DNA of 64,000 nucleotides from an uncultured virus (IMG/VR IMGVR_UViG_3300009159_007116) (lineage: Duplodnaviria > Heunggongvirae > Uroviricota > Caudoviricetes), in IMG/VR virus record IMGVR_UViG_3300009159_007116, positions 1 to 64,000 of that record. The stretch is one strand, 5' to 3'. Position 1 is the stretch's first letter, and the number at the start of each line of letters is the position of its first letter. Positions 1 to 64,000 of the stretch are shown here, in pieces. The translations under genes and the position numbers were made by a program. The notes beneath the pieces were generated by a model. That model ran no database searches. It was not told the origin of the DNA and saw only the letters and a program-made list of their open reading frames with translations.

Positions 1-74
1 GAGACAATGTTTTAGAGCTAACTAGTTATATTAAAGCGTTATCTGAATATTTATTTAGAAGCAAAGTTTATTAA
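1..74 (+). CDS. 3' end of a hypothetical protein (truncated by window start)
   Basis: Open frame DNVLELTSYIKALSEYLFRSKVY ending TAA 72-74, followed by RBS AAGGAG for the next gene. Confidence 0.55.
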   Translation, partial: DNVLELTSYIKALSEYLFRSKVY

Positions 75-86
75 AGGAGAACAATC

Positions 87-341
87 ATGACCCCCGAAGA
101 TCTTGACAAACTTATAAATGACCCCAAAACATGGGTGGTAAAAGAGTTTAACAACACTAGTAATATATATCTCCATCTTGAAGAGATTGAAATTTTAATT
201 ACTGGATTAAATTTATTAATTGGGCAAGAAATCGCAGGGCGAAATGTTATAGATTTGAGTTCGCATCATAAGCAAGGACAATTTAAAGAACTACTTGAAA
301 AGTTATACGCACTAGATGATCGAGAAAGGAGTAGGAACTAA
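87..341 (+). CDS. hypothetical protein
   Basis: 84-aa ORF, RBS AAGGAG upstream, TAATG coupling to next ORF. Confidence 0.8.
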   Translation: MTPEDLDKLINDPKTWVVKEFNNTSNIYLHLEEIEILITGLNLLIGQEIAGRNVIDLSSHHKQGQFKELLEKLYALDDRERSRN

Positions 342-601
342 TGAGGTATAATATTTTAGCAAATGGAGAAAAGGTAGCAACAATCGAAGCCGACTTTAAA
401 AGGGCAGAATGCCCATTAATACTAGATGGTGGGTCAACGCCATATCAAGTAGGCGATTTCAGCCACAATAAGGTTCAAGCTGCCGAAGCACTATTGCTAT
501 GGGATAAATTAACAACAGGCTATAATCGTGTTTCTATACTCACAGATGATGAGGGAGAAAGATATGTGCTGGCCGATATTAGTGTAGTTGAGAGTGTATA
601 A
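341..601 (+). CDS. hypothetical protein
   Basis: 86-aa ORF coupled by TAATG overlap. Confidence 0.75.
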   Translation: MRYNILANGEKVATIEADFKRAECPLILDGGSTPYQVGDFSHNKVQAAEALLLWDKLTTGYNRVSILTDDEGERYVLADISVVESV

Positions 602-623
602 AACTTTAAAAGGAGGTTATAAA

Positions 624-890
624 ATGACAGCAACAGAAAACAAACCAGAATCTAAGAAAGATAAAATTAGCGATGGGGCAATACTAGAAGCCCTATACAA
701 ACAAGTAGATAGAGTTGAAGATGTAATTCAAACATCTGTCGTAAATGTATATTCAAACAGATACAGAATCAACATTTGGCAATCTGTTGGTAATCCATTC
801 ATTCCTAAGTTGGGCAAGATAGTGGCTAGCTATTTTGTTTGTATAGATGAGCGAGGAAAATTAAAAATATTAGGAAGAATGAGTGAATAA
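624..890 (+). CDS. hypothetical protein (N-x-YRIN...SYF motif)
   Basis: Start moved to ATG 624 behind AGGAGG; motif recalls small Planctomycete hypothetical proteins (unverified). Confidence 0.75.
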   Translation: MTATENKPESKKDKISDGAILEALYKQVDRVEDVIQTSVVNVYSNRYRINIWQSVGNPFIPKLGKIVASYFVCIDERGKLKILGRMSE

Positions 891-911
891 TATTGGTCTT
901 GAAACGAATAA
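883..911 (+). promoter_or_regulatory. conserved bipartite promoter motif TGAAY-N16-CGAAYA, copy 1
   Basis: GTGAAT-15nt-ACGAATAA, same spacing as 6-7 other copies, directly before RBS AAGGAG. Confidence 0.7.
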
Positions 912-928
912 TAATAAGGAGTATGTCG

Positions 929-1246
929 ATGAAAAAATTAGAAAGTCAAAAACAATTATTTGAAGATGTCTTTGCAGTAGAGCATATCCATTCAAGTAAA
1001 AAGAAGTTAGTTATTCGTACAGATGTATTTGAAGATGGCATCATCGTGCAAAAGGTATCTGCCAATTGCACAATGCTTTATATCAACGACCTTGATTATA
1101 TGGCTAAAGGCGATGTTCTTGACGGAAGCATTCAGATAATTTTCTTTCCAATATCGGAAAAAGAATTGAACAAAAGATTTAAACTACTTGCTAACTCTAT
1201 TTTAAAAAAGGAGGAATTATGTGGTACGAAGACAGACAAAATTTAG
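929..1246 (+). CDS. hypothetical protein
   Basis: ATG 929 lies 7 nt after AAGGAG. Confidence 0.7.
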   Translation: MKKLESQKQLFEDVFAVEHIHSSKKKLVIRTDVFEDGIIVQKVSANCTMLYINDLDYMAKGDVLDGSIQIIFFPISEKELNKRFKLLANSILKKEELCGTKTDKI

Positions 1247-1425
1247 TGGCTCTGGCCAATTACCTTAAAGATGATGGAGAGTGGAGAGATTATAGCACTA
1301 AGGAGCATAAGGATGATCCTGCTAATCGAATGATCTACTTTCTTTCTAAGCCTTGGAAGTGGCAAGAAGAGTGGGAGCAATTTCAACAGAAAAGGAGTGA
1401 GGAACTATGTCAACAAAAATCATAA
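1219..1425 (+). CDS. hypothetical protein
   Basis: 68-aa ORF with RBS AGGAGG. Confidence 0.75.
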   Translation: MWYEDRQNLVALANYLKDDGEWRDYSTKEHKDDPANRMIYFLSKPWKWQEEWEQFQQKRSEELCQQKS

Positions 1426-1703
1426 CAAGGAAAAGAAAACAAACAGGTGAAGAACTAAAGGGTTGTACTTCTGCTCTACTATCTTCACTTAGAGAATCTT
1501 ACAGAATACTAAATGACTACTCTAACAACTTAGAGAAAACAGTATTGAGAACGCCATTAAACATTAACTCTTTGCAAAACGAAATTGAAAAATTAAACTT
1601 TGCATTTCAGAATTTAGTATGTTTATATGATCGTGATGAACAACTAGAAATTATAATGGAAGAACTTAAGAATGAAGTATCTGTACAACTAGCAAAAAGA
1701 TAA
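1407..1703 (+). CDS. hypothetical coiled-coil protein
   Basis: 98-aa ORF, RBS GAGG, helical composition. Confidence 0.7.
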   Translation: MSTKIITRKRKQTGEELKGCTSALLSSLRESYRILNDYSNNLEKTVLRTPLNINSLQNEIEKLNFAFQNLVCLYDRDEQLEIIMEELKNEVSVQLAKR

Positions 1704-1708
1704 TTTAT

Positions 1709-1737
1709 TTGAATAATTTCAATTGAATTACGAATAA
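1709..1737 (+). promoter_or_regulatory. bipartite promoter motif, copy 2
   Basis: TTGAAT-15nt-ACGAATAA in intergenic gap. Confidence 0.75.
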
Positions 1738-1770
1738 TAATATATACAATAAAATCACAAGGAGAGTCAT

Positions 1771-1872
1771 ATGTATCCATCAGACCCAACACACGGAACT
1801 TTTTGTTTGTTTATCTTATTGGCAGCATTTGCCATACAGATTATTGCTCTTAACTTTAATAAAGGAGGATGA
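1771..1872 (+). CDS. small single-pass membrane peptide (33 aa, not in ORF track)
   Basis: MYPSDPTHGTFCLFILLAAFAIQIIALNFNKGG; RBS AAGGAG; first ORF after promoter motif. Confidence 0.6.
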   Translation: MYPSDPTHGTFCLFILLAAFAIQIIALNFNKGG

Positions 1873-1873
1873 T

Positions 1874-2203
1874 ATGAAAAATAGAAGGATTAGCATTACA
1901 TCAAGCATTATCGAAGGCATTGAACGAATGGTGCATAGTAATTGCATTAATGAAAGTTATGCTGAATTCATCTTGGATTGGATTCAAAATATTAAAAGAT
2001 TTCCAATGCAAAAATATTCAGATATTCCACAAGAGCTACGCTTAAAATTAGACATTCTTAATAGTCAATACATTGATAAGAATGAAGAAAAAAATGGTCT
2101 TGTATATCATAAAAGTGTCTTAGATGCATTTATGTACATAACCAAAGTTAATGAAAGATATAAGGAAGTAGCTCCAATTGCTGCTGAAGTTGAACAGGAA
2201 TAA
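1874..2203 (+). CDS. hypothetical protein
   Basis: ATG 1874 after AAGGAGG. Confidence 0.75.
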   Translation: MKNRRISITSSIIEGIERMVHSNCINESYAEFILDWIQNIKRFPMQKYSDIPQELRLKLDILNSQYIDKNEEKNGLVYHKSVLDAFMYITKVNERYKEVAPIAAEVEQE

Positions 2204-2232
2204 TGTGCGTCTTTTCTAAACTAGGAGGGTTT

Positions 2233-2394
2233 ATGATGACTGCTAGGATTTTAATGTGCTTTGCTGCTATATGTGTGTTTGGATGCGGAACGATAGAGCA
2301 AAGCGTTTCTACTAGTATCAGTCCATATGACAGTAGAGAAATAGAAAAAATTAATGTGAGTTTTAAACACTATTATGTTTTTCCAGCTAGGTAA
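2233..2394 (+). CDS. putative small lipoprotein
   Basis: RBS AGGAGG; hydrophobic N-terminus ending in lipobox-like VFGC. Confidence 0.6.
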   Translation: MMTARILMCFAAICVFGCGTIEQSVSTSISPYDSREIEKINVSFKHYYVFPAR

Positions 2395-2397
2395 TTT

Positions 2398-2661
2398 ATG
2401 ACAATAGAAAAAAAGAAATTCATATCTGGTGATAATGGATTTATATATTCAATGTCTAAACCTAAATGGAAAAAGCACTTAAAGTTAATGCTTGCCCACA
2501 AACTATCTTTGTTAAAGAAGAAACATCTTCTAATGCCAGAGATCAATAAGGATGACATTAAGTTAATAGCCTATAATATATTTGATATATATAGGCTTAA
2601 GCAGGATGATTGTATTGATATAATTAAATCAGAAATTGTAAAACTAGGAGAACAAAAATGA
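2398..2661 (+). CDS. hypothetical protein
   Basis: 87-aa ORF, ATGA overlap with next gene. Confidence 0.65.
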   Translation: MTIEKKKFISGDNGFIYSMSKPKWKKHLKLMLAHKLSLLKKKHLLMPEINKDDIKLIAYNIFDIYRLKQDDCIDIIKSEIVKLGEQK

Positions 2662-2870
2662 AAATGTATGTAGTTGGTGGATATAAAGATGGAAAAATTC
2701 GTGTTGGTTTGCTCGACAAGGTTTGGAAAAGCAAAGCTGGAACTGAATTAGTTACCCTAAAGATTCTTGATCATTATAAAGAACATAAAACAGTTTATAG
2801 AACTTATCATAAAAAAGAATTAGATGTTATGAAAGTTTTAGATGTTGATGAAAAGGAAATTGAACAATGA
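2658..2870 (+). CDS. hypothetical protein
   Basis: 70-aa ORF, RBS AGGAG. Confidence 0.75.
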   Translation: MKMYVVGGYKDGKIRVGLLDKVWKSKAGTELVTLKILDHYKEHKTVYRTYHKKELDVMKVLDVDEKEIEQ

Positions 2871-3817
2871 GAATACTTATTACTGGCGGTTATGGGTTTC
2901 TTGGAAAGAGTATTTGTAACAATTTAAAGTTAAAAGGCATTAAAGAACTTACAAATATTGATGAATCTGGAGAAGGGTATTATAGATTTAGAAAAAAAGA
3001 CTTTGATATTATAGATAAACAACAATGTTTAGAGTTAATTAAAAGGTTTAATCCAGAAAAAATAATTCATGCAGCAGCAAAAGTTGGAGGTATAGGAGCA
3101 AATAAAAAATATCCTGCTGATTTTTTCTATGAAAATCTTATGATGGGAGTTAATTTAATAGACTCATGTAAAAATACAAGTATTAATAAAATAATTTTAG
3201 TTGGAACAGTTTGTTCTTATCCAAAAATAACTCCTGTGCCGTTTAAAGAGTCAAATTTGTGGGATGGTTATCCAGAAGAAACGAATGCTGGATATGGAAT
3301 AGCAAAAAAAACAATTCTTACTCAAGCTATATCATATAAACAACAATATGGAATTGATTTTACATATCTTCTTATGGTAAATTTATATGGAATTGGAGAT
3401 AACTTTGATGATCAAAGCTCTCATGTTATTCCTGCATTAATAAAGAAATTTGTTAACGCTAAAAAAAATAATTTAAATTCTGTAGAAGTTTGGGGAACAG
3501 GTAATGCTACTAGAGAATTTTTATATGTAGATGATGCATCAGAAGCAATAGTAAGATCAGTTGATAAATGCGGATCTTTTGAACCAATGAATATAGGCAA
3601 CGGATTTGAAGTAACAATCAAACAAATTACCTCTATAATAAAAACAATTGTTGGATATAATGGAGAAATTGTGTTTAATACAAATTATCCAGATGGTCAA
3701 CCAAGAAGATGTCTAGATACAACTTTATCAAAACAAAATCTAGGTGATTATGCAAACACAAGTCTTTACGAAGGACTAAAGAAAACAATTGAATGGTATT
3801 TGGATTTTAAAAAATGA
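2867..3817 (+). CDS. fcl: GDP-L-fucose synthase / GDP-L-colitose synthase family epimerase-reductase
   Basis: TGGYGFLG Rossmann motif, AAKVGGIGAN, YGIAK catalytic motif, SHVIPAL, WGTG-x-ATREF, PDGQPRR. Confidence 0.9.
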   Translation: MRILITGGYGFLGKSICNNLKLKGIKELTNIDESGEGYYRFRKKDFDIIDKQQCLELIKRFNPEKIIHAAAKVGGIGANKKYPADFFYENLMMGVNLIDSCKNTSINKIILVGTVCSYPKITPVPFKESNLWDGYPEETNAGYGIAKKTILTQAISYKQQYGIDFTYLLMVNLYGIGDNFDDQSSHVIPALIKKFVNAKKNNLNSVEVWGTGNATREFLYVDDASEAIVRSVDKCGSFEPMNIGNGFEVTIKQITSIIKTIVGYNGEIVFNTNYPDGQPRRCLDTTLSKQNLGDYANTSLYEGLKKTIEWYLDFKK

Positions 3818-4587
3818 TCAAAGTACAAACACAAGCTATTCGTGGCGATGAATATCACAGAGGAATTTTTTCTTTTGTAGATCAATTTCTTTCAAACTGT
3901 AAGTATTTTTATGATTTAAAAATTAATTTTAAAATGAATTTTGATTTAAATAAAAAAACAGGTTATTACGATACAGAATACAAAAAAACAGATAATGTTT
4001 GGGAATATTACTTCAATAAAAATTTTGAAGAACAACCAGATCAAATAGTAGAATGGATTGGAAACTATGATTATCATTATGAATTTAATTACAACGATCA
4101 AGAAAAAAGATTTATTTGCAAGGAATTAATAGAAAAACACTTAAGTATAAAGAATGAAATAATTTTAATTGCTAATTCATTCTATCGGAATAACATTAAA
4201 AAAAATAGTTTAGGGGTTCATGTTCGTGGAACAGATATAGAAATACATCATCAAAAAATAAAGTTTGAAAAGTATTTTAAAGAAATAGATGCTCTTTTAA
4301 ATCAATACGAAACAATATTTTTATGTTCAGATGAATATCAAACAATAGATGTTTTTAAAAACAAATATGGAAATAAAATAATTACATATGAATCAAAAAC
4401 ATTATCAAAAAACAATGTTCTACCTGAGTACAAACAAAATGGAAAAAATAAATATAAAATGGGTGAAGATGTTATTGTTGAATCTTTACTTTTAAGTAAA
4501 ACAGATTTTTTACTAAAAGGTAAATCTAATATGTCAAATTTTTCATTGTTATATAATCCACTATTACAATTTAAAAATTTACAATGA
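3814..4587 (+). CDS. fucosyltransferase-like glycosyltransferase (NodZ/GT23-like)
   Basis: GVHVRGTD, IFLCSDE and LLSKTDFLLKGKSNMS match fucosyltransferase motifs I-III. Confidence 0.75.
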   Translation: MIKVQTQAIRGDEYHRGIFSFVDQFLSNCKYFYDLKINFKMNFDLNKKTGYYDTEYKKTDNVWEYYFNKNFEEQPDQIVEWIGNYDYHYEFNYNDQEKRFICKELIEKHLSIKNEIILIANSFYRNNIKKNSLGVHVRGTDIEIHHQKIKFEKYFKEIDALLNQYETIFLCSDEYQTIDVFKNKYGNKIITYESKTLSKNNVLPEYKQNGKNKYKMGEDVIVESLLLSKTDFLLKGKSNMSNFSLLYNPLLQFKNLQ

Positions 4588-4593
4588 GGCTTT

Positions 4594-5757
4594 ATGATAT
4601 CTTTAGCAAGTGACAGCATAACAAAAGAAGACATAAAAAATCTTGTTGAATGGTTGTCTCAAGAAAAAATACCTAAGTTAACTAAAGGACATTTAACAGT
4701 TGAGCTTGAAGAAAAATGGGCAAAAAAAGTTGGTTCAAAATATTCTGTATTTGTTAATTCTGGATCTTCTTCAATACTTTTAACTTTAGCAGCATTAAAA
4801 GAATCTGGAAAATTAAAAAATTTAAAAATAATAGTTCCGGCATTAAGTTGGGCAACAGATGTAAGTTCTCCAATGATACTTGGTTATGAAACTATAATGT
4901 GCGATTGCAACTTGCAAGATTTGTCTTGCGACTTAAATCATTTAGAACAAATCTTTAAAAAAGAAAAACCATCTTTATTTATACTAGTTTCTGTTCTTGG
5001 ATTAGTTCCAAATATGAAACAAGTAAATGAATTGTGTAAAAAGTACGATGTTATATTGTTAGAAGATGCATGTGAATCTATGGGTTCTAAGTATGAAAAT
5101 AAATACCTTGGTTCGTTTGGTTTAGCTTCGTTTTATTCAATGTATTTTGGTCATCATATATCAACTATAGAAGGTGGATTTATAAACACAAATGAAGAAT
5201 GGCTTTATCATTTATTGTTAATGATGAGAAGTCATGGTTGGGATAGAGATCTTTCAAAAGAAAAAAGAGATCAATTAAGAAAAGAAAATGATTGCTCAGA
5301 ATTTAACGCACTTTATAACTTTTACTATCCAGGATTTAATTTAAGATCAACAGACTTGCAAGCATTTATAGGTATAAGAGCTATAGATAAATTAGATGAA
5401 TATGCAAATATAAGAAATAGAAATTTTAACATGTATATGAAATTTTTAACTAATAACGAATTAAATTTAATTTGTAGAGAAGAAGATTTTATTTCAAGTT
5501 TAGCTATGCCGTTTATGCACAAAAATAAAAATAAAATTGTTAATTTGTTAAGAGAAAAAAATATAGAAATAAGACCATTGATTGCTGGAAATATGGCAAA
5601 AAAACCTATGTGGAAAAATAAAAGTGAAGGAATTGTAAATTGTGAACTAATAGATTTGTTTGGTTTTTATCTTCCTAATCATCAAGACTTATCAGAAAAC
5701 GATGTTAAAACTGTATGTTCAATTTGCACTCAGGCCACTCTCTCCACCAATTCTTAG
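4594..5757 (+). CDS. DegT/DnrJ-family PLP enzyme, ColD-like NDP-4-keto-6-deoxysugar 3-dehydratase
   Basis: VNSGSS, LEDACES, SMYFGHHISTIEGG (His where aminotransferases have the Schiff-base Lys), RSHGW. Confidence 0.8.
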   Translation: MISLASDSITKEDIKNLVEWLSQEKIPKLTKGHLTVELEEKWAKKVGSKYSVFVNSGSSSILLTLAALKESGKLKNLKIIVPALSWATDVSSPMILGYETIMCDCNLQDLSCDLNHLEQIFKKEKPSLFILVSVLGLVPNMKQVNELCKKYDVILLEDACESMGSKYENKYLGSFGLASFYSMYFGHHISTIEGGFINTNEEWLYHLLLMMRSHGWDRDLSKEKRDQLRKENDCSEFNALYNFYYPGFNLRSTDLQAFIGIRAIDKLDEYANIRNRNFNMYMKFLTNNELNLICREEDFISSLAMPFMHKNKNKIVNLLREKNIEIRPLIAGNMAKKPMWKNKSEGIVNCELIDLFGFYLPNHQDLSENDVKTVCSICTQATLSTNS

Positions 5758-6721
5758 TAGATGTATCACAATCATATCCATTCCAAGAATATGGGCCATT
5801 TTGAATAAAGTTTTTTCCTTTTGAAGAATCCATAAATAAAAAACAGTCTTTTTTATTGTTTAAAAATCTTTGTCTATGTACATAAGAAGAAAATGTGCTT
5901 CCTGGGGTTCCAATAAAATAATCTGATTCACACATAATTAAAAGAGATATTAATCCTAAAACAACATTGTCATGAAATTCTAATTCTAAAAATTCTTTTT
6001 TAAAAAAATTTAATATTATTTCATCAACAAGTAAGCATTCTTTTTTAAATTCTTTTTTGATTAAATCAACATCATCAGTTGAAAATACAAGCCTATTATT
6101 TTTTTCTTTTATTTGATTTAAAAATTTAAGTCTGTTTTCACTCGTTGCAAAATAGTTTTGAGAATGATCTGTTAGTCTAAAGTGTATAGATGAAAAATTT
6201 CCTATTTGATATGCTATTTTTTTAGCTAAATTTATATATGGATCTTTAAATTTTAATTTGCTTAAAAATATATCAAGTTCTTTAGGTCTATTATAAAAAA
6301 ATCTGCTGTAAAAAGCAAAACAGGTCTTATGAAAAAAATTTTTTGTTGTTTTGTTTAGAGTTAACTTAGCCCTATCTTCAGCAAAACTATTTTCATTTTC
6401 TCCATCATTACATTTGTAATATAAACCAATGATATGTTCATGAATAGTACACGATGTTTGTGAAGCATTGTTGATTAATGAATAATCAATAGAATCTGGA
6501 ATATCAATCAACTGAAAAATATTTGGTTTAAAAGATTCACCTATTTCTTTTATGTTCATTGTTTTTACTGGGGGCAAAAAAATACTACCATAACTTTTAT
6601 TTGAATAATCAAAAAATTTTATATGTGATTTTTCTAAAAAAGAAATGCCCGCACCTATTTCAACTGACATAAGTTGATTTATTAATCCAGCATTATGAAT
6701 TTGCCACAATATGTCATTCAT
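5705..6721 (-). CDS. O-fucosyltransferase-family protein (POFUT-like)
   Basis: AGLINQL, SIHFRLTD, FSTDD, FIGTPGSTFS. Confidence 0.75.
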   Translation of the reverse strand: MNDILWQIHNAGLINQLMSVEIGAGISFLEKSHIKFFDYSNKSYGSIFLPPVKTMNIKEIGESFKPNIFQLIDIPDSIDYSLINNASQTSCTIHEHIIGLYYKCNDGENENSFAEDRAKLTLNKTTKNFFHKTCFAFYSRFFYNRPKELDIFLSKLKFKDPYINLAKKIAYQIGNFSSIHFRLTDHSQNYFATSENRLKFLNQIKEKNNRLVFSTDDVDLIKKEFKKECLLVDEIILNFFKKEFLELEFHDNVVLGLISLLIMCESDYFIGTPGSTFSSYVHRQRFLNNKKDCFLFMDSSKGKNFIQNGPYSWNGYDCDTSTKNWWREWPECKLNIQF

Positions 6722-7506
6722 GAAAATATATTTACCCTATTCCAATTTTCTTTTGTTATATCATTTTGAATATTATTAGGTTCTGGTGCAATAGATCTCC
6801 ACCAACTGTTAGGGCATGTTATAAAATCTTTTCCACTTAAATAAGCACCCATCCAAGAAAATGAAGAATTTGCAATTATATGACTACTGCATTTAGTCAT
6901 CATATACAATGAAACATATTCGTTTTTATTTATTATATGAAAATTTTTTCTGTTTTTAAAATAGTTTTTAACAAAATCAACATCGTCAGAAAAAACAAGA
7001 ACATCTTGATCTGATGGAATGTGTTGTGTAGCAACTTCGTAATATCCAGTTTCTATTAAATTTCCAAAAAAATTAATGTTTAAATAATCTGTTCTTCTAA
7101 CATGAATACTAATTGGATTTTTAAAATTAGAAAGTTCTTTATCTCCATCTTTTATTATGTTTTCTTTAAAGTTCAATGTTTCTATTAATTCTTTTTTATA
7201 ATTATCAAAATACAAGTACGATTGAAAATAACCATGAAAAATTGTGTTGTCTTTATAATTTAATATTGATGGATCAAAGTTACACGAACCTTTTGTTTCT
7301 ACGCAAACATTAAGATTTTTATTCTCTATAAAATCAAATATCTTGACTTTATTAATGTCAAAACAATTCCAGAACTGACAACCATTATTTAATGGAAGAT
7401 GTATTTCATATCCTTTTGATTTATGTATACTGAACAAAAGTGCAAATTGAAATATTTGATTACCAAGTCTGCCCATTGCAGGACCAAATAAACTTATTGT
7501 TATCAT
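6718..7506 (-). CDS. alpha-1,2-fucosyl/colitosyltransferase (GT11)
   Basis: GRLGNQIFQ, GYFQS, SIHVRRTDY, FSDD, IIANSSFSW; start placed at ATG 7506. Confidence 0.88.
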   Translation of the reverse strand: MITISLFGPAMGRLGNQIFQFALLFSIHKSKGYEIHLPLNNGCQFWNCFDINKVKIFDFIENKNLNVCVETKGSCNFDPSILNYKDNTIFHGYFQSYLYFDNYKKELIETLNFKENIIKDGDKELSNFKNPISIHVRRTDYLNINFFGNLIETGYYEVATQHIPSDQDVLVFSDDVDFVKNYFKNRKNFHIINKNEYVSLYMMTKCSSHIIANSSFSWMGAYLSGKDFITCPNSWWRSIAPEPNNIQNDITKENWNRVNIFS

Positions 7507-7522
7507 TTTATATAATCCAAGA

Positions 7523-8005
7523 TTATGAATCCTGCGATAGTTGTTTAGCCATATACTCAGCATGTTTTTGTTCAAACTCTAATATCTTATCTGCTGGCCC
7601 AACATAAGTAAACTTATCACTATTGTAGTGTCTTATCATAGTCATCATGGTTGATTTAAGCCAATTGATTACTTTTTGACAATCGCTGCTATATATAGCA
7701 TTTGGCCATACCTCTTGCCCCATCAGTATATCTATTCCTAAGTCATTGTTTTTGGCAGAAACAGGGTAGAACATCAAACCCAAATTGTTTGGCTTTAAAC
7801 TTTCTTTATTTGGCATAAGACCTAGAATATAAGAACAATCCCATGTCCTACAGCTATGTGGTCTAGATTCATAAATACCACAACCACCACCCTCTGCTCT
7901 ATGATCACAATTCTTATATGTTTTTTTATTGATTTCTTTCACTTCCAATATGTTGCAACACACATCACAATCACCACAAGACCTTTCGCTCATAGGAAGT
8001 TCCAT
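7523..8005 (-). CDS. YkgJ-family cysteine-cluster protein
   Basis: CGDCDVCC...CDH...CGIYESRPHSCRTWDC; RBS AAGGAG. Confidence 0.75.
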   Translation of the reverse strand: MELPMSERSCGDCDVCCNILEVKEINKKTYKNCDHRAEGGGCGIYESRPHSCRTWDCSYILGLMPNKESLKPNNLGLMFYPVSAKNNDLGIDILMGQEVWPNAIYSSDCQKVINWLKSTMMTMIRHYNSDKFTYVGPADKILEFEQKHAEYMAKQLSQDS

Positions 8006-8073
8006 CATAACTCCTTGCAACAAAACACATTAGTGTTAAACTATAATAAAAGTATAATCAAAAGGGAGAGGAT

Positions 8074-8604
8074 ATGTTATTATTTTTAGAAAAAATACTT
8101 CTTGGTTTAATGCCATTTGTATTTAGCAGAATAGCATTTCATTTAACATCTAATAACATTAATGATTATATAAGATATTGCTGTGTTTATTTGTTTTATT
8201 TGTCGATAAAAAGAATAAACGACCAAGACATAATCAAATCATATGTAAACAACGACAACAATCAAATGACTAGAGTTAAGCATTCGCTGCTTTATGCAAC
8301 TACAGTATTTGTGTTGATGATAGTTTCATTTCAATATTATCATTGGACATTCAATATTTCTTTTTTAATTTCTTTTATATCCCTAAACATATTTTGGAGA
8401 TTTAAGGATATGTACAACAAATATGAAATAGGGTATTTTGCTTCTAATTTGTTTAACGCATCTTATACATTATCATTTATGATTTCATCTTGGTTTTTAT
8501 GCCAAGAAACAGTAAGCTTTCATTATTGTGTTGGATCATTAATAACTGCATACTTATGCTCAAATTCAATGATAAATAAGCTTATTTTCAATAGAATTAT
8601 TTGA
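8074..8604 (+). CDS. multi-pass membrane protein
   Basis: Several hydrophobic segments; RBS GGAGAGG. Confidence 0.6.
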   Translation: MLLFLEKILLGLMPFVFSRIAFHLTSNNINDYIRYCCVYLFYLSIKRINDQDIIKSYVNNDNNQMTRVKHSLLYATTVFVLMIVSFQYYHWTFNISFLISFISLNIFWRFKDMYNKYEIGYFASNLFNASYTLSFMISSWFLCQETVSFHYCVGSLITAYLCSNSMINKLIFNRII

Positions 8605-8629
8605 ACTAATGTGTGTTAAGAACGAATAA
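8601..8629 (+). promoter_or_regulatory. bipartite promoter motif, copy 3
   Basis: TTGAAC-15nt-ACGAATAA. Confidence 0.75.
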
Positions 8630-8673
8630 CATAGTATGGAAACAACACTTTACTTTAACGCAAGGAGATACAT

Positions 8674-9075
8674 ATGGACACAACAGCAAAGATCAAAATT
8701 AATGGCAAGAGTTATATGATTTTTTTAAGTGATGACACCATAAATGTTTTACTTAAAAACAAAGTGGCAGCAAAAGATATTGCCAAAAAGTATATTGACT
8801 CACAATTTACTGTAAAAGGCGTTTGTCATTACGATAAAGTTGGAAGTGCTAATGTTTGTATTCTAACTATTAAGGCACATGATGCAGAAACAAACAATGA
8901 ACTTAGCTGTTTTGTAATGAATACACTTGGCAATTACAAAGAACTTAGGCCAGTATCTCCAAACAAATGGAGTGTTGAGCTAGAATGTGGCCACAGGGCT
9001 ATCATAGATGATACTGTTGACAAAATTAACAGCGAACATATTGTTGAATGCTTTAAATGTAAGGGGAAAAAATAA
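8674..9075 (+). CDS. hypothetical protein with C-terminal Zn-binding domain
   Basis: WSVELECGH...CFKC; RBS AAGGAG. Confidence 0.75.
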   Translation: MDTTAKIKINGKSYMIFLSDDTINVLLKNKVAAKDIAKKYIDSQFTVKGVCHYDKVGSANVCILTIKAHDAETNNELSCFVMNTLGNYKELRPVSPNKWSVELECGHRAIIDDTVDKINSEHIVECFKCKGKK

Positions 9076-9275
9076 TGAATGAATTAGACACTCTAAAAGA
9101 ATTTAATTGGCAATTGCAACATTTCTTTACATTGCAAGACGAAAGAATTAAAAAGCTTGAAGAGGCCATAAGAACTCATCAATCAGAAATGCAAAATCAT
9201 TGGGCTAATCTAAGCATAGATGAAAGACAAGTTCCTGACTGGGATACAAACAAAAAACTATGGGATTCTTTGTAA
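9075..9275 (+). CDS. hypothetical protein
   Basis: 66-aa ORF, TAATG coupling. Confidence 0.7.
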   Translation: MNELDTLKEFNWQLQHFFTLQDERIKKLEEAIRTHQSEMQNHWANLSIDERQVPDWDTNKKLWDSL

Positions 9276-9302
9276 AAAACAATATTTCGGGTATTTACTT
9301 AT

Positions 9303-9449
9303 ATGGATACCAACGATTCATATAAAATTGTATTTACAAATGAAATGCTTAAATCTATTGGTATAGATACAAATAGCGATGATATTGAAGTAGAAATAAC
9401 AATAGAAAATGGAAGCATTAAAGTTTGCAGAAAAGAAGATGCTATCTAA
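9303..9449 (+). CDS. AbrB/MazE-like swapped-hairpin DNA-binding protein (48 aa, not in ORF track)
   Basis: MDTNDSYKIVFTNEMLKSIGIDTNSDDIEVEITIENGSIKVCRKEDAI follows the AbrB beta-alpha-beta-beta pattern. Confidence 0.55.
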   Translation: MDTNDSYKIVFTNEMLKSIGIDTNSDDIEVEITIENGSIKVCRKEDAI

Positions 9450-9558
9450 CAATTACCTTTGTGCATTTTTTCAATATGTATGTTATGTAATAGTATATCT
9501 TCTTATAATGAAATTAATAAAAGAAATATTAAATGAAGATTCAGATGAATATTTTTAA
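9439..9558 (+). CDS. small membrane peptide (39 aa)
   Basis: MLSNNYLCAFFQYVCYVIVYLLIMKLIKEILNEDSDEYF; overlaps previous stop and fills the gap. Confidence 0.4.
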   Translation: MLSNNYLCAFFQYVCYVIVYLLIMKLIKEILNEDSDEYF

Positions 9559-9573
9559 GTTTTAAACGAATAA
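9545..9573 (+). promoter_or_regulatory. bipartite promoter motif, copy 4
   Basis: ATGAAT-15nt-ACGAATAA. Confidence 0.7.
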
Positions 9574-9612
9574 TAAGAAGTGTAAGGAATACATAACCCA
9601 AGGAGAAAAGAT

Positions 9613-9897
9613 ATGATGATTTACGATTGGCTTTTTGGCAAGGAAACTAGGAAAACTTGCAGCGGTTTTGATCTAAAAGAACAGGAAACAATAGAAGGAC
9701 TTGTTTCTGAGCTTAACTTGCTCAAAGCTAAATTTAATGATCTAGAACTAGATTATATTGAATTAGAAAACATTAATGCTTCTTTAAGTTCTGATAATGA
9801 GGAACTAAAAGGCAAGAACAACGAACTAATATCTATACTCTTAAAGGTATCTGATATAGCAAGAGTGGGTGTTGAGTCTAGTAAAAAAGGATATTAA
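9613..9897 (+). CDS. coiled-coil hypothetical protein
   Basis: Heptad Leu pattern; RBS AAGGAG. Confidence 0.75.
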   Translation: MMIYDWLFGKETRKTCSGFDLKEQETIEGLVSELNLLKAKFNDLELDYIELENINASLSSDNEELKGKNNELISILLKVSDIARVGVESSKKGY

Positions 9898-9901
9898 TCA
9901 A

Positions 9902-9973
9902 ATTATAGGGTGTCTGGACTAATGTCGGTGGGAAAAGTCTTACTAGTTGTGTTGACTAGAGACACCTTATAAT
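9902..9973 (+). ncRNA. putative three-way-junction structured leader RNA upstream of csrA
   Basis: 14-bp stem 9902-9915/9960-9973 enclosing GGACT/AGTCT and CTAGTT/GACTAG hairpins. Confidence 0.55.
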
Positions 9974-9992
9974 AAACTTAGGAGGAATTATT

Positions 9993-10223
9993 ATGGAAAT
10001 TGGAAGTTTAGTTTTTGCTAGAAGATTAAATGAAGCTTTTACTATTTATACTGATTGTGGAAATATAGAAGTTAGCATTAAAGAAATAAGCAAATATTCA
10101 AATCAGGTAAGATTGTGTATTAAAGCACCAAAAAATATTAAAATTATGAGAGATGATGCTGTAGATGTAAGACCAAGCCACATGTTATTTACGCCAACAA
10201 TTCCAAAATCGGAGAAAAAATGA
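9993..10223 (+). CDS. csrA: carbon storage regulator CsrA/RsmA-like RNA-binding protein
   Basis: LVFARRLNE...NQVRLCIKAPKNIKIMRDD matches CsrA LILTRR...QVRIGVNAPK...HREE. Confidence 0.8.
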   Translation: MEIGSLVFARRLNEAFTIYTDCGNIEVSIKEISKYSNQVRLCIKAPKNIKIMRDDAVDVRPSHMLFTPTIPKSEKK

Positions 10224-11497
10224 ACAGAAGACATTTTATAAAACATACTGCTGGCATTTCTGCACTTTCTTTTGTAGGAAAAGTTAAAGCACAAGAAGAA
10301 GTGCTTAAAAAAAATGGTAAAAAGCTAATTGTTTTATGGATGGGTGGCGGTCCTAGTCACATGGATCTTTGGGATTTAAAGCAAGGACAGGCAAATGGCG
10401 GTGAATTCAAGCAAATACTTACTTCTGCAAAAGGAGTGAGTATTAGTGAGGTTCTTCCAACAATAGCTTCTCAATTTCACAATTTAGTTGCTGTTCGATC
10501 TCTTGTGACTAATGAAGGAAGTCATGAGAGAGGAACTGTTTTAATGAATACTGGGCATCAACCAAGCGTTGTTGTTCAGTATCCATCCATTGGTTCAGTA
10601 ACATCTTCTCTTTTAACATCAAAAGAACTACCCTTGCCAGGATTTATTGGGATTGGAAATTCAGCACAAAGGATTGGTCCAGGATTTTTAGGAACAAATC
10701 TTGCACCATTCACAGTTCAAAATGCTGGAACTCCACCAGAGAATATTAAAGCACCAAAGGAAATAGATGATGAAGAAAGACTTAGACGAAGACAAAGACT
10801 GTTTTATACATTGGAAGACGATTTTTCGGAAAGAATTGCACCTCACATTAAAAATAGTGTGGCTAGAGAAGCTATGGGCAATCATGCTCAATCTCACTCT
10901 AATATCTATGGCAAAGCCTTTGATCTTACACTATCTCCGCTAAAAACTATCTTTGAACTAAAAGACGAAAATCCTAAAACGATTGAGTCTTATGGTGGTA
11001 GAGGAAATAACTTTGGAATGGGTTGCCTTCTTGCTAGAAAGTTAATTTCTAAAGGAGTTAGCTGTGTACAAATCGACTTGGGTGGATGGGATAATCATAG
11101 CAATATTTTTAGTACTATTAGGGGCGGGAATGGGAATCGTCTTGATATGGGCATGGGATATTTGGTCAAGGACTTGGTAGATATGGGTATGTGGAAAGAT
11201 ACTGTAGTTATGTGGATGGGAGAGTTTGGCCGTACCCCTAAGATTAATCAGAATGGTGGTCGTGATCATTGGGCTAGATGTTGGTCTGTGGTTCTTGGGG
11301 GTGGTACTATCCAAGGTGGACAGGTTTATGGATCTACAACTTCAGATGGTATGGACATTAAAGACAAGCCTTGCAGTATTTCAGATGTTTATGCTACAGT
11401 GTACAAAGCGTTAGGTTTGGACCCAATGTTTCAAATTAGAGACAATTTAGGGCGACCAATACCTATATCTGATGGTAAGCCACTAAGTATATTTTAG
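10220..11497 (+). CDS. DUF1501 domain protein with Tat signal
   Basis: MNRRHFIK twin-arginine; LWMGGGPSHMDLWDLK, GCLLARKL, GGWDNH, GEFGRTP, GRDHW. Confidence 0.9.
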   Translation: MNRRHFIKHTAGISALSFVGKVKAQEEVLKKNGKKLIVLWMGGGPSHMDLWDLKQGQANGGEFKQILTSAKGVSISEVLPTIASQFHNLVAVRSLVTNEGSHERGTVLMNTGHQPSVVVQYPSIGSVTSSLLTSKELPLPGFIGIGNSAQRIGPGFLGTNLAPFTVQNAGTPPENIKAPKEIDDEERLRRRQRLFYTLEDDFSERIAPHIKNSVAREAMGNHAQSHSNIYGKAFDLTLSPLKTIFELKDENPKTIESYGGRGNNFGMGCLLARKLISKGVSCVQIDLGGWDNHSNIFSTIRGGNGNRLDMGMGYLVKDLVDMGMWKDTVVMWMGEFGRTPKINQNGGRDHWARCWSVVLGGGTIQGGQVYGSTTSDGMDIKDKPCSISDVYATVYKALGLDPMFQIRDNLGRPIPISDGKPLSIF

Positions 11498-11504
11498 GAA
11501 TGCT

Positions 11505-12002
11505 ATGTTATTACATTTAAAAGATTTTTTTACTAAAGAACAATGTTCTTTTTTAAGTGGGATTTTGTTGGATTATTATAAAAATAATAGTCTTGGTTGG
11601 GAAGGTAATGATCAGCATTACAAAAATTCTTATGGTTCAACAATTCCAGAATTTGAATCTGTACTTGAAGACATAACCCCAAGAATAAAAATATTATTAA
11701 AAAATGATAATATTGTAAAGGTAAATAGCTATAGTAGAATTTACTTTAATGATTCTATTTTAAAAAGACATGTAGATAGAGAAGACTTAGAATACACATT
11801 AAGTGTTTGTATATTTGATAATACAAATAAAAAGTGGCCACTATTTGTTGAGCATGATGGTGGTATAGCTGAAGTAATAACAAATGTTGGTGATGGTGGA
11901 TTAATAATGGGAACTAAAATGGCACATTGGAGAGAAAAACTTCTTTGTGAAGAAGATCAAATGGTTATGCAATGTTTTTTCCATTGGAAAAATATTAAAT
12001 AA
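11505..12002 (+). CDS. 2OG-Fe(II) oxygenase
   Basis: YSRIY...LKRHVDR (HxD), HWRE, QCFFHW. Confidence 0.8.
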   Translation: MLLHLKDFFTKEQCSFLSGILLDYYKNNSLGWEGNDQHYKNSYGSTIPEFESVLEDITPRIKILLKNDNIVKVNSYSRIYFNDSILKRHVDREDLEYTLSVCIFDNTNKKWPLFVEHDGGIAEVITNVGDGGLIMGTKMAHWREKLLCEEDQMVMQCFFHWKNIK

Positions 12003-12564
12003 ATTTGTTTTGTCTAATCCAAACAATAGCAATCCACTTGTTTCCAGAAACAACAGGTAATCCTGCATGTATTGAGTCATAGTCTAATGATCCATCATCA
12101 TTTAAATTTGACCAAAGCAAACCTTTGCCTGTTTTTGGAATTACCTTAATATCTTTTTTAACAAATTTTGTTTCGCCACCTTCAAATTCATCGTTTAAAT
12201 AAAACAAAAAGCTGTAAGTCCTTTGCCCACCTCTATTTATATGAACATTATAGTCTTGTGTATTAGCATGAAAAAAATCATGATGTTCTTTGTATTCACC
12301 ACCTATTTCATAATGAACAATATGTATAGCTTCTTGATTTTCTATTGGCAAAGATGTGTGTTCTTGCACTATTTGTTTAATCTTTTTATTTAAATCAACG
12401 CCAAAACTATCTATTACTGGAGATAAAACCCAAGTACCATCTCCAACTCTATAGTTATTATTTTCACCTATAGTTGTTAATTTTCTAAGTTGTGCTTTAG
12501 AATAATCTATTAATGTTTGACAGTCTTCTTTTGTTAACAAATTTTCTATTTCTTTAATAACCAT
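11995..12564 (-). CDS. prolyl 4-hydroxylase-like 2OG-Fe(II) oxygenase
   Basis: YKEHHD, FLFYLND..EGGET.F, HAGLPV..GNKW. Confidence 0.88.
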   Translation of the reverse strand: MVIKEIENLLTKEDCQTLIDYSKAQLRKLTTIGENNNYRVGDGTWVLSPVIDSFGVDLNKKIKQIVQEHTSLPIENQEAIHIVHYEIGGEYKEHHDFFHANTQDYNVHINRGGQRTYSFLFYLNDEFEGGETKFVKKDIKVIPKTGKGLLWSNLNDDGSLDYDSIHAGLPVVSGNKWIAIVWIRQNKFI

Positions 12565-12600
12565 TGAAAAAGTCCTTTATAAAATATATTATGACAAAAG

Positions 12601-12629
12601 TTGAATAATTGTTTGTTTCATACGAACAA
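12601..12629 (+). promoter_or_regulatory. bipartite promoter motif, copy 5
   Basis: TTGAAT-15nt-ACGAACAA. Confidence 0.75.
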
Positions 12630-12690
12630 TATAGTATGGATCTGGTTATGTTACCAGATTAATTTGTAGGATTCTTTAGGAGGAAGATTT

Positions 12691-12912
12691 ATGTTCGATT
12701 TGTTATTGGCAACATCGATTGCCTTTGGTTCTGAATCTGTTAACGCTATTGGACTTCGTTCTAAGTCCAGTTGTTCTGGTGGTGTTTGTTCGTCTTCTGC
12801 ATCAGCACCTGTTGTAGTTGATGCTAAGAATAAGCCAGAAACAAAGGTTGTTGCTGCTCAACAAAAGCAGTCTAGGTTTAAGGGTGTTCTTCGTGGGAAG
12901 AAATGTCGTTAA
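12691..12912 (+). CDS. small secreted Cys-containing peptide
   Basis: Signal-like N-terminus, CSGGVC motif, basic tail; strong RBS AGGAGG. Confidence 0.75.
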   Translation: MFDLLLATSIAFGSESVNAIGLRSKSSCSGGVCSSSASAPVVVDAKNKPETKVVAAQQKQSRFKGVLRGKKCR

Positions 12913-12924
12913 TCTATATGAGAC

Positions 12925-12957
12925 ATGGGGTTGTGTCAAAAACAGCCCCATTGTTTT
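12925..12957 (+). terminator. putative rho-independent terminator
   Basis: ATGGGGTTGT/ACAGCCCCAT stem followed by TGTTTT. Confidence 0.6.
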
Positions 12958-12997
12958 GTAAGAAAAACATATACATATTTCTTACAAGGAGGTTTAA

Positions 12998-13897
12998 ATG
13001 CTTAAAGTTTATGACATGTTTTCGGGTATAGGTGGTTTTGCTTTAGGATTTCAAAAAGAAGGTTTTGAAGTAACTGCTTTTGCAGAATTAGACAAGTATC
13101 CTTCTCAAGTCTTAGCAAAAAACTTTCCAAACATTCCAAATTATGGCGATGTTACAAAAATAAAATACGAAAAAAATCAATTTGATGTAATAGTTGGGGG
13201 TTTTCCCTGCACAGATATATCTATAGCAAGTCAATCAAAGGAGGGAATATATGGCAAAAGATCGTTCTTGTGGAAAGAGTTCTTCAGAGCAGTTGGAGAT
13301 ATTCAACCCAAATATTGCGTCATTGAAAATGTCCAAATGCTCGTTAGAAGAGGGCTTAACACGATACTCAGCGACCTTGCCTCCATCGGGTACGATGCGA
13401 CTTATACGACACTCGATGCCCAATACTGTGGAACAGCCCAAAGAAGGCGTAGAATTTACATTTTGGGAGTCCGTGATGGAATCCCCGCCAATAGCGATAT
13501 ATTCGAGTTTGGCCCTCGTAGTACTAGAACCTGTCAACAAAGCATGGAACTTGTCAAAAAGAGCTTTGAATGGAATTTTAAAGAGAGCATGTGGTTCAAA
13601 GAAACCTTTGCCTACTTTACTCGCCAAAGAAGTGATCAATTTGATGAATGCGGAGTGTCATCGACCTTAACAAAAAGAGATTATAAATCATTTACAGATT
13701 TAGTAGTCTCTAATGGTAATATACGCAGAGTAACGCCCACAGAGAGGCTTAGACTTATGGGTTTTCATGACCATTGGCATATTCCAGATGCTTCAAATAC
13801 AGATAAGTATAAATACAATGGTATGCATGTACCTTCAGTTCAGTACATAGCAAGATGTTTAAAGGAGTATCATAAATGTTTGAATTCTCAAAAATAG
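12998..13897 (+). CDS. DNA (cytosine-5)-methyltransferase, alpha chain
   Basis: Motif I FSGIGG, IV GFPC, VI ENV, VIII QRRRRIY, IX TPTERLRLMGF. Confidence 0.92.
   Translation: MLKVYDMFSGIGGFALGFQKEGFEVTAFAELDKYPSQVLAKNFPNIPNYGDVTKIKYEKNQFDVIVGGFPCTDISIASQSKEGIYGKRSFLWKEFFRAVGDIQPKYCVIENVQMLVRRGLNTILSDLASIGYDATYTTLDAQYCGTAQRRRRIYILGVRDGIPANSDIFEFGPRSTRTCQQSMELVKKSFEWNFKESMWFKETFAYFTRQRSDQFDECGVSSTLTKRDYKSFTDLVVSNGNIRRVTPTERLRLMGFHDHWHIPDASNTDKYKYNGMHVPSVQYIARCLKEYHKCLNSQK
13251..13670 (+). CDS. nested alternative-frame protein resembling M.EcoHK31I beta polypeptide
   Basis: Own RBS AAGGAGGG; motifs SATLPPSGTM and LSKRALNGILKRA..KKPLP; locally elevated GC consistent with dual coding. Confidence 0.7.
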   Translation: MAKDRSCGKSSSEQLEIFNPNIASLKMSKCSLEEGLTRYSATLPPSGTMRLIRHSMPNTVEQPKEGVEFTFWESVMESPPIAIYSSLALVVLEPVNKAWNLSKRALNGILKRACGSKKPLPTLLAKEVINLMNAECHRP

Positions 13898-14508
13898 CAG
13901 AAAAGTTTGATGAACACTTGTCTGGACAACTATATTGGCACAGCAATTTTGTTAATCATTTCTTGCCTGAGATTGCATCGGTATTTATGGCAGAAGAAAC
14001 AAATGTGTACGATTTTGGTGCAAGCACAGGTAATGTGGAATTGGCTTTATCAAGTATGATTAAGTCAAGAAACATAGACTATATACCAGTTGAAAAATGC
14101 AAAGAGATGGTAGAAAGATATAAAGGTGAAAGCGAAGTAGTTCTTGATGACTTTCTCAATATTTATATGGAAGAGTTTTCATTTGCCACATGCATTTTAT
14201 CTTTATGTTTTGTTCACCCATCAAAAAGAGAAATGTTTATTGATTCTTTAAAAAATAATTGTATGGTCGGAGGTGCTTTTGTAATATTAGAAAAAATGAA
14301 ATCTAGGGGTGGATATCTAGGAACAGCCTTAAATAGAGTTACATGGCGTAATAAGATTGAAAATGGCGAATCTGTAAAAATGGTAGTTAATAAAGAACTT
14401 TCTTTAAGTGGAGTTCAATATCCTCTAAGTGAAAAAGAACTTGAAGAATTTGAGTTAATATGGGCGTATGGTGATTTTCGTGCTTACATTTGGCTAAAGG
14501 AGTTTTAA
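13876..14508 (+). CDS. CmoA-like class I SAM-dependent enzyme
   Basis: FEFSKIAEKFDEH, VYDFGASTG, LCFV, GGAFVILEK resemble CmoA; RBS AAGGAG; overlaps MTase end. Confidence 0.7.
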   Translation: MFEFSKIAEKFDEHLSGQLYWHSNFVNHFLPEIASVFMAEETNVYDFGASTGNVELALSSMIKSRNIDYIPVEKCKEMVERYKGESEVVLDDFLNIYMEEFSFATCILSLCFVHPSKREMFIDSLKNNCMVGGAFVILEKMKSRGGYLGTALNRVTWRNKIENGESVKMVVNKELSLSGVQYPLSEKELEEFELIWAYGDFRAYIWLKEF

Positions 14509-14509
14509 A

Positions 14510-14758
14510 ATGGAAGAAGAATTAGATTATCATTGTTCTGAATGTGGAATACAAATTTCAGAGTGGATGCTTAGAGATGTTGATGGAGTTACAGTTGACA
14601 CTTGTTTAAATTGTGCTATTAAAACATCATTGATGTCATGCCCTGTTTGCAATAAAGATATAGGTATGACAAATGTAGATCGTGCAAATAGAATACTTGG
14701 TGAAGGATGGGAAGAAATGTGTGAAAAATGTGCTGTTGAATTTAAAAGGAAAGTTTAA
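14510..14758 (+). CDS. zinc-finger protein
   Basis: Four CxxC pairs. Confidence 0.75.
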   Translation: MEEELDYHCSECGIQISEWMLRDVDGVTVDTCLNCAIKTSLMSCPVCNKDIGMTNVDRANRILGEGWEEMCEKCAVEFKRKV

Positions 14759-14759
14759 A

Positions 14760-14915
14760 ATGGAAGATGAATTTGTTATTACTTTTTTAGGTAAAAAGTA
14801 TAGAATTAAAGATGTAAAAAAAACAATTAAAGAAAAAGAAAAAACAGCTAAAGTTTTTAATCATAAATATATAAGTAAAATAGACGAAAAAATATGTAAG
14901 TGGGAAATAAAATGA
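14760..14915 (+). CDS. hypothetical protein
   Basis: ATG just after previous stop, ATGA overlap with next. Confidence 0.5.
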   Translation: MEDEFVITFLGKKYRIKDVKKTIKEKEKTAKVFNHKYISKIDEKICKWEIK

Positions 14916-15331
14916 AAAGCATAAAAATAAAGATTGACGATGAAATTTTCTATGTTTTTTATAGTGAAGAATGTAATTTAAAAAAAGACATAACTAAATT
15001 AGACTGGGGTCAACTGCTATATCATTTAAAAGATTCGGTTTTTCCAAAACAAGAAGATGTAGACGAAGACACAGATAATAACCACATAATAGATTTATCT
15101 TTATTTTTAGATGATTTTAAGTTTTTAGTATTTACACACTCTTTTGGAAGCAAAAGAGTTTTTTCTATTTATTGTAATCAAAAAATAATATCAAAGAAAA
15201 AGTTAGCGTTTGGAAAATGGTCTGCTCAACTTGAATGTGGTCATTCATATATAATGGATGAAAAAATAGACGATTTGAATAAGTTTAAAAGAATTTTTTG
15301 TTCTAAATGTTTGGAGGAATCTAATGGATAA
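14912..15331 (+). CDS. hypothetical protein with C-terminal LECGH...CxxC domain (paralogue of 8674-9075)
   Basis: WSAQLECGH...CSKC. Confidence 0.7.
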   Translation: MKSIKIKIDDEIFYVFYSEECNLKKDITKLDWGQLLYHLKDSVFPKQEDVDEDTDNNHIIDLSLFLDDFKFLVFTHSFGSKRVFSIYCNQKIISKKKLAFGKWSAQLECGHSYIMDEKIDDLNKFKRIFCSKCLEESNG

Positions 15332-15767
15332 AGGTTATATTCGTAAAGACAAATTATCTGAAATAAAATTGGAATCTGGAGGATTAGCGTTAATATCTAT
15401 AGAGCAAATTCAAAATTTGCTTGAAAGTTTAACTGGTAAACATTATGACATTTTTGAATTATTTCAAATGTTAAGATCTTTTGATGGCGACATAATTAAC
15501 ATGGACATGATGGAAACTATTATTGTAGAAGGTTTGTATACATTAAATACAGATGGAACTAACTGCAAGCATGTTACTATATCTCCCATTGCAGAAGACA
15601 AAGAAACTTCTAGAATGATATGTGAAGGCGAAAAAACAATGGAAGAATATTATATTTCTGAAACAAAAAGACTTAAGGTAAATATTTCAAAGAATCTTGG
15701 TTTTGTGACTGAGAAGTGCAATGAATACAAAAAGGCAATGTTAGGTAAAAAATATGAAAACAGATGA
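15324..15767 (+). CDS. hypothetical protein
   Basis: 147-aa ORF, RBS GGAGG. Confidence 0.75.
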   Translation: MDKGYIRKDKLSEIKLESGGLALISIEQIQNLLESLTGKHYDIFELFQMLRSFDGDIINMDMMETIIVEGLYTLNTDGTNCKHVTISPIAEDKETSRMICEGEKTMEEYYISETKRLKVNISKNLGFVTEKCNEYKKAMLGKKYENR

Positions 15768-16377
15768 GATAATGAAGCGTATTGAAAGTGGTAACACTCT
15801 GGCAGATAAAGTTGCTAATTATTTAAACTTTAGATTTAAATACAAATTTGAAAAGGCTTCTATCGAAGAAGATAAGAAGTTAATGATTGATTATAAGTGC
15901 AGCAAAAGCAATAAAACTGCACAAATGAAATGTCGTGAAAATAAATCAGACATCATTTACGAAGCAAAAAGGTTCTATTCTACAAGTGGTGCTTTTTATG
16001 AAGAAGCAAATGGTAGAGATGTGAGAACAGAAGCAACACTATACATATGTCTGTCAGCAGATAAAAGACAGATAATTGTTGCAGAAACAGAAGCTATCAA
16101 AAAAATAGTTCAAAAAGAAATGCAAAAATTAGAAGTAACATTAGATCAAGTAAAACAATATGAGCAAGAATGTGCATCTACTAGAAATAAAACAAAAAAA
16201 TTAGCATCAAACAAATCTAGAATTGAAGTATGGTTTAAGGTTGATGAAGGCATAGATTCAAGGCATTATAGTAAATTGCTTGTATTTATTCCGTATTCTG
16301 CGATATTTGAATCTGTAGTAATTGACTTAAGAAGCAACGAAAACATTGAAGATGAAAGGACTTGGAAAAATGGATAA
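15754..16377 (+). CDS. possible PD-(D/E)XK nuclease-fold protein
   Basis: EED...IDY...QMK.R pattern; weak. Confidence 0.45.
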   Translation: MKTDEIMKRIESGNTLADKVANYLNFRFKYKFEKASIEEDKKLMIDYKCSKSNKTAQMKCRENKSDIIYEAKRFYSTSGAFYEEANGRDVRTEATLYICLSADKRQIIVAETEAIKKIVQKEMQKLEVTLDQVKQYEQECASTRNKTKKLASNKSRIEVWFKVDEGIDSRHYSKLLVFIPYSAIFESVVIDLRSNENIEDERTWKNG

Positions 16378-16966
16378 TGAAATTATGTTTAACCAAAGAA
16401 TACCTAGCTTACTTGTTGTTGATAACTTTTATAAAGATCCAGACTTTATTGTAGAAGAAACAAAAAAGTTTGAGTTTAAAGAAGAAAATAAATTTTATAA
16501 AGGAAAAAGAACAACATCTTGTTTGTTTCCATATGTAAAAGAAGAATTTGAAAAGTTATTGCAAGTTCAAATAGTTGACTGGTTAAATCAACCAATGAAT
16601 GGCGTTTTTCAAATAACAGAAGGCAAAGATCCTTTAGTATATCATAGTGATCAACAAGACTATGCAGCAGCAGTATACTTAACAAAAGATGGACCAACAA
16701 ATGCAGGAACATCATTTTGGATAGATAAAAAATATGGTTGTAGAAGACCGCCAAGTCACCCATTAGAAAATAGAGAAGGAATAAGCGATTCAGATATATA
16801 TACACAATACAATTTATTAAATGAAGATAATTGGGAATTGGTAGATAAAGTTGGATCTGTGTATAATCGGCTTGTTCTTTGGGATGGTAAAATGATTCAT
16901 TCTGCTAGTATGTATGGTGAATTTCCTAGATTGGTTCAACTATTCTTTTTTAATGTGAAAAAATAA
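16370..16966 (+). CDS. 2OG-Fe(II) oxygenase-like protein (DUF6445-like)
   Basis: VVDNFY.DP, YHSD, AAVYLT, GTSF, YNRLVLWD...HS. Confidence 0.78.
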   Translation: MDNEIMFNQRIPSLLVVDNFYKDPDFIVEETKKFEFKEENKFYKGKRTTSCLFPYVKEEFEKLLQVQIVDWLNQPMNGVFQITEGKDPLVYHSDQQDYAAAVYLTKDGPTNAGTSFWIDKKYGCRRPPSHPLENREGISDSDIYTQYNLLNEDNWELVDKVGSVYNRLVLWDGKMIHSASMYGEFPRLVQLFFFNVKK

Positions 16967-18216
16967 TGCCATACTTTTCTATAGTTACACCAACAAATAA
17001 CACTCAATTTCTTGCTAGGCTTGCTAGATCTATATCCAAGCAAACATTCAAAGATTTTGAGTGGGTTATTGTTCCAAATGGTAACGCTAATATTGACATT
17101 GAATCTTTGGCTTTTAGTCCAAGGATTATAGAATCAAAAAAACCAGATTCAAAATTGATTGGTCTTTTTAAAAAAGAAGGGTGCATGGCATCCAATGGAA
17201 CTGTAGTTGTAGAAGTTGATCATGATGATGAGCTTACAGAAGATTGTTTGCAAGAATTATATAATGAATTTAATTCAAATCAAACTATTGATTTTGCATA
17301 TTCAAATTGTGCAGAGATAGACCCTAATGGAAAACCATTTGTATATCACAATAGATATGGTTGGAGAAATAGACCATTTAAATATCAAGGTAAAGATCTT
17401 TTAGAGCTTATATCATTTGATCCAACTCCAGCTTCATTTTCTAAAATATGGTTTGCCCCAAATCATGTTCGTGCATGGAAAAAATCGTTCTACGAAAAAA
17501 TTGGTGGTCACGATGAAACAATGGAAGTTTTAGATGATCATGATATTCTATGCAAAACATATATACAAGGCAAAGTTAAACATATAGATAAGTGCTTGTA
17601 TATTTATTACAAACATAAAAACAATACTTGTTATGGCGAAAAGAATGCATTCATTCAAGAAGAAACATTAAATATTCATGACAGATATATTTATGCGTTG
17701 ACTGAGAAATGGTGTGACCTTAATGGTTTGCTTAAGATAGACCTTTGCGGTGGTTTTAATCCTCCAAAGGGGTACAAGTCGATAGACATGCATAACGCAG
17801 AAATTATACACGATTTAAACAATCCTTGGCCTTTTAAAGATGGCGAAGTAGGATTGATAAGGGCACATGATGCACTTGAGCATTTAAAAGATCCGATTCA
17901 TGTTATGAAAGAAGCACATAGGTGTCTTTGTCCAATGGGTTGGTTTTTAACGCAGACCCCATCCACTGATGGCAGAGGTGCTTTTCAAGACCCAACACAT
18001 ATAGCATTTTGGAATAGTAATAGCTTTTGGTATTACACTAAAGAAGAACAAGCAAAATATATTGGAACACCAGTAAGATTTCAAGGTAATAGAATTAAGA
18101 ATTTTTACCCAACTGAATGGCATAAAACACACAATATTCTTTATGTAAAAGCAGATCTAATAAGGCTTCCAGAAAAAGATTCAAGCACAAGAGTTCCAGG
18201 AGAAGTTATGATATGA
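16966..18216 (+). CDS. GT2 glycosyltransferase fused to class I SAM methyltransferase
   Basis: FSIVTPT, VEVDHDD; C-terminal IDLCGG, DALEH, QDPTH. Confidence 0.85.
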   Translation: MPYFSIVTPTNNTQFLARLARSISKQTFKDFEWVIVPNGNANIDIESLAFSPRIIESKKPDSKLIGLFKKEGCMASNGTVVVEVDHDDELTEDCLQELYNEFNSNQTIDFAYSNCAEIDPNGKPFVYHNRYGWRNRPFKYQGKDLLELISFDPTPASFSKIWFAPNHVRAWKKSFYEKIGGHDETMEVLDDHDILCKTYIQGKVKHIDKCLYIYYKHKNNTCYGEKNAFIQEETLNIHDRYIYALTEKWCDLNGLLKIDLCGGFNPPKGYKSIDMHNAEIIHDLNNPWPFKDGEVGLIRAHDALEHLKDPIHVMKEAHRCLCPMGWFLTQTPSTDGRGAFQDPTHIAFWNSNSFWYYTKEEQAKYIGTPVRFQGNRIKNFYPTEWHKTHNILYVKADLIRLPEKDSSTRVPGEVMI

Positions 18217-18773
18217 ATCACATATATCATCTTCCGCAATTTGGAGAGAATTGGTTTACATATCCACATTTATATAAATCAATGGTTGAAAAGTTTTCCT
18301 CTGGAAGTAAGTTTGTAGAGGTTGGTTCATGGAAAGGAAAAAGTGCAGCTTATCTTGCCGTAGAAATTATAAATTCTAAAAAAGATATAAAATTAGATTG
18401 TGTAGACACATGGAAAGGTAGTTCTGAACATGTAGATAATGAGTATGTAAAATCAAATTCTTTATACGAATTGTTTATTGAAAACACATCTTCTTTATCT
18501 TCTATCATTAATCCAATTAAAATGGATTCTATTAGTGCATCAAAAACATATGAAGATAATTCAATAGATTTTGTTTTTATTGATGCTAATCATGAGTATA
18601 TACATGTAAAAAATGATATAGAAGCATGGTTTCCTAAAGTAAAAGTAGGAGGAACTATTGCTGGACACGATTATAGAAATGGTTGGACAGATGTAGACAA
18701 AGCCGTTAATGAATTTTTTGCTGGAAAAAAGATTTTAGCTGGCGAAAGTTGTTGGGTTTACGAGAAAATTTAA
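18213..18773 (+). CDS. class I SAM methyltransferase (Methyltransf_24-like)
   Basis: VEVGSWKGKS, FIDANH, GGTIAGHDY. Confidence 0.85.
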   Translation: MNHIYHLPQFGENWFTYPHLYKSMVEKFSSGSKFVEVGSWKGKSAAYLAVEIINSKKDIKLDCVDTWKGSSEHVDNEYVKSNSLYELFIENTSSLSSIINPIKMDSISASKTYEDNSIDFVFIDANHEYIHVKNDIEAWFPKVKVGGTIAGHDYRNGWTDVDKAVNEFFAGKKILAGESCWVYEKI

Positions 18774-19381
18774 TGGACTTAGCATTATTAGTTCATGCAT
18801 GTGACAAGTATTCTTTTGTTTTTGAAAGATTTTTAAAAGCATTTGATGTTTTTAACTTGAGCATACCATGTTATTTCTCAACAGAATCTACAGAAATAAA
18901 AAACAGTCGATTTGAAAATATAAATATAAATGAAAATATATGGTCATTAAGATTAAAAGAAGTTTTGTTTAAAATAAAAGAAAAAAACATAGTTCTTCTT
19001 CAAGAAGACTTTATAGTAAATAGTTTTAATAAAAATTTGTTTTGTGATCTTTATAAGTTTCACAATGATTATGGTTCAGACATTACTAAGACAGGTTCGT
19101 TTAAAACCTTTTCGTTGCTAAAAACTTCTGTTGAAAATATGTACGCACAAAAATATGGTTATTATTTAATGAGTCATCAACCAATAGCTATATTCAATAA
19201 AGAGTTTTTAATATCAACGCTAAATGAAAAACAAAATGCCAGTGAGCACGAAATGTATTGGTCTGAAAAAATAAAGGAAAATAGTATTTTTTGTTTTGGT
19301 AAAAATGAATTTGATCATCAAATGTTTAATCCTGTTTTTGGATATACACATGTTATAAGCAAGGGTAAGCTAATAGCTTAA
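18773..19381 (+). CDS. putative GT-A-like glycosyltransferase
   Basis: ACDKYS, WSLRL, LLQEDF pattern; TAATG coupling. Confidence 0.55.
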   Translation: MDLALLVHACDKYSFVFERFLKAFDVFNLSIPCYFSTESTEIKNSRFENININENIWSLRLKEVLFKIKEKNIVLLQEDFIVNSFNKNLFCDLYKFHNDYGSDITKTGSFKTFSLLKTSVENMYAQKYGYYLMSHQPIAIFNKEFLISTLNEKQNASEHEMYWSEKIKENSIFCFGKNEFDHQMFNPVFGYTHVISKGKLIA

Positions 19382-19890
19382 CCATGCCATATCTTTTCTT
19401 CTGGACCAAGCAATCTTGCTAAAGTAAATAGGAAATCGCTAAGTCTATTTATAAATACAACAATGTTTTTAAAATCTTGATGTGCTTCCATAAGTCTGAC
19501 TAAATCAATTTCAACTCTTCTGCATACTGCTCTAGCCAAATGAATTTCACAATGATTGAATGGGATTATAAAATTCTTTAATGGCTTTAAACTTTTAGTC
19601 ATTAAATCAATAATGTCTTCTGTTTTTTTAATGTGTTCTTCTTTTATTCTTTCTTTTCCAGTAGCCACTTCTGCACCAACTTCAAAAAGAAGATTTTGTA
19701 TTTCTATTATAAATTCGTACACTTCATGGACTTTTAATTCTAAAATATACTTTTGATTAACAAATCCAATCCAAGCATTAAGCTCATCAATACTACCAAG
19801 AAGCTGTATATTAGGATTAGTTTTAGGTACTCTACCTATTTTTGGCAAAAGTGTAGTTCCGTCATCACCAGTTTTTGTATATATTTTCAT
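19378..19890 (-). CDS. pduO: ATP:cob(I)alamin adenosyltransferase (PduO type)
   Basis: MKIYTKTGDDGTT, GSIDELNA, ARAVCRRVE, NRLSDFLF; start moved to ATG 19890. Confidence 0.92.
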   Translation of the reverse strand: MKIYTKTGDDGTTLLPKIGRVPKTNPNIQLLGSIDELNAWIGFVNQKYILELKVHEVYEFIIEIQNLLFEVGAEVATGKERIKEEHIKKTEDIIDLMTKSLKPLKNFIIPFNHCEIHLARAVCRRVEIDLVRLMEAHQDFKNIVVFINRLSDFLFTLARLLGPEEKIWHG

Positions 19891-19899
19891 TTTAAATTC

Positions 19900-19928
19900 T
19901 TGAATATTTTGGTTGTTAAAACGAATAC
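19900..19928 (+). promoter_or_regulatory. bipartite promoter motif, copy 6
   Basis: TTGAAT-15nt-ACGAATAC in divergent intergenic region. Confidence 0.72.
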
Positions 19929-19963
19929 TATTATATATTACTAAACTATAAGGAGGAATCAAT

Positions 19964-20176
19964 ATGAAAGTAATAATTAGAAACATGTCTGGAGAATTTT
20001 TTTGCAAACAGCCAGAAGTTGGATTAACAAATCTAAAGAAAGATGCATATGTTTTTGATTGTTATAATGAAGAACATGCAAATTTAGTATTAGAAAAAAC
20101 AAAACAATTTATTTCAAACAGTGATTTAAATTTAGAAGTTATTGAAACAACACAAATAAATCTAAATGTAGAATAG
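19964..20176 (+). CDS. hypothetical protein
   Basis: RBS AAGGAGG. Confidence 0.75.
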   Translation: MKVIIRNMSGEFFCKQPEVGLTNLKKDAYVFDCYNEEHANLVLEKTKQFISNSDLNLEVIETTQINLNVE

Positions 20177-20183
20177 GAACAAC

Positions 20184-20372
20184 ATGAAAATTAAAAAGAA
20201 CAGACAAAAAAAAGCTAGAAGAATAATGATATTGGCATCTATTAGAATGTCAAAAAGTGTTGGCGTAAAATTTAATAGAATTTGTATGGAAGAAATAAGA
20301 GATGTGTATATGGATATGTTTGGCGTAGATAGTTTAACTAGAAGGTTTGATATTGCCAGTATTGTCGCTTGA
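20184..20372 (+). CDS. basic hypothetical protein
   Basis: 62-aa ORF, RBS AGGA. Confidence 0.6.
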   Translation: MKIKKNRQKKARRIMILASIRMSKSVGVKFNRICMEEIRDVYMDMFGVDSLTRRFDIASIVA

Positions 20373-20504
20373 TTTTTCTTTTTGAAATCCGTAAGGGCAA
20401 TGCTTGCAATCTTTTTTGCAACAACGACCTCTTTTTTTTAAAAAATATTCGGTTAAAACAACTTGTTTGTTTTCATCTATATAATAATCTATATCTTTTA
20501 TCAT
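20334..20504 (-). CDS. DUF5522-like small Cys-rich protein (56 aa, not in ORF track)
   Basis: MIKDIDYYIDENKQVVLTEYFLKKRGRCCKKDCKHCPYG...; ATGA overlap with upstream HAD gene. Confidence 0.75.
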   Translation of the reverse strand: MIKDIDYYIDENKQVVLTEYFLKKRGRCCKKDCKHCPYGFQKEKSSDNTGNIKPSS

Positions 20505-20893
20505 TTTTTAGGCGACTTTGTTTTTATTCCAGCTTCCTTATATGCATTACGCATCTTAGGATTATCATCTATAGCAAACAACACATTTTCTTTTATGCTT
20601 TCAGCATGTCTTTTTTTAGACTCGTTTTGATCTTTAGGTCCACCGCCTATATTATTCATCATAAGTCTATTATATTTAACTCCAGCTTTCTTTAAAGACT
20701 TTACAGTCTCATCTCTATCAGATTCTGGCCTACCAGTTATAATATAAATTTTATTTTGTTTTGACAATTCATTGACATAATCAATCATTTTTTTAATTGG
20801 ATATATACCATTACGCAAAATGGTGTTGTCAATATCAACAATCACCACATTGGCATTAGATAAGTACAATTGTATGTTTTCTATTATGCTCAT
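20501..20893 (-). CDS. HAD-family phosphatase (PNKP 3'-phosphatase-like)
   Basis: DIDNT, ITGR, K, IDD motifs. Confidence 0.82.
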   Translation of the reverse strand: MSIIENIQLYLSNANVVIVDIDNTILRNGIYPIKKMIDYVNELSKQNKIYIITGRPESDRDETVKSLKKAGVKYNRLMMNNIGGGPKDQNESKKRHAESIKENVLFAIDDNPKMRNAYKEAGIKTKSPKK

Positions 20894-20894
20894 G

Positions 20895-21332
20895 TTAACT
20901 TAGTGTAAGTAAATATTTTAGTTGAGAAAAAGAACTAAGCATTTCATCTCTTGCATTTAATAAATTTGTTTGTGTAGTTGAATTTACATTTTTAGGTATT
21001 TCTACAATAAGTAAGTTTTCTGCTTTAGCAATAAATGTAGTTATTTCTTGTGGAGTATTATTAGAAACTGCATAGGAATTAAATTCCCCATGTGGCATTA
21101 AGCCGTGTTCACCTTGCCATTGCTCAATAAATTCGTCAATGCTTTCAGATAAATCATCATAGGCTCTACCAAATGATTGATGTTGAGCAAAAGATTTGGT
21201 GTTCCAATGAAAAATTTTGAGTTGAGAAAGCAAAAACAAAAAATCTGCTTGAGTAATAGTAGCTTCTGTTGCTACATCAGCAGCTTTTGCAAAATAATTA
21301 TGAACTTGTTTTGTGACATTTAATTTTTTCAT
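20895..21332 (-). CDS. Dps/ferritin-like protein
   Basis: FHWNT...HQSFG..YD...DEFIE; YLLTL C-terminus. Confidence 0.8.
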   Translation of the reverse strand: MKKLNVTKQVHNYFAKAADVATEATITQADFLFLLSQLKIFHWNTKSFAQHQSFGRAYDDLSESIDEFIEQWQGEHGLMPHGEFNSYAVSNNTPQEITTFIAKAENLLIVEIPKNVNSTTQTNLLNARDEMLSSFSQLKYLLTLS

Positions 21333-21423
21333 GTTAATCTCCTTACATAAATATACACCAGCATATAAACTATAATAGTGTATGTGTATTTGAAAAGCTC
21401 ATCAAAACATTGTGGTATTTTAA

Positions 21424-21696
21424 ATGATTAAAACATATCATATAAAAATAACAATTCTTAAAAATAAAAATAAATATAAGGCTAAGATTTCAAAACATGG
21501 ATATATATCAATAATTCTTTGTGCTTCTTCTGATAATCAAGCAATTGAATTATTAGAAAAAGTTATTTGTATAGGTGACAAAAGAAAGATCAAGAATAGT
21601 AAGAAAGTTAAGGATTTCGTATTGCAAAATGGCAATGGTAGTTATATGTTTGCATTGCGTATGGAGAATGTAGATAGCTATATAACAAGCTTATGA
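21424..21696 (+). CDS. hypothetical protein
   Basis: 90-aa ORF. Confidence 0.55.
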   Translation: MIKTYHIKITILKNKNKYKAKISKHGYISIILCASSDNQAIELLEKVICIGDKRKIKNSKKVKDFVLQNGNGSYMFALRMENVDSYITSL

Positions 21697-21831
21697 TCAT
21701 AAGTAACTGCGTTATCAAATTCAATAACGGTTCTTTCGCAGTTCTTTCCCCGAAGTAATCATAACACCAGGGTATGTACCCAAAGACTGCCATAGAGTAG
21801 CCAAACTCTTAACAGGTGGCACGAAAAGTTT

Positions 21832-21993
21832 AATTAAGAATCAACACTAAGATCGGAGTGACCCCTTCTCCACTTAGACCTGATAGAGCAAAGCACAAAA
21901 ATTCTTAATTGATGTCTTGTTTGGTAGAGTTTATAGCACACTGAAAGTAAACAAAAGAACTCTGATGCTATGCTATCAGGGTAAAGAAGGGGT
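21832..21993. ncRNA. putative structured non-coding element with alternative pairings
   Basis: ACCCCTTCT/AGAAGGGGT, CCTGATAG/CTATCAGG and AATTAAGAAT/ATTCTTAATT complementarities in an otherwise gene-free gap. Confidence 0.45.
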
Positions 21994-22000
21994 ATTTGCA

Positions 22001-22354
22001 ATGAAGTTTAAAGCAGACATAATACTTAAAAAGTGGGGTAGTGAAGAAACAGTAGTAAACGAATCTTTTAGAGAGGTATGCTTGAAAATATTAAAGATGG
22101 ATATTTTTAAACAAACTAGTTGGCACTATCATGCTCAAAAAGAGTCCTATTTTTACATATTCTCTGGAGAGGTGTCGATACACATATCTGATGGCGATGA
22201 CTTAAATTTAGCCCATATAGAGCTTTTAAAACAAGGTGATTGTATTTTTGTAGGGGCGAATCAAAGGCACATGATAACAGCCATGAAAGAGAGTGTATTA
22301 CTTGAGTCATCCAGCTTTGACGATCAATTTGATAAAACTATAGTTCCTCACTAG
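22001..22354 (+). CDS. cupin-domain protein (sugar isomerase-like)
   Basis: KKWGSE, TSWHYHAQKE.YF, H in second cupin motif; start placed at ATG 22001. Confidence 0.75.
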   Translation: MKFKADIILKKWGSEETVVNESFREVCLKILKMDIFKQTSWHYHAQKESYFYIFSGEVSIHISDGDDLNLAHIELLKQGDCIFVGANQRHMITAMKESVLLESSSFDDQFDKTIVPH

Positions 22355-22616
22355 CTATGTCGCAAAATATTTGAACTACGCTCTTCTCTATAAAGCCAAA
22401 TGAGTTTAGGTGACCAACATCTTTTCCAACTATTAGGGTTATTTCCATAAATTCAGATTCAGATATATATCCAGTTGAATAAGCCTTCCTTATTATCTCT
22501 TTAAATAAAATAAATTCAGACTTATTAAAATTTACAGTATTTAAATTGAGAAAATCAATTTTGCCTTTAAAATAAGCCTTGAGTGTTTGTTGACTTTCCT
22601 TTATTCTATTTTTCAT
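22338..22616 (-). CDS. hypothetical protein
   Basis: 92-aa ORF with RBS GAGG. Confidence 0.6.
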   Translation of the reverse strand: MKNRIKESQQTLKAYFKGKIDFLNLNTVNFNKSEFILFKEIIRKAYSTGYISESEFMEITLIVGKDVGHLNSFGFIEKSVVQIFCDIASEEL

Positions 22617-22641
22617 ACTAACCTCTTATATCGAGAACATT

Positions 22642-23133
22642 ATGTCAAAGAAAAACGAACCAGAAATAAATGTAAAGTTATTAATAAAAAGAAATCTCTT
22701 AGATGTAGTAGAAATAGAAAAGGCATCATCTTACACAAATGATCCAGACTTTGGCAAAATTCAAAATAATTCTGCTTGGTCTTCATCTTCTTTTACAAGT
22801 TTTGTAAGAAAAAAGAATACATTCTCTTATGTTATTTATGAAAATTCTAAAATAGTTGGCTTCATTTTGATTGAAAATGCTCCAAATGAAACAATAATAG
22901 AAAAATTAGTTGTTCATCCAAAGAACAGAAGAAATGGTTATGGAACTGCTATGATTGAGTTTTTAATTCAAAAAAAATTCAAACCAATAATTTCTGCATA
23001 TTGTAGGGAAGATGACAATGATAGCATTAAATTCTATAGCAGCAAAAAGTTTAAATCGAAACTAGAAAAAAAACATTTTCCTAATGATATTGATGCTGTA
23101 AAATTTACTGTGGAGATTGATAATGAAAAATAA
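22642..23133 (+). CDS. GNAT acetyltransferase (RimI-like)
   Basis: LVVHPKNRRNGYG acetyl-CoA motif, N..SIKFY...F, DA. Confidence 0.82.
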   Translation: MSKKNEPEINVKLLIKRNLLDVVEIEKASSYTNDPDFGKIQNNSAWSSSSFTSFVRKKNTFSYVIYENSKIVGFILIENAPNETIIEKLVVHPKNRRNGYGTAMIEFLIQKKFKPIISAYCREDDNDSIKFYSSKKFKSKLEKKHFPNDIDAVKFTVEIDNEK

Positions 23134-23293
23134 AGTATCTGTAAGCTGCTTGGGTTGGTGCAATAAAAGTTTTATGAGCGTTGATCCAAAAACAAATAGG
23201 TTGTGTAAAAAATGTAGTGAAAAATTAAAAAATATGACTAATGAATTTGGAAAATGGGGAACAAGAATAACGAGAGAAATTAGTAATGATTAG
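23123..23293 (+). CDS. small zinc-finger protein (56 aa, not in ORF track)
   Basis: CLGWCNKSFMS...NRLCKKC; RBS GGAG. Confidence 0.65.
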   Translation: MKNKVSVSCLGWCNKSFMSVDPKTNRLCKKCSEKLKNMTNEFGKWGTRITREISND

Positions 23294-24002
23294 TTTTTTA
23301 TTTAAAATTTTTCAATCTGAAAGATCTGGCAAATGGTGGACTACTCGTTGCGAACACATTAAAGACAATCCATCATGTATAGCTTGTGGTTCAAAAAAAG
23401 GCGTTCAAGTACATCATATTATACCATTTAGTGTTGATCCATCTAAAGAGTTAGTTAAAAACAATTTATGTACTCTCTGTGAACATTGCCATTTTGTATT
23501 TGGTCACTTGCACAATTATAAAAATTATAATCCAGAAGTAATTAGGGATTGCCAAGAACATTACAAAAGAGTAAAACAATTTAGAGTTAAGACTTTTCAA
23601 AGACCTATTTCTATATGGAGGACTATTATGGCTAAGTTTTTTGGTTCTATTGCTTTGGTTTTTTTAGGTTATTCAATCTATGTTAGTCATATGTATGTAG
23701 TAGAAACTAACAAAAACGCAACTGTTAAAGAACTTTTTGCTGCTGAAAATAGAATCTTGAAAGATGAAATTTATGCAGAGCGAAGCAAACCAACTTATGA
23801 AAATGGCTATAGAGATGCTATTTTAAGGGCTGGATCACCAACTGGATCTGGTGCATATCGTGATGGTTGGGAAGCTTGTGCAAAACTTTATATGGATGGC
23901 TCATGGACAAGTGGCTATCATACAGCACTTGAACAATTTGGTTGGAAGAATGAATCAACAGCATTCAAAAATTCAAATCCACAAGCTGTTTCTATGAAAT
24001 AA
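23286..24002 (+). CDS. HNH endonuclease domain fused in frame to a membrane-anchored protein
   Basis: CIAC, VHHIIP, NLCTLCEHCH; internal RBS GGAGG and ATG 23628 followed by a TM helix. Confidence 0.75.
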   Translation: MISFLFKIFQSERSGKWWTTRCEHIKDNPSCIACGSKKGVQVHHIIPFSVDPSKELVKNNLCTLCEHCHFVFGHLHNYKNYNPEVIRDCQEHYKRVKQFRVKTFQRPISIWRTIMAKFFGSIALVFLGYSIYVSHMYVVETNKNATVKELFAAENRILKDEIYAERSKPTYENGYRDAILRAGSPTGSGAYRDGWEACAKLYMDGSWTSGYHTALEQFGWKNESTAFKNSNPQAVSMK

Positions 24003-24048
24003 TTTTTGATGATTTGCCCTCATATTGTGTATTAGTATGGGGGTAATC

Positions 24049-24423
24049 ATGAAAAAGAAATCACACAACAGCAAAGCTTTTGGCGAAATTTCTGGAAAAT
24101 ATTGGGCTTCATTAAGAAAAAACGCAAAAAAAAGAAACATACAAATAAAAGTAACAATAGAAGAAGCTTGGGAAATTTTTCTAAAACAAAACAAAAGATG
24201 TTTTTATACTGGTTTAAAAATAACTCATAAAAAATATTTAAAAAGAATTAATAATAAAGATATTTATTCTTTAGGAACAGCATCGTTAGATAGAAAAAAT
24301 AGTAATCTTGACTACACTAAAGAAAATATACAATGGGTTCATAAAGATGTGAACTATATGAAAATGAACTTAAATGAAAAGTATTTCATAAAACTTTGTA
24401 AGCTTATATCTAGGAGATTCTAA
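24049..24423 (+). CDS. HNH-like endonuclease
   Basis: CFYTG...ASLDRKNS..YTKENIQWVHKDVNYMK. Confidence 0.75.
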   Translation: MKKKSHNSKAFGEISGKYWASLRKNAKKRNIQIKVTIEEAWEIFLKQNKRCFYTGLKITHKKYLKRINNKDIYSLGTASLDRKNSNLDYTKENIQWVHKDVNYMKMNLNEKYFIKLCKLISRRF

Positions 24424-24908
24424 TGCCTTTAAAAAAATGTTCTGAAAATGGTAAAAATGGTTGGAAGTGGGGAGATCAAGGGAAGTGTTATGCTGGAAAA
24501 GAAGGTAAAAAACAAGCAATAAGACAAGGCATTTCAATTGAAGGACCAGAAAAATTTTCTAAGATAATGAAATCTCAATCACATGAAGATCTTTATTTAC
24601 AACTTTCAGACGATGAGAAGCATTTAGCGGATGCACTTATTGCGTTATCTCAAAAAGTTGGACCATTAGATAAATCTGATGGTATTTGGGTAGGATACGA
24701 AAATGCAGAAAATAATGAAGTAAAAGATATTGGTGTAAAATGCGGAAACTGTGCATTACATAAATCAGAAAATGCATGTGTGATTATTGATCAAACAATA
24801 GAACCTGATGGTGCTTGCAGATTTGCAGTAATTCCAGATGGTTATATAACTTCTGCCAAAGTAAAAAAACATATAGAAGAGTACTTAAATGAAAATAATT
24901 CTAAATAA
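24423..24908 (+). CDS. hypothetical protein with HiPIP-like Cys motif
   Basis: CGNC...C...IEPDGAC. Confidence 0.6.
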   Translation: MPLKKCSENGKNGWKWGDQGKCYAGKEGKKQAIRQGISIEGPEKFSKIMKSQSHEDLYLQLSDDEKHLADALIALSQKVGPLDKSDGIWVGYENAENNEVKDIGVKCGNCALHKSENACVIIDQTIEPDGACRFAVIPDGYITSAKVKKHIEEYLNENNSK

Positions 24909-25383
24909 TAATGAACTACTAAAGAAAAAATGTTTAAATGTTGATTTAAAAACAGGATTTAAAATTGCTAAAAGAATGGGTATGTTTTTAAATACATTAA
25001 AGAAAAAAACAAAAAATAGAATAGTTGGTTTAGCAGCTAATCAAATTGGTATAGATGCATGTGTATCTATTGTTTTAAAAAATAATAAACCTTTTGTTTT
25101 AATAAATCCAAAAATCATTGCTTTTTCTGATGTTAGAATTAGAAATAAAGAACAGTGTTTAAGTTATCCAGATGTTGAATTAGATATATATAGACATATG
25201 TGGGTTGAAGTTTATTGTGATAATCATAAAGAAACAATTTTTTTTGGTAATGTTTCTCTTGAAAGTGATCCTATTAAAAATCTTGAGAGTGCAGTTGTTC
25301 AGCATGAAATAGCACACTTGCATGGTTTAACATTTTATGACTTCCAATGGAACAATGCACCAACACCAGCGGAGTGGAATTAA
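24889..25383 (+). CDS. def: peptide deformylase
   Basis: GLAANQIG, EQCLS, QHEIAHLHG. Confidence 0.9.
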   Translation: MKIILNNNELLKKKCLNVDLKTGFKIAKRMGMFLNTLKKKTKNRIVGLAANQIGIDACVSIVLKNNKPFVLINPKIIAFSDVRIRNKEQCLSYPDVELDIYRHMWVEVYCDNHKETIFFGNVSLESDPIKNLESAVVQHEIAHLHGLTFYDFQWNNAPTPAEWN

Positions 25384-25384
25384 T

Positions 25385-25654
25385 ATGCAAACTCATTACA
25401 CAAAAAATAAATTGATTGGAAATGAAAGATTTTCTAGTGAACTAGATAGTCTTATATATCAGAACATACCTTCTGACTATTTAATACCAGAAGAGATGCT
25501 TTTTGAAAAAATACAGAAAGATATACTTAAAGAGTTTTCTCACAATAAATATTCATCTAGAGAAATAAATGATAGTTTAAAAAACATGATTCAAAAAAAA
25601 CAAATAAAAGAATTATATGGAACAAAACTATCCAAATACATTTCTATACAGTAA
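25385..25654 (+). CDS. hypothetical protein
   Basis: ATG right after def stop. Confidence 0.55.
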   Translation: MQTHYTKNKLIGNERFSSELDSLIYQNIPSDYLIPEEMLFEKIQKDILKEFSHNKYSSREINDSLKNMIQKKQIKELYGTKLSKYISIQ

Positions 25655-25819
25655 AGGTTTTAAAAATATTATTATAATAATATTGTCGTTTTTATTAATG
25701 TATTTAATATTGCATTACATATTAGCGGATTTAATGCATAACAGTAATTGTAAGTGTGTAGATACTGCTGATTAAGGGGTATTTAAGTATGGGTTAATAT
25801 TTCTCTTTGGAGATTTCCC

Positions 25820-26014
25820 ATGACAACTTACTTTGAGGTTTGGGGAGTGGTTCCAGGAGGAAAGAATAGGATTAAAATAGCTGAGTATGAAGAAAAATAT
25901 TGGCAAAGAGCAGAGAAAAAAGCTGTTTTTTTAGAAGAAAATGAATATACAAAAATTGTAATTTATGAAAAAACAAGATCAAATGTTATTGATAAAGACA
26001 ATCGTTTTCTGTAG
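25820..26014 (+). CDS. hypothetical protein
   Basis: RBS GGAG. Confidence 0.65.
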   Translation: MTTYFEVWGVVPGGKNRIKIAEYEEKYWQRAEKKAVFLEENEYTKIVIYEKTRSNVIDKDNRFL

Positions 26015-26017
26015 TAT
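25989..26017 (+). promoter_or_regulatory. sigma70-like promoter candidate
   Basis: TTGATA-17nt-TAGTAT upstream of strong RBS AAGGAGG. Confidence 0.4.
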
Positions 26018-26042
26018 GACCAAGGAATAAAAGGAGGACACA

Positions 26043-27113
26043 ATGAATATCAATTTTTCTGCCCCAATCAATCAGCTTGGATATGGTGTTGTTGGAACAA
26101 ATCTTCTTGTTGAACTTTCAAAATCACACAATCTTTCTTTGTGGCCAATTGGTCCAATTGATTGTGAAGAAAAAATAATTCCAATTGCTAAAGCTAGTTT
26201 GAAAAATGCTTTATCGTTTGATTACGATGCACCAAGCTTTAGGTTGTGGCATCAATGGGATATGGCATTAGGTGCTGGTCGTGGTAAAAAATATGGAATG
26301 ACTTTTTTTGAAATGGATAACATAAAAGACAATGAAAGACATAACCTTAATTTTTTAGATAAAATTTTTGTTTGTTCTGATTGGGCAAAACAAATAATTG
26401 TTAAATCTGGAATACATGAATCTAAAGTAAAAGTAATTAGGCTTGGTGTCGATAAATCAATTTTTAAACAATCTGAACCAGACAATGTTAAAACAACAAG
26501 AATATTGAGCATAGGCAAATGGGAAATAAGAAAGGGTCATGATTTAATACTTGATGTACTAGAAAGAACATTTGATGTTGATGACGATTTTAAATTAATA
26601 ATGTGTTGTTCTAATCCATTTCTTTCGCAAGAAGAACAAGATCAATGGATTTCATATTATGAAAAAAGTAAGTTTTTTGACAAAATAGTTGTGCTAAAGA
26701 ATAGATTAAAAACACAAAACGAAGTTTATGATCTTATGAAAAAAAGCGATATAGGCATATTCCCTTATCGTGCAGAAGCTTGGAATTTAGAATTAGCAGA
26801 AATGTTATCTATAGGCAAAAACTGTATAGCTACAAATTACTCAGGACCAACTGAATATGGTATTGAGTCTGGTTGTTATTTGATTAATCCAGATGGAATA
26901 GAACCAGCAAATGATTCAAAATGGTTTGATGGTAGTGGTTCTTGGGCAAAGCTGGAAGAAAACTATATAAACAATTTTTCTAATCAATTAAAAGAATTGC
27001 ATATTAAAAAACAAAATAACAATTTAAAAACAAATATTTCTGGAATAGAATTTTTTAAACAGAATACATGGGAAAGTTCTTGCGAAACAATAATTCGAGA
27101 AATTTCATTATGA
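26043..27113 (+). CDS. GT4 glycosyltransferase
   Basis: GYG N-terminus, GKWEIRKG, EAWNLELAE. Confidence 0.85.
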   Translation: MNINFSAPINQLGYGVVGTNLLVELSKSHNLSLWPIGPIDCEEKIIPIAKASLKNALSFDYDAPSFRLWHQWDMALGAGRGKKYGMTFFEMDNIKDNERHNLNFLDKIFVCSDWAKQIIVKSGIHESKVKVIRLGVDKSIFKQSEPDNVKTTRILSIGKWEIRKGHDLILDVLERTFDVDDDFKLIMCCSNPFLSQEEQDQWISYYEKSKFFDKIVVLKNRLKTQNEVYDLMKKSDIGIFPYRAEAWNLELAEMLSIGKNCIATNYSGPTEYGIESGCYLINPDGIEPANDSKWFDGSGSWAKLEENYINNFSNQLKELHIKKQNNNLKTNISGIEFFKQNTWESSCETIIREISL

Positions 27114-27502
27114 AAATAAAAATATCATTTCTTGTATGTGCAAGAGGAATAAACAAAGAGCCAGTCATTGCAATACAAAAAAACAAAAACAATAATGAAT
27201 TACCAACATTTAATTTTAATAGAGAAGATTCAAATATAGATTTATTTGTTATAGATAAATTTAAAGAATTGACTTCTTTTGATGCAAAATTTAAAGATAT
27301 TGAAGGATGGGTAAATTTATTTATTTGTGGAACAATGATTGATTTAAATTCTTCATCTATAGTTTATGCTTGTTATTTACAAGATTCATTTGAAAAAGAA
27401 AACATTGAGTGGAAAACTATTTCTTCTGTTTTAGAAAACAAAATATTTGAAAGTAAATACACTCAAGAAGTTATATCTTGCTTTAACTATTTTTCGAGAT
27501 AA
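27110..27502 (+). CDS. hypothetical protein (possibly degenerate NUDIX fold)
   Basis: ATGA overlap; fold guess is weak. Confidence 0.55.
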   Translation: MKIKISFLVCARGINKEPVIAIQKNKNNNELPTFNFNREDSNIDLFVIDKFKELTSFDAKFKDIEGWVNLFICGTMIDLNSSSIVYACYLQDSFEKENIEWKTISSVLENKIFESKYTQEVISCFNYFSR

Positions 27503-27503
27503 C

Positions 27504-27815
27504 ATGATAAACGCAAAAATATATTTTGAATTAATTGACAATGAAATAAACTCAATAGTTCAAATTCCAGAAGATCTTACTTCTGAAGAACAAATGATAT
27601 TTGCAGAAAGATTTTCAGTCTTAATTGGTATGATACAAAGCGGAAGTTTATTCCCATCTATATTTCAGTCAGTTGTAGAAGCTGGCATATTAACAGAACA
27701 AAAAGCATTGTCTGAATTAATAATAAAAAAAGTACTTGAAAGTTTTTCTGTTGATTCTGAAAAAATTCCCCTTGTTTCGCCTAGTGAAGCTTTTCTATTT
27801 AGAGAGACAAAATGA
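27504..27815 (+). CDS. hypothetical protein
   Basis: ORF between stop 27502 and thyX. Confidence 0.65.
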   Translation: MINAKIYFELIDNEINSIVQIPEDLTSEEQMIFAERFSVLIGMIQSGSLFPSIFQSVVEAGILTEQKALSELIIKKVLESFSVDSEKIPLVSPSEAFLFRETK

Positions 27816-28627
27816 TTGATTGCAGAATAATTGCTGATTCTATAAGTGAATCTAAAAAAAGAATAACTACTTTTGTTTGTACTTTCCCAAGGTTTATACT
27901 TGCTGAGTTTAACACACATAGAGTTTTCTCTAGAAATGCTGCTAGTTCTAGAGCCATACCCTCTAAAAAGTTTATTGATCAAATAAATAATCATCCAGCA
28001 ATGCCAATTCATTGGGGCAAAGAACAATCTGGAATGCAAGCTAGATCTGAACTTTCACCTTCAGACATTCCTGTTGCTCAAGAAATTTGGCTTCAAGCTA
28101 GAGATAAAATGATACATTGTGCTAAAGAAATGATGTCTATAGGTGTTCATAAGCAAATAGTTAACAGGCTTCTTGAACCTTGGTTTAATGTTACTGTAAT
28201 TCTTACAGCTACAGAGTTTGATAATTTTTTTAAATTAAGGTGTCATAAAGATGCACAACCAGAAATACAAGATCTTGCATTAAAAATGAAAGATTGTTTA
28301 AAAGAATCAACTCCAAAAGCTATAAACTTTGGTGATTGGCATATACCATTTGGTGACAGGTTTATTGACGAAAAACTTTCTATTCAAGAAAAACTTAAAA
28401 TTTGTGTAGCACGATGTGCTAGGGTTAGTTATTTAAATTTTGATGGCGTGATAGATCACCAAAAAGACTATGATCTTCATGATGTTCTTGCAAAAGAAGG
28501 TCATTGGAGTCCATTTGAACATTGTGCTTCCCCATCTGCAAATCCTTGGGAATATTCTGGAAATTTTATGGGTTGGCATCAGTATAGGAAGTCATTTGAA
28601 AATGAACAAAAAAATATCATGGCTTAA
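27812..28627 (+). CDS. thyX: FAD-dependent thymidylate synthase
   Basis: EFNTHRVFSRNAASSRAIP, HKQIVNRLLEP, ARCARVSY, HWSPFEH. Confidence 0.9.
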   Translation: MIDCRIIADSISESKKRITTFVCTFPRFILAEFNTHRVFSRNAASSRAIPSKKFIDQINNHPAMPIHWGKEQSGMQARSELSPSDIPVAQEIWLQARDKMIHCAKEMMSIGVHKQIVNRLLEPWFNVTVILTATEFDNFFKLRCHKDAQPEIQDLALKMKDCLKESTPKAINFGDWHIPFGDRFIDEKLSIQEKLKICVARCARVSYLNFDGVIDHQKDYDLHDVLAKEGHWSPFEHCASPSANPWEYSGNFMGWHQYRKSFENEQKNIMA

Positions 28628-29192
28628 ATGGGAAGATCCATTTTTCCCAAAAGAAAACCCATACTCTGTTGACGACAATGAAATACAATCACAGAAAGAT
28701 AGTTTTTTTGATAAAGATAAGGATGAAGAACCAGACAGGCATATGAGAGTTATTCTTGGTCCATATGGAACAATACCAATAAACGAAAACGCAATAACTA
28801 GTAAGCTTTATAAAATGTGGGTAGGTCATTGTAATTTTGATATAACTAGAAATATCATGAGAACAATTGAAGAAGTTGAAGGAGTAGAAATACTTAGAGT
28901 GTGGACAAGATATAGATTCTGGATAGGTTTTGGCAATCTTTTCGATGACATTGAAATTCAAAAAAATATAGAAGAAGCAATAAGTCCAACTAAGAAAAAA
29001 CCTAAAAATGTTTCTATCAATGCACTTTCTAAAGTTTTAAATAAAAAATACAAAAATTGGATTATATATTCTTTAAAAAATGGAGAAATAAAAACATTTG
29101 GCAGCGAACAACTTGACGATGTTTTAAATGTAGAAATTCAAAATAAAGACTCTATAACACTTGCTTCCAGTTGGAGCAATGACTACAATTGA
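28602..29192 (+). CDS. hypothetical phage protein
   Basis: WVGHCNFDIT, VEGVEIL...TRYRF. Confidence 0.7.
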   Translation: MNKKISWLKWEDPFFPKENPYSVDDNEIQSQKDSFFDKDKDEEPDRHMRVILGPYGTIPINENAITSKLYKMWVGHCNFDITRNIMRTIEEVEGVEILRVWTRYRFWIGFGNLFDDIEIQKNIEEAISPTKKKPKNVSINALSKVLNKKYKNWIIYSLKNGEIKTFGSEQLDDVLNVEIQNKDSITLASSWSNDYN

Positions 29193-29229
29193 ATAATCGG
29201 CTTTTTTACTTTTCAAACAGGAGATTATC

Positions 29230-29487
29230 ATGAGCGATGTTAAAACTGCAATTAGTCCAGAACAAGTTCAAAAAACAATGTCTATTGTTATTTCAACTTT
29301 AAAGTTTGTTTCGACAATTATTCCAGGCGAAGCAGACGATAAAATTGTTGATGTTGTTTCTTCACTAGCACAAGAACCTTGGGTTATTCCAGCAATTACA
29401 TTTTTGATTAATAAGTTTGATAATACAAAACCAATTACTTCTGAAGATTTCTTACTTGCTATAAAAGTAGCAAAAAATGAGGCTTAA
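29230..29487 (+). CDS. small hydrophobic protein (holin-like candidate)
   Basis: Amphipathic helices with IPGEADDKIV motif; RBS AGGAG. Confidence 0.6.
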   Translation: MSDVKTAISPEQVQKTMSIVISTLKFVSTIIPGEADDKIVDVVSSLAQEPWVIPAITFLINKFDNTKPITSEDFLLAIKVAKNEA

Positions 29488-29489
29488 TC

Positions 29490-30269
29490 ATGTTTAAAAA
29501 AACTTTGTTGTTTTTGTTGGTATTTTGCAATATTGCTTTTGCAGAAAACTTTATTGTTCCAGAACAAAAAATTGTTGGAGCAGAACTTCCTATTCCATTA
29601 GGTGAGCTTGTAGACTTATCTATAAGTCCAGTTCAATCTGCACCAAAGTTTTTAGTTTCAACTACATATGCATGGAAAGTTTTTGATGGATACACAGAAA
29701 AACGAATTCGCAACTATGAAAATGGCGTTTTCTTTGGTTCTGGTATACAAGCAAAAAAACTTAAGGTTATTGTTGCAATAACTCACTTGTATGTAGTTAA
29801 AGAGAATGAAAAACTTTTAGAGGCAGCTACTAGAACTAACTTTATTTCAACAGATGTTTTTATTGGAGAACCAGAACCTGAGACTCCAGTAGAACCAGAA
29901 CCAGAACCAGAATTTGGAGAATCAAAATACCAACTTTCTAAATTTGTTTATGATGGCGTTAAAAATATTAAGCTTTCAAAAACAGATAAAATAAAACAAT
30001 CTACTGCTATTGCATCATCCTTTGATGGTATTGCTGCTGCTATTGCTGCTGGAACAATAGCGACACTTGAAGATATACTAAAGAAAACAGCAGAATCAAA
30101 TAGATTTGCACTAACTAAATCTGGTGGAGATAGAACAAAATGGGAACCTTTATTTACAGAAATACAAGAAAAACTTTTTGATCTATATAAAACTAGCAAG
30201 ATGCAAACTAAAGAAGATTTTGCTATTGCGTGGAGAGAAATATCTTCTGGACTTAAACTAGTAAAATAG
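29490..30269 (+). CDS. secreted protein with Glu-Pro linker
   Basis: Signal peptide MFKKTLLFLLVFCNIAFA; EPEPETPVEPEPEPE linker; helical C-domain. Confidence 0.8.
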   Translation: MFKKTLLFLLVFCNIAFAENFIVPEQKIVGAELPIPLGELVDLSISPVQSAPKFLVSTTYAWKVFDGYTEKRIRNYENGVFFGSGIQAKKLKVIVAITHLYVVKENEKLLEAATRTNFISTDVFIGEPEPETPVEPEPEPEFGESKYQLSKFVYDGVKNIKLSKTDKIKQSTAIASSFDGIAAAIAAGTIATLEDILKKTAESNRFALTKSGGDRTKWEPLFTEIQEKLFDLYKTSKMQTKEDFAIAWREISSGLKLVK

Positions 30270-30276
30270 GTGAAAC

Positions 30277-31200
30277 ATGTCTGAATTATCAAAACTTAAT
30301 GGTTGGGCAGGAAAAGACAATCCTTCGCTTGTTGAAAGTGAATTTAATTTAATTAAAGATGGTGGATCATTTAAAGACTTTAATGTTTATGGCAAAAGCC
30401 AAGACACTAAAGGCAAAAAAATGATGCTGTACGAAGTTGTTCGTAAAGTTCTTGGTAAAGATACTCCTAATTACGGACAAGAAATTGGTGACTGCGTAAG
30501 TTTTGGTGCTAAAAATGCAGTCGAATATTTAATGGCTACTGAAAAGCTTATGAAGGGCGATAACGAAAAGTTTGAATTTGTATTTCCACCATATCTTTAT
30601 GGAACAGGAAGAGTTCTTATTGGTCGTGGAAGACTTAATGGTGAAGATGGTTCTCTTGGTAGCTGGATGGCAGATGCTGTTATTAAGTATGGGGTTCTTC
30701 GTAGTAGTTTTGATGGTCTTCCTAAGTATGCTGGAAGCGTAGCTAAAAAATGGGGTGATACGCCAGGACCAGATAAAAAGTTTATTGAAGAAGGAACTAA
30801 GCACCCAGTAAAATCTGCTGCCCAAATTAAAAGTTGGGATCAATTAGTAGAGGCTATTGTCAATGGCTATCCTTGCACAACTGCTAGCGATGTTGGCTAT
30901 ACCATGACACCAGCAAACGATGGTTTTCATCGTCAAACAGACAATTGGGGGCATCAAATGTGTTTTGTAGGTGTTGATGATAGGGCTAATGATCCATATG
31001 CTATTATTGTTAATAGTTGGGGCGATGCTCACGGAGAACTTAAGGACTTTGATACTGGTGAAGCCCTTCCTATTGGCACTCTTAGGGTTAGAAAGAAAGA
31101 TGCTGAAAAACATATTAGGCAAGGTGAAACATTTGCTTATAGTAATTTTGATGGATTTCCAGAACAGTTGATAGACAAAAAATTATTCATGCTTATTTAG
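30277..31200 (+). CDS. papain-like (C1) cysteine peptidase
   Basis: QEIGDCVSFG (Gln/Cys), GHQM (His), NSWG (Asn). Confidence 0.85.
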   Translation: MSELSKLNGWAGKDNPSLVESEFNLIKDGGSFKDFNVYGKSQDTKGKKMMLYEVVRKVLGKDTPNYGQEIGDCVSFGAKNAVEYLMATEKLMKGDNEKFEFVFPPYLYGTGRVLIGRGRLNGEDGSLGSWMADAVIKYGVLRSSFDGLPKYAGSVAKKWGDTPGPDKKFIEEGTKHPVKSAAQIKSWDQLVEAIVNGYPCTTASDVGYTMTPANDGFHRQTDNWGHQMCFVGVDDRANDPYAIIVNSWGDAHGELKDFDTGEALPIGTLRVRKKDAEKHIRQGETFAYSNFDGFPEQLIDKKLFMLI

Positions 31201-31211
31201 AAGGATTTAAT

Positions 31212-32123
31212 ATGACAGATAAAACTGAAGGTTTGCAATATGGAAAACCTGACAAGGATGATCCAAGAAAAACTCCAGCAAAACCAGAAGAAAAAAAAAG
31301 GGGTTCTAAAAAAAACCCAAAAGACTCTGCAAATAAACCAAATAAAAGCATAGAGCTATCTTCAGAAACAGAAGATAAAATTAAAGTTTTAATGCAGAAA
31401 CACAATGAAAAAGATCCAGAATTTAAAGCCAACATGGGTCAATTGAAATCTGTTTTTAGAAGAGGTGCTGGAGCATTCTCTACTAGTCATGCACCAAACA
31501 TGAATAGAACAGGATGGGGATTGGCTAGAGTTAGAGCTTTTTTATATTTGCTTCGCAATAAAATACCATCTAATCCTAATTATAAACAAGATAATGATTT
31601 GTTGCCAGATGGTCATCCCAAAAAAACAAAAAATACAAAAAAATCTTCAGTAGCTTTTTGTGATTTTGAATCAACTTATTTATACGAAGAAATTGATTAT
31701 TCAGAATTTTTAAATTCCATTAAAGATATAATAGTTAAAAGTAAAGCTTCTTCAGATATTGAAAATTATTTTAGTAAATCCGCTGAAACTTATGATGCTC
31801 CACAATCAGCAAGAAATAATGCAAGAAAAGTTTTAGAATGGAAAGAAAAGTACGGAAAAGAATGCAAAGGAATGACTGCTGTTGGTTGGGCAAGAGCAAG
31901 AGACTTAGCTGGCAATGCCATGTTATCTGCTGATACAGTTAAAAGAATGTCTCAATTCAATAGACACGGATCTAATTATGAAAAAGCAAAATCTAAACCA
32001 GAATATAAAACTAAACCTTGGAGTATTCCAGCGGTGGTTGCATGGTTAGGTTGGGGTGGAACATCTGGTATTGAATGGGCAATGAGAACAAGTGAATCTA
32101 TTCTAAAGAAGAAGAAACAATAA
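31212..32123 (+). CDS. two-domain phage protein
   Basis: RRGAGAFSTSH...WGLARVRAFL and GMTAVGWARARDL...AWLGWGG domains typical of phage proteins of unknown function. Confidence 0.7.
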   Translation: MTDKTEGLQYGKPDKDDPRKTPAKPEEKKRGSKKNPKDSANKPNKSIELSSETEDKIKVLMQKHNEKDPEFKANMGQLKSVFRRGAGAFSTSHAPNMNRTGWGLARVRAFLYLLRNKIPSNPNYKQDNDLLPDGHPKKTKNTKKSSVAFCDFESTYLYEEIDYSEFLNSIKDIIVKSKASSDIENYFSKSAETYDAPQSARNNARKVLEWKEKYGKECKGMTAVGWARARDLAGNAMLSADTVKRMSQFNRHGSNYEKAKSKPEYKTKPWSIPAVVAWLGWGGTSGIEWAMRTSESILKKKKQ

Positions 32124-32314
32124 TGTTAAATCTAATTCTTTTTTTGTTGTTTGATCAGACTATAAGCAAAGAACAATTTGTTTTGATAGAAAAAGATTCT
32201 ATTTCATTTTCTAAGCTTATAGATCAATTGTCAAAACCAAAACCAAAAATAGCATCACCAGTAATCATAAATGCAAATCAAGAAGAATGTTTTACTTGAC
32301 GGAGAAGAAAATAA
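32123..32314 (+). CDS. candidate selenoprotein peptide (58 aa to UGA; 63 aa with CxxU read-through)
   Basis: TAATG-coupled start; ...EECFT-TGA(32297)-RRRK-TAA, whose TAA overlaps the next ATG; SECIS-like hairpin downstream. Confidence 0.5.
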
Positions 32315-32326
32315 TGCGGTCGCATA
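32312..32326 (+). promoter_or_regulatory. bacterial SECIS-like hairpin
   Basis: ATGC-GGTC-GCAT with the GGUC loop at +19..+22 after TGA 32297-32299. Confidence 0.45.
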
Positions 32327-32664
32327 AAAAAATACAAGAAATATTAGAAAAATCAGAAACAATTAAAAAGTATGATGCTGTTGGTATCTTAACAATAATT
32401 ATGATTGTTAGTCTTATATTTGAAGGAATAAAAATAATACAGTACTGTAAATCATCTAAAGTAACAGCATTAATAATAAAAAAAGGTGGTCCAATTGTAA
32501 GAATGTTTATTAGAAAAAATCTATACAATAAAATAATCAAAGCAAATGTTCCAGAGAACGATGCTAAAATAATATCTGATACAATAGTTCAGCTTATACA
32601 ATCTTTGTCTGTAAGCGAAATAGTAAATCTTTTAGAGTTAGTTTATGCCGAATCCAAAAGTTAG
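32314..32664 (+). CDS. membrane protein
   Basis: TM helix AVGILTIIMIVSLIF; start at ATG 32314 behind GGAG. Confidence 0.7.
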   Translation: MRSHKKIQEILEKSETIKKYDAVGILTIIMIVSLIFEGIKIIQYCKSSKVTALIIKKGGPIVRMFIRKNLYNKIIKANVPENDAKIISDTIVQLIQSLSVSEIVNLLELVYAESKS

Positions 32665-33382
32665 TTGTTATTGCCCAACTTATGGAAGAACAACTTTTTT
32701 AGAAGAAGCTATTTATAGTTTTTTAAATCAAGATTATGATGGTGAAAAAGAATTAATAATATTAAATGATCTTGAAGAACAAACACTTTTTTTTGATCAT
32801 CCAGAAGTAAAAATAATAAACTCTAAAGAAAGAATAATTCCTATTGGTAAAAAATTTAACAAATGCATTTCGTATTGCTCTGGAGAATACATTTTTGTTT
32901 GGGATGATGACGATATATTCTTACCTTGGAAAATATCTTTTTCAATTAAAAATATAAGTTCTAATGGAATATTTCATACAAACGATGGTTTTTTTGAAGA
33001 AGAAACAAAAAAATTGTCTATATCTCAAAACATGTTTCACTCAAATTTATGTATGCATAAAAAGTGTTGGGAAAAAATTGGTAATTATATTGAACTAGAT
33101 ATTACATCATTAGATGCTTATCTTTTTGAAAAAATAAATAAAATATATGGTAGAACTTCTAAGAAAATAACTGAAGAAGAAATATTTTACATATACAGAT
33201 GGTCAACACTAAAAACCTATCACATGTCATTTTATAAAGAAAATGTAAGTTTAAAAACACAAGAAGTAGTAAAACAAAAAATATTAAATAATTTAGAACC
33301 AATTGGTAACATTATACTTAAACCTCATTGGAAATACGACTATTTAGAAGCAAGAAACATTTGTTTAAAAAATAAAAAATAG
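32645..33382 (+). CDS. GT2 glycosyltransferase
   Basis: CPTYGR, IILND, WDDDD. Confidence 0.85.
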   Translation: MPNPKVSCYCPTYGRTTFLEEAIYSFLNQDYDGEKELIILNDLEEQTLFFDHPEVKIINSKERIIPIGKKFNKCISYCSGEYIFVWDDDDIFLPWKISFSIKNISSNGIFHTNDGFFEEETKKLSISQNMFHSNLCMHKKCWEKIGNYIELDITSLDAYLFEKINKIYGRTSKKITEEEIFYIYRWSTLKTYHMSFYKENVSLKTQEVVKQKILNNLEPIGNIILKPHWKYDYLEARNICLKNKK

Positions 33383-33528
33383 ACTATTGTCATACCAAAA
33401 AAAATAAGTAAGAATCTCTTCTGTCTTATCATTGTTGTGGGTGTATTTATATCCGCTGGTAATCGCCAGTATTACATACCTTTAGAGTTCTGCTTATCCT
33501 TGCGGTCAGCATGGAAGATGGAGTTTTT

Positions 33529-35820
33529 ATGTCTATTAAAGAATTGCAAAAATATACTGCTGTTTCTAAGTACGCTAGATGGATAGAGTCTGAAAAAAGA
33601 AGAGAAACTTGGGAAGAAAGTGTGGATAGAATAAAAGATATGATGATTGAAGTTAATCCTTCCTTGCGTGAAGATATTGAAAAAAATTATGGAATGATTA
33701 AAGATCAAAAAATATTAGGTTCACAAAGAGCATTGCAGTTTGGTGGTAAGCCAATCCTTAAGCATAATGCAAGGATATTCAATTGTTCTGCTAGTTATTG
33801 CGATAGATTAAGGTTTTTCCAAGAGTGTTTTTACCTACTGCTTTGTGGCTCTGGAACTGGCTTTAGTGTACAAAAACACCATGTTGAATTATTGCCCAAA
33901 TTTTCATCTGCTAGACTAGATCCAGAAACATGTTGTTATCAACATCTTGTTCATAGAGTTGAAGATTCAATTGAAGGTTGGGCAGATGCTCTTGGTGTTC
34001 TTCTTTCTTCATATTTTGAAACTCCAATAAAAGAGTTTGAAAAATACAAAAATATTGAAGTTGCATTTAGTTATGCAGACATAAGAGAAAAAGGTTCTCC
34101 TTTAGGTTGTGGTATAGGCAATGCTCCTGGCCATGAACCACTAGAAAAAGCTTTAGAAAAGACTAGGGCTTTACTTAATAGATGTCTTGCAAATGGGCAG
34201 ACACAATTAAGAACAATAGATGCATTTGATATAGTTATGTTTGCTGCTGATGCAGTTATCTCTGGCGGTGTTCGTAGATCTGCAACTATAGCTTTGTTTT
34301 CTGCTGATGACGAACTAATGATTAATGCAAAGACTGGTGATTGGTATTTTACTAATCCACAAAGAGCTAGGGCAAATATCTCTGCATTACTTCATAGAAA
34401 ATACACTTCCAAAAAAGTATTTGAAAATCTATTTAAAGCAACAAAAGAGTTTGGTGAGCCAGGATTTTTCTTTGCTGATTTTTACGATGTCTTATGCAAT
34501 CCATGCTGTGAAATATCATGGATAACTAGGCACTTTTACAAGAAGGGCAGTCCAGAACTGGCCGAAGCTTTGTCATTATATGAAGGACCAATAACAACAA
34601 AAGAGTCATGCAAAGATGATATGCCAGAAGATGAGGTCGGTCTTTCTGGTTGGGGATTCTGCAATTTATCAACCATTAATGGAAAAACAATAACTTCAGA
34701 AGAAGACTTCTACGAAAGATGTGCTGCTGCTGCGTTTATTGGTACATTACAAGCATCTTTTACCAATTTTCCATACTTGGGTCATGTTACAGAACTTATC
34801 GCTCGTAAAGAGGCATTATTGGGCGTTTCAATTAATGGTATGCAGCATCATCCAAAAATATTACTAAATCCAGAAATTCAGCAGAAAGGTGCTGAAATAA
34901 TAAAAAACATAAATAAAAAGTACGCATCTATTTTAAACATAAACCCTGCTGCTAGAACGACTTGTGTCAAACCAGAAGGTAATTCTGCTGCACTATTAGG
35001 TTCAACATCAGGCATTCATCCAGATCATAGCAAGAGGTATTTCCGTATTGTCCAAGCTAATCAGCTTGAATCTCCTTATCAATACTTTAAAACCATCAAT
35101 CCCCAAGCTTGCGAAGAGTCTGTATGGTCATCTAACAAGACAGATGATTGTATAAGGTTTTGTGTGCAAACCCAAGATGGAACAGTACTTAAGGAAGAAA
35201 TAGATGCTATATCTATGCTAGACAATGTTGTGTCAACCTATAAGAATTGGGTAGTGTCTGGTAAAAATCCAGATCTTTGCATTAGAAAAGAACTAAATCA
35301 TAATGTGTCTAATACAATACATGTACAAGATGATGAGTGGGATAAGGTAAAAGATTATATTTATGATCATCGTGCAGATCTTGCTGGAATATCACTTATA
35401 GCTGCTACTGGAGATAAAGATTACAATCAAGCTCCATTCACAGCAGTTTATTCAATTGAAGAACAAATAAAAAATTGGGGTTTTGAAGCTACATCTAGTG
35501 CTTATGAAATTTACCCAAAATTTTCTGAATATAACTTTAACTCTTTATGGGATGCGTGTTCTTGTGTTCTTGGTTATTTTGAACCAAAAGACAGCAAACA
35601 AGAAGAGTGGAAAAAATTAATTAAAACATATTCTGATCAGTGTTTTAGTTCTAATATAAAGTATGCCACTTATGCACTTAAAGATGCATACAATTTAGAC
35701 TTATGGAATAAACTTATAGATAGTTATTCAGAAGTAAATTATTTAAATGTATTGGAAGAAAAATCTACAATAAATATACAAGGCGAACTAGCTTGTGCTG
35801 GCGGTGCGTGTTTAGTATGA
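33529..35820 (+). CDS. nrdJ: class II (adenosylcobalamin-dependent) ribonucleotide reductase
   Basis: SQRALQF, FNCS, GSGTGFSV, SGGVRRSA, NPCCEI, FCNL, TCVKPEG, C-terminal CAGGAC; no nrdB nearby. Confidence 0.9.
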   Translation: MSIKELQKYTAVSKYARWIESEKRRETWEESVDRIKDMMIEVNPSLREDIEKNYGMIKDQKILGSQRALQFGGKPILKHNARIFNCSASYCDRLRFFQECFYLLLCGSGTGFSVQKHHVELLPKFSSARLDPETCCYQHLVHRVEDSIEGWADALGVLLSSYFETPIKEFEKYKNIEVAFSYADIREKGSPLGCGIGNAPGHEPLEKALEKTRALLNRCLANGQTQLRTIDAFDIVMFAADAVISGGVRRSATIALFSADDELMINAKTGDWYFTNPQRARANISALLHRKYTSKKVFENLFKATKEFGEPGFFFADFYDVLCNPCCEISWITRHFYKKGSPELAEALSLYEGPITTKESCKDDMPEDEVGLSGWGFCNLSTINGKTITSEEDFYERCAAAAFIGTLQASFTNFPYLGHVTELIARKEALLGVSINGMQHHPKILLNPEIQQKGAEIIKNINKKYASILNINPAARTTCVKPEGNSAALLGSTSGIHPDHSKRYFRIVQANQLESPYQYFKTINPQACEESVWSSNKTDDCIRFCVQTQDGTVLKEEIDAISMLDNVVSTYKNWVVSGKNPDLCIRKELNHNVSNTIHVQDDEWDKVKDYIYDHRADLAGISLIAATGDKDYNQAPFTAVYSIEEQIKNWGFEATSSAYEIYPKFSEYNFNSLWDACSCVLGYFEPKDSKQEEWKKLIKTYSDQCFSSNIKYATYALKDAYNLDLWNKLIDSYSEVNYLNVLEEKSTINIQGELACAGGACLV

Positions 35821-35915
35821 TAAGAACCAGTTTGAAAAGATCAAAAAGGTGTTCTTGTAGGATTAAGAAGATTAAAAAGGAAAAAAGGAAAAATGTCAAA
35901 AAGAGGAACCCTTAA
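35817..35915 (+). CDS. very basic 32-aa peptide
   Basis: MIRTSLKRSKRCSCRIKKIKKEKRKNVKKRNP; ATGA overlap with nrdJ stop, bridges to next gene. Confidence 0.35.
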   Translation: MIRTSLKRSKRCSCRIKKIKKEKRKNVKKRNP

Positions 35916-36762
35916 GGCATTTGGTGCTCCATTTAACATTGAACATTCAAGCTGTTCAAACATTAAACCAACACTATTTGATTGGACAAAACAAGATTCA
36001 GACATAGAAGTCTTTATAGACTATTCTATAATTCAAGAATCTTTTTCCGTTCCAAAAAAACAATCTGTACTTAGAGTTGGTTGGTTATGTGAATCCACTA
36101 CTATTTATGGCAACCTTTACGAATACATAAAATATAATTATAAGCATATATTCTCTTCTTTAGATTTTATTTTTACATCTGATAAATATCTTTTGTCATT
36201 AGATTCAAGATTTAAATTTGCTTACTCTTGCAGCAACATACCTTGGACACCAAGAGATCTTTGGGGTATTTACCCAAAAACAAAAATGTGTTCAATGATT
36301 TGCTCCAACAAAAAATCATGCAAAGAACATCTGTATAGACATTCTGTTGCTCAAATATATAAAGATAAAATTGATATCTATGGTGGTGCTTTTGATTCTC
36401 CACTCACTGGAGAAAGATTTGATAATTTTTATAAAAAAGAAAATGCATTAAAAGATTATATGTTTTCTATAGTAATACAAAATAATTTTAATTCTTATTT
36501 TTTTGCTGAATTACTAACTGATTGTTTTGCTTACGGAACAATACCAATATACTTAGGCACTCCCGAAATAGGAAACTTTTTTGATGAAAAAGGAATAATA
36601 CAATACACAGGCGGGTTTGATATTGGTACTTTAAGCGAAGAATTGTATAATAGTAAAATGGATGCAATTAATAACAATCTAGAAAAAATAAAATTAATGC
36701 CTATGTCTGATGACTATCTATATGAACAATGCACTAATATATATAGAGGTAATTATGAATGA
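35893..36762 (+). CDS. GT10-like (alpha-1,3-fucosyltransferase family) protein
   Basis: SMICSNK, YMFSIVIQN, DCFAYGTIPIYLG. Confidence 0.72.
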   Translation: MSKRGTLKAFGAPFNIEHSSCSNIKPTLFDWTKQDSDIEVFIDYSIIQESFSVPKKQSVLRVGWLCESTTIYGNLYEYIKYNYKHIFSSLDFIFTSDKYLLSLDSRFKFAYSCSNIPWTPRDLWGIYPKTKMCSMICSNKKSCKEHLYRHSVAQIYKDKIDIYGGAFDSPLTGERFDNFYKKENALKDYMFSIVIQNNFNSYFFAELLTDCFAYGTIPIYLGTPEIGNFFDEKGIIQYTGGFDIGTLSEELYNSKMDAINNNLEKIKLMPMSDDYLYEQCTNIYRGNYE

Positions 36763-36997
36763 GTCATTTCAAAATGGTGATGTTGTTTGCTTAAAATCTG
36801 GAAGTATGCCAATGACTGTTGTTAATACAAATAAAGAGACTAATGAAATTTTAGTTGCTTATTTTGATTTAGATGCCAATGTTATGCGTGATGGCTTTCC
36901 ACCAGAAGCACTTGAGTTTACTCATGATTCTTGGAAAATGAAATATTGCGTTGATTTACATGATGACGAAGACGAAGAAGAAGAGAATGGATTTTAA
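36755..36997 (+). CDS. DUF2158/YodC-family protein
   Basis: FQNGDVVCLKSGSMPMTV...FPPEALE. Confidence 0.8.
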   Translation: MNESFQNGDVVCLKSGSMPMTVVNTNKETNEILVAYFDLDANVMRDGFPPEALEFTHDSWKMKYCVDLHDDEDEEEENGF

Positions 36998-36998
36998 T

Positions 36999-37364
36999 AT
37001 GCCAACCTATGAATACACATGTGAAAATTGCAACGCTTCAACAGAACAGTTTCGTACCTTTGCAGAAGGTCATTTAGAAAAATGCCCTAGTTGTAAAAAA
37101 AATAAATTGGTTCAAGTATTTTCTGGTGGCATAATTAGTTATGTTAAAGGTGGAGAAACACTAGGCCAAATAAGCGAACAAAATTTTAAAAGAGAAGGTG
37201 GAAAAATAAAAGAAAAGATTGCAAAAGAAAAAGAAGAAGCAGATAATAAGCTTCCTTGGTGGAGGTCTGGAAAAGTAAAGGGTCTTGAAAAACAAGACAA
37301 AATATTAAATGTTGATAAGATTAAGAACATCAGGAAATACATAGACAAAGGAGAAAAAAAATGA
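36999..37364 (+). CDS. FmdB-family zinc-ribbon protein
   Basis: MPTYEYTCENC...CPSC. Confidence 0.82.
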   Translation: MPTYEYTCENCNASTEQFRTFAEGHLEKCPSCKKNKLVQVFSGGIISYVKGGETLGQISEQNFKREGGKIKEKIAKEKEEADNKLPWWRSGKVKGLEKQDKILNVDKIKNIRKYIDKGEKK

Positions 37365-37711
37365 GCAAGTTAAAGCAAGAAGACGAAAAAGAAAAGCCAA
37401 AAGAAGGTTTGGTAGATGGTGGACATGTAATTATAAAGTGCAGTAATTGCAATAAGCCATTAGTAGATGTTCTGATTGTAAAACCAAACGAAAAGAAAAG
37501 TGATGGAACGCCATTTATTTGGAAGTGTGTAGCAGAATGTTGTTACTGTAGCGATAAAAGTTTTATTACAGAAATAAAAGGAATATTTCGTGCTGCTGGA
37601 TTCATTGTTGAAGATAAAGAAAATCCAGAACATTATACTGAAATTACAAATTTAGATGATATTGTAATTGATGAAGATAATATTTTATTTAAAACATCTA
37701 GGAGAAAATAA
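37361..37711 (+). CDS. Zn-binding hypothetical protein
   Basis: CSNC...CCYC. Confidence 0.7.
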   Translation: MSKLKQEDEKEKPKEGLVDGGHVIIKCSNCNKPLVDVLIVKPNEKKSDGTPFIWKCVAECCYCSDKSFITEIKGIFRAAGFIVEDKENPEHYTEITNLDDIVIDEDNILFKTSRRK

Positions 37712-38055
37712 TGGAAATTTATGACGATCCAGAAATAAAGTCATACGGATATGACAAAGATGCAAATGATATAGATCCAAATGAGCCTTTTTGTTTAGCC
37801 AAAAAATCATTAGACATAACTAATAATACTTATTCTTATTGGGTTAAAATGTGTCTTTCGTCTTTTAGTCCAAGCAAATTATTTGATCCAGAAACAGATC
37901 TTGTTGAAGAACTAAGAAGGTTTGACAACTATACTGGCAAAAACAAATACCACTACAGAAAAGTTAGTGAAGAATGTTTTAATCATTATATTTCATATCT
38001 TACAACAAAAAAAACATCTTTTATTAGAAACGCAGACAGGAGTGCTATAGCATGA
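37711..38055 (+). CDS. hypothetical protein
   Basis: TAATG-coupled ORF. Confidence 0.72.
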   Translation: MEIYDDPEIKSYGYDKDANDIDPNEPFCLAKKSLDITNNTYSYWVKMCLSSFSPSKLFDPETDLVEELRRFDNYTGKNKYHYRKVSEECFNHYISYLTTKKTSFIRNADRSAIA

Positions 38056-38339
38056 AAAATAAAAAGTTTGTTATTGACGAAGTTAAAGAGTTTTATATAA
38101 AGTCAAACTCTAACTTACAAACAATTGAATCTATAGCAGAAAAAGTTGGTGCTAAGATTGAAGACATTCAAGAACTATATAATGCTTCAAAAACTAAAGC
38201 ATCTAATGCGTTTCAAATCTATAGCGGAACAGTTTCTATGACTGAAAAACAAGGCGTTGCAGATGACAATAATTCTAAAAAAGATAATATTAACCATGAA
38301 TTCTTAGATAGATATAAGAATACAAGGCATAAAATATGA
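38052..38339 (+). CDS. hypothetical protein (possible HTH)
   Basis: TIESIAEKVG; RBS AGGAG. Confidence 0.65.
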   Translation: MKNKKFVIDEVKEFYIKSNSNLQTIESIAEKVGAKIEDIQELYNASKTKASNAFQIYSGTVSMTEKQGVADDNNSKKDNINHEFLDRYKNTRHKI

Positions 38340-38752
38340 TTTGCACTAAAGAAGACGATTTTATTTTTGAAAAGCCTAGATGGATAGCTGTACTATCTGA
38401 TGGTACAAAAGTTTATCAAGATGATGATAGGCCAAATTCAGAAATAAACTCTGCTTGGATTAGATTAAAAAAGCACATAATTACTACTGGATTAAAAATT
38501 ACAAAGTTTTACTTTCAGTTTAGATCTAATTTTTTTGAACCTTTTCCAGAAAACGCACAAGGTTATTATTTTTCAAATGGGGTAATTGGACAGTTATCAT
38601 CTGACTATTCTATAAATCTTTTTGTTTCTGGCGAAATAATTGGCAATGTTGCACGAATAAAGAGTATAAAGGTTCCTGAGTTAATAGTAATAAATGAAGA
38701 AGATAGGATCTTAGAAAATCTTTCTATAGATCCAGTAATAATGAATGATTAA
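38336..38752 (+). CDS. hypothetical protein
   Basis: LSDGTKVYQDDDRP...SAWIRLK. Confidence 0.72.
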   Translation: MICTKEDDFIFEKPRWIAVLSDGTKVYQDDDRPNSEINSAWIRLKKHIITTGLKITKFYFQFRSNFFEPFPENAQGYYFSNGVIGQLSSDYSINLFVSGEIIGNVARIKSIKVPELIVINEEDRILENLSIDPVIMND

Positions 38753-38754
38753 TT

Positions 38755-39186
38755 ATGGCAAAACAACGAAGTGATGATAGCAAATACGAATCCAGACATG
38801 GTGGTGGTTGGATTACTCCAGCACAATTCTTAGCTGAAGTTATGTGTGAAAGAACAGCCAAAGAAAATTTAGAAGAATTACCTATTAAATTTTGGAACAA
38901 ACCAAGATGGAAAAAGGAATTCTTTAAACAACTGAATTTGGCTAATATAATCTTAAAAGATCATGATGCAGCAATTGTATCTAAAGCACTTAGATCTAAA
39001 GAAGGCAAAAATATATTTTCATTAGGTGCTCCTTGGCTTAAGAAGTTAATTATTTTGGAAGAAAAAAGCTTTAAAGAAATTTCAAGCTTGACTGAATCAA
39101 AAGAAGCTGTAGAACTTCCAATTAGAAAAACCTTTCAGCAATCTAAATCTTTAATTAAAAGAATAAAGGAACTAGACAATGAGTGA
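38755..39186 (+). CDS. hypothetical protein
   Basis: 143-aa ORF immediately upstream of recA. Confidence 0.72.
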   Translation: MAKQRSDDSKYESRHGGGWITPAQFLAEVMCERTAKENLEELPIKFWNKPRWKKEFFKQLNLANIILKDHDAAIVSKALRSKEGKNIFSLGAPWLKKLIILEEKSFKEISSLTESKEAVELPIRKTFQQSKSLIKRIKELDNE

Positions 39187-41200
39187 CAATCTTGAAAAAA
39201 TTCTAAAAGAAGTAGATAAACAATATGGCAAAGGAATTGCTATAAATGCTAATGACTTATTAGATGAAGAAAAACATGTAATACCTTTATCTCCAGCACT
39301 AAACTTGGGTTTGCATGGTGGAATACCAGAAGGTTCTTGGATCACATGCTCTGGACACCCAAAAAGTGGGAAAGAACAACCTGTCTCTGCCATAGTTTAT
39401 ACAGCTAATGGTCCAAAAAGAATTGGCGATATTACATATGGAGAAATAATTTGTTGCCCAAACGGAACAACATCTATGGTTTGTGGTATTTATCCACAAG
39501 GGGTAAAAGATGTTTATACAGTAACATTTTCAGATGGTTCAACAGCAGAGTGTGGGGAAAATCATTTATGGAATATAAAAACCAGAGAACAAGAATCTTA
39601 TAAAACTGTAATGTTAAAAGATTTTATGAATAAAATATATATAGGTAAAGGCACTAAGGCTAAATATTCAATACCAATAACAGCACCAGTAAAATTTAAC
39701 CAAATTAAAATTCCAATAAACCCATTTGTATTTGGTGCTTTGCTTACTGTTGGATTTTTTAACAAAAAAATTACTGCATTGATTGAGAATGAAAAACTGC
39801 TTGATCGAATTTGTAGTTTAATGAATGGAACTGGAATATCTTATGCTAAAGAAGAAAAACAATTAACAATAAATGTACATGATGAATTAAAAGAATTGGG
39901 TCTTTTTGGGAAAAAAACATCTAAAAAATTTATACCCCCAAACTATTTATACAATTCAGTAGAAAATAGAATGTCTTTATTGCAAGGAATACTCAGCTTT
40001 GCACATATAACAAAAACAGAAACTCCAATTCTTACAATATCATCAAAGCAATTTGCTGAAGATTTTAGGTTGTTGGTTCAATCTTTAGGTGGAATATGCC
40101 TGATATCTAGACACAAAAATAATGAAGAAAACTTTATTTATTATTGTTCTGTTATTATTAAAAATAAAAAAAAGCTGCTTGAATTTAAAAAAGAAAAATT
40201 TAAAAAGAAAGATGTAAAAAATAACATATCTAGAAAAATAATATCTGTAGTAAAAACAAGAAGAGAACAAAGTGTTTGTATCTCAGTTAGAGATAAAAGC
40301 GGTTTGTATTTAACAGACAATTTTGTTGTAACTCATAACACGCTTACCTCACTATCTTTTGCTGCTCAATGTCAAAAACCAGAGAATGGTTCTAGACATG
40401 TGTATTATCTAAACATTGAGGGTCGATTAAAGCCTATGAATCTAAGGGGCATAGCTGGCTTAGATTTGAACAAGATGACAATCTATAGATCTACTCAAGA
40501 AAAGATTCTTACCGCAAAGGACTACTTAAATTTGGCTTTTAAAGCCATCAATACTCATCCAGGCAGTTTAATCATCATAGATAGCGTTTCTGCTCTATGT
40601 GATGAGAAGGAAATGGATCAAGGTATTGGCTATGAGAATAGAGGGGCTGGTAATAAGCTTTTTGCTGGTTTTTGTAGACAAGCAGCTAATATAGTACCAG
40701 TACAAAACTGTATGGTTTGGGCGATTATGCATTTAACTCAATCTCAAGGTATGTATGGTGGTTATACAGAAAAAGGTTCTAGAACATTGCAATATCAAGC
40801 AGATGTTCAAATGAGAGTAAAATCTGATAAACCTTGGACTGTTGGCGGTGAAGGAAAAGACAAGCAAATTGGCCAGCAAGTGCATTGGCTAATTGAATCT
40901 TGTTCTTTAGGATCACCAGGAATGGAAGTAGATAGCTATATAAGATATGGCATTGGGATAGATAATACATATGAAGCAATAAATTTGGGTTGTCAGCTTG
41001 GACTTATAAATAAAGCTGGAGCTTGGATGACATTAGATTTTATGGAAAGACATCTTAAGTTATTAAAATCTGAAGCTTGGGATGATGCCACTATAAAAAT
41101 GGTTAAAACTCAAGGTGCAGAAAAAATGTATAAATTATTGTTAGAAAATCCAAAGTGGATTGCTGCTTTAGAAAAAGAAATTAAGGCTATTATATCGTGA
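39179..41200 (+). CDS. recA: RecA/UvsX recombinase interrupted by an intein
   Basis: LHGGIPEG, Walker A GHPKSGK|T, Walker B IIIDSVSAL, GAW. Confidence 0.88.
   Translation: MSDNLEKILKEVDKQYGKGIAINANDLLDEEKHVIPLSPALNLGLHGGIPEGSWITCSGHPKSGKEQPVSAIVYTANGPKRIGDITYGEIICCPNGTTSMVCGIYPQGVKDVYTVTFSDGSTAECGENHLWNIKTREQESYKTVMLKDFMNKIYIGKGTKAKYSIPITAPVKFNQIKIPINPFVFGALLTVGFFNKKITALIENEKLLDRICSLMNGTGISYAKEEKQLTINVHDELKELGLFGKKTSKKFIPPNYLYNSVENRMSLLQGILSFAHITKTETPILTISSKQFAEDFRLLVQSLGGICLISRHKNNEENFIYYCSVIIKNKKKLLEFKKEKFKKKDVKNNISRKIISVVKTRREQSVCISVRDKSGLYLTDNFVVTHNTLTSLSFAAQCQKPENGSRHVYYLNIEGRLKPMNLRGIAGLDLNKMTIYRSTQEKILTAKDYLNLAFKAINTHPGSLIIIDSVSALCDEKEMDQGIGYENRGAGNKLFAGFCRQAANIVPVQNCMVWAIMHLTQSQGMYGGYTEKGSRTLQYQADVQMRVKSDKPWTVGGEGKDKQIGQQVHWLIESCSLGSPGMEVDSYIRYGIGIDNTYEAINLGCQLGLINKAGAWMTLDFMERHLKLLKSEAWDDATIKMVKTQGAEKMYKLLLENPKWIAALEKEIKAIIS
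39374..40339 (+). mobile_element. class 3 intein (322 aa) with degenerate LAGLIDADG endonuclease
   Basis: Starts EQP, block B HLW, block F VCISV, ends VVTHN before Thr; inserted in the P-loop. Confidence 0.88.
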
Positions 41201-41595
41201 AAGTAATAGGTCTTGATGGTAAAACTTACTCTTGGACTTCTGGCAATGTTCCAGATCACGATGATTCTAAACCTAGATCTTCATTGCATTTATTGGCTAG
41301 GTCTATACTTAAAGCAATGTATCCAATGGATAGAATTTTAGAAGAAGCAACTTTGCCTGGTTCTGGAGGTCTAACCGCAGATTTTTGGTTGCCATTAAGA
41401 AAAACAATAGTTGAAGTTCATGGGGAACAACACTACAAATTCATACCTTTTTTTCATAATACAATGTTGAACTTTTATCATTCCAAAAAAAATGATAAGA
41501 ATAAAATAGAGTGGTGTGAAAAAAATAACATTTACCTTATAGAGTTACCATTCAATGAATCAGAACAACAATGGCGAAAAAGAATTGAAGGTTAG
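41197..41595 (+). CDS. PD-(D/E)XK / DUF559-like endonuclease
   Basis: ADFWLP...VEVHGEQHY...D..K..WC. Confidence 0.75.
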   Translation: MKVIGLDGKTYSWTSGNVPDHDDSKPRSSLHLLARSILKAMYPMDRILEEATLPGSGGLTADFWLPLRKTIVEVHGEQHYKFIPFFHNTMLNFYHSKKNDKNKIEWCEKNNIYLIELPFNESEQQWRKRIEG

Positions 41596-42067
41596 CGAAG
41601 AAGAAAAATTTGATTCTCTTTTAGATAGCTATGAAAATTCAATAGGTTTATCCTCAATCCCTAAAGATTTAGAATTTACTTGTATGAAATACTTATATCT
41701 ATCTCAAGAAGAATTAAAAAAAATGACTTCTGAAGATTGTGCAGAAGCGTGTGTTCTATTAAACAGTTTTTCTTTTCATTTATCTAGAATGCTAAACAGA
41801 GAAAAAGCGAAATTAAGATGGTGCAATGAAAAGATATTAAAGGCTGTTTCATCTAAGCTTACAGATTATAGATACTTTTCTCCAGATGAAAGAATGGCAT
41901 TGTCAGTTAAAGATGATGATTATGCACAAAAAGTAAAAATGCTTGCAGTAAAAATACAAGCAAGGATAGACAGAACAGAGTATTTGCCTATAAGGGTAGA
42001 GAAGGTTTCTGATACATTTTCTAATCTTTCTTATAATAAAAGGAAAAACAATGAGCGTAATATCTAA
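41555..42067 (+). CDS. helical hypothetical protein (possibly recombination mediator)
   Basis: Coiled-coil ORF in the recA-dnaB block; start uncertain. Confidence 0.6.
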   Translation: MNQNNNGEKELKVSEEEKFDSLLDSYENSIGLSSIPKDLEFTCMKYLYLSQEELKKMTSEDCAEACVLLNSFSFHLSRMLNREKAKLRWCNEKILKAVSSKLTDYRYFSPDERMALSVKDDDYAQKVKMLAVKIQARIDRTEYLPIRVEKVSDTFSNLSYNKRKNNERNI

Positions 42068-42536
42068 ATTAAAAGAAGCAATACAAAAAAGTGATTGGGC
42101 ATTAGTAGATGAAGTATTGCAGGATTTGGCTGGCGTTGTAGTAATTAATAATAAAAAAGAAAAAATAGTTGAACAAAAAAAAGAAGTTGTTGTTGAAACA
42201 ATTAGAAACGATGATATTCAATTGAATAAATTTATGGTGAATACGAATAATACTAAAGCAAAGACAAAAGAATCAGTTGCTAGGCCAGTATTTGAAAATA
42301 AATTTGTAGATGATCAAACTTTAGAATGTTCTTTTATTGAAGAGCAATCTAAAGAGCTACAACCTAAAAAATACAGAAGGCCAGTAGATGAATCTTCTGG
42401 ATTTCAAAGCGTTAATTGTACAAAATGTTCCAATACTATGGAAATAACCTCAGAGGAATATGCATTTAAGTCTAGGGATAATGAGTCTTCTGGATTTATA
42501 TGCGTTCCTTGCATGAAAAAAGCGGTGAGAAGATGA
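42051..42536 (+). CDS. hypothetical protein with C-terminal zinc ribbon
   Basis: CTKC...CVPC. Confidence 0.7.
   Translation: MSVISKLKEAIQKSDWALVDEVLQDLAGVVVINNKKEKIVEQKKEVVVETIRNDDIQLNKFMVNTNNTKAKTKESVARPVFENKFVDDQTLECSFIEEQSKELQPKKYRRPVDESSGFQSVNCTKCSNTMEITSEEYAFKSRDNESSGFICVPCMKKAVRR
42222..42250 (+). promoter_or_regulatory. bipartite promoter motif, copy 7 (intragenic, upstream of dnaB)
   Basis: TTGAAT-15nt-ACGAATAA, exact match about 280 nt before dnaB start. Confidence 0.6.
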
Positions 42537-43993
42537 TAGATGTTGGTGCAGAAAGGGTAGTCTTAGCTGGACTTTTTCAGAAAGGCTATGACTGTTTTAT
42601 TGAAGTTGCAGATATTATCGATGAAAACTGTTTTTCTAGCGATGATAATGCTGCTATATTCAAATGTTTCTCAAAAATTATTACTGATAAGAATTCAAGA
42701 GTAGATATACCAACAGTTATTTCTACTGCTGAATCTTTAAACTTATCACAATTCTTTAAGACATCAGAACAAGCAAAGTATTTAAGATCATTAACTAGCT
42801 TTCCAGTTGAGTTAGTCAATGCCAGAAAAAGTGCAGCAAAACTTAAGAAGTTGAGTATTGCTAAAAACCTATCTTTAAATCTAATTAATGGTGCAAATAC
42901 ACTTGAAAATGTTACTGGTGATGAGCCTATAAGTCATATTATTTCTATTGCGGAATCATGTGTTTTGGATGCAACATTTAAGATTTCAAACTCCGAAGAC
43001 CCAAATCCCAAGTTAATGAGCGATGGCATAGAAGAGTATGTTGAATATTTAGAGTCAAACCCAATTTCACAGTTGGGTATTTCGTCTGGATTCAAAGCAT
43101 ATGATATGGCTATTGGTGGTGGGTTTAGGCCAGGAACAGTGAATCTTATTGGTGCTAGAATGAAAACTGGCAAAAGCTTTTTTGCTGATAATGTTGGTAT
43201 TAGCGTATCATCAAACAATATTCCAGTTTTGATGCTTGATACAGAAATGACAGAGAAAGATCATTGGCATAGAATATTGGCTTGTATGTCTGGAGTTAAA
43301 ATAGAAGAAATTGAAAGTGGTTTGTTTTCAAAAGATGTTTCAAAAAGAAATAGCGTTAAAAAAGCTATTGAAAAAATTAAACTAATGCCATTTCAATACA
43401 AGTCTATTGCAGGAAAAAGCTTTGATGAAGTTATAAGTATGGCTAGAAGATGGGTAATTAAAGATGTTGGGCTTGATGATTCTGGAAAAGCAAATCCATG
43501 TTTAATTATATATGACTATATAAAGCTAATGGATGATTCTGGCATTGGTAAAAATATGGCAGAATATCAAGCTCTTGGCTTTTTAATGACAAATCTACAT
43601 AACTTTATGGTTCAATATAATGCTTCATGTTTAGCATTTACTCAGCTAAATAGGGATGGCATTAATCGTGAAGATACTGATGTAGCATCTGGTTCTGATA
43701 GAATACTTTGGCTATGTTCTAACTTTTCAATCTACAAGAGGAAAAGTGAAGAAGAAATGGCAGATGAAGGATTTTCTCAGGATAAGATTAGATATAACTT
43801 AAAATTAGTTCCTGTTGTTGCAAGACATGGCAAAGGAATGGATCAGGGTGATTATATAAACATATTTGCCAATTATGAATTTGGAAAAATAGAAGAAGGT
43901 CCAACTAGAAGTCAAATTTTTAAATCTCAGTCTACAAGACAGAATAATGGTTTTGTAGTGGAAGGATTACCAGATGAAATCGAAGTCAACTGA
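42533..43993 (+). CDS. dnaB: DnaB-like replicative helicase
   Basis: GARMKTGKS, LDTEM, IYDYIKLM, TQLNR. Confidence 0.9.
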   Translation: MIDVGAERVVLAGLFQKGYDCFIEVADIIDENCFSSDDNAAIFKCFSKIITDKNSRVDIPTVISTAESLNLSQFFKTSEQAKYLRSLTSFPVELVNARKSAAKLKKLSIAKNLSLNLINGANTLENVTGDEPISHIISIAESCVLDATFKISNSEDPNPKLMSDGIEEYVEYLESNPISQLGISSGFKAYDMAIGGGFRPGTVNLIGARMKTGKSFFADNVGISVSSNNIPVLMLDTEMTEKDHWHRILACMSGVKIEEIESGLFSKDVSKRNSVKKAIEKIKLMPFQYKSIAGKSFDEVISMARRWVIKDVGLDDSGKANPCLIIYDYIKLMDDSGIGKNMAEYQALGFLMTNLHNFMVQYNASCLAFTQLNRDGINREDTDVASGSDRILWLCSNFSIYKRKSEEEMADEGFSQDKIRYNLKLVPVVARHGKGMDQGDYINIFANYEFGKIEEGPTRSQIFKSQSTRQNNGFVVEGLPDEIEVN

Positions 43994-45101
43994 AATAACT
44001 AAGAACGAATATTTAAATGCTGTAATATGCGATAAAATAGAATTTCTTATGGACTATTTTAATATTCAATATAAAAATGTTTCTGATTCAATAGTTTGTG
44101 CATGTCCAGTTCATGGTGGGGATAATAGGACAGCAGTAAATCTTTTTATGTCTGGACATACAAGAGTTGGTAATTGGGTTTGTTATACACATCATTGCGA
44201 AAACACATTTATAAATACATCTATAGGTTTTTTCCGTGGAGTGATGAGCAATAAAAAATATGGTTGGTCAAAAGCTGGAGATAGAACAGTTAGTTTTTCA
44301 GACACAATTGCTTCTCTTTGCGGTTTATTGAAAATAGATCTTTCAAGCATAAAAGATGATGTTCCTTCTCATGCTTTTGATAAACATGCACATTTATTTA
44401 CAACTGTTAAAAAACAAAAAGAATTTTTATATACTAAAAAAGTTGTAAGAGAAAAGCTTGATATACCATCAAAATACTTTGTTTCTAGAGGTTATTCTGC
44501 AAATATATTGGATATGTATGATATTGGAGAATCAAAATCAGATAATAGGTTTTTTAGAAAAAGGGCAGTAGTTCCAGTATATGATTCAGACAATAAAACA
44601 ATTGTAGGTTTTACTGGAAGAACTATACTTGATAAGTGCAGCAAGTGCAGTAACTATCATGAAAATGAAAGCTGCGATCCACAAAACGCTATTAGCAAAT
44701 GGATTCACAATAAGGGATTCTCAAAAAAGAATTATCTTTATAACTTTGGAAACGCTAAAGATGAGATTAAAAAAACTGGAATAGTTATATTGGTTGAAGG
44801 TCCAGCAGATGTTTGGAAATTTGTTGAGAACGGAATACACAATGTTGTTGCTGTTTTTGGTTCTTCGCTTACAGATACACAACAGGTTTTGCTAGAATCT
44901 TCTGGTGCTACTACATTAATATTGCTTTTTGACTCAGATAAAGCTGGCAATAGTGCTTCAAATAAATTAAATTCATCTCTTTCCAGAATGTTTAAAATAG
45001 TGTGTCCATCTTTGCCAGATGGTATTAAAGATCCAGGTGATCTTAATAATGAGCAAATAAACAGCATGATTAAGCCTCTGATTGAAAGGAACTCGCATTA
45101 A
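43974..45101 (+). CDS. dnaG: DnaG-like DNA primase
   Basis: CPVH...C..HC zinc finger, GFTGR, TOPRIM VEGPAD and FDSDKAG. Confidence 0.88.
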   Translation: MKSKSTEITKNEYLNAVICDKIEFLMDYFNIQYKNVSDSIVCACPVHGGDNRTAVNLFMSGHTRVGNWVCYTHHCENTFINTSIGFFRGVMSNKKYGWSKAGDRTVSFSDTIASLCGLLKIDLSSIKDDVPSHAFDKHAHLFTTVKKQKEFLYTKKVVREKLDIPSKYFVSRGYSANILDMYDIGESKSDNRFFRKRAVVPVYDSDNKTIVGFTGRTILDKCSKCSNYHENESCDPQNAISKWIHNKGFSKKNYLYNFGNAKDEIKKTGIVILVEGPADVWKFVENGIHNVVAVFGSSLTDTQQVLLESSGATTLILLFDSDKAGNSASNKLNSSLSRMFKIVCPSLPDGIKDPGDLNNEQINSMIKPLIERNSH

Positions 45102-45754
45102 TGACAATTCAAAGATTGATAGGGTTTTCTGGAAGAAAGGGTTCTGGTAAAGATACTTTAGCTGGATTTCTTTCCTTTAATTCTCTAGAACTTTTTGGTT
45201 GTGATTCATGTATATTTTCCTTTGCTCAAACAATGAAATCAGTAGCAATAAACTTTTTTGGATTAAAGCACAAACAGGTTTTTGGATCTTTAGAGGATAA
45301 AAACTCACTCACAAGTTATTTATGGGAAGATTTGCCTCATTACAGCGAAATAAAATCTAGTCGTTTAAATCCACCAATAGGGCAAATGACAGCTAGAGAG
45401 TTTCTACAAGAGTTTGGAACTGGAATAGCTAGAAAAATGAATAAATCAATTCACATTAATGCTTGTTTTAATATGATAAGTAAAGAAAACTGTTTATTGA
45501 ATTTTATTACTGATGCAAGGTTTGAAAACGAAATTGATAGCATTAAAGATGCTGGTGGCATAGTTATTAGACTAACAAGAAGCACTGATAATGATAGCCA
45601 TATAAGTGAAGTTGAACTAGATAAATGCACAAACAAATTTGACATTATTTTAAACAATCAAAATATGTCTAAAGAAGAACAGCAATTTGAACTCATTAGA
45701 AAACTAAAACAAATAAACTGGATTAAAAATGATCATAACTTATCTAAGGTCTAG
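45101..45754 (+). CDS. deoxynucleoside monophosphate kinase
   Basis: GRKGSGKDT, REFLQEFGT, ITDARFENE, HISE. Confidence 0.85.
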   Translation: MTIQRLIGFSGRKGSGKDTLAGFLSFNSLELFGCDSCIFSFAQTMKSVAINFFGLKHKQVFGSLEDKNSLTSYLWEDLPHYSEIKSSRLNPPIGQMTAREFLQEFGTGIARKMNKSIHINACFNMISKENCLLNFITDARFENEIDSIKDAGGIVIRLTRSTDNDSHISEVELDKCTNKFDIILNNQNMSKEEQQFELIRKLKQINWIKNDHNLSKV

Positions 45755-46760
45755 TTCTGTAAGCTCCTATGCTTGGTGTCAACATAAATACTGGTTAACT
45801 TATAACTTAGGCTTTCAAGATGATTCCAACAAAAAAGCTGAAAAAGGCAATGTTGTTCATAAAGCATTAGAATTGTTGGCAAATAAAAAGCTTTGTCTAC
45901 AAAATGAAACATCTACATTTACAGATAATGAATTAAAACAAACTTTTTCTACAATAGACATTTCTCCAGAAAGTGCTATATTGTCTGCTTTTGATCATTA
46001 TAAAAATAAAAGCATTCATGAGTGGGATGATAAAGATTTAAAAGAATGCTCTAAATGGACTTGGGATACACTATTATTTAATAATGGAATGTTTTCACCT
46101 TTATCTAGAAAGATTGAGCAACCAGAGCAATATTTTGATATAGAAATTGAAGAACCTTGGGCTAAGTACGAATACTATTTAGACGATGGTACTGTTATGT
46201 CTGGAAATCTTAGAATAAAAGGAACGATGGATTTAATAACTAGAATAGATAAAAAAACTATAGAGTACATAGACTGGAAAACAGGAGAAAGAAAAAACTG
46301 GGCAACTGGAAAAGAAAAAAACTACGATGATTTTTATAAAGATTTTCAATTAAGGCTTTATCATTATGCATTAAACAAACTTTATCCAGACGAAGAAAAC
46401 ATAATTATTACTATTTTTTTTAATAAGTCTGGTGGTCCTTTTACATTGTGTTTTCATAAAGAAGATATAAAAACAACAATTGAAATGATTAGGTATGAAT
46501 TTGAAAAAATAAAGTCTTGCCATTTTCCATCAAGAATTATAGATTATGGTAAGGATAAGTGGAAATGTGAGAAGCTTTGTAGATTTTATAAAGAAAAATA
46601 TGAAGACACAGAAAAATCAATATGTGACTTTATGAATAAAGAACTTATACAATTGGGCATGAATGTTGCGTATACTAAATATGCCAATAAAAAAACAGTT
46701 GTTTCTTATGGCGATGGTGGCGGTCAATCTAACAGGGAGAATAATGATGTCAAAAAGTAA
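45729..46760 (+). CDS. Cas4/RecB-like PD-(D/E)XK exonuclease with probable Fe-S cysteines
   Basis: SS...WC, GNVVH, GTMD, IDWKTG, QLRLY, C-terminal C..C...C. Confidence 0.82.
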   Translation: MIITYLRSSSVSSYAWCQHKYWLTYNLGFQDDSNKKAEKGNVVHKALELLANKKLCLQNETSTFTDNELKQTFSTIDISPESAILSAFDHYKNKSIHEWDDKDLKECSKWTWDTLLFNNGMFSPLSRKIEQPEQYFDIEIEEPWAKYEYYLDDGTVMSGNLRIKGTMDLITRIDKKTIEYIDWKTGERKNWATGKEKNYDDFYKDFQLRLYHYALNKLYPDEENIIITIFFNKSGGPFTLCFHKEDIKTTIEMIRYEFEKIKSCHFPSRIIDYGKDKWKCEKLCRFYKEKYEDTEKSICDFMNKELIQLGMNVAYTKYANKKTVVSYGDGGGQSNRENNDVKK

Positions 46761-47511
46761 AAAGTGGATAGAAGCTATTTTTGAAAAATCAATGCAAACA
46801 TCAACTTCTACAACATTTAGTCCAGAAGAATCTCCTACAGATCAAGACTACCCAAATTATTCTGATGAAGAAACAGAAATCTGCTTAAAGACATTGGACT
46901 ATATTCCAAAGTATAATGGCGAAAAGGTTCTTGTTTTTAAAAAAGAATTGTTAACTGAAGAATTATCGTTTCAAGGAATGTTAACTGGAGAAAAATCTTC
47001 TAAAATTAAAAATAAAATTCTTGTTCCAGAAAACTTATTCTATATAGACAGAGATATTGCAGAAAATGACTTAAACTATAAACAAGTAATTCCTTATTGT
47101 ATTTTTACAAAAAACGATCAGCTATTTGTCTATCAAAGATCAAAACATGGTTCTGAAAATAGGCTTCATGATCTATGGTCTGTTGGTGTTGGTGGTCATG
47201 TTAATCCTTGCGATGGAAATAACATTGAAACAATAGGTAATGCTTGCAAAAGAGAGATAGAAGAAGAAGTTCAATTTTCAGATCCTCATTCTGTAAGATT
47301 GGTTGGTGTTATAAATGACGATTCGTCTACAGTTAACGCTGTTCATTTTGGCGTTGTTTTTCATGTTCACTTAAAAGACGGAACTTCGCTTAATCCAATT
47401 GATAAAGCTCTTGCAAATGGCGAATTCAAACATACAAAAACAACGGTAATATCAGATATAAACTGGGAAGATTGGTCAGTACATGTAATTAGGAACTACT
47501 TAAGAAATTAA
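46744..47511 (+). CDS. NUDIX-family phosphoesterase (COG4112-like)
   Basis: KQVIPY, E.RLH..WSVGVGGHVN, REIEEE, VHFG. Confidence 0.82.
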   Translation: MMSKSKKWIEAIFEKSMQTSTSTTFSPEESPTDQDYPNYSDEETEICLKTLDYIPKYNGEKVLVFKKELLTEELSFQGMLTGEKSSKIKNKILVPENLFYIDRDIAENDLNYKQVIPYCIFTKNDQLFVYQRSKHGSENRLHDLWSVGVGGHVNPCDGNNIETIGNACKREIEEEVQFSDPHSVRLVGVINDDSSTVNAVHFGVVFHVHLKDGTSLNPIDKALANGEFKHTKTTVISDINWEDWSVHVIRNYLRN

Positions 47512-47539
47512 TTAATTGAAAAAAATTTAAGGATTGAAT

Positions 47540-49456
47540 ATGAATTGGATACCATTGCATTGTCATACCCATTATAGCCTATTAGACGGATTAAGTAAGC
47601 CAGATCTTTTAGCAAAAAGATGCAAAGAACTTGGATATACTTCATGTGCCATAACTGATCATGGAACTATATCTGGTGCTATTTCTTTTTCTAAAGCTTG
47701 TATTTCACAAGGTATAAAACCAATCATTGGTTGTGAATTTTATATTTGTAAGAATATAGCAACAGAACATAATAAAGAAAACTCAAGCTTAACTCACCTG
47801 TGTGTCATTGCTAAAAATCTAAACGGCTGGAAAAACTTAATTAATTTGTCTTCTTTAGCCAATTCCTTGGATTATTTTTATTATAAACCAAGATTAAACT
47901 TAAATGATTTTAAAGGACTGTGCAGTGATTTAATTGCATTTTCTGGTCATCCAGGAACAGACTTGGCTAACTCTTTATTTGAAGATCATAAAGAAGCTTA
48001 TAAAAGAACTGATTATGATGAAATAAAGGAAATGCTCAAACCTAACTGGTTAAATGAAGCCGGAAATATTTGTGCAAAATATATTGAGATATTTGGGCCA
48101 GACAATTTTTTTGTAGAAATACAATTATTTGATAGCTGTAACTTAGTTGCATCAAAGGTTATTGCTGAATGCATGAGAGAACTTTGTGCCAAAACTGGTA
48201 TTAAAAAAATAGCAACTCCAGATGTTCATTATGTTATGCCAGAAGATGCTCCTGATCAAAGAGTTTTATTGTGTTCTTCAATGGAAACAACTCTAAAGAA
48301 TGTAAATAGCAAATTAGAAAATAACGAAGAATTTGGGCTTTCTGTATTTTTTAAATCAAACAAATACTATCTTCCAACAATTGAAGAAATATCTAGCTTT
48401 CATGAAGAAGACGAAATAAGCAATTGTTGTTTAATTGATAGTTTATGTGAAAACTATTCACTTATAAAACAACCAGCTATACCAAACTTTGCTTGTCCAG
48501 ATGGTCTGTCTCAGATCCTTTATTTGAGGAAGTTATGCAGAAATGGGTGGAATAGGCGTTTCTCTGCAATAAAGCCAAAAACAGATGAATATAAGCTATA
48601 TACAGAACGAATAAAGCATGAACTTGAAGTTATAGATACTTCTGGTTTGGCTGGATACTTTTTGATTGTACAAGACTACTGCAATTGGGCAAAGTCAAAG
48701 GGTTGGATTATGGGTAGAGGTAGGGGTTCTGGTGCTGGATGCATGATATCCTATCTTTTGGGCATAACAGAAGTAGATCCTATTAAACACTCTCTTATAT
48801 TTGAAAGATTCTATAACGCAGGAAGAAACTCTGCTGGTCGTATAAGCTTGCCAGATATTGACTGTGACTTTCCAATTACAAAGCGTGATAAGGTAATAGA
48901 ATATATAAAGCAAAAGTATGGAAGCAGCAATGTTTGTCAAATGATAACATTTAGTCGTATGCAGGGTCGTGGATCATTAAAAGATGTTCTTAGGGTTCAT
49001 GGTTTTTCTTTTGAGGAAAGCAACAATGTAACTAAGTACATTCCAGATGAATCGGAGATATCTGAACAGTTACAAGATATGAAAGACGAAGATGGAGATT
49101 CTTCAATTATAAGGTGGGCGTTAGAGAATATTCCTGATAGATTATCTGAGTATTGTAAGATTGAAAAGGATGGCACTTACTCTGGAAGATTAGCAAAGGA
49201 ATTTGCACAGGCAATAAGATTAGAAGGAACAAAAAGAAGTCAGGGTAAACATGCTGCTGGTATAGTTATTAGTAATATTCCTTTATCAGAAGTATGCCCA
49301 ATGACATTCGATAAAAAGACAAAGCAGATGATAGCTGGTATGGAAATGTCAGACTTAGAGTCAATTGGAATGGTTAAGTTTGATATACTTGGAGTTGCAG
49401 TTTTAGATAAAATAATGGGTTGTATAAATATTTTAAAGGGGAAACCAAATGAATGA
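47540..49456 (+). CDS. dnaE: DNA polymerase III alpha, N-terminal half (PHP and palm)
   Basis: HCHTHYSLLDG, ITDHG, GRGSGAG, FERF, PDIDCD, HAAG, KFDILG. Confidence 0.92.
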   Translation: MNWIPLHCHTHYSLLDGLSKPDLLAKRCKELGYTSCAITDHGTISGAISFSKACISQGIKPIIGCEFYICKNIATEHNKENSSLTHLCVIAKNLNGWKNLINLSSLANSLDYFYYKPRLNLNDFKGLCSDLIAFSGHPGTDLANSLFEDHKEAYKRTDYDEIKEMLKPNWLNEAGNICAKYIEIFGPDNFFVEIQLFDSCNLVASKVIAECMRELCAKTGIKKIATPDVHYVMPEDAPDQRVLLCSSMETTLKNVNSKLENNEEFGLSVFFKSNKYYLPTIEEISSFHEEDEISNCCLIDSLCENYSLIKQPAIPNFACPDGLSQILYLRKLCRNGWNRRFSAIKPKTDEYKLYTERIKHELEVIDTSGLAGYFLIVQDYCNWAKSKGWIMGRGRGSGAGCMISYLLGITEVDPIKHSLIFERFYNAGRNSAGRISLPDIDCDFPITKRDKVIEYIKQKYGSSNVCQMITFSRMQGRGSLKDVLRVHGFSFEESNNVTKYIPDESEISEQLQDMKDEDGDSSIIRWALENIPDRLSEYCKIEKDGTYSGRLAKEFAQAIRLEGTKRSQGKHAAGIVISNIPLSEVCPMTFDKKTKQMIAGMEMSDLESIGMVKFDILGVAVLDKIMGCINILKGKPNE

Positions 49457-49730
49457 CAACTCTCTTGAAATATCTATAATAAGCAAGTTGGTAGTTCAGC
49501 AAACAGCTTTATTGGATGCTTTATCTGATTGCTCTTCCTTAAAGAAGGATCTTGTTAAACAAGCTAATAAGCTATTAAAAGCAATAACAATTCAAAATGG
49601 AGGTATGTTGATTATAGAAAAAGATTTTTTAGATTCAGCAGAAGATGCAGAAGTTGAACTTAAAATACAGCAAAATGATGACGGATCAATAGAACTAACT
49701 ATTAAAGGAGAAGAAGACGATGAAGAGTAA
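49449..49730 (+). CDS. hypothetical protein
   Basis: 93-aa ORF between the DnaE halves. Confidence 0.7.
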   Translation: MNDNSLEISIISKLVVQQTALLDALSDCSSLKKDLVKQANKLLKAITIQNGGMLIIEKDFLDSAEDAEVELKIQQNDDGSIELTIKGEEDDEE

Positions 49731-50358
49731 TACGATTATTGTTTTTGATTTTGAAACAGGATCTTTAGATACAAATACTTGTGAAGTTATTCAAATTGCT
49801 GCAAAAGCAATAAATAGAAAAACTCTTCAGCCGATAGAAGGTGCAGTATTTAATAGTCTTGTAAAGCCTAGAGACTTTGGAAATTTACAAGAAGCAGCAC
49901 TAGCAGTAAACAAAAAGACAAGAGAAGAACTTCAGCTTGCACCTAATCTTGATGTTGTTTGGAGTAGATTTATTGATTTTATATCTACTTTTGCAGTTGG
50001 TAAAAGCAACATACTAGCTCCTGTTCCAGCAGGGAAAAACATTAGATTTTTTGACATGCCAATATTTCAAAGAGTTTGTGTTGAATTAGGATATGTTCAG
50101 CCAAATAGCACACAGTCTTTCTTTAATAAAAGAAGCATGTTTGATTTAGATGAAATGATGTTGCTTTGGTTTGAAAATTCAGATGATATGCCTAATATGA
50201 AAATGGATACTATTAGAGATCATTTTGGAATGTCAAAAGCTAATGCTCATGATGCACTAGTTGATGTTGAGCAAACAGCAGATCTAATTACCTACTTCTT
50301 AAAACTACACAGATCAATATACCCAAAGGTTAAATTTAAAGACTCATTTAAGAAATAA
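49720..50358 (+). CDS. DEDDh 3'-5' exonuclease (DnaQ-like)
   Basis: FDFETG, N..FD, HDALVD. Confidence 0.88.
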   Translation: MKSNTIIVFDFETGSLDTNTCEVIQIAAKAINRKTLQPIEGAVFNSLVKPRDFGNLQEAALAVNKKTREELQLAPNLDVVWSRFIDFISTFAVGKSNILAPVPAGKNIRFFDMPIFQRVCVELGYVQPNSTQSFFNKRSMFDLDEMMLLWFENSDDMPNMKMDTIRDHFGMSKANAHDALVDVEQTADLITYFLKLHRSIYPKVKFKDSFKK

Positions 50359-50362
50359 TAAT

Positions 50363-51988
50363 ATGACAAAAACATACAAATTTTCATGCGGTTGTAGTTT
50401 TCCAATAATTGGAGATCCTTTAACCGAAAATTCTTTGCCTTTAATGGAAGTAGATCCAACCAATCTTCCTTCTTGCGATATTGCTTGGGATATATTCGCT
50501 AGAGGCGACACAAAAGGAATTTTTCAATTAGAATCAGATCTTGGAAAACAGTGGTCTAAGAAACTAAGGCCAAAAACTGTTGATCATTTAACTGCTTTAG
50601 GTGCTCTTATTAGGCCAGGAGCTTTGCGTTCTGTGGATGATAAGGGCGTTAGTATGACAGCACATTATTGCCGTATTGTAAACGGAGAAGAAGAGGTTTC
50701 ATCCTACCATCCTATTGTTGATGATGCACTTAAATCAACTTATGGGTCACTTGTTTTTCAAGAGCAAGCAATGGAGCTTTCTAGGGTTATCGCTGGATTT
50801 ACTTTGCAAGAGGCAGATATGCTTCGTAAAGCAATGGGAAAGAAATCATCTAGCGAAATGGCAAAATGTAAGAAGATGTTTATTGAGGGTGCTAAAAAAA
50901 TAGAAGTAGTCTCAGAAGATCAAGCTGAAGAAATATTTGGATGGATTGAACAGAGTCAAAAATATTCCTTCAATCGCAGTCACAGTTGCTGCTATGGCTT
51001 AATTGGATATGATACAGCATATTTAAAGAGTCATTTTCCAGTTCAATTCTTTACTAGCTGGCTTTATTTTGCAAAAGACAAAGCAGATAGTCAGCTTGAA
51101 ATATCTGATTTAATTGAAGATGCAAAAAAATTCAATATAACTGTTCAATCTCCAGACATAATGATGCTAAATAGCAATTTTTATACTGACGGAATATCAA
51201 TTTGGTTTGGTATTACTGATGTAAAAGGAATTGGACAATCGCAATTTGAAAAAATCAAACTAGCTATAAATAATTACGGCAAAAGTATAGATTCTTGGGA
51301 AGAATTTGTTGTTAAATGTTCTGATGAAATGCCAAAATCAAGTATTGAAAAACTAATTGCTGTAAATGCTTTAAGAAAATTTGGCAGCAAAAGGAAAGTG
51401 CTTCTTGCCGAATTTAATGCTTGGTCTGAATTAACAGACAAAGAAAAAGAATGGATAAAGGCTAATGCTGAAATTACTAATATACCAGATATGATTTTAA
51501 ACTCAGCAAAGACAAAAAAAGAAGGCGGTTGTTGTTCATCAGTTAAAAGGGTTGAAGTTTTAAAAAGCATAGCCTCTATGATTAAAAATCCACCATCTCC
51601 ATTAATAGATATTCCAAGTTGGGTTTGTTGGATTGAAAAAGATTCTTTAGGTATTTCTTTAACATATAATGCTACAGACTCTTGCGATACAAGTAGTTCT
51701 AACACTACATGCAAAGAATACTTAGATGGAAAGAATGGTTATATGGTCTTTGGTGTTGAAGTAAGAAGGTCTAAAGAAGTGCTTACAAAGGCTGGAAAAA
51801 CACCAGGATCTAGAATGGCATTTTTATCAATATCTGATGCTACTGGAAAAATAGATGATGTCATTTGTTTTCCAAACTCGTACAAAGATTTTGCTTCTTT
51901 GTTAAAAGAGGGTAATACAGTCTTGATTCAAGGTGAACGAGACAAAAAAAGTGACTCTCTTTTAGTTAAAACTGTTGTTCAAATTTAG
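50363..51988 (+). CDS. dnaE: DNA polymerase III alpha, C-terminal half (fingers, HhH, OB)
   Basis: GIFQLES, ALIRPG, FQEQ, LRKAMGKK, YSFNRSH, VKGIG, MAFL.I.D. Confidence 0.92.
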   Translation: MTKTYKFSCGCSFPIIGDPLTENSLPLMEVDPTNLPSCDIAWDIFARGDTKGIFQLESDLGKQWSKKLRPKTVDHLTALGALIRPGALRSVDDKGVSMTAHYCRIVNGEEEVSSYHPIVDDALKSTYGSLVFQEQAMELSRVIAGFTLQEADMLRKAMGKKSSSEMAKCKKMFIEGAKKIEVVSEDQAEEIFGWIEQSQKYSFNRSHSCCYGLIGYDTAYLKSHFPVQFFTSWLYFAKDKADSQLEISDLIEDAKKFNITVQSPDIMMLNSNFYTDGISIWFGITDVKGIGQSQFEKIKLAINNYGKSIDSWEEFVVKCSDEMPKSSIEKLIAVNALRKFGSKRKVLLAEFNAWSELTDKEKEWIKANAEITNIPDMILNSAKTKKEGGCCSSVKRVEVLKSIASMIKNPPSPLIDIPSWVCWIEKDSLGISLTYNATDSCDTSSSNTTCKEYLDGKNGYMVFGVEVRRSKEVLTKAGKTPGSRMAFLSISDATGKIDDVICFPNSYKDFASLLKEGNTVLIQGERDKKSDSLLVKTVVQI

Positions 51989-51997
51989 GAGATAGAA

Positions 51998-52384
51998 ATG
52001 AATATTTGTTCTTTCCTTGGTAAGCTAACTAGAGAACCAGAACTTATAAAATTAAACAATGGAAAATCTGTTGTTAACTTTTGTATTTCGGTTAGAAATC
52101 CATCTAAGAATCAAGAAAAACCAGAAATGACTTTTATTGATTGTGTTGCTTGGGAAAAAACTGCTGATTTGATTGGGAAGTATTTTAAAAAAGGTTCTAG
52201 AATTTTAGTGCATACTTCTGCCAAAACAGAAAGTTGGGTAGATAAAGAAAATGGCAAAAATAGGCATAAAATTAAATTCATAGTTCAAAAATTTTGGTAT
52301 GTAGATCAGAAAGCAAACGATGAAGAAGAACAACATTCAGAAGTATTTGCAGAAGAAGAAGATTTTGGCAATCAAATACTATAG
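51998..52384 (+). CDS. ssb: single-stranded DNA-binding protein
   Basis: GKLTREPEL, FIDCVAWEKTA, KGS, acidic tail. Confidence 0.9.
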   Translation: MNICSFLGKLTREPELIKLNNGKSVVNFCISVRNPSKNQEKPEMTFIDCVAWEKTADLIGKYFKKGSRILVHTSAKTESWVDKENGKNRHKIKFIVQKFWYVDQKANDEEEQHSEVFAEEEDFGNQIL

Positions 52385-52392
52385 GAATTAAA

Positions 52393-53892
52393 ATGTCAAA
52401 AAAACGAATACTCCTGTGTGGTGAAGCAACTTTTATAAACTCTGGATATGCCAACTATGGTTGCCAGATTATGAACAGGCTTTATCAAACAGGAGAATTT
52501 GAATTGGCAGAAATAGGGTGTTTTGGCAAAGATCATTCATCAGTTTCAAAACCACCTTGGAAAATATACTATCCAGATGAAAATAAAAACAATGGAAGAT
52601 TTGGTTCTTCAATTTTTGAAGATGTTCTTTTAGAATTTAAACCAGATGTAGTGTGGTCTTTTAGAGATCCTTGGGTTGATGATTTTATTGGCGATTCGCC
52701 CTACAAGAGACATTTCCATTGGGCTTATATGCCAACCATTGATTCTATTCCATTAGATCCAGAGTGGATATATACTTTAACTAAAGCAGACTCTATATTT
52801 ACATATTCAGATTGGGCTTTAGACATACTTAAGGAAAATTATCCAAATCTAAATTTAATCTCTTCTGCTTCTCCAGCAGCAGATGAAGTATTTACCATGA
52901 TTAAAGACAAAAAAGAATTTAAAAAGTCTCATGGTTTAGATCCAGATTGCTTAATAATCGGTTCTGTCATGAGAAATCAAAAAAGAAAGTTGATTCCAGA
53001 TCTTTTTGATGCATTTGAAATGCTGTTGGATCAAGCACCAAAAGAAATATCTTCAAAATTAATTCTATATATGCACACTACTTATCCAGATGTTGGTTGG
53101 GATATACCAAAGTTAATAGCTGAAAGACCAAAAATATCAAAAAAACTGTTTTTTACCTACAGTTGTAGAGGTTGTTTTAACATATCTATATCAAATTTTA
53201 ATGGTGCAATTATAGAATGCAATTATTGTAAAAAAATATCTTCTTTGTTTCCAAACACAAGTTCTGGTGCAAAAAGAGACTCTATGGCAATGGTGTATAA
53301 TCTAATGGATCTATATGTTCAATACTCTTGTGCAGAAGGATTTGGGATGCCATTAGTAGAAGCAGCTTCTTGTGGGGTTCCTATTTGTGCCACAGACTAT
53401 AGTGCTATGTACGATATAGTTAGAAAACTAGATGGTTTTCCAATAAAAGTACAAAGAATGCATTATGAAGTTGAAACACATAGAAAATTTGCACTTCCAG
53501 ACAATCAAAATTTTGTAGATATTTGTATTAAATATTTTAAACAACCAGAGTCAGTAAGAAAGTTTAAGTCTAATAAAACATTAAATTTGGCAAAAGAAAA
53601 GTATAGTTATGATGCTGTTTCAGAAAAGTTAAAAAATCACTTTTTATCTATACCAAGCTCTAATACATGGAATGAACCAAAAAAGTACATGAGCATACCT
53701 TCAGAAATATCTTTTGATAACAATGTAGAATTTTTAAAAGAATTATTGAAGTGTTTTAATGATGATTTTTCTCTTTTGTTTTCAAGGTTATTGAAAAAAA
53801 TAAATTACAATATGTCTTCTAAAGAAGATATATATAAAGAAGTAGAAAAAATAATATCTAAATACAATCACTATGAATCTATAAGGAACTAA
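52393..53892 (+). CDS. GT4 glycosyltransferase
   Basis: SGY, RNQKRK, EGFGMPLVEA. Confidence 0.87.
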   Translation: MSKKRILLCGEATFINSGYANYGCQIMNRLYQTGEFELAEIGCFGKDHSSVSKPPWKIYYPDENKNNGRFGSSIFEDVLLEFKPDVVWSFRDPWVDDFIGDSPYKRHFHWAYMPTIDSIPLDPEWIYTLTKADSIFTYSDWALDILKENYPNLNLISSASPAADEVFTMIKDKKEFKKSHGLDPDCLIIGSVMRNQKRKLIPDLFDAFEMLLDQAPKEISSKLILYMHTTYPDVGWDIPKLIAERPKISKKLFFTYSCRGCFNISISNFNGAIIECNYCKKISSLFPNTSSGAKRDSMAMVYNLMDLYVQYSCAEGFGMPLVEAASCGVPICATDYSAMYDIVRKLDGFPIKVQRMHYEVETHRKFALPDNQNFVDICIKYFKQPESVRKFKSNKTLNLAKEKYSYDAVSEKLKNHFLSIPSSNTWNEPKKYMSIPSEISFDNNVEFLKELLKCFNDDFSLLFSRLLKKINYNMSSKEDIYKEVEKIISKYNHYESIRN

Positions 53893-53893
53893 A

Positions 53894-55033
53894 ATGAAAG
53901 TTCTTTACATAGGAAATTACAGAGATGGAACTGGATATGGTCAAGCTGCTGAAGATTATATATTATCTTTAGATTCAGTTGGCGTAAATGTTGTTTGTAG
54001 GCCACTAAAGTTTAATGATTTAAATCACACTCCACATAAAAGAGTCGAAGAGTTAGAAAAAAGATCAGCAGATAATTGCAATGTTGTTATTCAACATACT
54101 CTTCCAACGCATGTTCAATATGATTCAAGTTTTGATTTAAACATATCACTTTTTGCTCATGAAACATCTTCATTTAGAATGGCTGGATGGCAAAATCATT
54201 TAAACAACATGGATTGTTGTATTGTCATAAATAATCAAATGATTGAATCGTGCAGAGATAGTGGTGTAAAAGTTCCGATATATGTTGTTCCTCATGCTAG
54301 AGATTTTTCTATTTATACTGAAAAATTTGAAAAGCTAAAACAAGTCGAAGATAATACATTTAAAAATGATTTTATTTTTTATACTATCGGAGAACAAAAA
54401 AGAAGGAAAAACTTATCGGCATTATTAAAAGCTTATTTTTTAGAGTTTTCAAGAGATGAAAATGTTTGCTTAATAGTAAAAACAAATCATGAGGATAAAG
54501 AAGATTTTACTAAATATTGTAATTCTATTTCATCTGGACTTAATGTAAGAAGACCTCCTAGAGTATTTTGCATAAAAGAAAGATTGTCAAATAATGCAAT
54601 ATACAAACTACACAATTCATGCGATGCTTTTGTGCAAGCATCTTATGGTGAAGCTTGGAGCATACCAGCATTCGATGCAATGGGTTTTGGAAAGACACCT
54701 ATTGTAACTAATTGCTCTGGCTACAAAGACTATTTGAATGACAATGTTGGTTGGTTGGTTGATTGCCATAAGGAATTTGTTTTTGGTCAAGAAAGGATTA
54801 TTAATGGCATTTACGATGGATCTGAGTATTGGTGGTCAATTGATATTCATGACTTAAGAAGGAAGATGAGAGATTGTTATTCGATGGAGGACATTAGAAA
54901 GTCTAAGGCTACTTTTGCTTTAGATCGTGCCTACGAATTCTCCCACGAAAAAGTGGGTTTAAAATTTTTAAAGGTGATTAAACATGCCTCCAAAAAAGAA
55001 AAAACAAACTTGGGTAGACATTGCAAACTATAA
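53894..55033 (+). CDS. GT4 glycosyltransferase
   Basis: TGYG, RKN, GEAWSIPAFDAM. Confidence 0.85.
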   Translation: MKVLYIGNYRDGTGYGQAAEDYILSLDSVGVNVVCRPLKFNDLNHTPHKRVEELEKRSADNCNVVIQHTLPTHVQYDSSFDLNISLFAHETSSFRMAGWQNHLNNMDCCIVINNQMIESCRDSGVKVPIYVVPHARDFSIYTEKFEKLKQVEDNTFKNDFIFYTIGEQKRRKNLSALLKAYFLEFSRDENVCLIVKTNHEDKEDFTKYCNSISSGLNVRRPPRVFCIKERLSNNAIYKLHNSCDAFVQASYGEAWSIPAFDAMGFGKTPIVTNCSGYKDYLNDNVGWLVDCHKEFVFGQERIINGIYDGSEYWWSIDIHDLRRKMRDCYSMEDIRKSKATFALDRAYEFSHEKVGLKFLKVIKHASKKEKTNLGRHCKL

Positions 55034-55718
55034 AGAAGAACCTACAGAGGTTTCTTGGAAGGAAGAAAGGGATAAATCAGTTGAAGAAGAAAAGACGAAT
55101 CAAATAAAAGGTAAAACAAAAAATCAAGATATCTATATAGAAGCAATTGAAAAACACACGCTTACAATATGTTCTGGTCCTGCTGGTGCAGGGAAAACAT
55201 TTATAGCTTGTGGTGTTGCTGCTGGATTATTGATGCAGAAAAAAATAGAAAAAATTATTATAGCTAGACCATTAATTGAATGTGGACAAAAGATTGGTGC
55301 TTTTCCAGGCGATCTTAAGGAAAAGACTGAGCCTTTTATGGTTGCCATGCTTGAAGCAATTGGTAATTTTGTCACAAAAACAAAAATGAAGGCAATTAGA
55401 AATGATCAGATATTAGAAATATGCCCTCTTGAATTAATGAGAGGCAGAACATTTCATGATTCTATGATTATTTTAGATGAAGCACAAAATGCCACAAGAA
55501 GGCAATTAAAAATGTTTCTAACTAGATTTGGTCAAAATGCAAAAGTTATCGTTTGTGGTGATCATACACAAACAGACTTGCCTCATTACGAAGGAAACAC
55601 TATGGGGTGGATTTTAGAAAAACTTAATCATAAAGATATTGCTAAAGTGTTCCTTACTGGCGATGATATACAAAGGCATGGGCTTATTAAATATATCGTT
55701 GAGCAGTTAGGGGAATAG
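54984..55718 (+). CDS. phoH: PhoH-family ATPase
   Basis: GPAGAGKT, MRGRTF, ILDEAQN, LTR, GD..Q.D. Confidence 0.92.
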   Translation: MPPKKKKQTWVDIANYKEEPTEVSWKEERDKSVEEEKTNQIKGKTKNQDIYIEAIEKHTLTICSGPAGAGKTFIACGVAAGLLMQKKIEKIIIARPLIECGQKIGAFPGDLKEKTEPFMVAMLEAIGNFVTKTKMKAIRNDQILEICPLELMRGRTFHDSMIILDEAQNATRRQLKMFLTRFGQNAKVIVCGDHTQTDLPHYEGNTMGWILEKLNHKDIAKVFLTGDDIQRHGLIKYIVEQLGE

Positions 55719-56714
55719 ATGCATCCCGCATTAAGTAATATAGTAAGGTCATCCACTAGAAAAAGTGGAGATAGACTTAAGATACTTACATTTTCAACGC
55801 ATGAAAGATATCAGTCTAATATGGCTGATATCAATGCTGATTTTTGGGTTATAAACAATCCAAAGATTAAAGCTTGGAATTCTCAATATGCAGAAGTACC
55901 AAAAAATCATAAGTTATTGAATAATATAAAAAAAATATCTGATATTCCAAATTATCTTGTTTTTGATGCCATTCTAAGCCATGAAAAATTTATGCAATTT
56001 GATATAGCTTTGACTATATCTAAACATTTACACATACCATTAATATGTCTAGAACATGTATGCATGACAGAAACAAGAACTGCATTAAAGAAAAAATTTG
56101 GTAATACAAACATATTTATTTCTGAATATTCTGTAAAATCTTGGGATTTCAATAAAGAACATGAAGTTATTAATCATGGAGTTGACACTAGGATTTTTAA
56201 CAATAAGAAAATAAAAAGAGAAAACAACATTCTAAGTGTTGTTAACGATTGGAAAAATAGAGATTATGAATGTGGATTTACATTATGGCAAAACATAACA
56301 AAAGATATGCCAGTAGTTGTAATCGGCAGCAATCCAGAACTTTCTGAACCAGCTAAAGATGTTGATGATTTAGTTAATAGTTATAATAGATCTAGTATAT
56401 TTTTAAATACATCAATATTTAGTCCATTGCCAACCACTTTAATAGAGGCTATGGCATGTGGTTGCTGTGTTATTACTACCGCAAATGGAATGTGTTCAGA
56501 AATAATTAAAAATGGCGTAAATGGATTTATTTCAAACGATGAAAACGAACTTAAATTATTCTTAAATAATTGTTTGGAAGATCCTTCTTTGTGCAGAAAA
56601 ATGGGTGAAGAAGCAAGAAAAACAATACTTCAAAATTTTTCCCTAGAATCTTTTACAAATAGATGGAATGAAGTTTTACAGAAGGCAGTAACCAAAAACT
56701 GGTGGGAACTATGA
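55719..56714 (+). CDS. GT4 glycosyltransferase
   Basis: THERY, HGVD, LIEAMACG, NGVNG. Confidence 0.85.
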   Translation: MHPALSNIVRSSTRKSGDRLKILTFSTHERYQSNMADINADFWVINNPKIKAWNSQYAEVPKNHKLLNNIKKISDIPNYLVFDAILSHEKFMQFDIALTISKHLHIPLICLEHVCMTETRTALKKKFGNTNIFISEYSVKSWDFNKEHEVINHGVDTRIFNNKKIKRENNILSVVNDWKNRDYECGFTLWQNITKDMPVVVIGSNPELSEPAKDVDDLVNSYNRSSIFLNTSIFSPLPTTLIEAMACGCCVITTANGMCSEIIKNGVNGFISNDENELKLFLNNCLEDPSLCRKMGEEARKTILQNFSLESFTNRWNEVLQKAVTKNWWEL

Positions 56715-57190
56715 AAATAAATATAGGAATACCATTCTTTAAAGAAGATGTTGAGGACAGTGAGTTTACATATATAAGCCCATTTCCAACATCGTCTGAT
56801 AGTATTTTATATTGTCATTATCAAGATTTAAGTAAAATTGCAGATGATGGTGAATTAGATGCTATTTCCTGCAAAAGAGTTTTAAATTTTATAAGTCATT
56901 TAGAAATAAAAGACACTATTAAACATTGGTGCAAAAAATTAAAGCATGAAGGAAAACTATTTTTATTTTTTGAAGATATTATTGAGTTATGTAGATTGAC
57001 AACAATTGGAAGCATTAAGGAAGAAGATATATCGCAATATATTTATGGTGGTCAAGAAGAAGGTTGGAACTTTAAAAAATCTGGCATTACAATACCTTTT
57101 ATAAAAAATATACTTGTAGAAAATGGTATGATAATAGAGAATGTCAAACTTGACTCGTTTTATTGTTATATAGAATCAAGGAGAAAATAA
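56711..57190 (+). CDS. methyltransferase-like protein
   Basis: KINIG...W.KKLKHEGKL class I MTase-like pattern, degenerate. Confidence 0.55.
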   Translation: MKINIGIPFFKEDVEDSEFTYISPFPTSSDSILYCHYQDLSKIADDGELDAISCKRVLNFISHLEIKDTIKHWCKKLKHEGKLFLFFEDIIELCRLTTIGSIKEEDISQYIYGGQEEGWNFKKSGITIPFIKNILVENGMIIENVKLDSFYCYIESRRK

Positions 57191-58011
57191 TGCTAGGAAC
57201 TGTTCATACATCATGTAAAGATTGTATATTTGCTATTTATTCTGATAAAACTCAAACAGATTGTTCTTTTGATAAAATAAAAAAGCTCAAAGAGAATGGC
57301 GTTGCAGTAGACGAATCATTCGATGATGAAAAGGAATTTTTTGTAATCAATAATCATGCTTGCATGACATATAGACCAGCATCTTTTTTAGAAGGAAAAA
57401 CATTTGAAGAAGCAAAGGAAAGTGCTAGAGAAAGATCTTCAGTTAGAGTTGGCTGTTTAGTTATGATAAAAGAAGATCAAGGCAATTTAATTAAAATTAT
57501 AGATAGTATTTGCAACCAGACTAAACAATTTAGCGAAGTAATTTTCTGTGCTAATCCAGAAGTTCAACCATCAAAAATAATGAAACTTCTTAATGATAAA
57601 AAAGTAACATTTAAATGGTCTATTAGACATATAGTTGATGGTGAATATGTCGGAGATGTTTCTATGAATGTAGCAATGCAAAAAACAAATTGCATATACA
57701 TGTCTGTTTTTACCTCCGATTTTATTGTGCCAAATAAATTTGTAGAGCAAATTGACATTGCCCTAAATGATAACATGCAAAGATTTTTGTTGTTAGAACC
57801 GATTGATTCTGAAAATAATGGGCTTACTTTTCAATCATTTATATTTAACGCATTGCGTGGAAATGAACAAGCAGTTGTTGATGACAATTCTGAAAAACCA
57901 GCAAATAGTATTATTGAAAAAATAAAGTATGTGGCAACAACACAGAACCTTACTTCCATGATTAAAAAGTGTGAAGATATATGTCCATGCATAGTAAACA
58001 GCCAAGAGTAA
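57190..58011 (+). CDS. hypothetical protein (Cys-rich N-terminus, possible GT-A-like domain)
   Basis: TSCKDCIFA...C; SICNQT. Confidence 0.6.
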   Translation: MLGTVHTSCKDCIFAIYSDKTQTDCSFDKIKKLKENGVAVDESFDDEKEFFVINNHACMTYRPASFLEGKTFEEAKESARERSSVRVGCLVMIKEDQGNLIKIIDSICNQTKQFSEVIFCANPEVQPSKIMKLLNDKKVTFKWSIRHIVDGEYVGDVSMNVAMQKTNCIYMSVFTSDFIVPNKFVEQIDIALNDNMQRFLLLEPIDSENNGLTFQSFIFNALRGNEQAVVDDNSEKPANSIIEKIKYVATTQNLTSMIKKCEDICPCIVNSQE

Positions 58012-58754
58012 CTGTAGTTGTACCAAATTACAATTATGGCCATTGGATAGAAAGCTGTTTAGACAGTGTTGCTAATGATCCGTATGATAGTAAAAGCATT
58101 GTTGTTATTGATGATGGATCTACAGATAGTTCAGCACAAAATGTATATAATTTAATAACTAATCCAAAACCATTTTCAGAAAATGGAATTGATGGAATAA
58201 TTGGAACATATAAAGATTACAATTTTCAAATAAAATTAATTGCTGCAAATACATCTAGAGGCCCATCAGCAGCTAGAAACATTGGAATAAAGTCTTGTTT
58301 TGATGAAACAGACTTTTTTTCATTTATTGATTCAGATGACATGCACATTTCTGGAAAAATAAAGACAACAGTTAAGAAGATGATTGAACATCAAGGCTAT
58401 GTTGGCGTTGTATATTGTGACTATGAAAATTTATATGTAGATAAAAATAGAGTTCATCAACAATATAAAGAACCATTCTGCTCAGAAAGATTGTTGTCAG
58501 AGTGTATAATTCCACCACATAGTTTAGTTGCAAAATATGCAATTGAAGACTCTGGTCTTTTTGACGAAGAAATGCGTGTGGCAGAAGATTATGATTGGTG
58601 GATAAGAATATCTAAAAAATTTGTTTGTTATCACATACCAGAAAAGTATGTAATCATGAGAACAGGAAAATATAATTCTTCTAATACAGTAGATAAAAAT
58701 ATATGGATTAAAAATTGGGCAAGAATAAGAGACAAAATAAGTAATGGCTCATAA
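57981..58754 (+). CDS. GT2 glycosyltransferase
   Basis: VVPNYN, IDDGSTD, SAARN.G, DSDD, EDYD. Confidence 0.9.
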   Translation: MSMHSKQPRVTVVVPNYNYGHWIESCLDSVANDPYDSKSIVVIDDGSTDSSAQNVYNLITNPKPFSENGIDGIIGTYKDYNFQIKLIAANTSRGPSAARNIGIKSCFDETDFFSFIDSDDMHISGKIKTTVKKMIEHQGYVGVVYCDYENLYVDKNRVHQQYKEPFCSERLLSECIIPPHSLVAKYAIEDSGLFDEEMRVAEDYDWWIRISKKFVCYHIPEKYVIMRTGKYNSSNTVDKNIWIKNWARIRDKISNGS

Positions 58755-59430
58755 ACTTGGCGTTGTTATATTAGCTGCTGGCCTTGGCAAAAGAATGAAG
58801 GCATATGGTCCTAAATCGGCTATTGGCATATCGTCAGATCAAACAGTTATAGGTAGACAAATAAGCATAATTCAATCATGTTTTCCAAAGTATGAAATAA
58901 CTGTAATAGTAGGATTTCAAAAAGATAAAGTATTAGAAAAAATGCCATCTTTAATTTCATATATAGAAAACAAAAGCTATGAATCTACGAATACATCAAT
59001 GTCTGTTAATTTAGCTTTAAGTAGAAATAACTACTCAAAACTTTTAATAATTTATGGCGATCTTGTTTTTACAGATGAAATATTTAAGGAAACTCCAAAA
59101 AATAATTCTTGGGTTGCTATAGATAATGAAAAAAATCAAAGGTCTATGGAAGTTGGAGTTAATGTAGTTGATAACAATGTGGTTCATTTTTCCTATGGCG
59201 TAAGTCCAAAGTGGGGGCATATAGCTATGCTCACTGGAAATGAATTGCTTCTCTATAAAAAAATAACAAACAATGAAAGATCACATAAGAAATTTTGCTT
59301 TGAAATTTTTAATGAAATAATAGATCAGTCTGGTATATTTAAAGCTCATAGGAACAACAACTGGAAAATGGTTGAGATAGACACTTCCAAAGATATAGAT
59401 AGAGCAAAGAAACTAGTGAAAAGAGGCTAA
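58744..59430 (+). CDS. NTP transferase (sugar/choline-phosphate nucleotidyltransferase family)
   Basis: ILAAGLGKRM...PK, YGD, EIDT. Confidence 0.85.
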   Translation: MAHKLGVVILAAGLGKRMKAYGPKSAIGISSDQTVIGRQISIIQSCFPKYEITVIVGFQKDKVLEKMPSLISYIENKSYESTNTSMSVNLALSRNNYSKLLIIYGDLVFTDEIFKETPKNNSWVAIDNEKNQRSMEVGVNVVDNNVVHFSYGVSPKWGHIAMLTGNELLLYKKITNNERSHKKFCFEIFNEIIDQSGIFKAHRNNNWKMVEIDTSKDIDRAKKLVKRG

Positions 59431-59431
59431 G

Positions 59432-60298
59432 ATGAATATTCTTTGTGTTCATGGGGAACAATTAAACATAGAAGAATTCTCAGGTTGGGGCAAAGCATTT
59501 ATATCTTGTGGACATGAATTTCTATTTTTTAAACAAAAAGAAAAATCAATTCTAGATGCGTTTTATGAAAAAAAACCAGATCTATTTATTACATGTGAAT
59601 CAGCGTTTGATAGAGCTACAAAAAAAGCAATAAATCTTTATCCAAAATGCAAAGTTGTTATTTTTTATAAAAACTCTTCTTTTTTAGAAAACAAAAACTT
59701 TCATGATAATGTTTATTGTTTTAATAATTTTGATCCATCTATAGATATCTATCCTTTGCTCAAAGGAAAATTAAAGTCAAACTTAATTTCTGACATCAAT
59801 TATGTTGGTGAATACATAGATGATAACGACAATGTTATTTTAAACACCCTATCTGAAAATGGCTTTATTGTTAAGGTATGGGGAGATAAGAAGTGGCCAT
59901 ACAGACAGTATTTAGGAAAAGCAAAAGAAAATCTTGTTAAGGACATTATAATGTCTTGCTCCTTATCTGTTTCTTCTGATTTATTTTCTGGTGAAATTTG
60001 GCCTTTAAAGGTGTTCGCATCTGGAAAACCATGTATACTGTATAGATCGGCTAAGACGAAAGATTTGATAAGTGCAGACAATTTTAATTATGAAGATGAA
60101 GAATCGTTTTTTAAAGCTATTATAGACTTGCTTCAAAATCCAGATTCTTTAAATGACGAAGTAGAGAGAATAAATAAAGATGTAAGGAATAATCATACAT
60201 CACATAATAGAGTAGCAAAACTTTTTAATCTATTGAGTATGGAACAGGAGTCAGATAAATGTCTATTGGAATTAAAAAAAATTCTAAAGAAGTACTAA
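59432..60298 (+). CDS. GT-B/CgeB-like glycosyltransferase
   Basis: VWG..W....YLG; C-terminal HT..NR. Confidence 0.6.
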   Translation: MNILCVHGEQLNIEEFSGWGKAFISCGHEFLFFKQKEKSILDAFYEKKPDLFITCESAFDRATKKAINLYPKCKVVIFYKNSSFLENKNFHDNVYCFNNFDPSIDIYPLLKGKLKSNLISDINYVGEYIDDNDNVILNTLSENGFIVKVWGDKKWPYRQYLGKAKENLVKDIIMSCSLSVSSDLFSGEIWPLKVFASGKPCILYRSAKTKDLISADNFNYEDEESFFKAIIDLLQNPDSLNDEVERINKDVRNNHTSHNRVAKLFNLLSMEQESDKCLLELKKILKKY

Positions 60299-60963
60299 GT
60301 GTAAATTTAGGTTTTGTCAAATCTTCAGATCATCTCAGAAAGTCTTTGTGGTGGATAACTAGAGATTTTACCAACACCACTTTAAAAGTAGTTATAGCAA
60401 TAGAAGACAATGAAAAATCTAATGATATAATTGACATTTTAAAAGCGTGTTCAATCAGATGTTCTTGGACTATCATTAAAACTAAAACAGAACATTTAAT
60501 CGAAACATATGGATTAAAGACATATCAAGAATCAAAAAGTTTAGCTCATAAAATATGCGATAAGTTTTGCACAAATAAAAAAATAATTTCAAGCCCTCAA
60601 ATCATTTATGGCGACAATTCTTTTAAAGAATTTGCAGATCAAATAAACAATGAATTTGTAAATACGATGAATTGTTATTCAATGCCACAATATGTTCAAG
60701 TTGGACTTACGGATGCTTCTTCTAATTTTTCAAATTTTTTAATGAAAGAGTGTTTTAAATTTCCAATATACAGCTTTGAATATCCAGCAAAAATAGCTGA
60801 CTATACAGTTAAGTCATTTTATGATACTGAAGACAACAAAGAAGTTAAATTTTTAAATTTGAATTGTTTCTTTTTAGAAACAAATGATTCATGCCCACAA
60901 ATAGATGTCGAGTTTAATCAATCTACAATAGATCAAAGCGATATTATGGAGTGGTTATGCTAG
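60259..60963 (+). CDS. hypothetical protein
   Basis: 234-aa ORF in glycan block; start uncertain. Confidence 0.6.
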   Translation: MSIGIKKNSKEVLSVNLGFVKSSDHLRKSLWWITRDFTNTTLKVVIAIEDNEKSNDIIDILKACSIRCSWTIIKTKTEHLIETYGLKTYQESKSLAHKICDKFCTNKKIISSPQIIYGDNSFKEFADQINNEFVNTMNCYSMPQYVQVGLTDASSNFSNFLMKECFKFPIYSFEYPAKIADYTVKSFYDTEDNKEVKFLNLNCFFLETNDSCPQIDVEFNQSTIDQSDIMEWLC

Positions 60964-61697
60964 CATTTAGAATCCCAAAACCAATAACTATAATTGGTGA
61001 TCATACTAATAAAGTAATTAGTTTTGCATCATGTAATTTTTGGACATCTATTAATTTTAATACAATAATTGAAACACAAGCTCTATGTGATTCAACATTA
61101 AAAGTATTAAATTATATATACATGAATAATCATTTTGAAAAAAACATAATTATAAAAGATCTTTACCCCAATGATGACTTTGCTAAAATTCAATCTGCTG
61201 TATTTGGTGGGTTGAACTATTTAACAATTTCAGATCATCTTTGGTTTTCAATAAAGCTTAATTATGAAAAAGAATTTTTTGATCACATTATGCTTTACGA
61301 AATAAATAAAGATTTTTTTCAATATGATAAGTCTATAGCCAAATCATTTCATAAAATGGATAATCTTGAAAAAATGGTCAGCGATTTTTATGATGCATAT
61401 CAAGAAAAAAACTGGTTATTTTTAGGTCAATTAATAAACTCTTATTGGAAAATAAAAAGAGATGTTGATCCAGCATCTAAAAATACATATATAGAAAAAC
61501 TTTATTCTGATTGTAGGTTAAATGGTGCAATAGGTGGCAAAATGGATGGTTCTTTAATGTTGTTATTTGTAAAGCCAGAAAATCAAGATTCGATAAAATC
61601 AATAATGAAAGATCATGTTCAAATAAATAACACTCTAGATTTAACTGGCATAATCCATGAGGAACTATTCAGTGGAAATAGCAATTGTTGTAAATAA
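60957..61697 (+). CDS. degenerate GHMP-kinase-like protein (HddA-like)
   Basis: AVFGGLN, LGQLINSYWKIKR...IEKLY...GAIGGK; lacks PxGxGLGSS. Confidence 0.55.
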   Translation: MLAFRIPKPITIIGDHTNKVISFASCNFWTSINFNTIIETQALCDSTLKVLNYIYMNNHFEKNIIIKDLYPNDDFAKIQSAVFGGLNYLTISDHLWFSIKLNYEKEFFDHIMLYEINKDFFQYDKSIAKSFHKMDNLEKMVSDFYDAYQEKNWLFLGQLINSYWKIKRDVDPASKNTYIEKLYSDCRLNGAIGGKMDGSLMLLFVKPENQDSIKSIMKDHVQINNTLDLTGIIHEELFSGNSNCCK

Positions 61698-62130
61698 AAT
61701 AAGGTTTAGCCAGCTTTCATATCTTTTGACTAAACAGTCACATGATAATGATTTAGTTGTATTTTCTCAAAATGACTACACTATTAATGCAAACAATGGA
61801 TTCTCTATCTTTATGATGTATGATTTTTGGAATTATAAGGGCAATAACATTGTTGCTACAGATATAGATTCATGTAAACTCATCTTAAAAAACCCATCCG
61901 TAAAAAGCTTTTATTTTTATGTTTGGGATTTAGAATGGATGAGATTGCAATCTTTTGATTATGAAGACATTCAGCAAATATATGGTAATAGTAAAATTAA
62001 ATTGATTGCTAGAAGTGACAGACATGCATTAGCTATTGAACAGGCGTGGAATAAAAAATGTTTAGTGGTTGAAGACTTTAAATTAAGCGAAATATTTAGG
62101 AGCGATAAAAATGAACCAATTAACGCATGA
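61657..62130 (+). CDS. hypothetical protein (GT-associated)
   Basis: IVATD, FYVWDLEW, LIARS. Confidence 0.6.
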   Translation: MRNYSVEIAIVVNKIRFSQLSYLLTKQSHDNDLVVFSQNDYTINANNGFSIFMMYDFWNYKGNNIVATDIDSCKLILKNPSVKSFYFYVWDLEWMRLQSFDYEDIQQIYGNSKIKLIARSDRHALAIEQAWNKKCLVVEDFKLSEIFRSDKNEPINA

Positions 62131-62875
62131 ATACTTAATTGAGCATTATGTACAACAAGTTAAATCTACATATCAAATAGCAGAAGAATTTGGTACATAT
62201 CCCAATAAGGTTAGAAGGGCTTTAGTAGAATTTGGTATACCACTCAGGGATAAATCTCAGGCACAAGAAAAAGCCATAGAAACTGGTAGGTGTAAACACC
62301 CCACAAAAGGCAAGAAAACATCAGAAGCAACAAAGAATAAGATAAGTGACTCTATTGCCAATGTATGGCAGGAAATGGGTGAGGATGAAAAGAAGAGAAG
62401 GGCTGAAATGTCTAGACAGCAATGGGAAGCTAAGTCTGTGCAAAAAGTAGAAGAAATGCAAAAGGCAGCAGCAATATCAGTTAGGGCAGCAGCAGTATAT
62501 GGATCTAAACTAGAAAAGTTTTTAATTACTGGATTGAAAAAAGAAGGGTTTAAAGCAGACTTCCACAAAGAATTTTGGGCTATTGACAGAAAACAACATA
62601 TAGATATATTTATTTCTGATCTTAATTTGGCAATAGAAATAGATGGGCCAAGTCATTTTAGGTCTATTTGGGGTGAGGATATACATAAAAAACAAGTGGC
62701 TAGTGATAATAAAAAAACTGGATTTATAATAAATGCTGGAATGAAAATGATTCGTGTAAAAAACATAGATGGAAATAGTTCTGGATTTTATATGAGAACG
62801 ATCTTGAAAAAACTTTTGCATACAATAGACTTAGTTAAGAATGGTACGAAGGAATGTTTTTTTGAACTGGAGTAA
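62111..62875 (+). CDS. HTH + NUMOD3-like + DUF559/Vsr-like endonuclease (putative homing endonuclease)
   Basis: STYQIAEEFG, GKKTSEATKNKIS, ID...AIEIDGPSH. Confidence 0.72.
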   Translation: MNQLTHEYLIEHYVQQVKSTYQIAEEFGTYPNKVRRALVEFGIPLRDKSQAQEKAIETGRCKHPTKGKKTSEATKNKISDSIANVWQEMGEDEKKRRAEMSRQQWEAKSVQKVEEMQKAAAISVRAAAVYGSKLEKFLITGLKKEGFKADFHKEFWAIDRKQHIDIFISDLNLAIEIDGPSHFRSIWGEDIHKKQVASDNKKTGFIINAGMKMIRVKNIDGNSSGFYMRTILKKLLHTIDLVKNGTKECFFELE

Positions 62876-62878
62876 TTA

Positions 62879-63544
62879 ATGTTAGATGAAGAAGAGAATG
62901 AAATTCCTCTTAGGACTAGTAGAGATTGGAATGAGTATGTCCTATCTCATTTTGGTCCAGATGAACTAGCTGATGGAAATCCAACAGTAGATGGTTTAAG
63001 AAGAGTTACCGAACTACTTCTTGGGCCAATTATTGATGGAAATGCCAAAGTTGTACAATCACCAACGCCTCAGAATGACAATAGATGTGTTGTTGAATAT
63101 GAAGTTACAGTTCGTATTGGAGAAGAGGTGGTATCGCAACAAAGTGTAGCTGATTGCTATCCTGGCAATTGTGACCACCGATTTGCCGTCTATTCTTCTG
63201 CAATAGCTGAAACTAGGGCTGAAGGTCGAGCATTAAGGAAATTGCTCAAATTACGCAAAGTAATCGCTGCTGAAGAGGCGGGGCTAGTTCCTCTTGAAGA
63301 AACTGGAGTTAATGGTAAGATAACTCCTACGCAGATGAATTTCATAGAAACTCTCTGCCAAAGAAATGATATCAATGTAGCAGCTTATTTGGGTGCAGCA
63401 AAAGATTTTAACTTTAATGGAAAGCTTGAAGAAATTCCATACAAGTCAGCAGTTGCTGTAATATCACATTTGTCTGAAATGCAAAGAAATCAAGCGTCTA
63501 TTAATGTTAAGTTCAAGGGCTATAACTCTAACTGGAGGAAGTAA
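62879..63544 (+). CDS. Rad52/Rad22-like single-strand annealing protein candidate
   Basis: GLRRVTELL...V.YEV...AD...AIAETRAEGRALR; ITPTQ C-domain. Confidence 0.5.
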   Translation: MLDEEENEIPLRTSRDWNEYVLSHFGPDELADGNPTVDGLRRVTELLLGPIIDGNAKVVQSPTPQNDNRCVVEYEVTVRIGEEVVSQQSVADCYPGNCDHRFAVYSSAIAETRAEGRALRKLLKLRKVIAAEEAGLVPLEETGVNGKITPTQMNFIETLCQRNDINVAAYLGAAKDFNFNGKLEEIPYKSAVAVISHLSEMQRNQASINVKFKGYNSNWRK

Positions 63545-63546
63545 TT

Positions 63547-63915
63547 ATGAAGGCTATTATCCCAACAAAGTTTTGCACAATTGAAATTGATTGTGACTCT
63601 GTTAAAGATGTGTTTAGAGAAGTAGGAGGCATCTCCGAAATCTTTAATGAAGAAAAATGTGGGTTGTGTGGCAATACCGCAATTATGCCAAAAACACGAT
63701 CCGTAGAAAAGAACAAGAAAGTCTACGAATATTTTGAGATGGGTTGCACTAACTCAAAGTGTAGGGCAAGGTTGTCTTATGGGCAGCGACAAGATGGTGG
63801 TGGTATTTTCCCAGTACGCAAGCTTGATGCTAATGGCAAGCCTGATCGTGAAGGTGGTGCTTATGGTCCACATAATGGTTGGAGCAAATATCGAGGCGAA
63901 AACAAAGATGAGTGA
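63547..63915 (+). CDS. Zn-binding hypothetical protein
   Basis: CGLC...CTNSKC; RBS GGAGG. Confidence 0.75.
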   Translation: MKAIIPTKFCTIEIDCDSVKDVFREVGGISEIFNEEKCGLCGNTAIMPKTRSVEKNKKVYEYFEMGCTNSKCRARLSYGQRQDGGGIFPVRKLDANGKPDREGGAYGPHNGWSKYRGENKDE

Positions 63916-64000
63916 TATTGGTATTGATGTTAGCTCTTTAAAAACTGAAGAGCTTAAAAAAGAACTCCTTTGGCTAGACGGATATGATACCGAATGGTCA
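63908..64000 (+). CDS. 5' end of hypothetical protein (truncated by window end)
   Basis: MSDIGIDVSSLKTEELKKELLWLDGYDTEWS, open to the window end. Confidence 0.55.
   Translation, partial: MSDIGIDVSSLKTEELKKELLWLDGYDTEWS

Follow-up and report, generated by a model that had tools for sequence, protein, structure and literature searches.

An atypical family of phage C5-cytosine transferases conserved beside CmoA homologues: a candidate second lineage of carboxy-SAM-dependent DNA modification

Introduction

In an uncultured virus of the Caudoviricetes, a gene for a C5-cytosine DNA transferase overlaps a gene for a CmoA-like protein, and the question raised by this arrangement is which cofactor is made, and which group is placed on cytosine, by the pair. 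A previous sequence-only reading of the locus had suggested a non-methyl cytosine modification, possibly installed from a different SAM analogue. Natural 5-carboxymethylcytosine (5cxmC) was established only in December 2025 (PMC12783734): in Synechococcus phage S-B43, the proteins CmoA, CmoX and CmoY are reported to make 5cxmC as well as the glycine amide of this base (Yang et al., Nat Commun 2025, PMC12783734). The natural phage pairs of CmoA and a C5-methylase to which the reading had referred do exist, in the form of this S-B43 system (PMC12783734). According to the same paper, S-B43 CmoA makes carboxy-SAM (Cx-SAM; m/z 443, kcat 2.33 per s), the structure of CmoX is 8YF3, the R350N variant of the S-B43 enzyme (SpCmoX) is inactive with both cofactors, and 5,615 CmoX candidates were collected with a filter that combined the SPPC motif with Arg350 (PMC12783734).

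Source record and gene layout

The source is the virus record IMGVR_UViG_3300009159_007116, of which positions 1–64,000 were analysed as one stretch of DNA (the window); the full record comprises 75.9 kb and is estimated to be approximately 51% complete. The features of the locus are as follows, with the basis of each assignment in brackets:

12925..12951, + strand: terminator-like hairpin with T-run (10-pair stem, 5 G-C pairs)
12986..12992, + strand: ribosome-binding site (RBS) of the methyltransferase gene, AAGGAGG (read from the sequence)
12998..13897, + strand: C5-cytosine DNA transferase of the "NGM" family, 299 aa (ORF, Pfam/NCBIfam, alignments, model)
13862..13867, + strand: RBS of the CmoA-like gene, AAGGAG, within the 3' end of the methyltransferase gene (read from the sequence)
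13876..14508, + strand: CmoA-like protein, putative carboxy-SAM synthase, 210 aa (ORF, NCBIfam, PHROGs, alignments, model)
14497..14502, + strand: RBS of the zinc-ribbon ORF, AAGGAG (read from the sequence)
14510..14758, + strand: 82-aa ORF with four CxxC pairs, equal to two zinc ribbons (ORF list; weak Zn_ribbon matches)

The hairpin closes an upstream 73-aa ORF (12691-12912) and marks the start of a three-gene unit; four terminator-like sites were found between 12000 and 15500, compared with 1.3 expected from shuffled sequences. All three genes are preceded by an AAGGAG-type RBS at a distance of 8-10 nt from the ATG. The overlap of 22 nt between the methylase and CmoA-like genes was confirmed from the ORF list (common stretch 13876-13897), and the strings quoted earlier for the two proteins (FEFSKIAEKFDEH, VYDFGASTG, GGAFVILEK, YKYNGMHVP and NKELSLSGV) were all recovered in the translations. 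With the RBS of the CmoA-like gene lying within the end of the transferase gene, the two genes are predicted to be translationally coupled. The zinc-ribbon ORF starts 2 nt past the CmoA-like stop codon and is co-transcribed. Many glycosyltransferases and other methyltransferases are also encoded in the window.

Identity of the CmoA-like protein

The best NCBIfam family of the 210-aa protein is CmoA (TIGR00740, 6.8e-20). Its score of 71.8 bits lies below the curated cut-off of 193.3 bits, as does that of the validated S-B43 CmoA (115.6 bits); the activity is thus not bounded by this cut-off. The best solved relatives are the E. coli CmoA structures 4iwn/4gek (approximately 1e-11), and in PHROGs phrog_4752 was matched (1.3e-32). 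An AlphaFold2 model (pLDDT 87.2) displays the CmoA fold, including the lid helices that cover the cofactor; the top six Foldseek matches of this model are CmoA/YecO structures (TMq 0.85-0.88), led by 4gek_A (E 1.8e-14, TMq 0.88, rmsd 2.8 Å).

The protein contains the SAM-binding motif YDFGASTG and a conserved LEK that corresponds to E. coli E164-K165. The E. coli residues D62, G64, S66, F137, E164, K165 and K198 are all identical, whereas Tyr39 is replaced by His in the clade of the window protein and Asn132 by Ile. Lys173-Glu174 (Glu codon 14395-14397) stands where E. coli has Lys198-Arg199, Arg199 being the residue that is described as forming a salt bridge with the carboxylate (PMC3663124; structures 4GEK, 4IWN). 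The sequence-only reading had placed Glu in this column by eye, as was borne out by HMMER and MAFFT, and had concluded that a SAM analogue other than Cx-SAM might be produced and used to install a new cytosine modification.

This conclusion was not sustained, even though Glu174 does align with Arg199. The same column is also occupied by Glu in the S-B43 CmoA (MAFFT; HMMER against 4gek), which is a validated Cx-SAM synthase, and among 40 distinct phage CmoA homologues in the alignment not one has Arg there (0/40; E, Q, D, A, S or N instead). The CmoA homologue of Moraxella phage Mcat8, to which the window protein is 31% identical (E 5e-40), carries the same KELSLSG motif and adjoins a canonical CmoX of the SPPC/Arg type, itself preceded by a ParB-like gene; a CmoA of the KELSLSG type beside a CmoX of the Arg type argues against a different analogue. 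Furthermore, no other substrate-supplying gene is linked. Two further observations are in favour of a different analogue: the Arg at column 203 of the S-B43 and staphylococcal phage CmoA proteins is absent from the window protein and its subclade, and the partner transferase lacks a cationic residue for a carboxylate. On balance, a SAM analogue other than Cx-SAM is considered improbable.

Identity and motif X of the transferase

The 299-aa ORF is a C5-cytosine methylase (PF00145, 2.3e-54; TIGR00675, 1.2e-49) with motifs I (FSGIGGF), IV (GGFPCTDI), VI (ENV), VIII (QRRRR) and X (YKYNGMHVP, 13808-13834). The catalytic Cys71 is encoded by 13208-13210 and Asn274 by 13817-13819; Cys71, E110-N111-V112 and Q148-R152 do not vary across the alignment of the NGM family. 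With the AlphaFold2 model (pLDDT 82.8) as the Foldseek query, M.HhaI was the top match (5.7e-18), and CmoX (8yf3) was found at rank 21 (2.8e-14).

The C5-methyltransferase fold, the catalytic Cys, ENV and QxRxR are shared with CmoX. The surroundings of the catalytic Cys are GGFPCTDI in place of the SPPC motif, which occurs as GSPPCSAFS in SpCmoX and the Mcat8 enzyme, and in all three alignments Asn274 occupies the position of HhaI Asn304 and of Arg350, through which CmoX binds the Cx-SAM carboxylate. By the published signature, the window transferase is thus not a CmoX, and its sequence assigns it to a separate "NGM" motif-X family.

Motif X had already been called atypical, and it does depart from the canonical Q-x-G-N-[AS]-V in reading K-Y-N-G-M-H-V-P. 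The canonical Asn itself is nevertheless most likely retained as Asn274 and the Gly before it lost, because Asn274 is placed in the column of HhaI N304 and S-B43 CmoX R350 by HMMER against M.HhaI, by MAFFT with 64 canonical phage methylases and by hhalign. The HMMER alignment with HhaI is gapless from this Asn to a common QYIA helix. A register in which Gly275 falls on the canonical Gly and Met276 on the Asn, suggested by the G..VP spacing, was judged less likely since the three alignments favour Asn274; neither Asn274 nor Met276 is cationic. The alignment of the NGM family with SpCmoX by hhalign spans the N-terminal 167 columns only, with motif X outside, and is therefore uninformative on this motif. 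A comparison with Asn374 of M.MpeI had been proposed earlier; Asn274 most likely stands at that position, and therefore no known carboxylate-binding residue is present.

Across the family, the Asn column contains Cys in 13/121 rows and Q, P, T or S in 4/121. His277 was considered as a new carboxylate binder and ruled out: it occurs in only 14/121 rows, whose identity to the window enzyme is 66% or more, and CmoA-linked relatives carry Thr or Ser there. Like His277, Lys272 is not conserved across the NGM family.

Linkage of NGM transferases with CmoA

When IMG/VR was searched with an alignment of CmoA-like proteins, 32 loci were obtained. In 30 of these, a methylase of the same family is encoded directly upstream and overlaps the CmoA-like gene to the same extent; one of the remaining two has another C5-methylase, and one is without upstream sequence. 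In the opposite direction, IMG/VR was scanned with the C-terminal half of NGM methylases, giving 66 loci, 64 of which belong to the NGM family. A CmoA homologue is directly adjacent in 62/64, and in the 63rd the two genes lie at opposite ends of a 5.9-kb record with terminal repeats; a single locus (L202) is without a CmoA homologue. After clustering at 70% identity, all 17 clusters that hold the 63 linked loci are linked, and L202 forms its own unlinked cluster. The transferase gene may precede or follow the CmoA gene, and the partner CmoA proteins belong to several subclades. In loci L053 and L070, the neighbour of CmoA belongs to a third lineage, with the motif ERCSGIPP.

Specificity was controlled with a set of 80 loci, comprising 10 with a full-length NGM methylase and 70 with the canonical GNAVVP motif X, the latter enzymes being 36-53% identical to the NGM family over the first ~150-230 residues. 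CmoA is present in 10/10 of the former and was found within 5 kb of the canonical sister methylases in 0/70 loci. A scan of GTDB (185,579 genomes) yielded one real relative (L210), which also has the methylase-CmoA pair. The neighbourhood survey proposed with the sequence-only reading has accordingly revealed a conserved linkage (63/64 NGM loci vs 0/70 canonical relatives), and the pairing of C5-methylase and CmoA homologue is real. The genomic association with a phage CmoA that is typical of CmoX is thereby found for the window transferase as well (22-nt overlap; 63/64 family loci).

Accessory genes

The zinc-ribbon ORF showed only weak, below-cut-off matches to Zn_ribbon families. In 23 loci whose CmoA-like protein is 91-99% identical to that of the window, it comes directly after the CmoA-like gene or, in a single case, within ~0.8 kb of it. 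In the clade with 63-73% identity no adjacent homologue was found; a 33% match lies ~2.5 kb further on in six loci, and five have none. PHROGs gave no match and the protein atlas generic small zinc-finger clusters only, and the ORF is unrelated to the one that follows CmoX in S-B43. With its adjacency limited to the 91-99% clade and no informative family, it was rejected as a third part of the module.

No Asn-synthase or AMP-ligase Pfam family (the CmoY type) was detected among the 101 ORFs of the 75.9-kb record, nor was a ParB-domain gene found there, and phmmer with SpCmoY gave no matches in 66 family loci. With no CmoY in the 75.9 kb, the mark would remain 5cxmC unless a ligase is encoded in the rest of the genome.

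Interpretation

We favour, with a probability of roughly 60%, the reading that the window pair represents a second lineage of carboxy-SAM-dependent cytosine transferases in a two-gene cassette of the CmoA-CmoX kind. Gene identities, folds, catalytic motifs, coupling signals and the conserved linkage come directly from the analysis, whereas the cofactor, the transferred group and the role in phage biology are inferred as follows. The CmoA-like enzyme would convert SAM and prephenate into carboxy-SAM; Cys71 of the transferase would attack C6 of a flipped-out cytosine, and the carboxymethyl group would be moved to C5, giving 5-carboxymethylcytosine at target sites in the phage DNA, where it would probably protect the DNA from host restriction. 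Of the non-methyl modification proposed earlier, the coupling is thus real and conserved and a carboxymethyl mark is the most likely product, whereas the different SAM analogue deduced from Glu is the part that was not borne out.

The NGM transferase would have to accommodate the carboxylate in a way of its own: in the work cited here (PMC12783734, PMC12015181, PMC13288465), Arg or Lys occupies the motif-X position of all enzymes for which transfer from Cx-SAM to DNA has been demonstrated. The apparent lack of a cationic residue there argues against the carboxy-SAM reading. The hypothesis that would reconcile the two, to which we give even odds, is that NGM transferases were recruited independently as a second natural lineage of carboxymethyltransferases, with an N-G-M loop that recognises carboxy-SAM without the Arg/Lys of motif X, perhaps through direct hand-over from CmoA; such enzymes would have been missed by the SPPC and Arg filter, and CmoA-less members in Vibrio phages would use Cx-SAM of the host.

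A plainer possibility is that the transferase is an ordinary SAM-using 5mC methylase, and that the CmoA-like enzyme drains host SAM as a means of counter-defence or feeds Cx-SAM to some other acceptor, for example a glycan or tRNA. Asn274 is kept at the site whose residue has told methyl and carboxymethyl enzymes apart in every case tested, depletion of SAM by CmoA is raised in the Discussion of PMC12783734, and the abundance of glycosyltransferases and other methyltransferases in the window would suit such a role. However, a SAM consumer would act to the detriment of the SAM-dependent methylase with which it is translationally coupled, the linkage is specific to NGM methylases (63/64 loci vs 0/70 relatives with the canonical motif), and it survives both inversion of the gene order and exchange of the CmoA subclade. 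An ordinary methylase is for these reasons regarded as unlikely. It is scarcely credible that the two genes are a remnant in decay or without function: one related contig (L067/L189) has a truncated CmoA-like ORF of 145 aa, but both ORFs of the window are intact, with their own RBS and all catalytic motifs, and both proteins are conserved from 99% down to ~50% identity in many contigs.

The cassette of CmoA and a C5-transferase is as a kind already published, and the new part is the NGM transferase lineage. The spread of S-B43-type modification in phages was estimated with the SPPC and Arg350 filter; if NGM enzymes use carboxy-SAM, it is more widespread than was counted, and cofactor choice in C5-methyltransferases is not readable from one residue. 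The family would then also supply new natural enzymes, probably with other targets, for the sequencing and footprinting methods that use engineered carboxymethyltransferases. If plain 5mC is made instead, some other reason, such as SAM depletion, must be sought for the near-obligate presence of CmoA next door, and this would be of interest for phage counter-defence.

Comparison with known systems

The E. coli CmoA is resembled in fold, including the lid helices (TMq 0.88, model), and in the conserved columns Asp62/Gly64/Ser66, Phe137, Arg143, Glu164-Lys165 and Lys198. The window differs from the E. coli CmoA/CmoB pathway to tRNA cmo5U in the absence of CmoB, in the exchange of Arg199 for Glu and in a score of 71.8 bits against the cut-off of 193.3.

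The fold and mechanism of a C5-methyltransferase are common to the engineered carboxymethyltransferases and the window enzyme, and in both motif X lines the pocket for the transferred group. The Cx-SAM-using variants M.MpeI N374K and M.MedI N377K carry Lys at motif X (PMC12015181), and M.CviPI Y205K/R uses Cx-SAM by way of its cationic motif-X residue (PMC13288465); wild-type M.MedI (Asn; PMC12015181) and M.CviPI (Tyr; PMC13288465) are described as poor or inactive with Cx-SAM. Where the engineered enzymes have a cationic residue, Asn is found in the window enzyme, together with a remodelled NGMH loop.

As in the S-B43 system, a phage CmoA homologue and a C5-methyltransferase homologue with Pro-Cys, ENV and QxRxR are encoded in one operon, and both CmoA proteins have Glu at the column of E. 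coli Arg199. SpCmoA and the window CmoA-like protein share 25% identity, and the Arg of SpCmoA at column 203 is missing from the window protein; the transferase is 27% identical to SpCmoX, in the N-terminal half only. The gene order (transferase, then CmoA, overlapping by 22 nt) is different, and neither a CmoY ligase nor a ParB-domain gene accompanies the pair in the 75.9-kb record. Having GFPC and Asn274 where SpCmoX has SPPC and Arg350, the window transferase falls outside both published CmoX filters; by the filter as stated, NGM enzymes should not be among the 5,615 published candidates.

Counterparts from isolated phages are the NGM methylases of the Vibrio phages S4-7, 1.052.A and 1.233.A/B, which are annotated only as DNA methyltransferases. 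They are 47-51% identical to the window enzyme over 99% of its length, are longer owing to a C-terminal extension (346-355 aa), and share the motif X of the NGM[ST]VP type and the KRDYK/TRQRS target-recognition region. No CmoA gene was detected in the genomes of S4-7 and 1.052.A at E<=0.01, and the CmoA-like protein as query matched nothing in any of the four phages. In the S-B43 system, host CmoA is reported to be able to supply the cofactor (PMC12783734), and carboxy-SAM would be expected to reach the enzymes of these CmoA-less Vibrio phages from the host in the same way.

Cassette and source record

The source virus record (75,920 bases, estimated completeness 51%, GC content approximately 30%) carries phage replication genes for DnaB, primase, a split DNA polymerase III alpha (Pol III alpha), a RecA-like protein, SSB and RNR. 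The cassette comprises the following ORFs:

12998-13897: C5-cytosine methylase, 299 aa (PF00145, 2.3e-54; TIGR00675, 1.2e-49)
13876-14508: CmoA-like protein, 210 aa, overlapping the methylase ORF by 22 nt
starting 2 nt past the CmoA-like stop codon: 82-aa ORF

AAGGAG sites precede the ATG of all three genes, and a terminator-like hairpin is located just 5' of the methylase gene. The overlapping C5-methylase/CmoA-like pair described in the sequence-only reading was borne out in all details (ORF coordinates and matches to PF00145, TIGR00675 and TIGR00740). The following genes were found near the 5' side of the cassette:

9993-10223: CsrA homologue
10220-11497: DUF1501 protein with a twin-arginine-like N-terminus
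11995-12564, minus strand: 2OG-Fe(II) oxygenase just 5' of the cassette, kept there only in the closest relatives
12691-12912: 73-aa ORF rich in Ser, Cys and Val whose N-terminus is hydrophobic; the hairpin comes next

The Pfam scan gave no family match for the 73-aa ORF; in 10 of the 32 related loci a homologue (70-100% identity) precedes the methylase.

Transferase and motif X

Motif X of the window transferase (K-Y-N-G-M-H-V-P) can be aligned in two registers. The one that sets Gly275 on the canonical Gly, with Met276 as the Asn equivalent, was set aside, as Asn274 is placed on the canonical Asn by HMMER against M.HhaI (gapless from the Asn up to the common QYIA helix), by MAFFT with 64 canonical phage methylases and by hhalign. 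The Leu-Gly ahead of the Asn is absent in this register. In the AlphaFold2 model (pLDDT 82.8), residues 267-272 are helical, 273-277 form a loop and another helix begins at 278; Foldseek ranked HhaI first and 8yf3 at position 21.

Motif X was tallied over 121 rows, made up of the window protein plus the 120 homologues that match it best. The pattern x-G-M was present in 119 rows, and the residue before the Gly or Ala was Asn in 103, Cys in 13 and Q/P/T/S in 4; His277 was confined to 14 rows, all from the clade that shares at least 66% identity with the window protein. No conserved cationic residue was found in the loop in these rows. The remodelled N-G-M loop is the one feature that parts the CmoA-linked family (the NGM family) from its canonical sister group.

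Linkage census

A gene-neighbourhood survey, proposed in the sequence-only reading, showed that the two families are linked (63 of 64 NGM loci versus none of 70 canonical GNAVVP loci). Alignment scanning with the CmoA-like protein gave 32 IMG/VR loci. In 30 of them the gene directly upstream belongs to the same methylase family and overlaps in the same way; in L053 a different C5-methylase takes its place, and one locus is without upstream sequence. The full-length methylase scan gave 80 loci. A CmoA homologue adjoins the methylase in all 10 with a full-length family match, including four with NGMT/NGMS motifs that are just 50-60% identical to the query. The remaining 70 have the canonical GNAVVP (36-53% identity across the first ~150-230 residues) and no CmoA within 5 kb. 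With the C-terminal half of the NGM family, 66 loci were collected. Of the 64 NGM-family members, 62 have an adjacent CmoA homologue, and in a 63rd (L181, a terminally repeated record of 5.9 kb) the homologue lies at the opposite end; L202 has no CmoA in its 48-kb record, which is 27% complete. The two non-family loci (canonical QAGNS) have no CmoA.

Clustering at 70% identity reduced the 63 linked loci to 17 clusters, all linked, with L202 as an unlinked eighteenth. The order is reversed, CmoA upstream, in L147, L150-156 and L204, and the CmoA partners fall into several subclades. GTDB genomes yielded a single real relative, on a MAG contig of 3.8 kb, which has the pair too. The linkage is specific and old, and it withstands rearrangement.

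Behind L187/L183 and L196/L180 (IMG/VR contigs of 206 and 221 kb) is one large phage contig with two separate methylase-CmoA pairs ~150 kb apart (methylases 74% and CmoAs 71% identical; motif X CGMDVHSV versus CGMHVPSV), each methylase retaining its own CmoA copy. In locus L067 (5858-6292; = L189) the methylase is intact and the CmoA-like ORF has only 145 aa with an unrelated tail, the cause being a frameshift or else a fault in the assembly.

Among isolated phages, NGM methylases occur in four Vibrio phage records, none of which was matched by the window CmoA-like protein; S4-7 and 1.052.A gave nothing against TIGR00740 at E<=0.01. CmoA is expected in their hosts because of its distribution in Gammaproteobacteria. 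The expectation also draws on the Vibrio vulnificus CmoB structure cited in PMC12783734.

Cofactor use

We consider carboxymethyl transfer by the window transferase probable (roughly 60%), since a linkage of this kind is the pattern expected of a transferase dependent on the CmoA product. The same pattern makes ordinary methylation, with CmoA serving something else, unlikely; it draws its support from motif X, where all DNA enzymes with demonstrated use of carboxy-SAM (Cx-SAM) carry Lys or Arg (PMC12783734, PMC12015181, PMC13288465), and the window transferase most likely has Asn274. Wild-type Asn or Tyr forms are described there as poor with Cx-SAM, and in E. coli the abundance of SAM is reported to exceed that of Cx-SAM ~400-fold (PMC13288465). 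Carboxymethyl transfer without the Lys/Arg would therefore need another way to bind or obtain Cx-SAM; direct hand-over from the coupled CmoA is conceivable.

CmoA-like protein

The top family of the CmoA-like ORF is CmoA (TIGR00740, 6.8e-20; its 71.8 bits fall short of the 193.3 cut-off), with further matches to PHROG 4752 (1.3e-32) and PDB 4iwn/4gek (~1e-11). Its AlphaFold2 model (pLDDT 87.2) best matches E. coli CmoA (TMq 0.88, rmsd 2.8 A), in which, according to PMC3663124, Arg199 salt-bridges the carboxylate. The by-eye placement of a Glu in this column proved correct (Glu174). A different SAM analogue, which had been derived from that Glu, is very improbable: Glu occupies this column in the validated S-B43 CmoA as well (MAFFT; HMMER against 4gek; hhalign), Arg is absent from it in all 40 distinct CmoA homologues aligned from the collected loci (E, Q, D, A, S or N instead; Lys198 is invariant), and the closest homologue among isolated phages, that of Moraxella phage Mcat8 (31% identity, E 5e-40), has KELSLSG too, its gene overlapping that of a canonical SPPC/GRM CmoX, which in turn follows a ParB-like gene. 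A caveat comes from column 203, a helical turn further along, which is Arg in the S-B43 and staphylococcal phage CmoA and Ser in the window subclade.

Other genes in the window

Pol III alpha is encoded in two ORFs (47534-51988), with an ORF of 93 aa and the gene for an RNase T/epsilon-like exonuclease (49720-50358) in between:

47534-49456: Pol III alpha, PHP and NTPase domains
50363-51988: Pol III alpha, finger, HhH and OB domains

A 673-aa protein (39179-41200) combines an N-terminal P-loop region (DnaC-like loader and terminase PHROG matches) with a C-terminal RecA/UvsX-like domain. The sugar-nucleotide/glycan gene load is unusually large (2867-7575, 16966-19381, 26043-27113, 32645-33382, 52393-59430), comprising an epimerase, DegT aminotransferase, GT11, GT2, four GT1, a GT2-methyltransferase domain fusion, a class I methyltransferase and an NTP transferase, which suggests phage-directed glycan synthesis. 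Auxiliary genes encode a cobalamin adenosyltransferase (19378-20007, minus strand), peptide deformylase (24889-25383), ThyX-like protein (27812-28627) and PhoH (54984-55718).

Comparison with known systems

Pairing of CmoA with a C5-transferase is already known as a kind. In Synechococcus phage S-B43 (Yang et al., Nat Commun 2025, PMC12783734), CmoA turns SAM and prephenate into Cx-SAM, the adjoining C5-methylase homologue CmoX produces 5-carboxymethylcytosine at GC sites, and CmoY ligates glycine onto the mark; the cofactor can also come from E. coli's own CmoA. The carboxylate is bound by Arg350, replacing HhaI Asn304 (crystal structure 8YF3), R350N is inactive, and 5,615 CmoX candidates were collected with SPPC and Arg350 as filter. 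A literature search for natural DNA carboxymethyltransferases returned nothing besides this work. Neither the source record (Pfam scan of 101 ORFs, 13 + 88) nor the 66 family loci yielded a CmoY-like ligase.

Other methylases also stand beside CmoA. A third C5-methylase lineage (motif IV GGFPCKPWS/GGVPCLPFS; motif X YERCSGIP[SP]L, without Asn) lies directly against CmoA homologues in L053 (124-1164), where the start of the CmoA-like gene (63% identity to that of the window) lies within the methylase gene, and in L070 (5713-6729; same contig as L142), where it follows CmoA, which thus sits between two different methylases. In a Staphylococcus SPbeta-like phage (KT429160.1; L029, 3974-5673), an annotated cmoA (TIGR00740, 3.2e-46) precedes a methylase annotated hhaIM (GSPCQSF; motif X DVVGGVINQL, without recognisable Arg or Asn), which is one more methylase linked to CmoA that falls outside the published signature.

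The window transferase is 27% identical to S-B43 CmoX over the N-terminal half only and has GGFPCTDI, not SPPC; it belongs to a lineage that is linked to CmoA but not covered by the CmoX definition as published.
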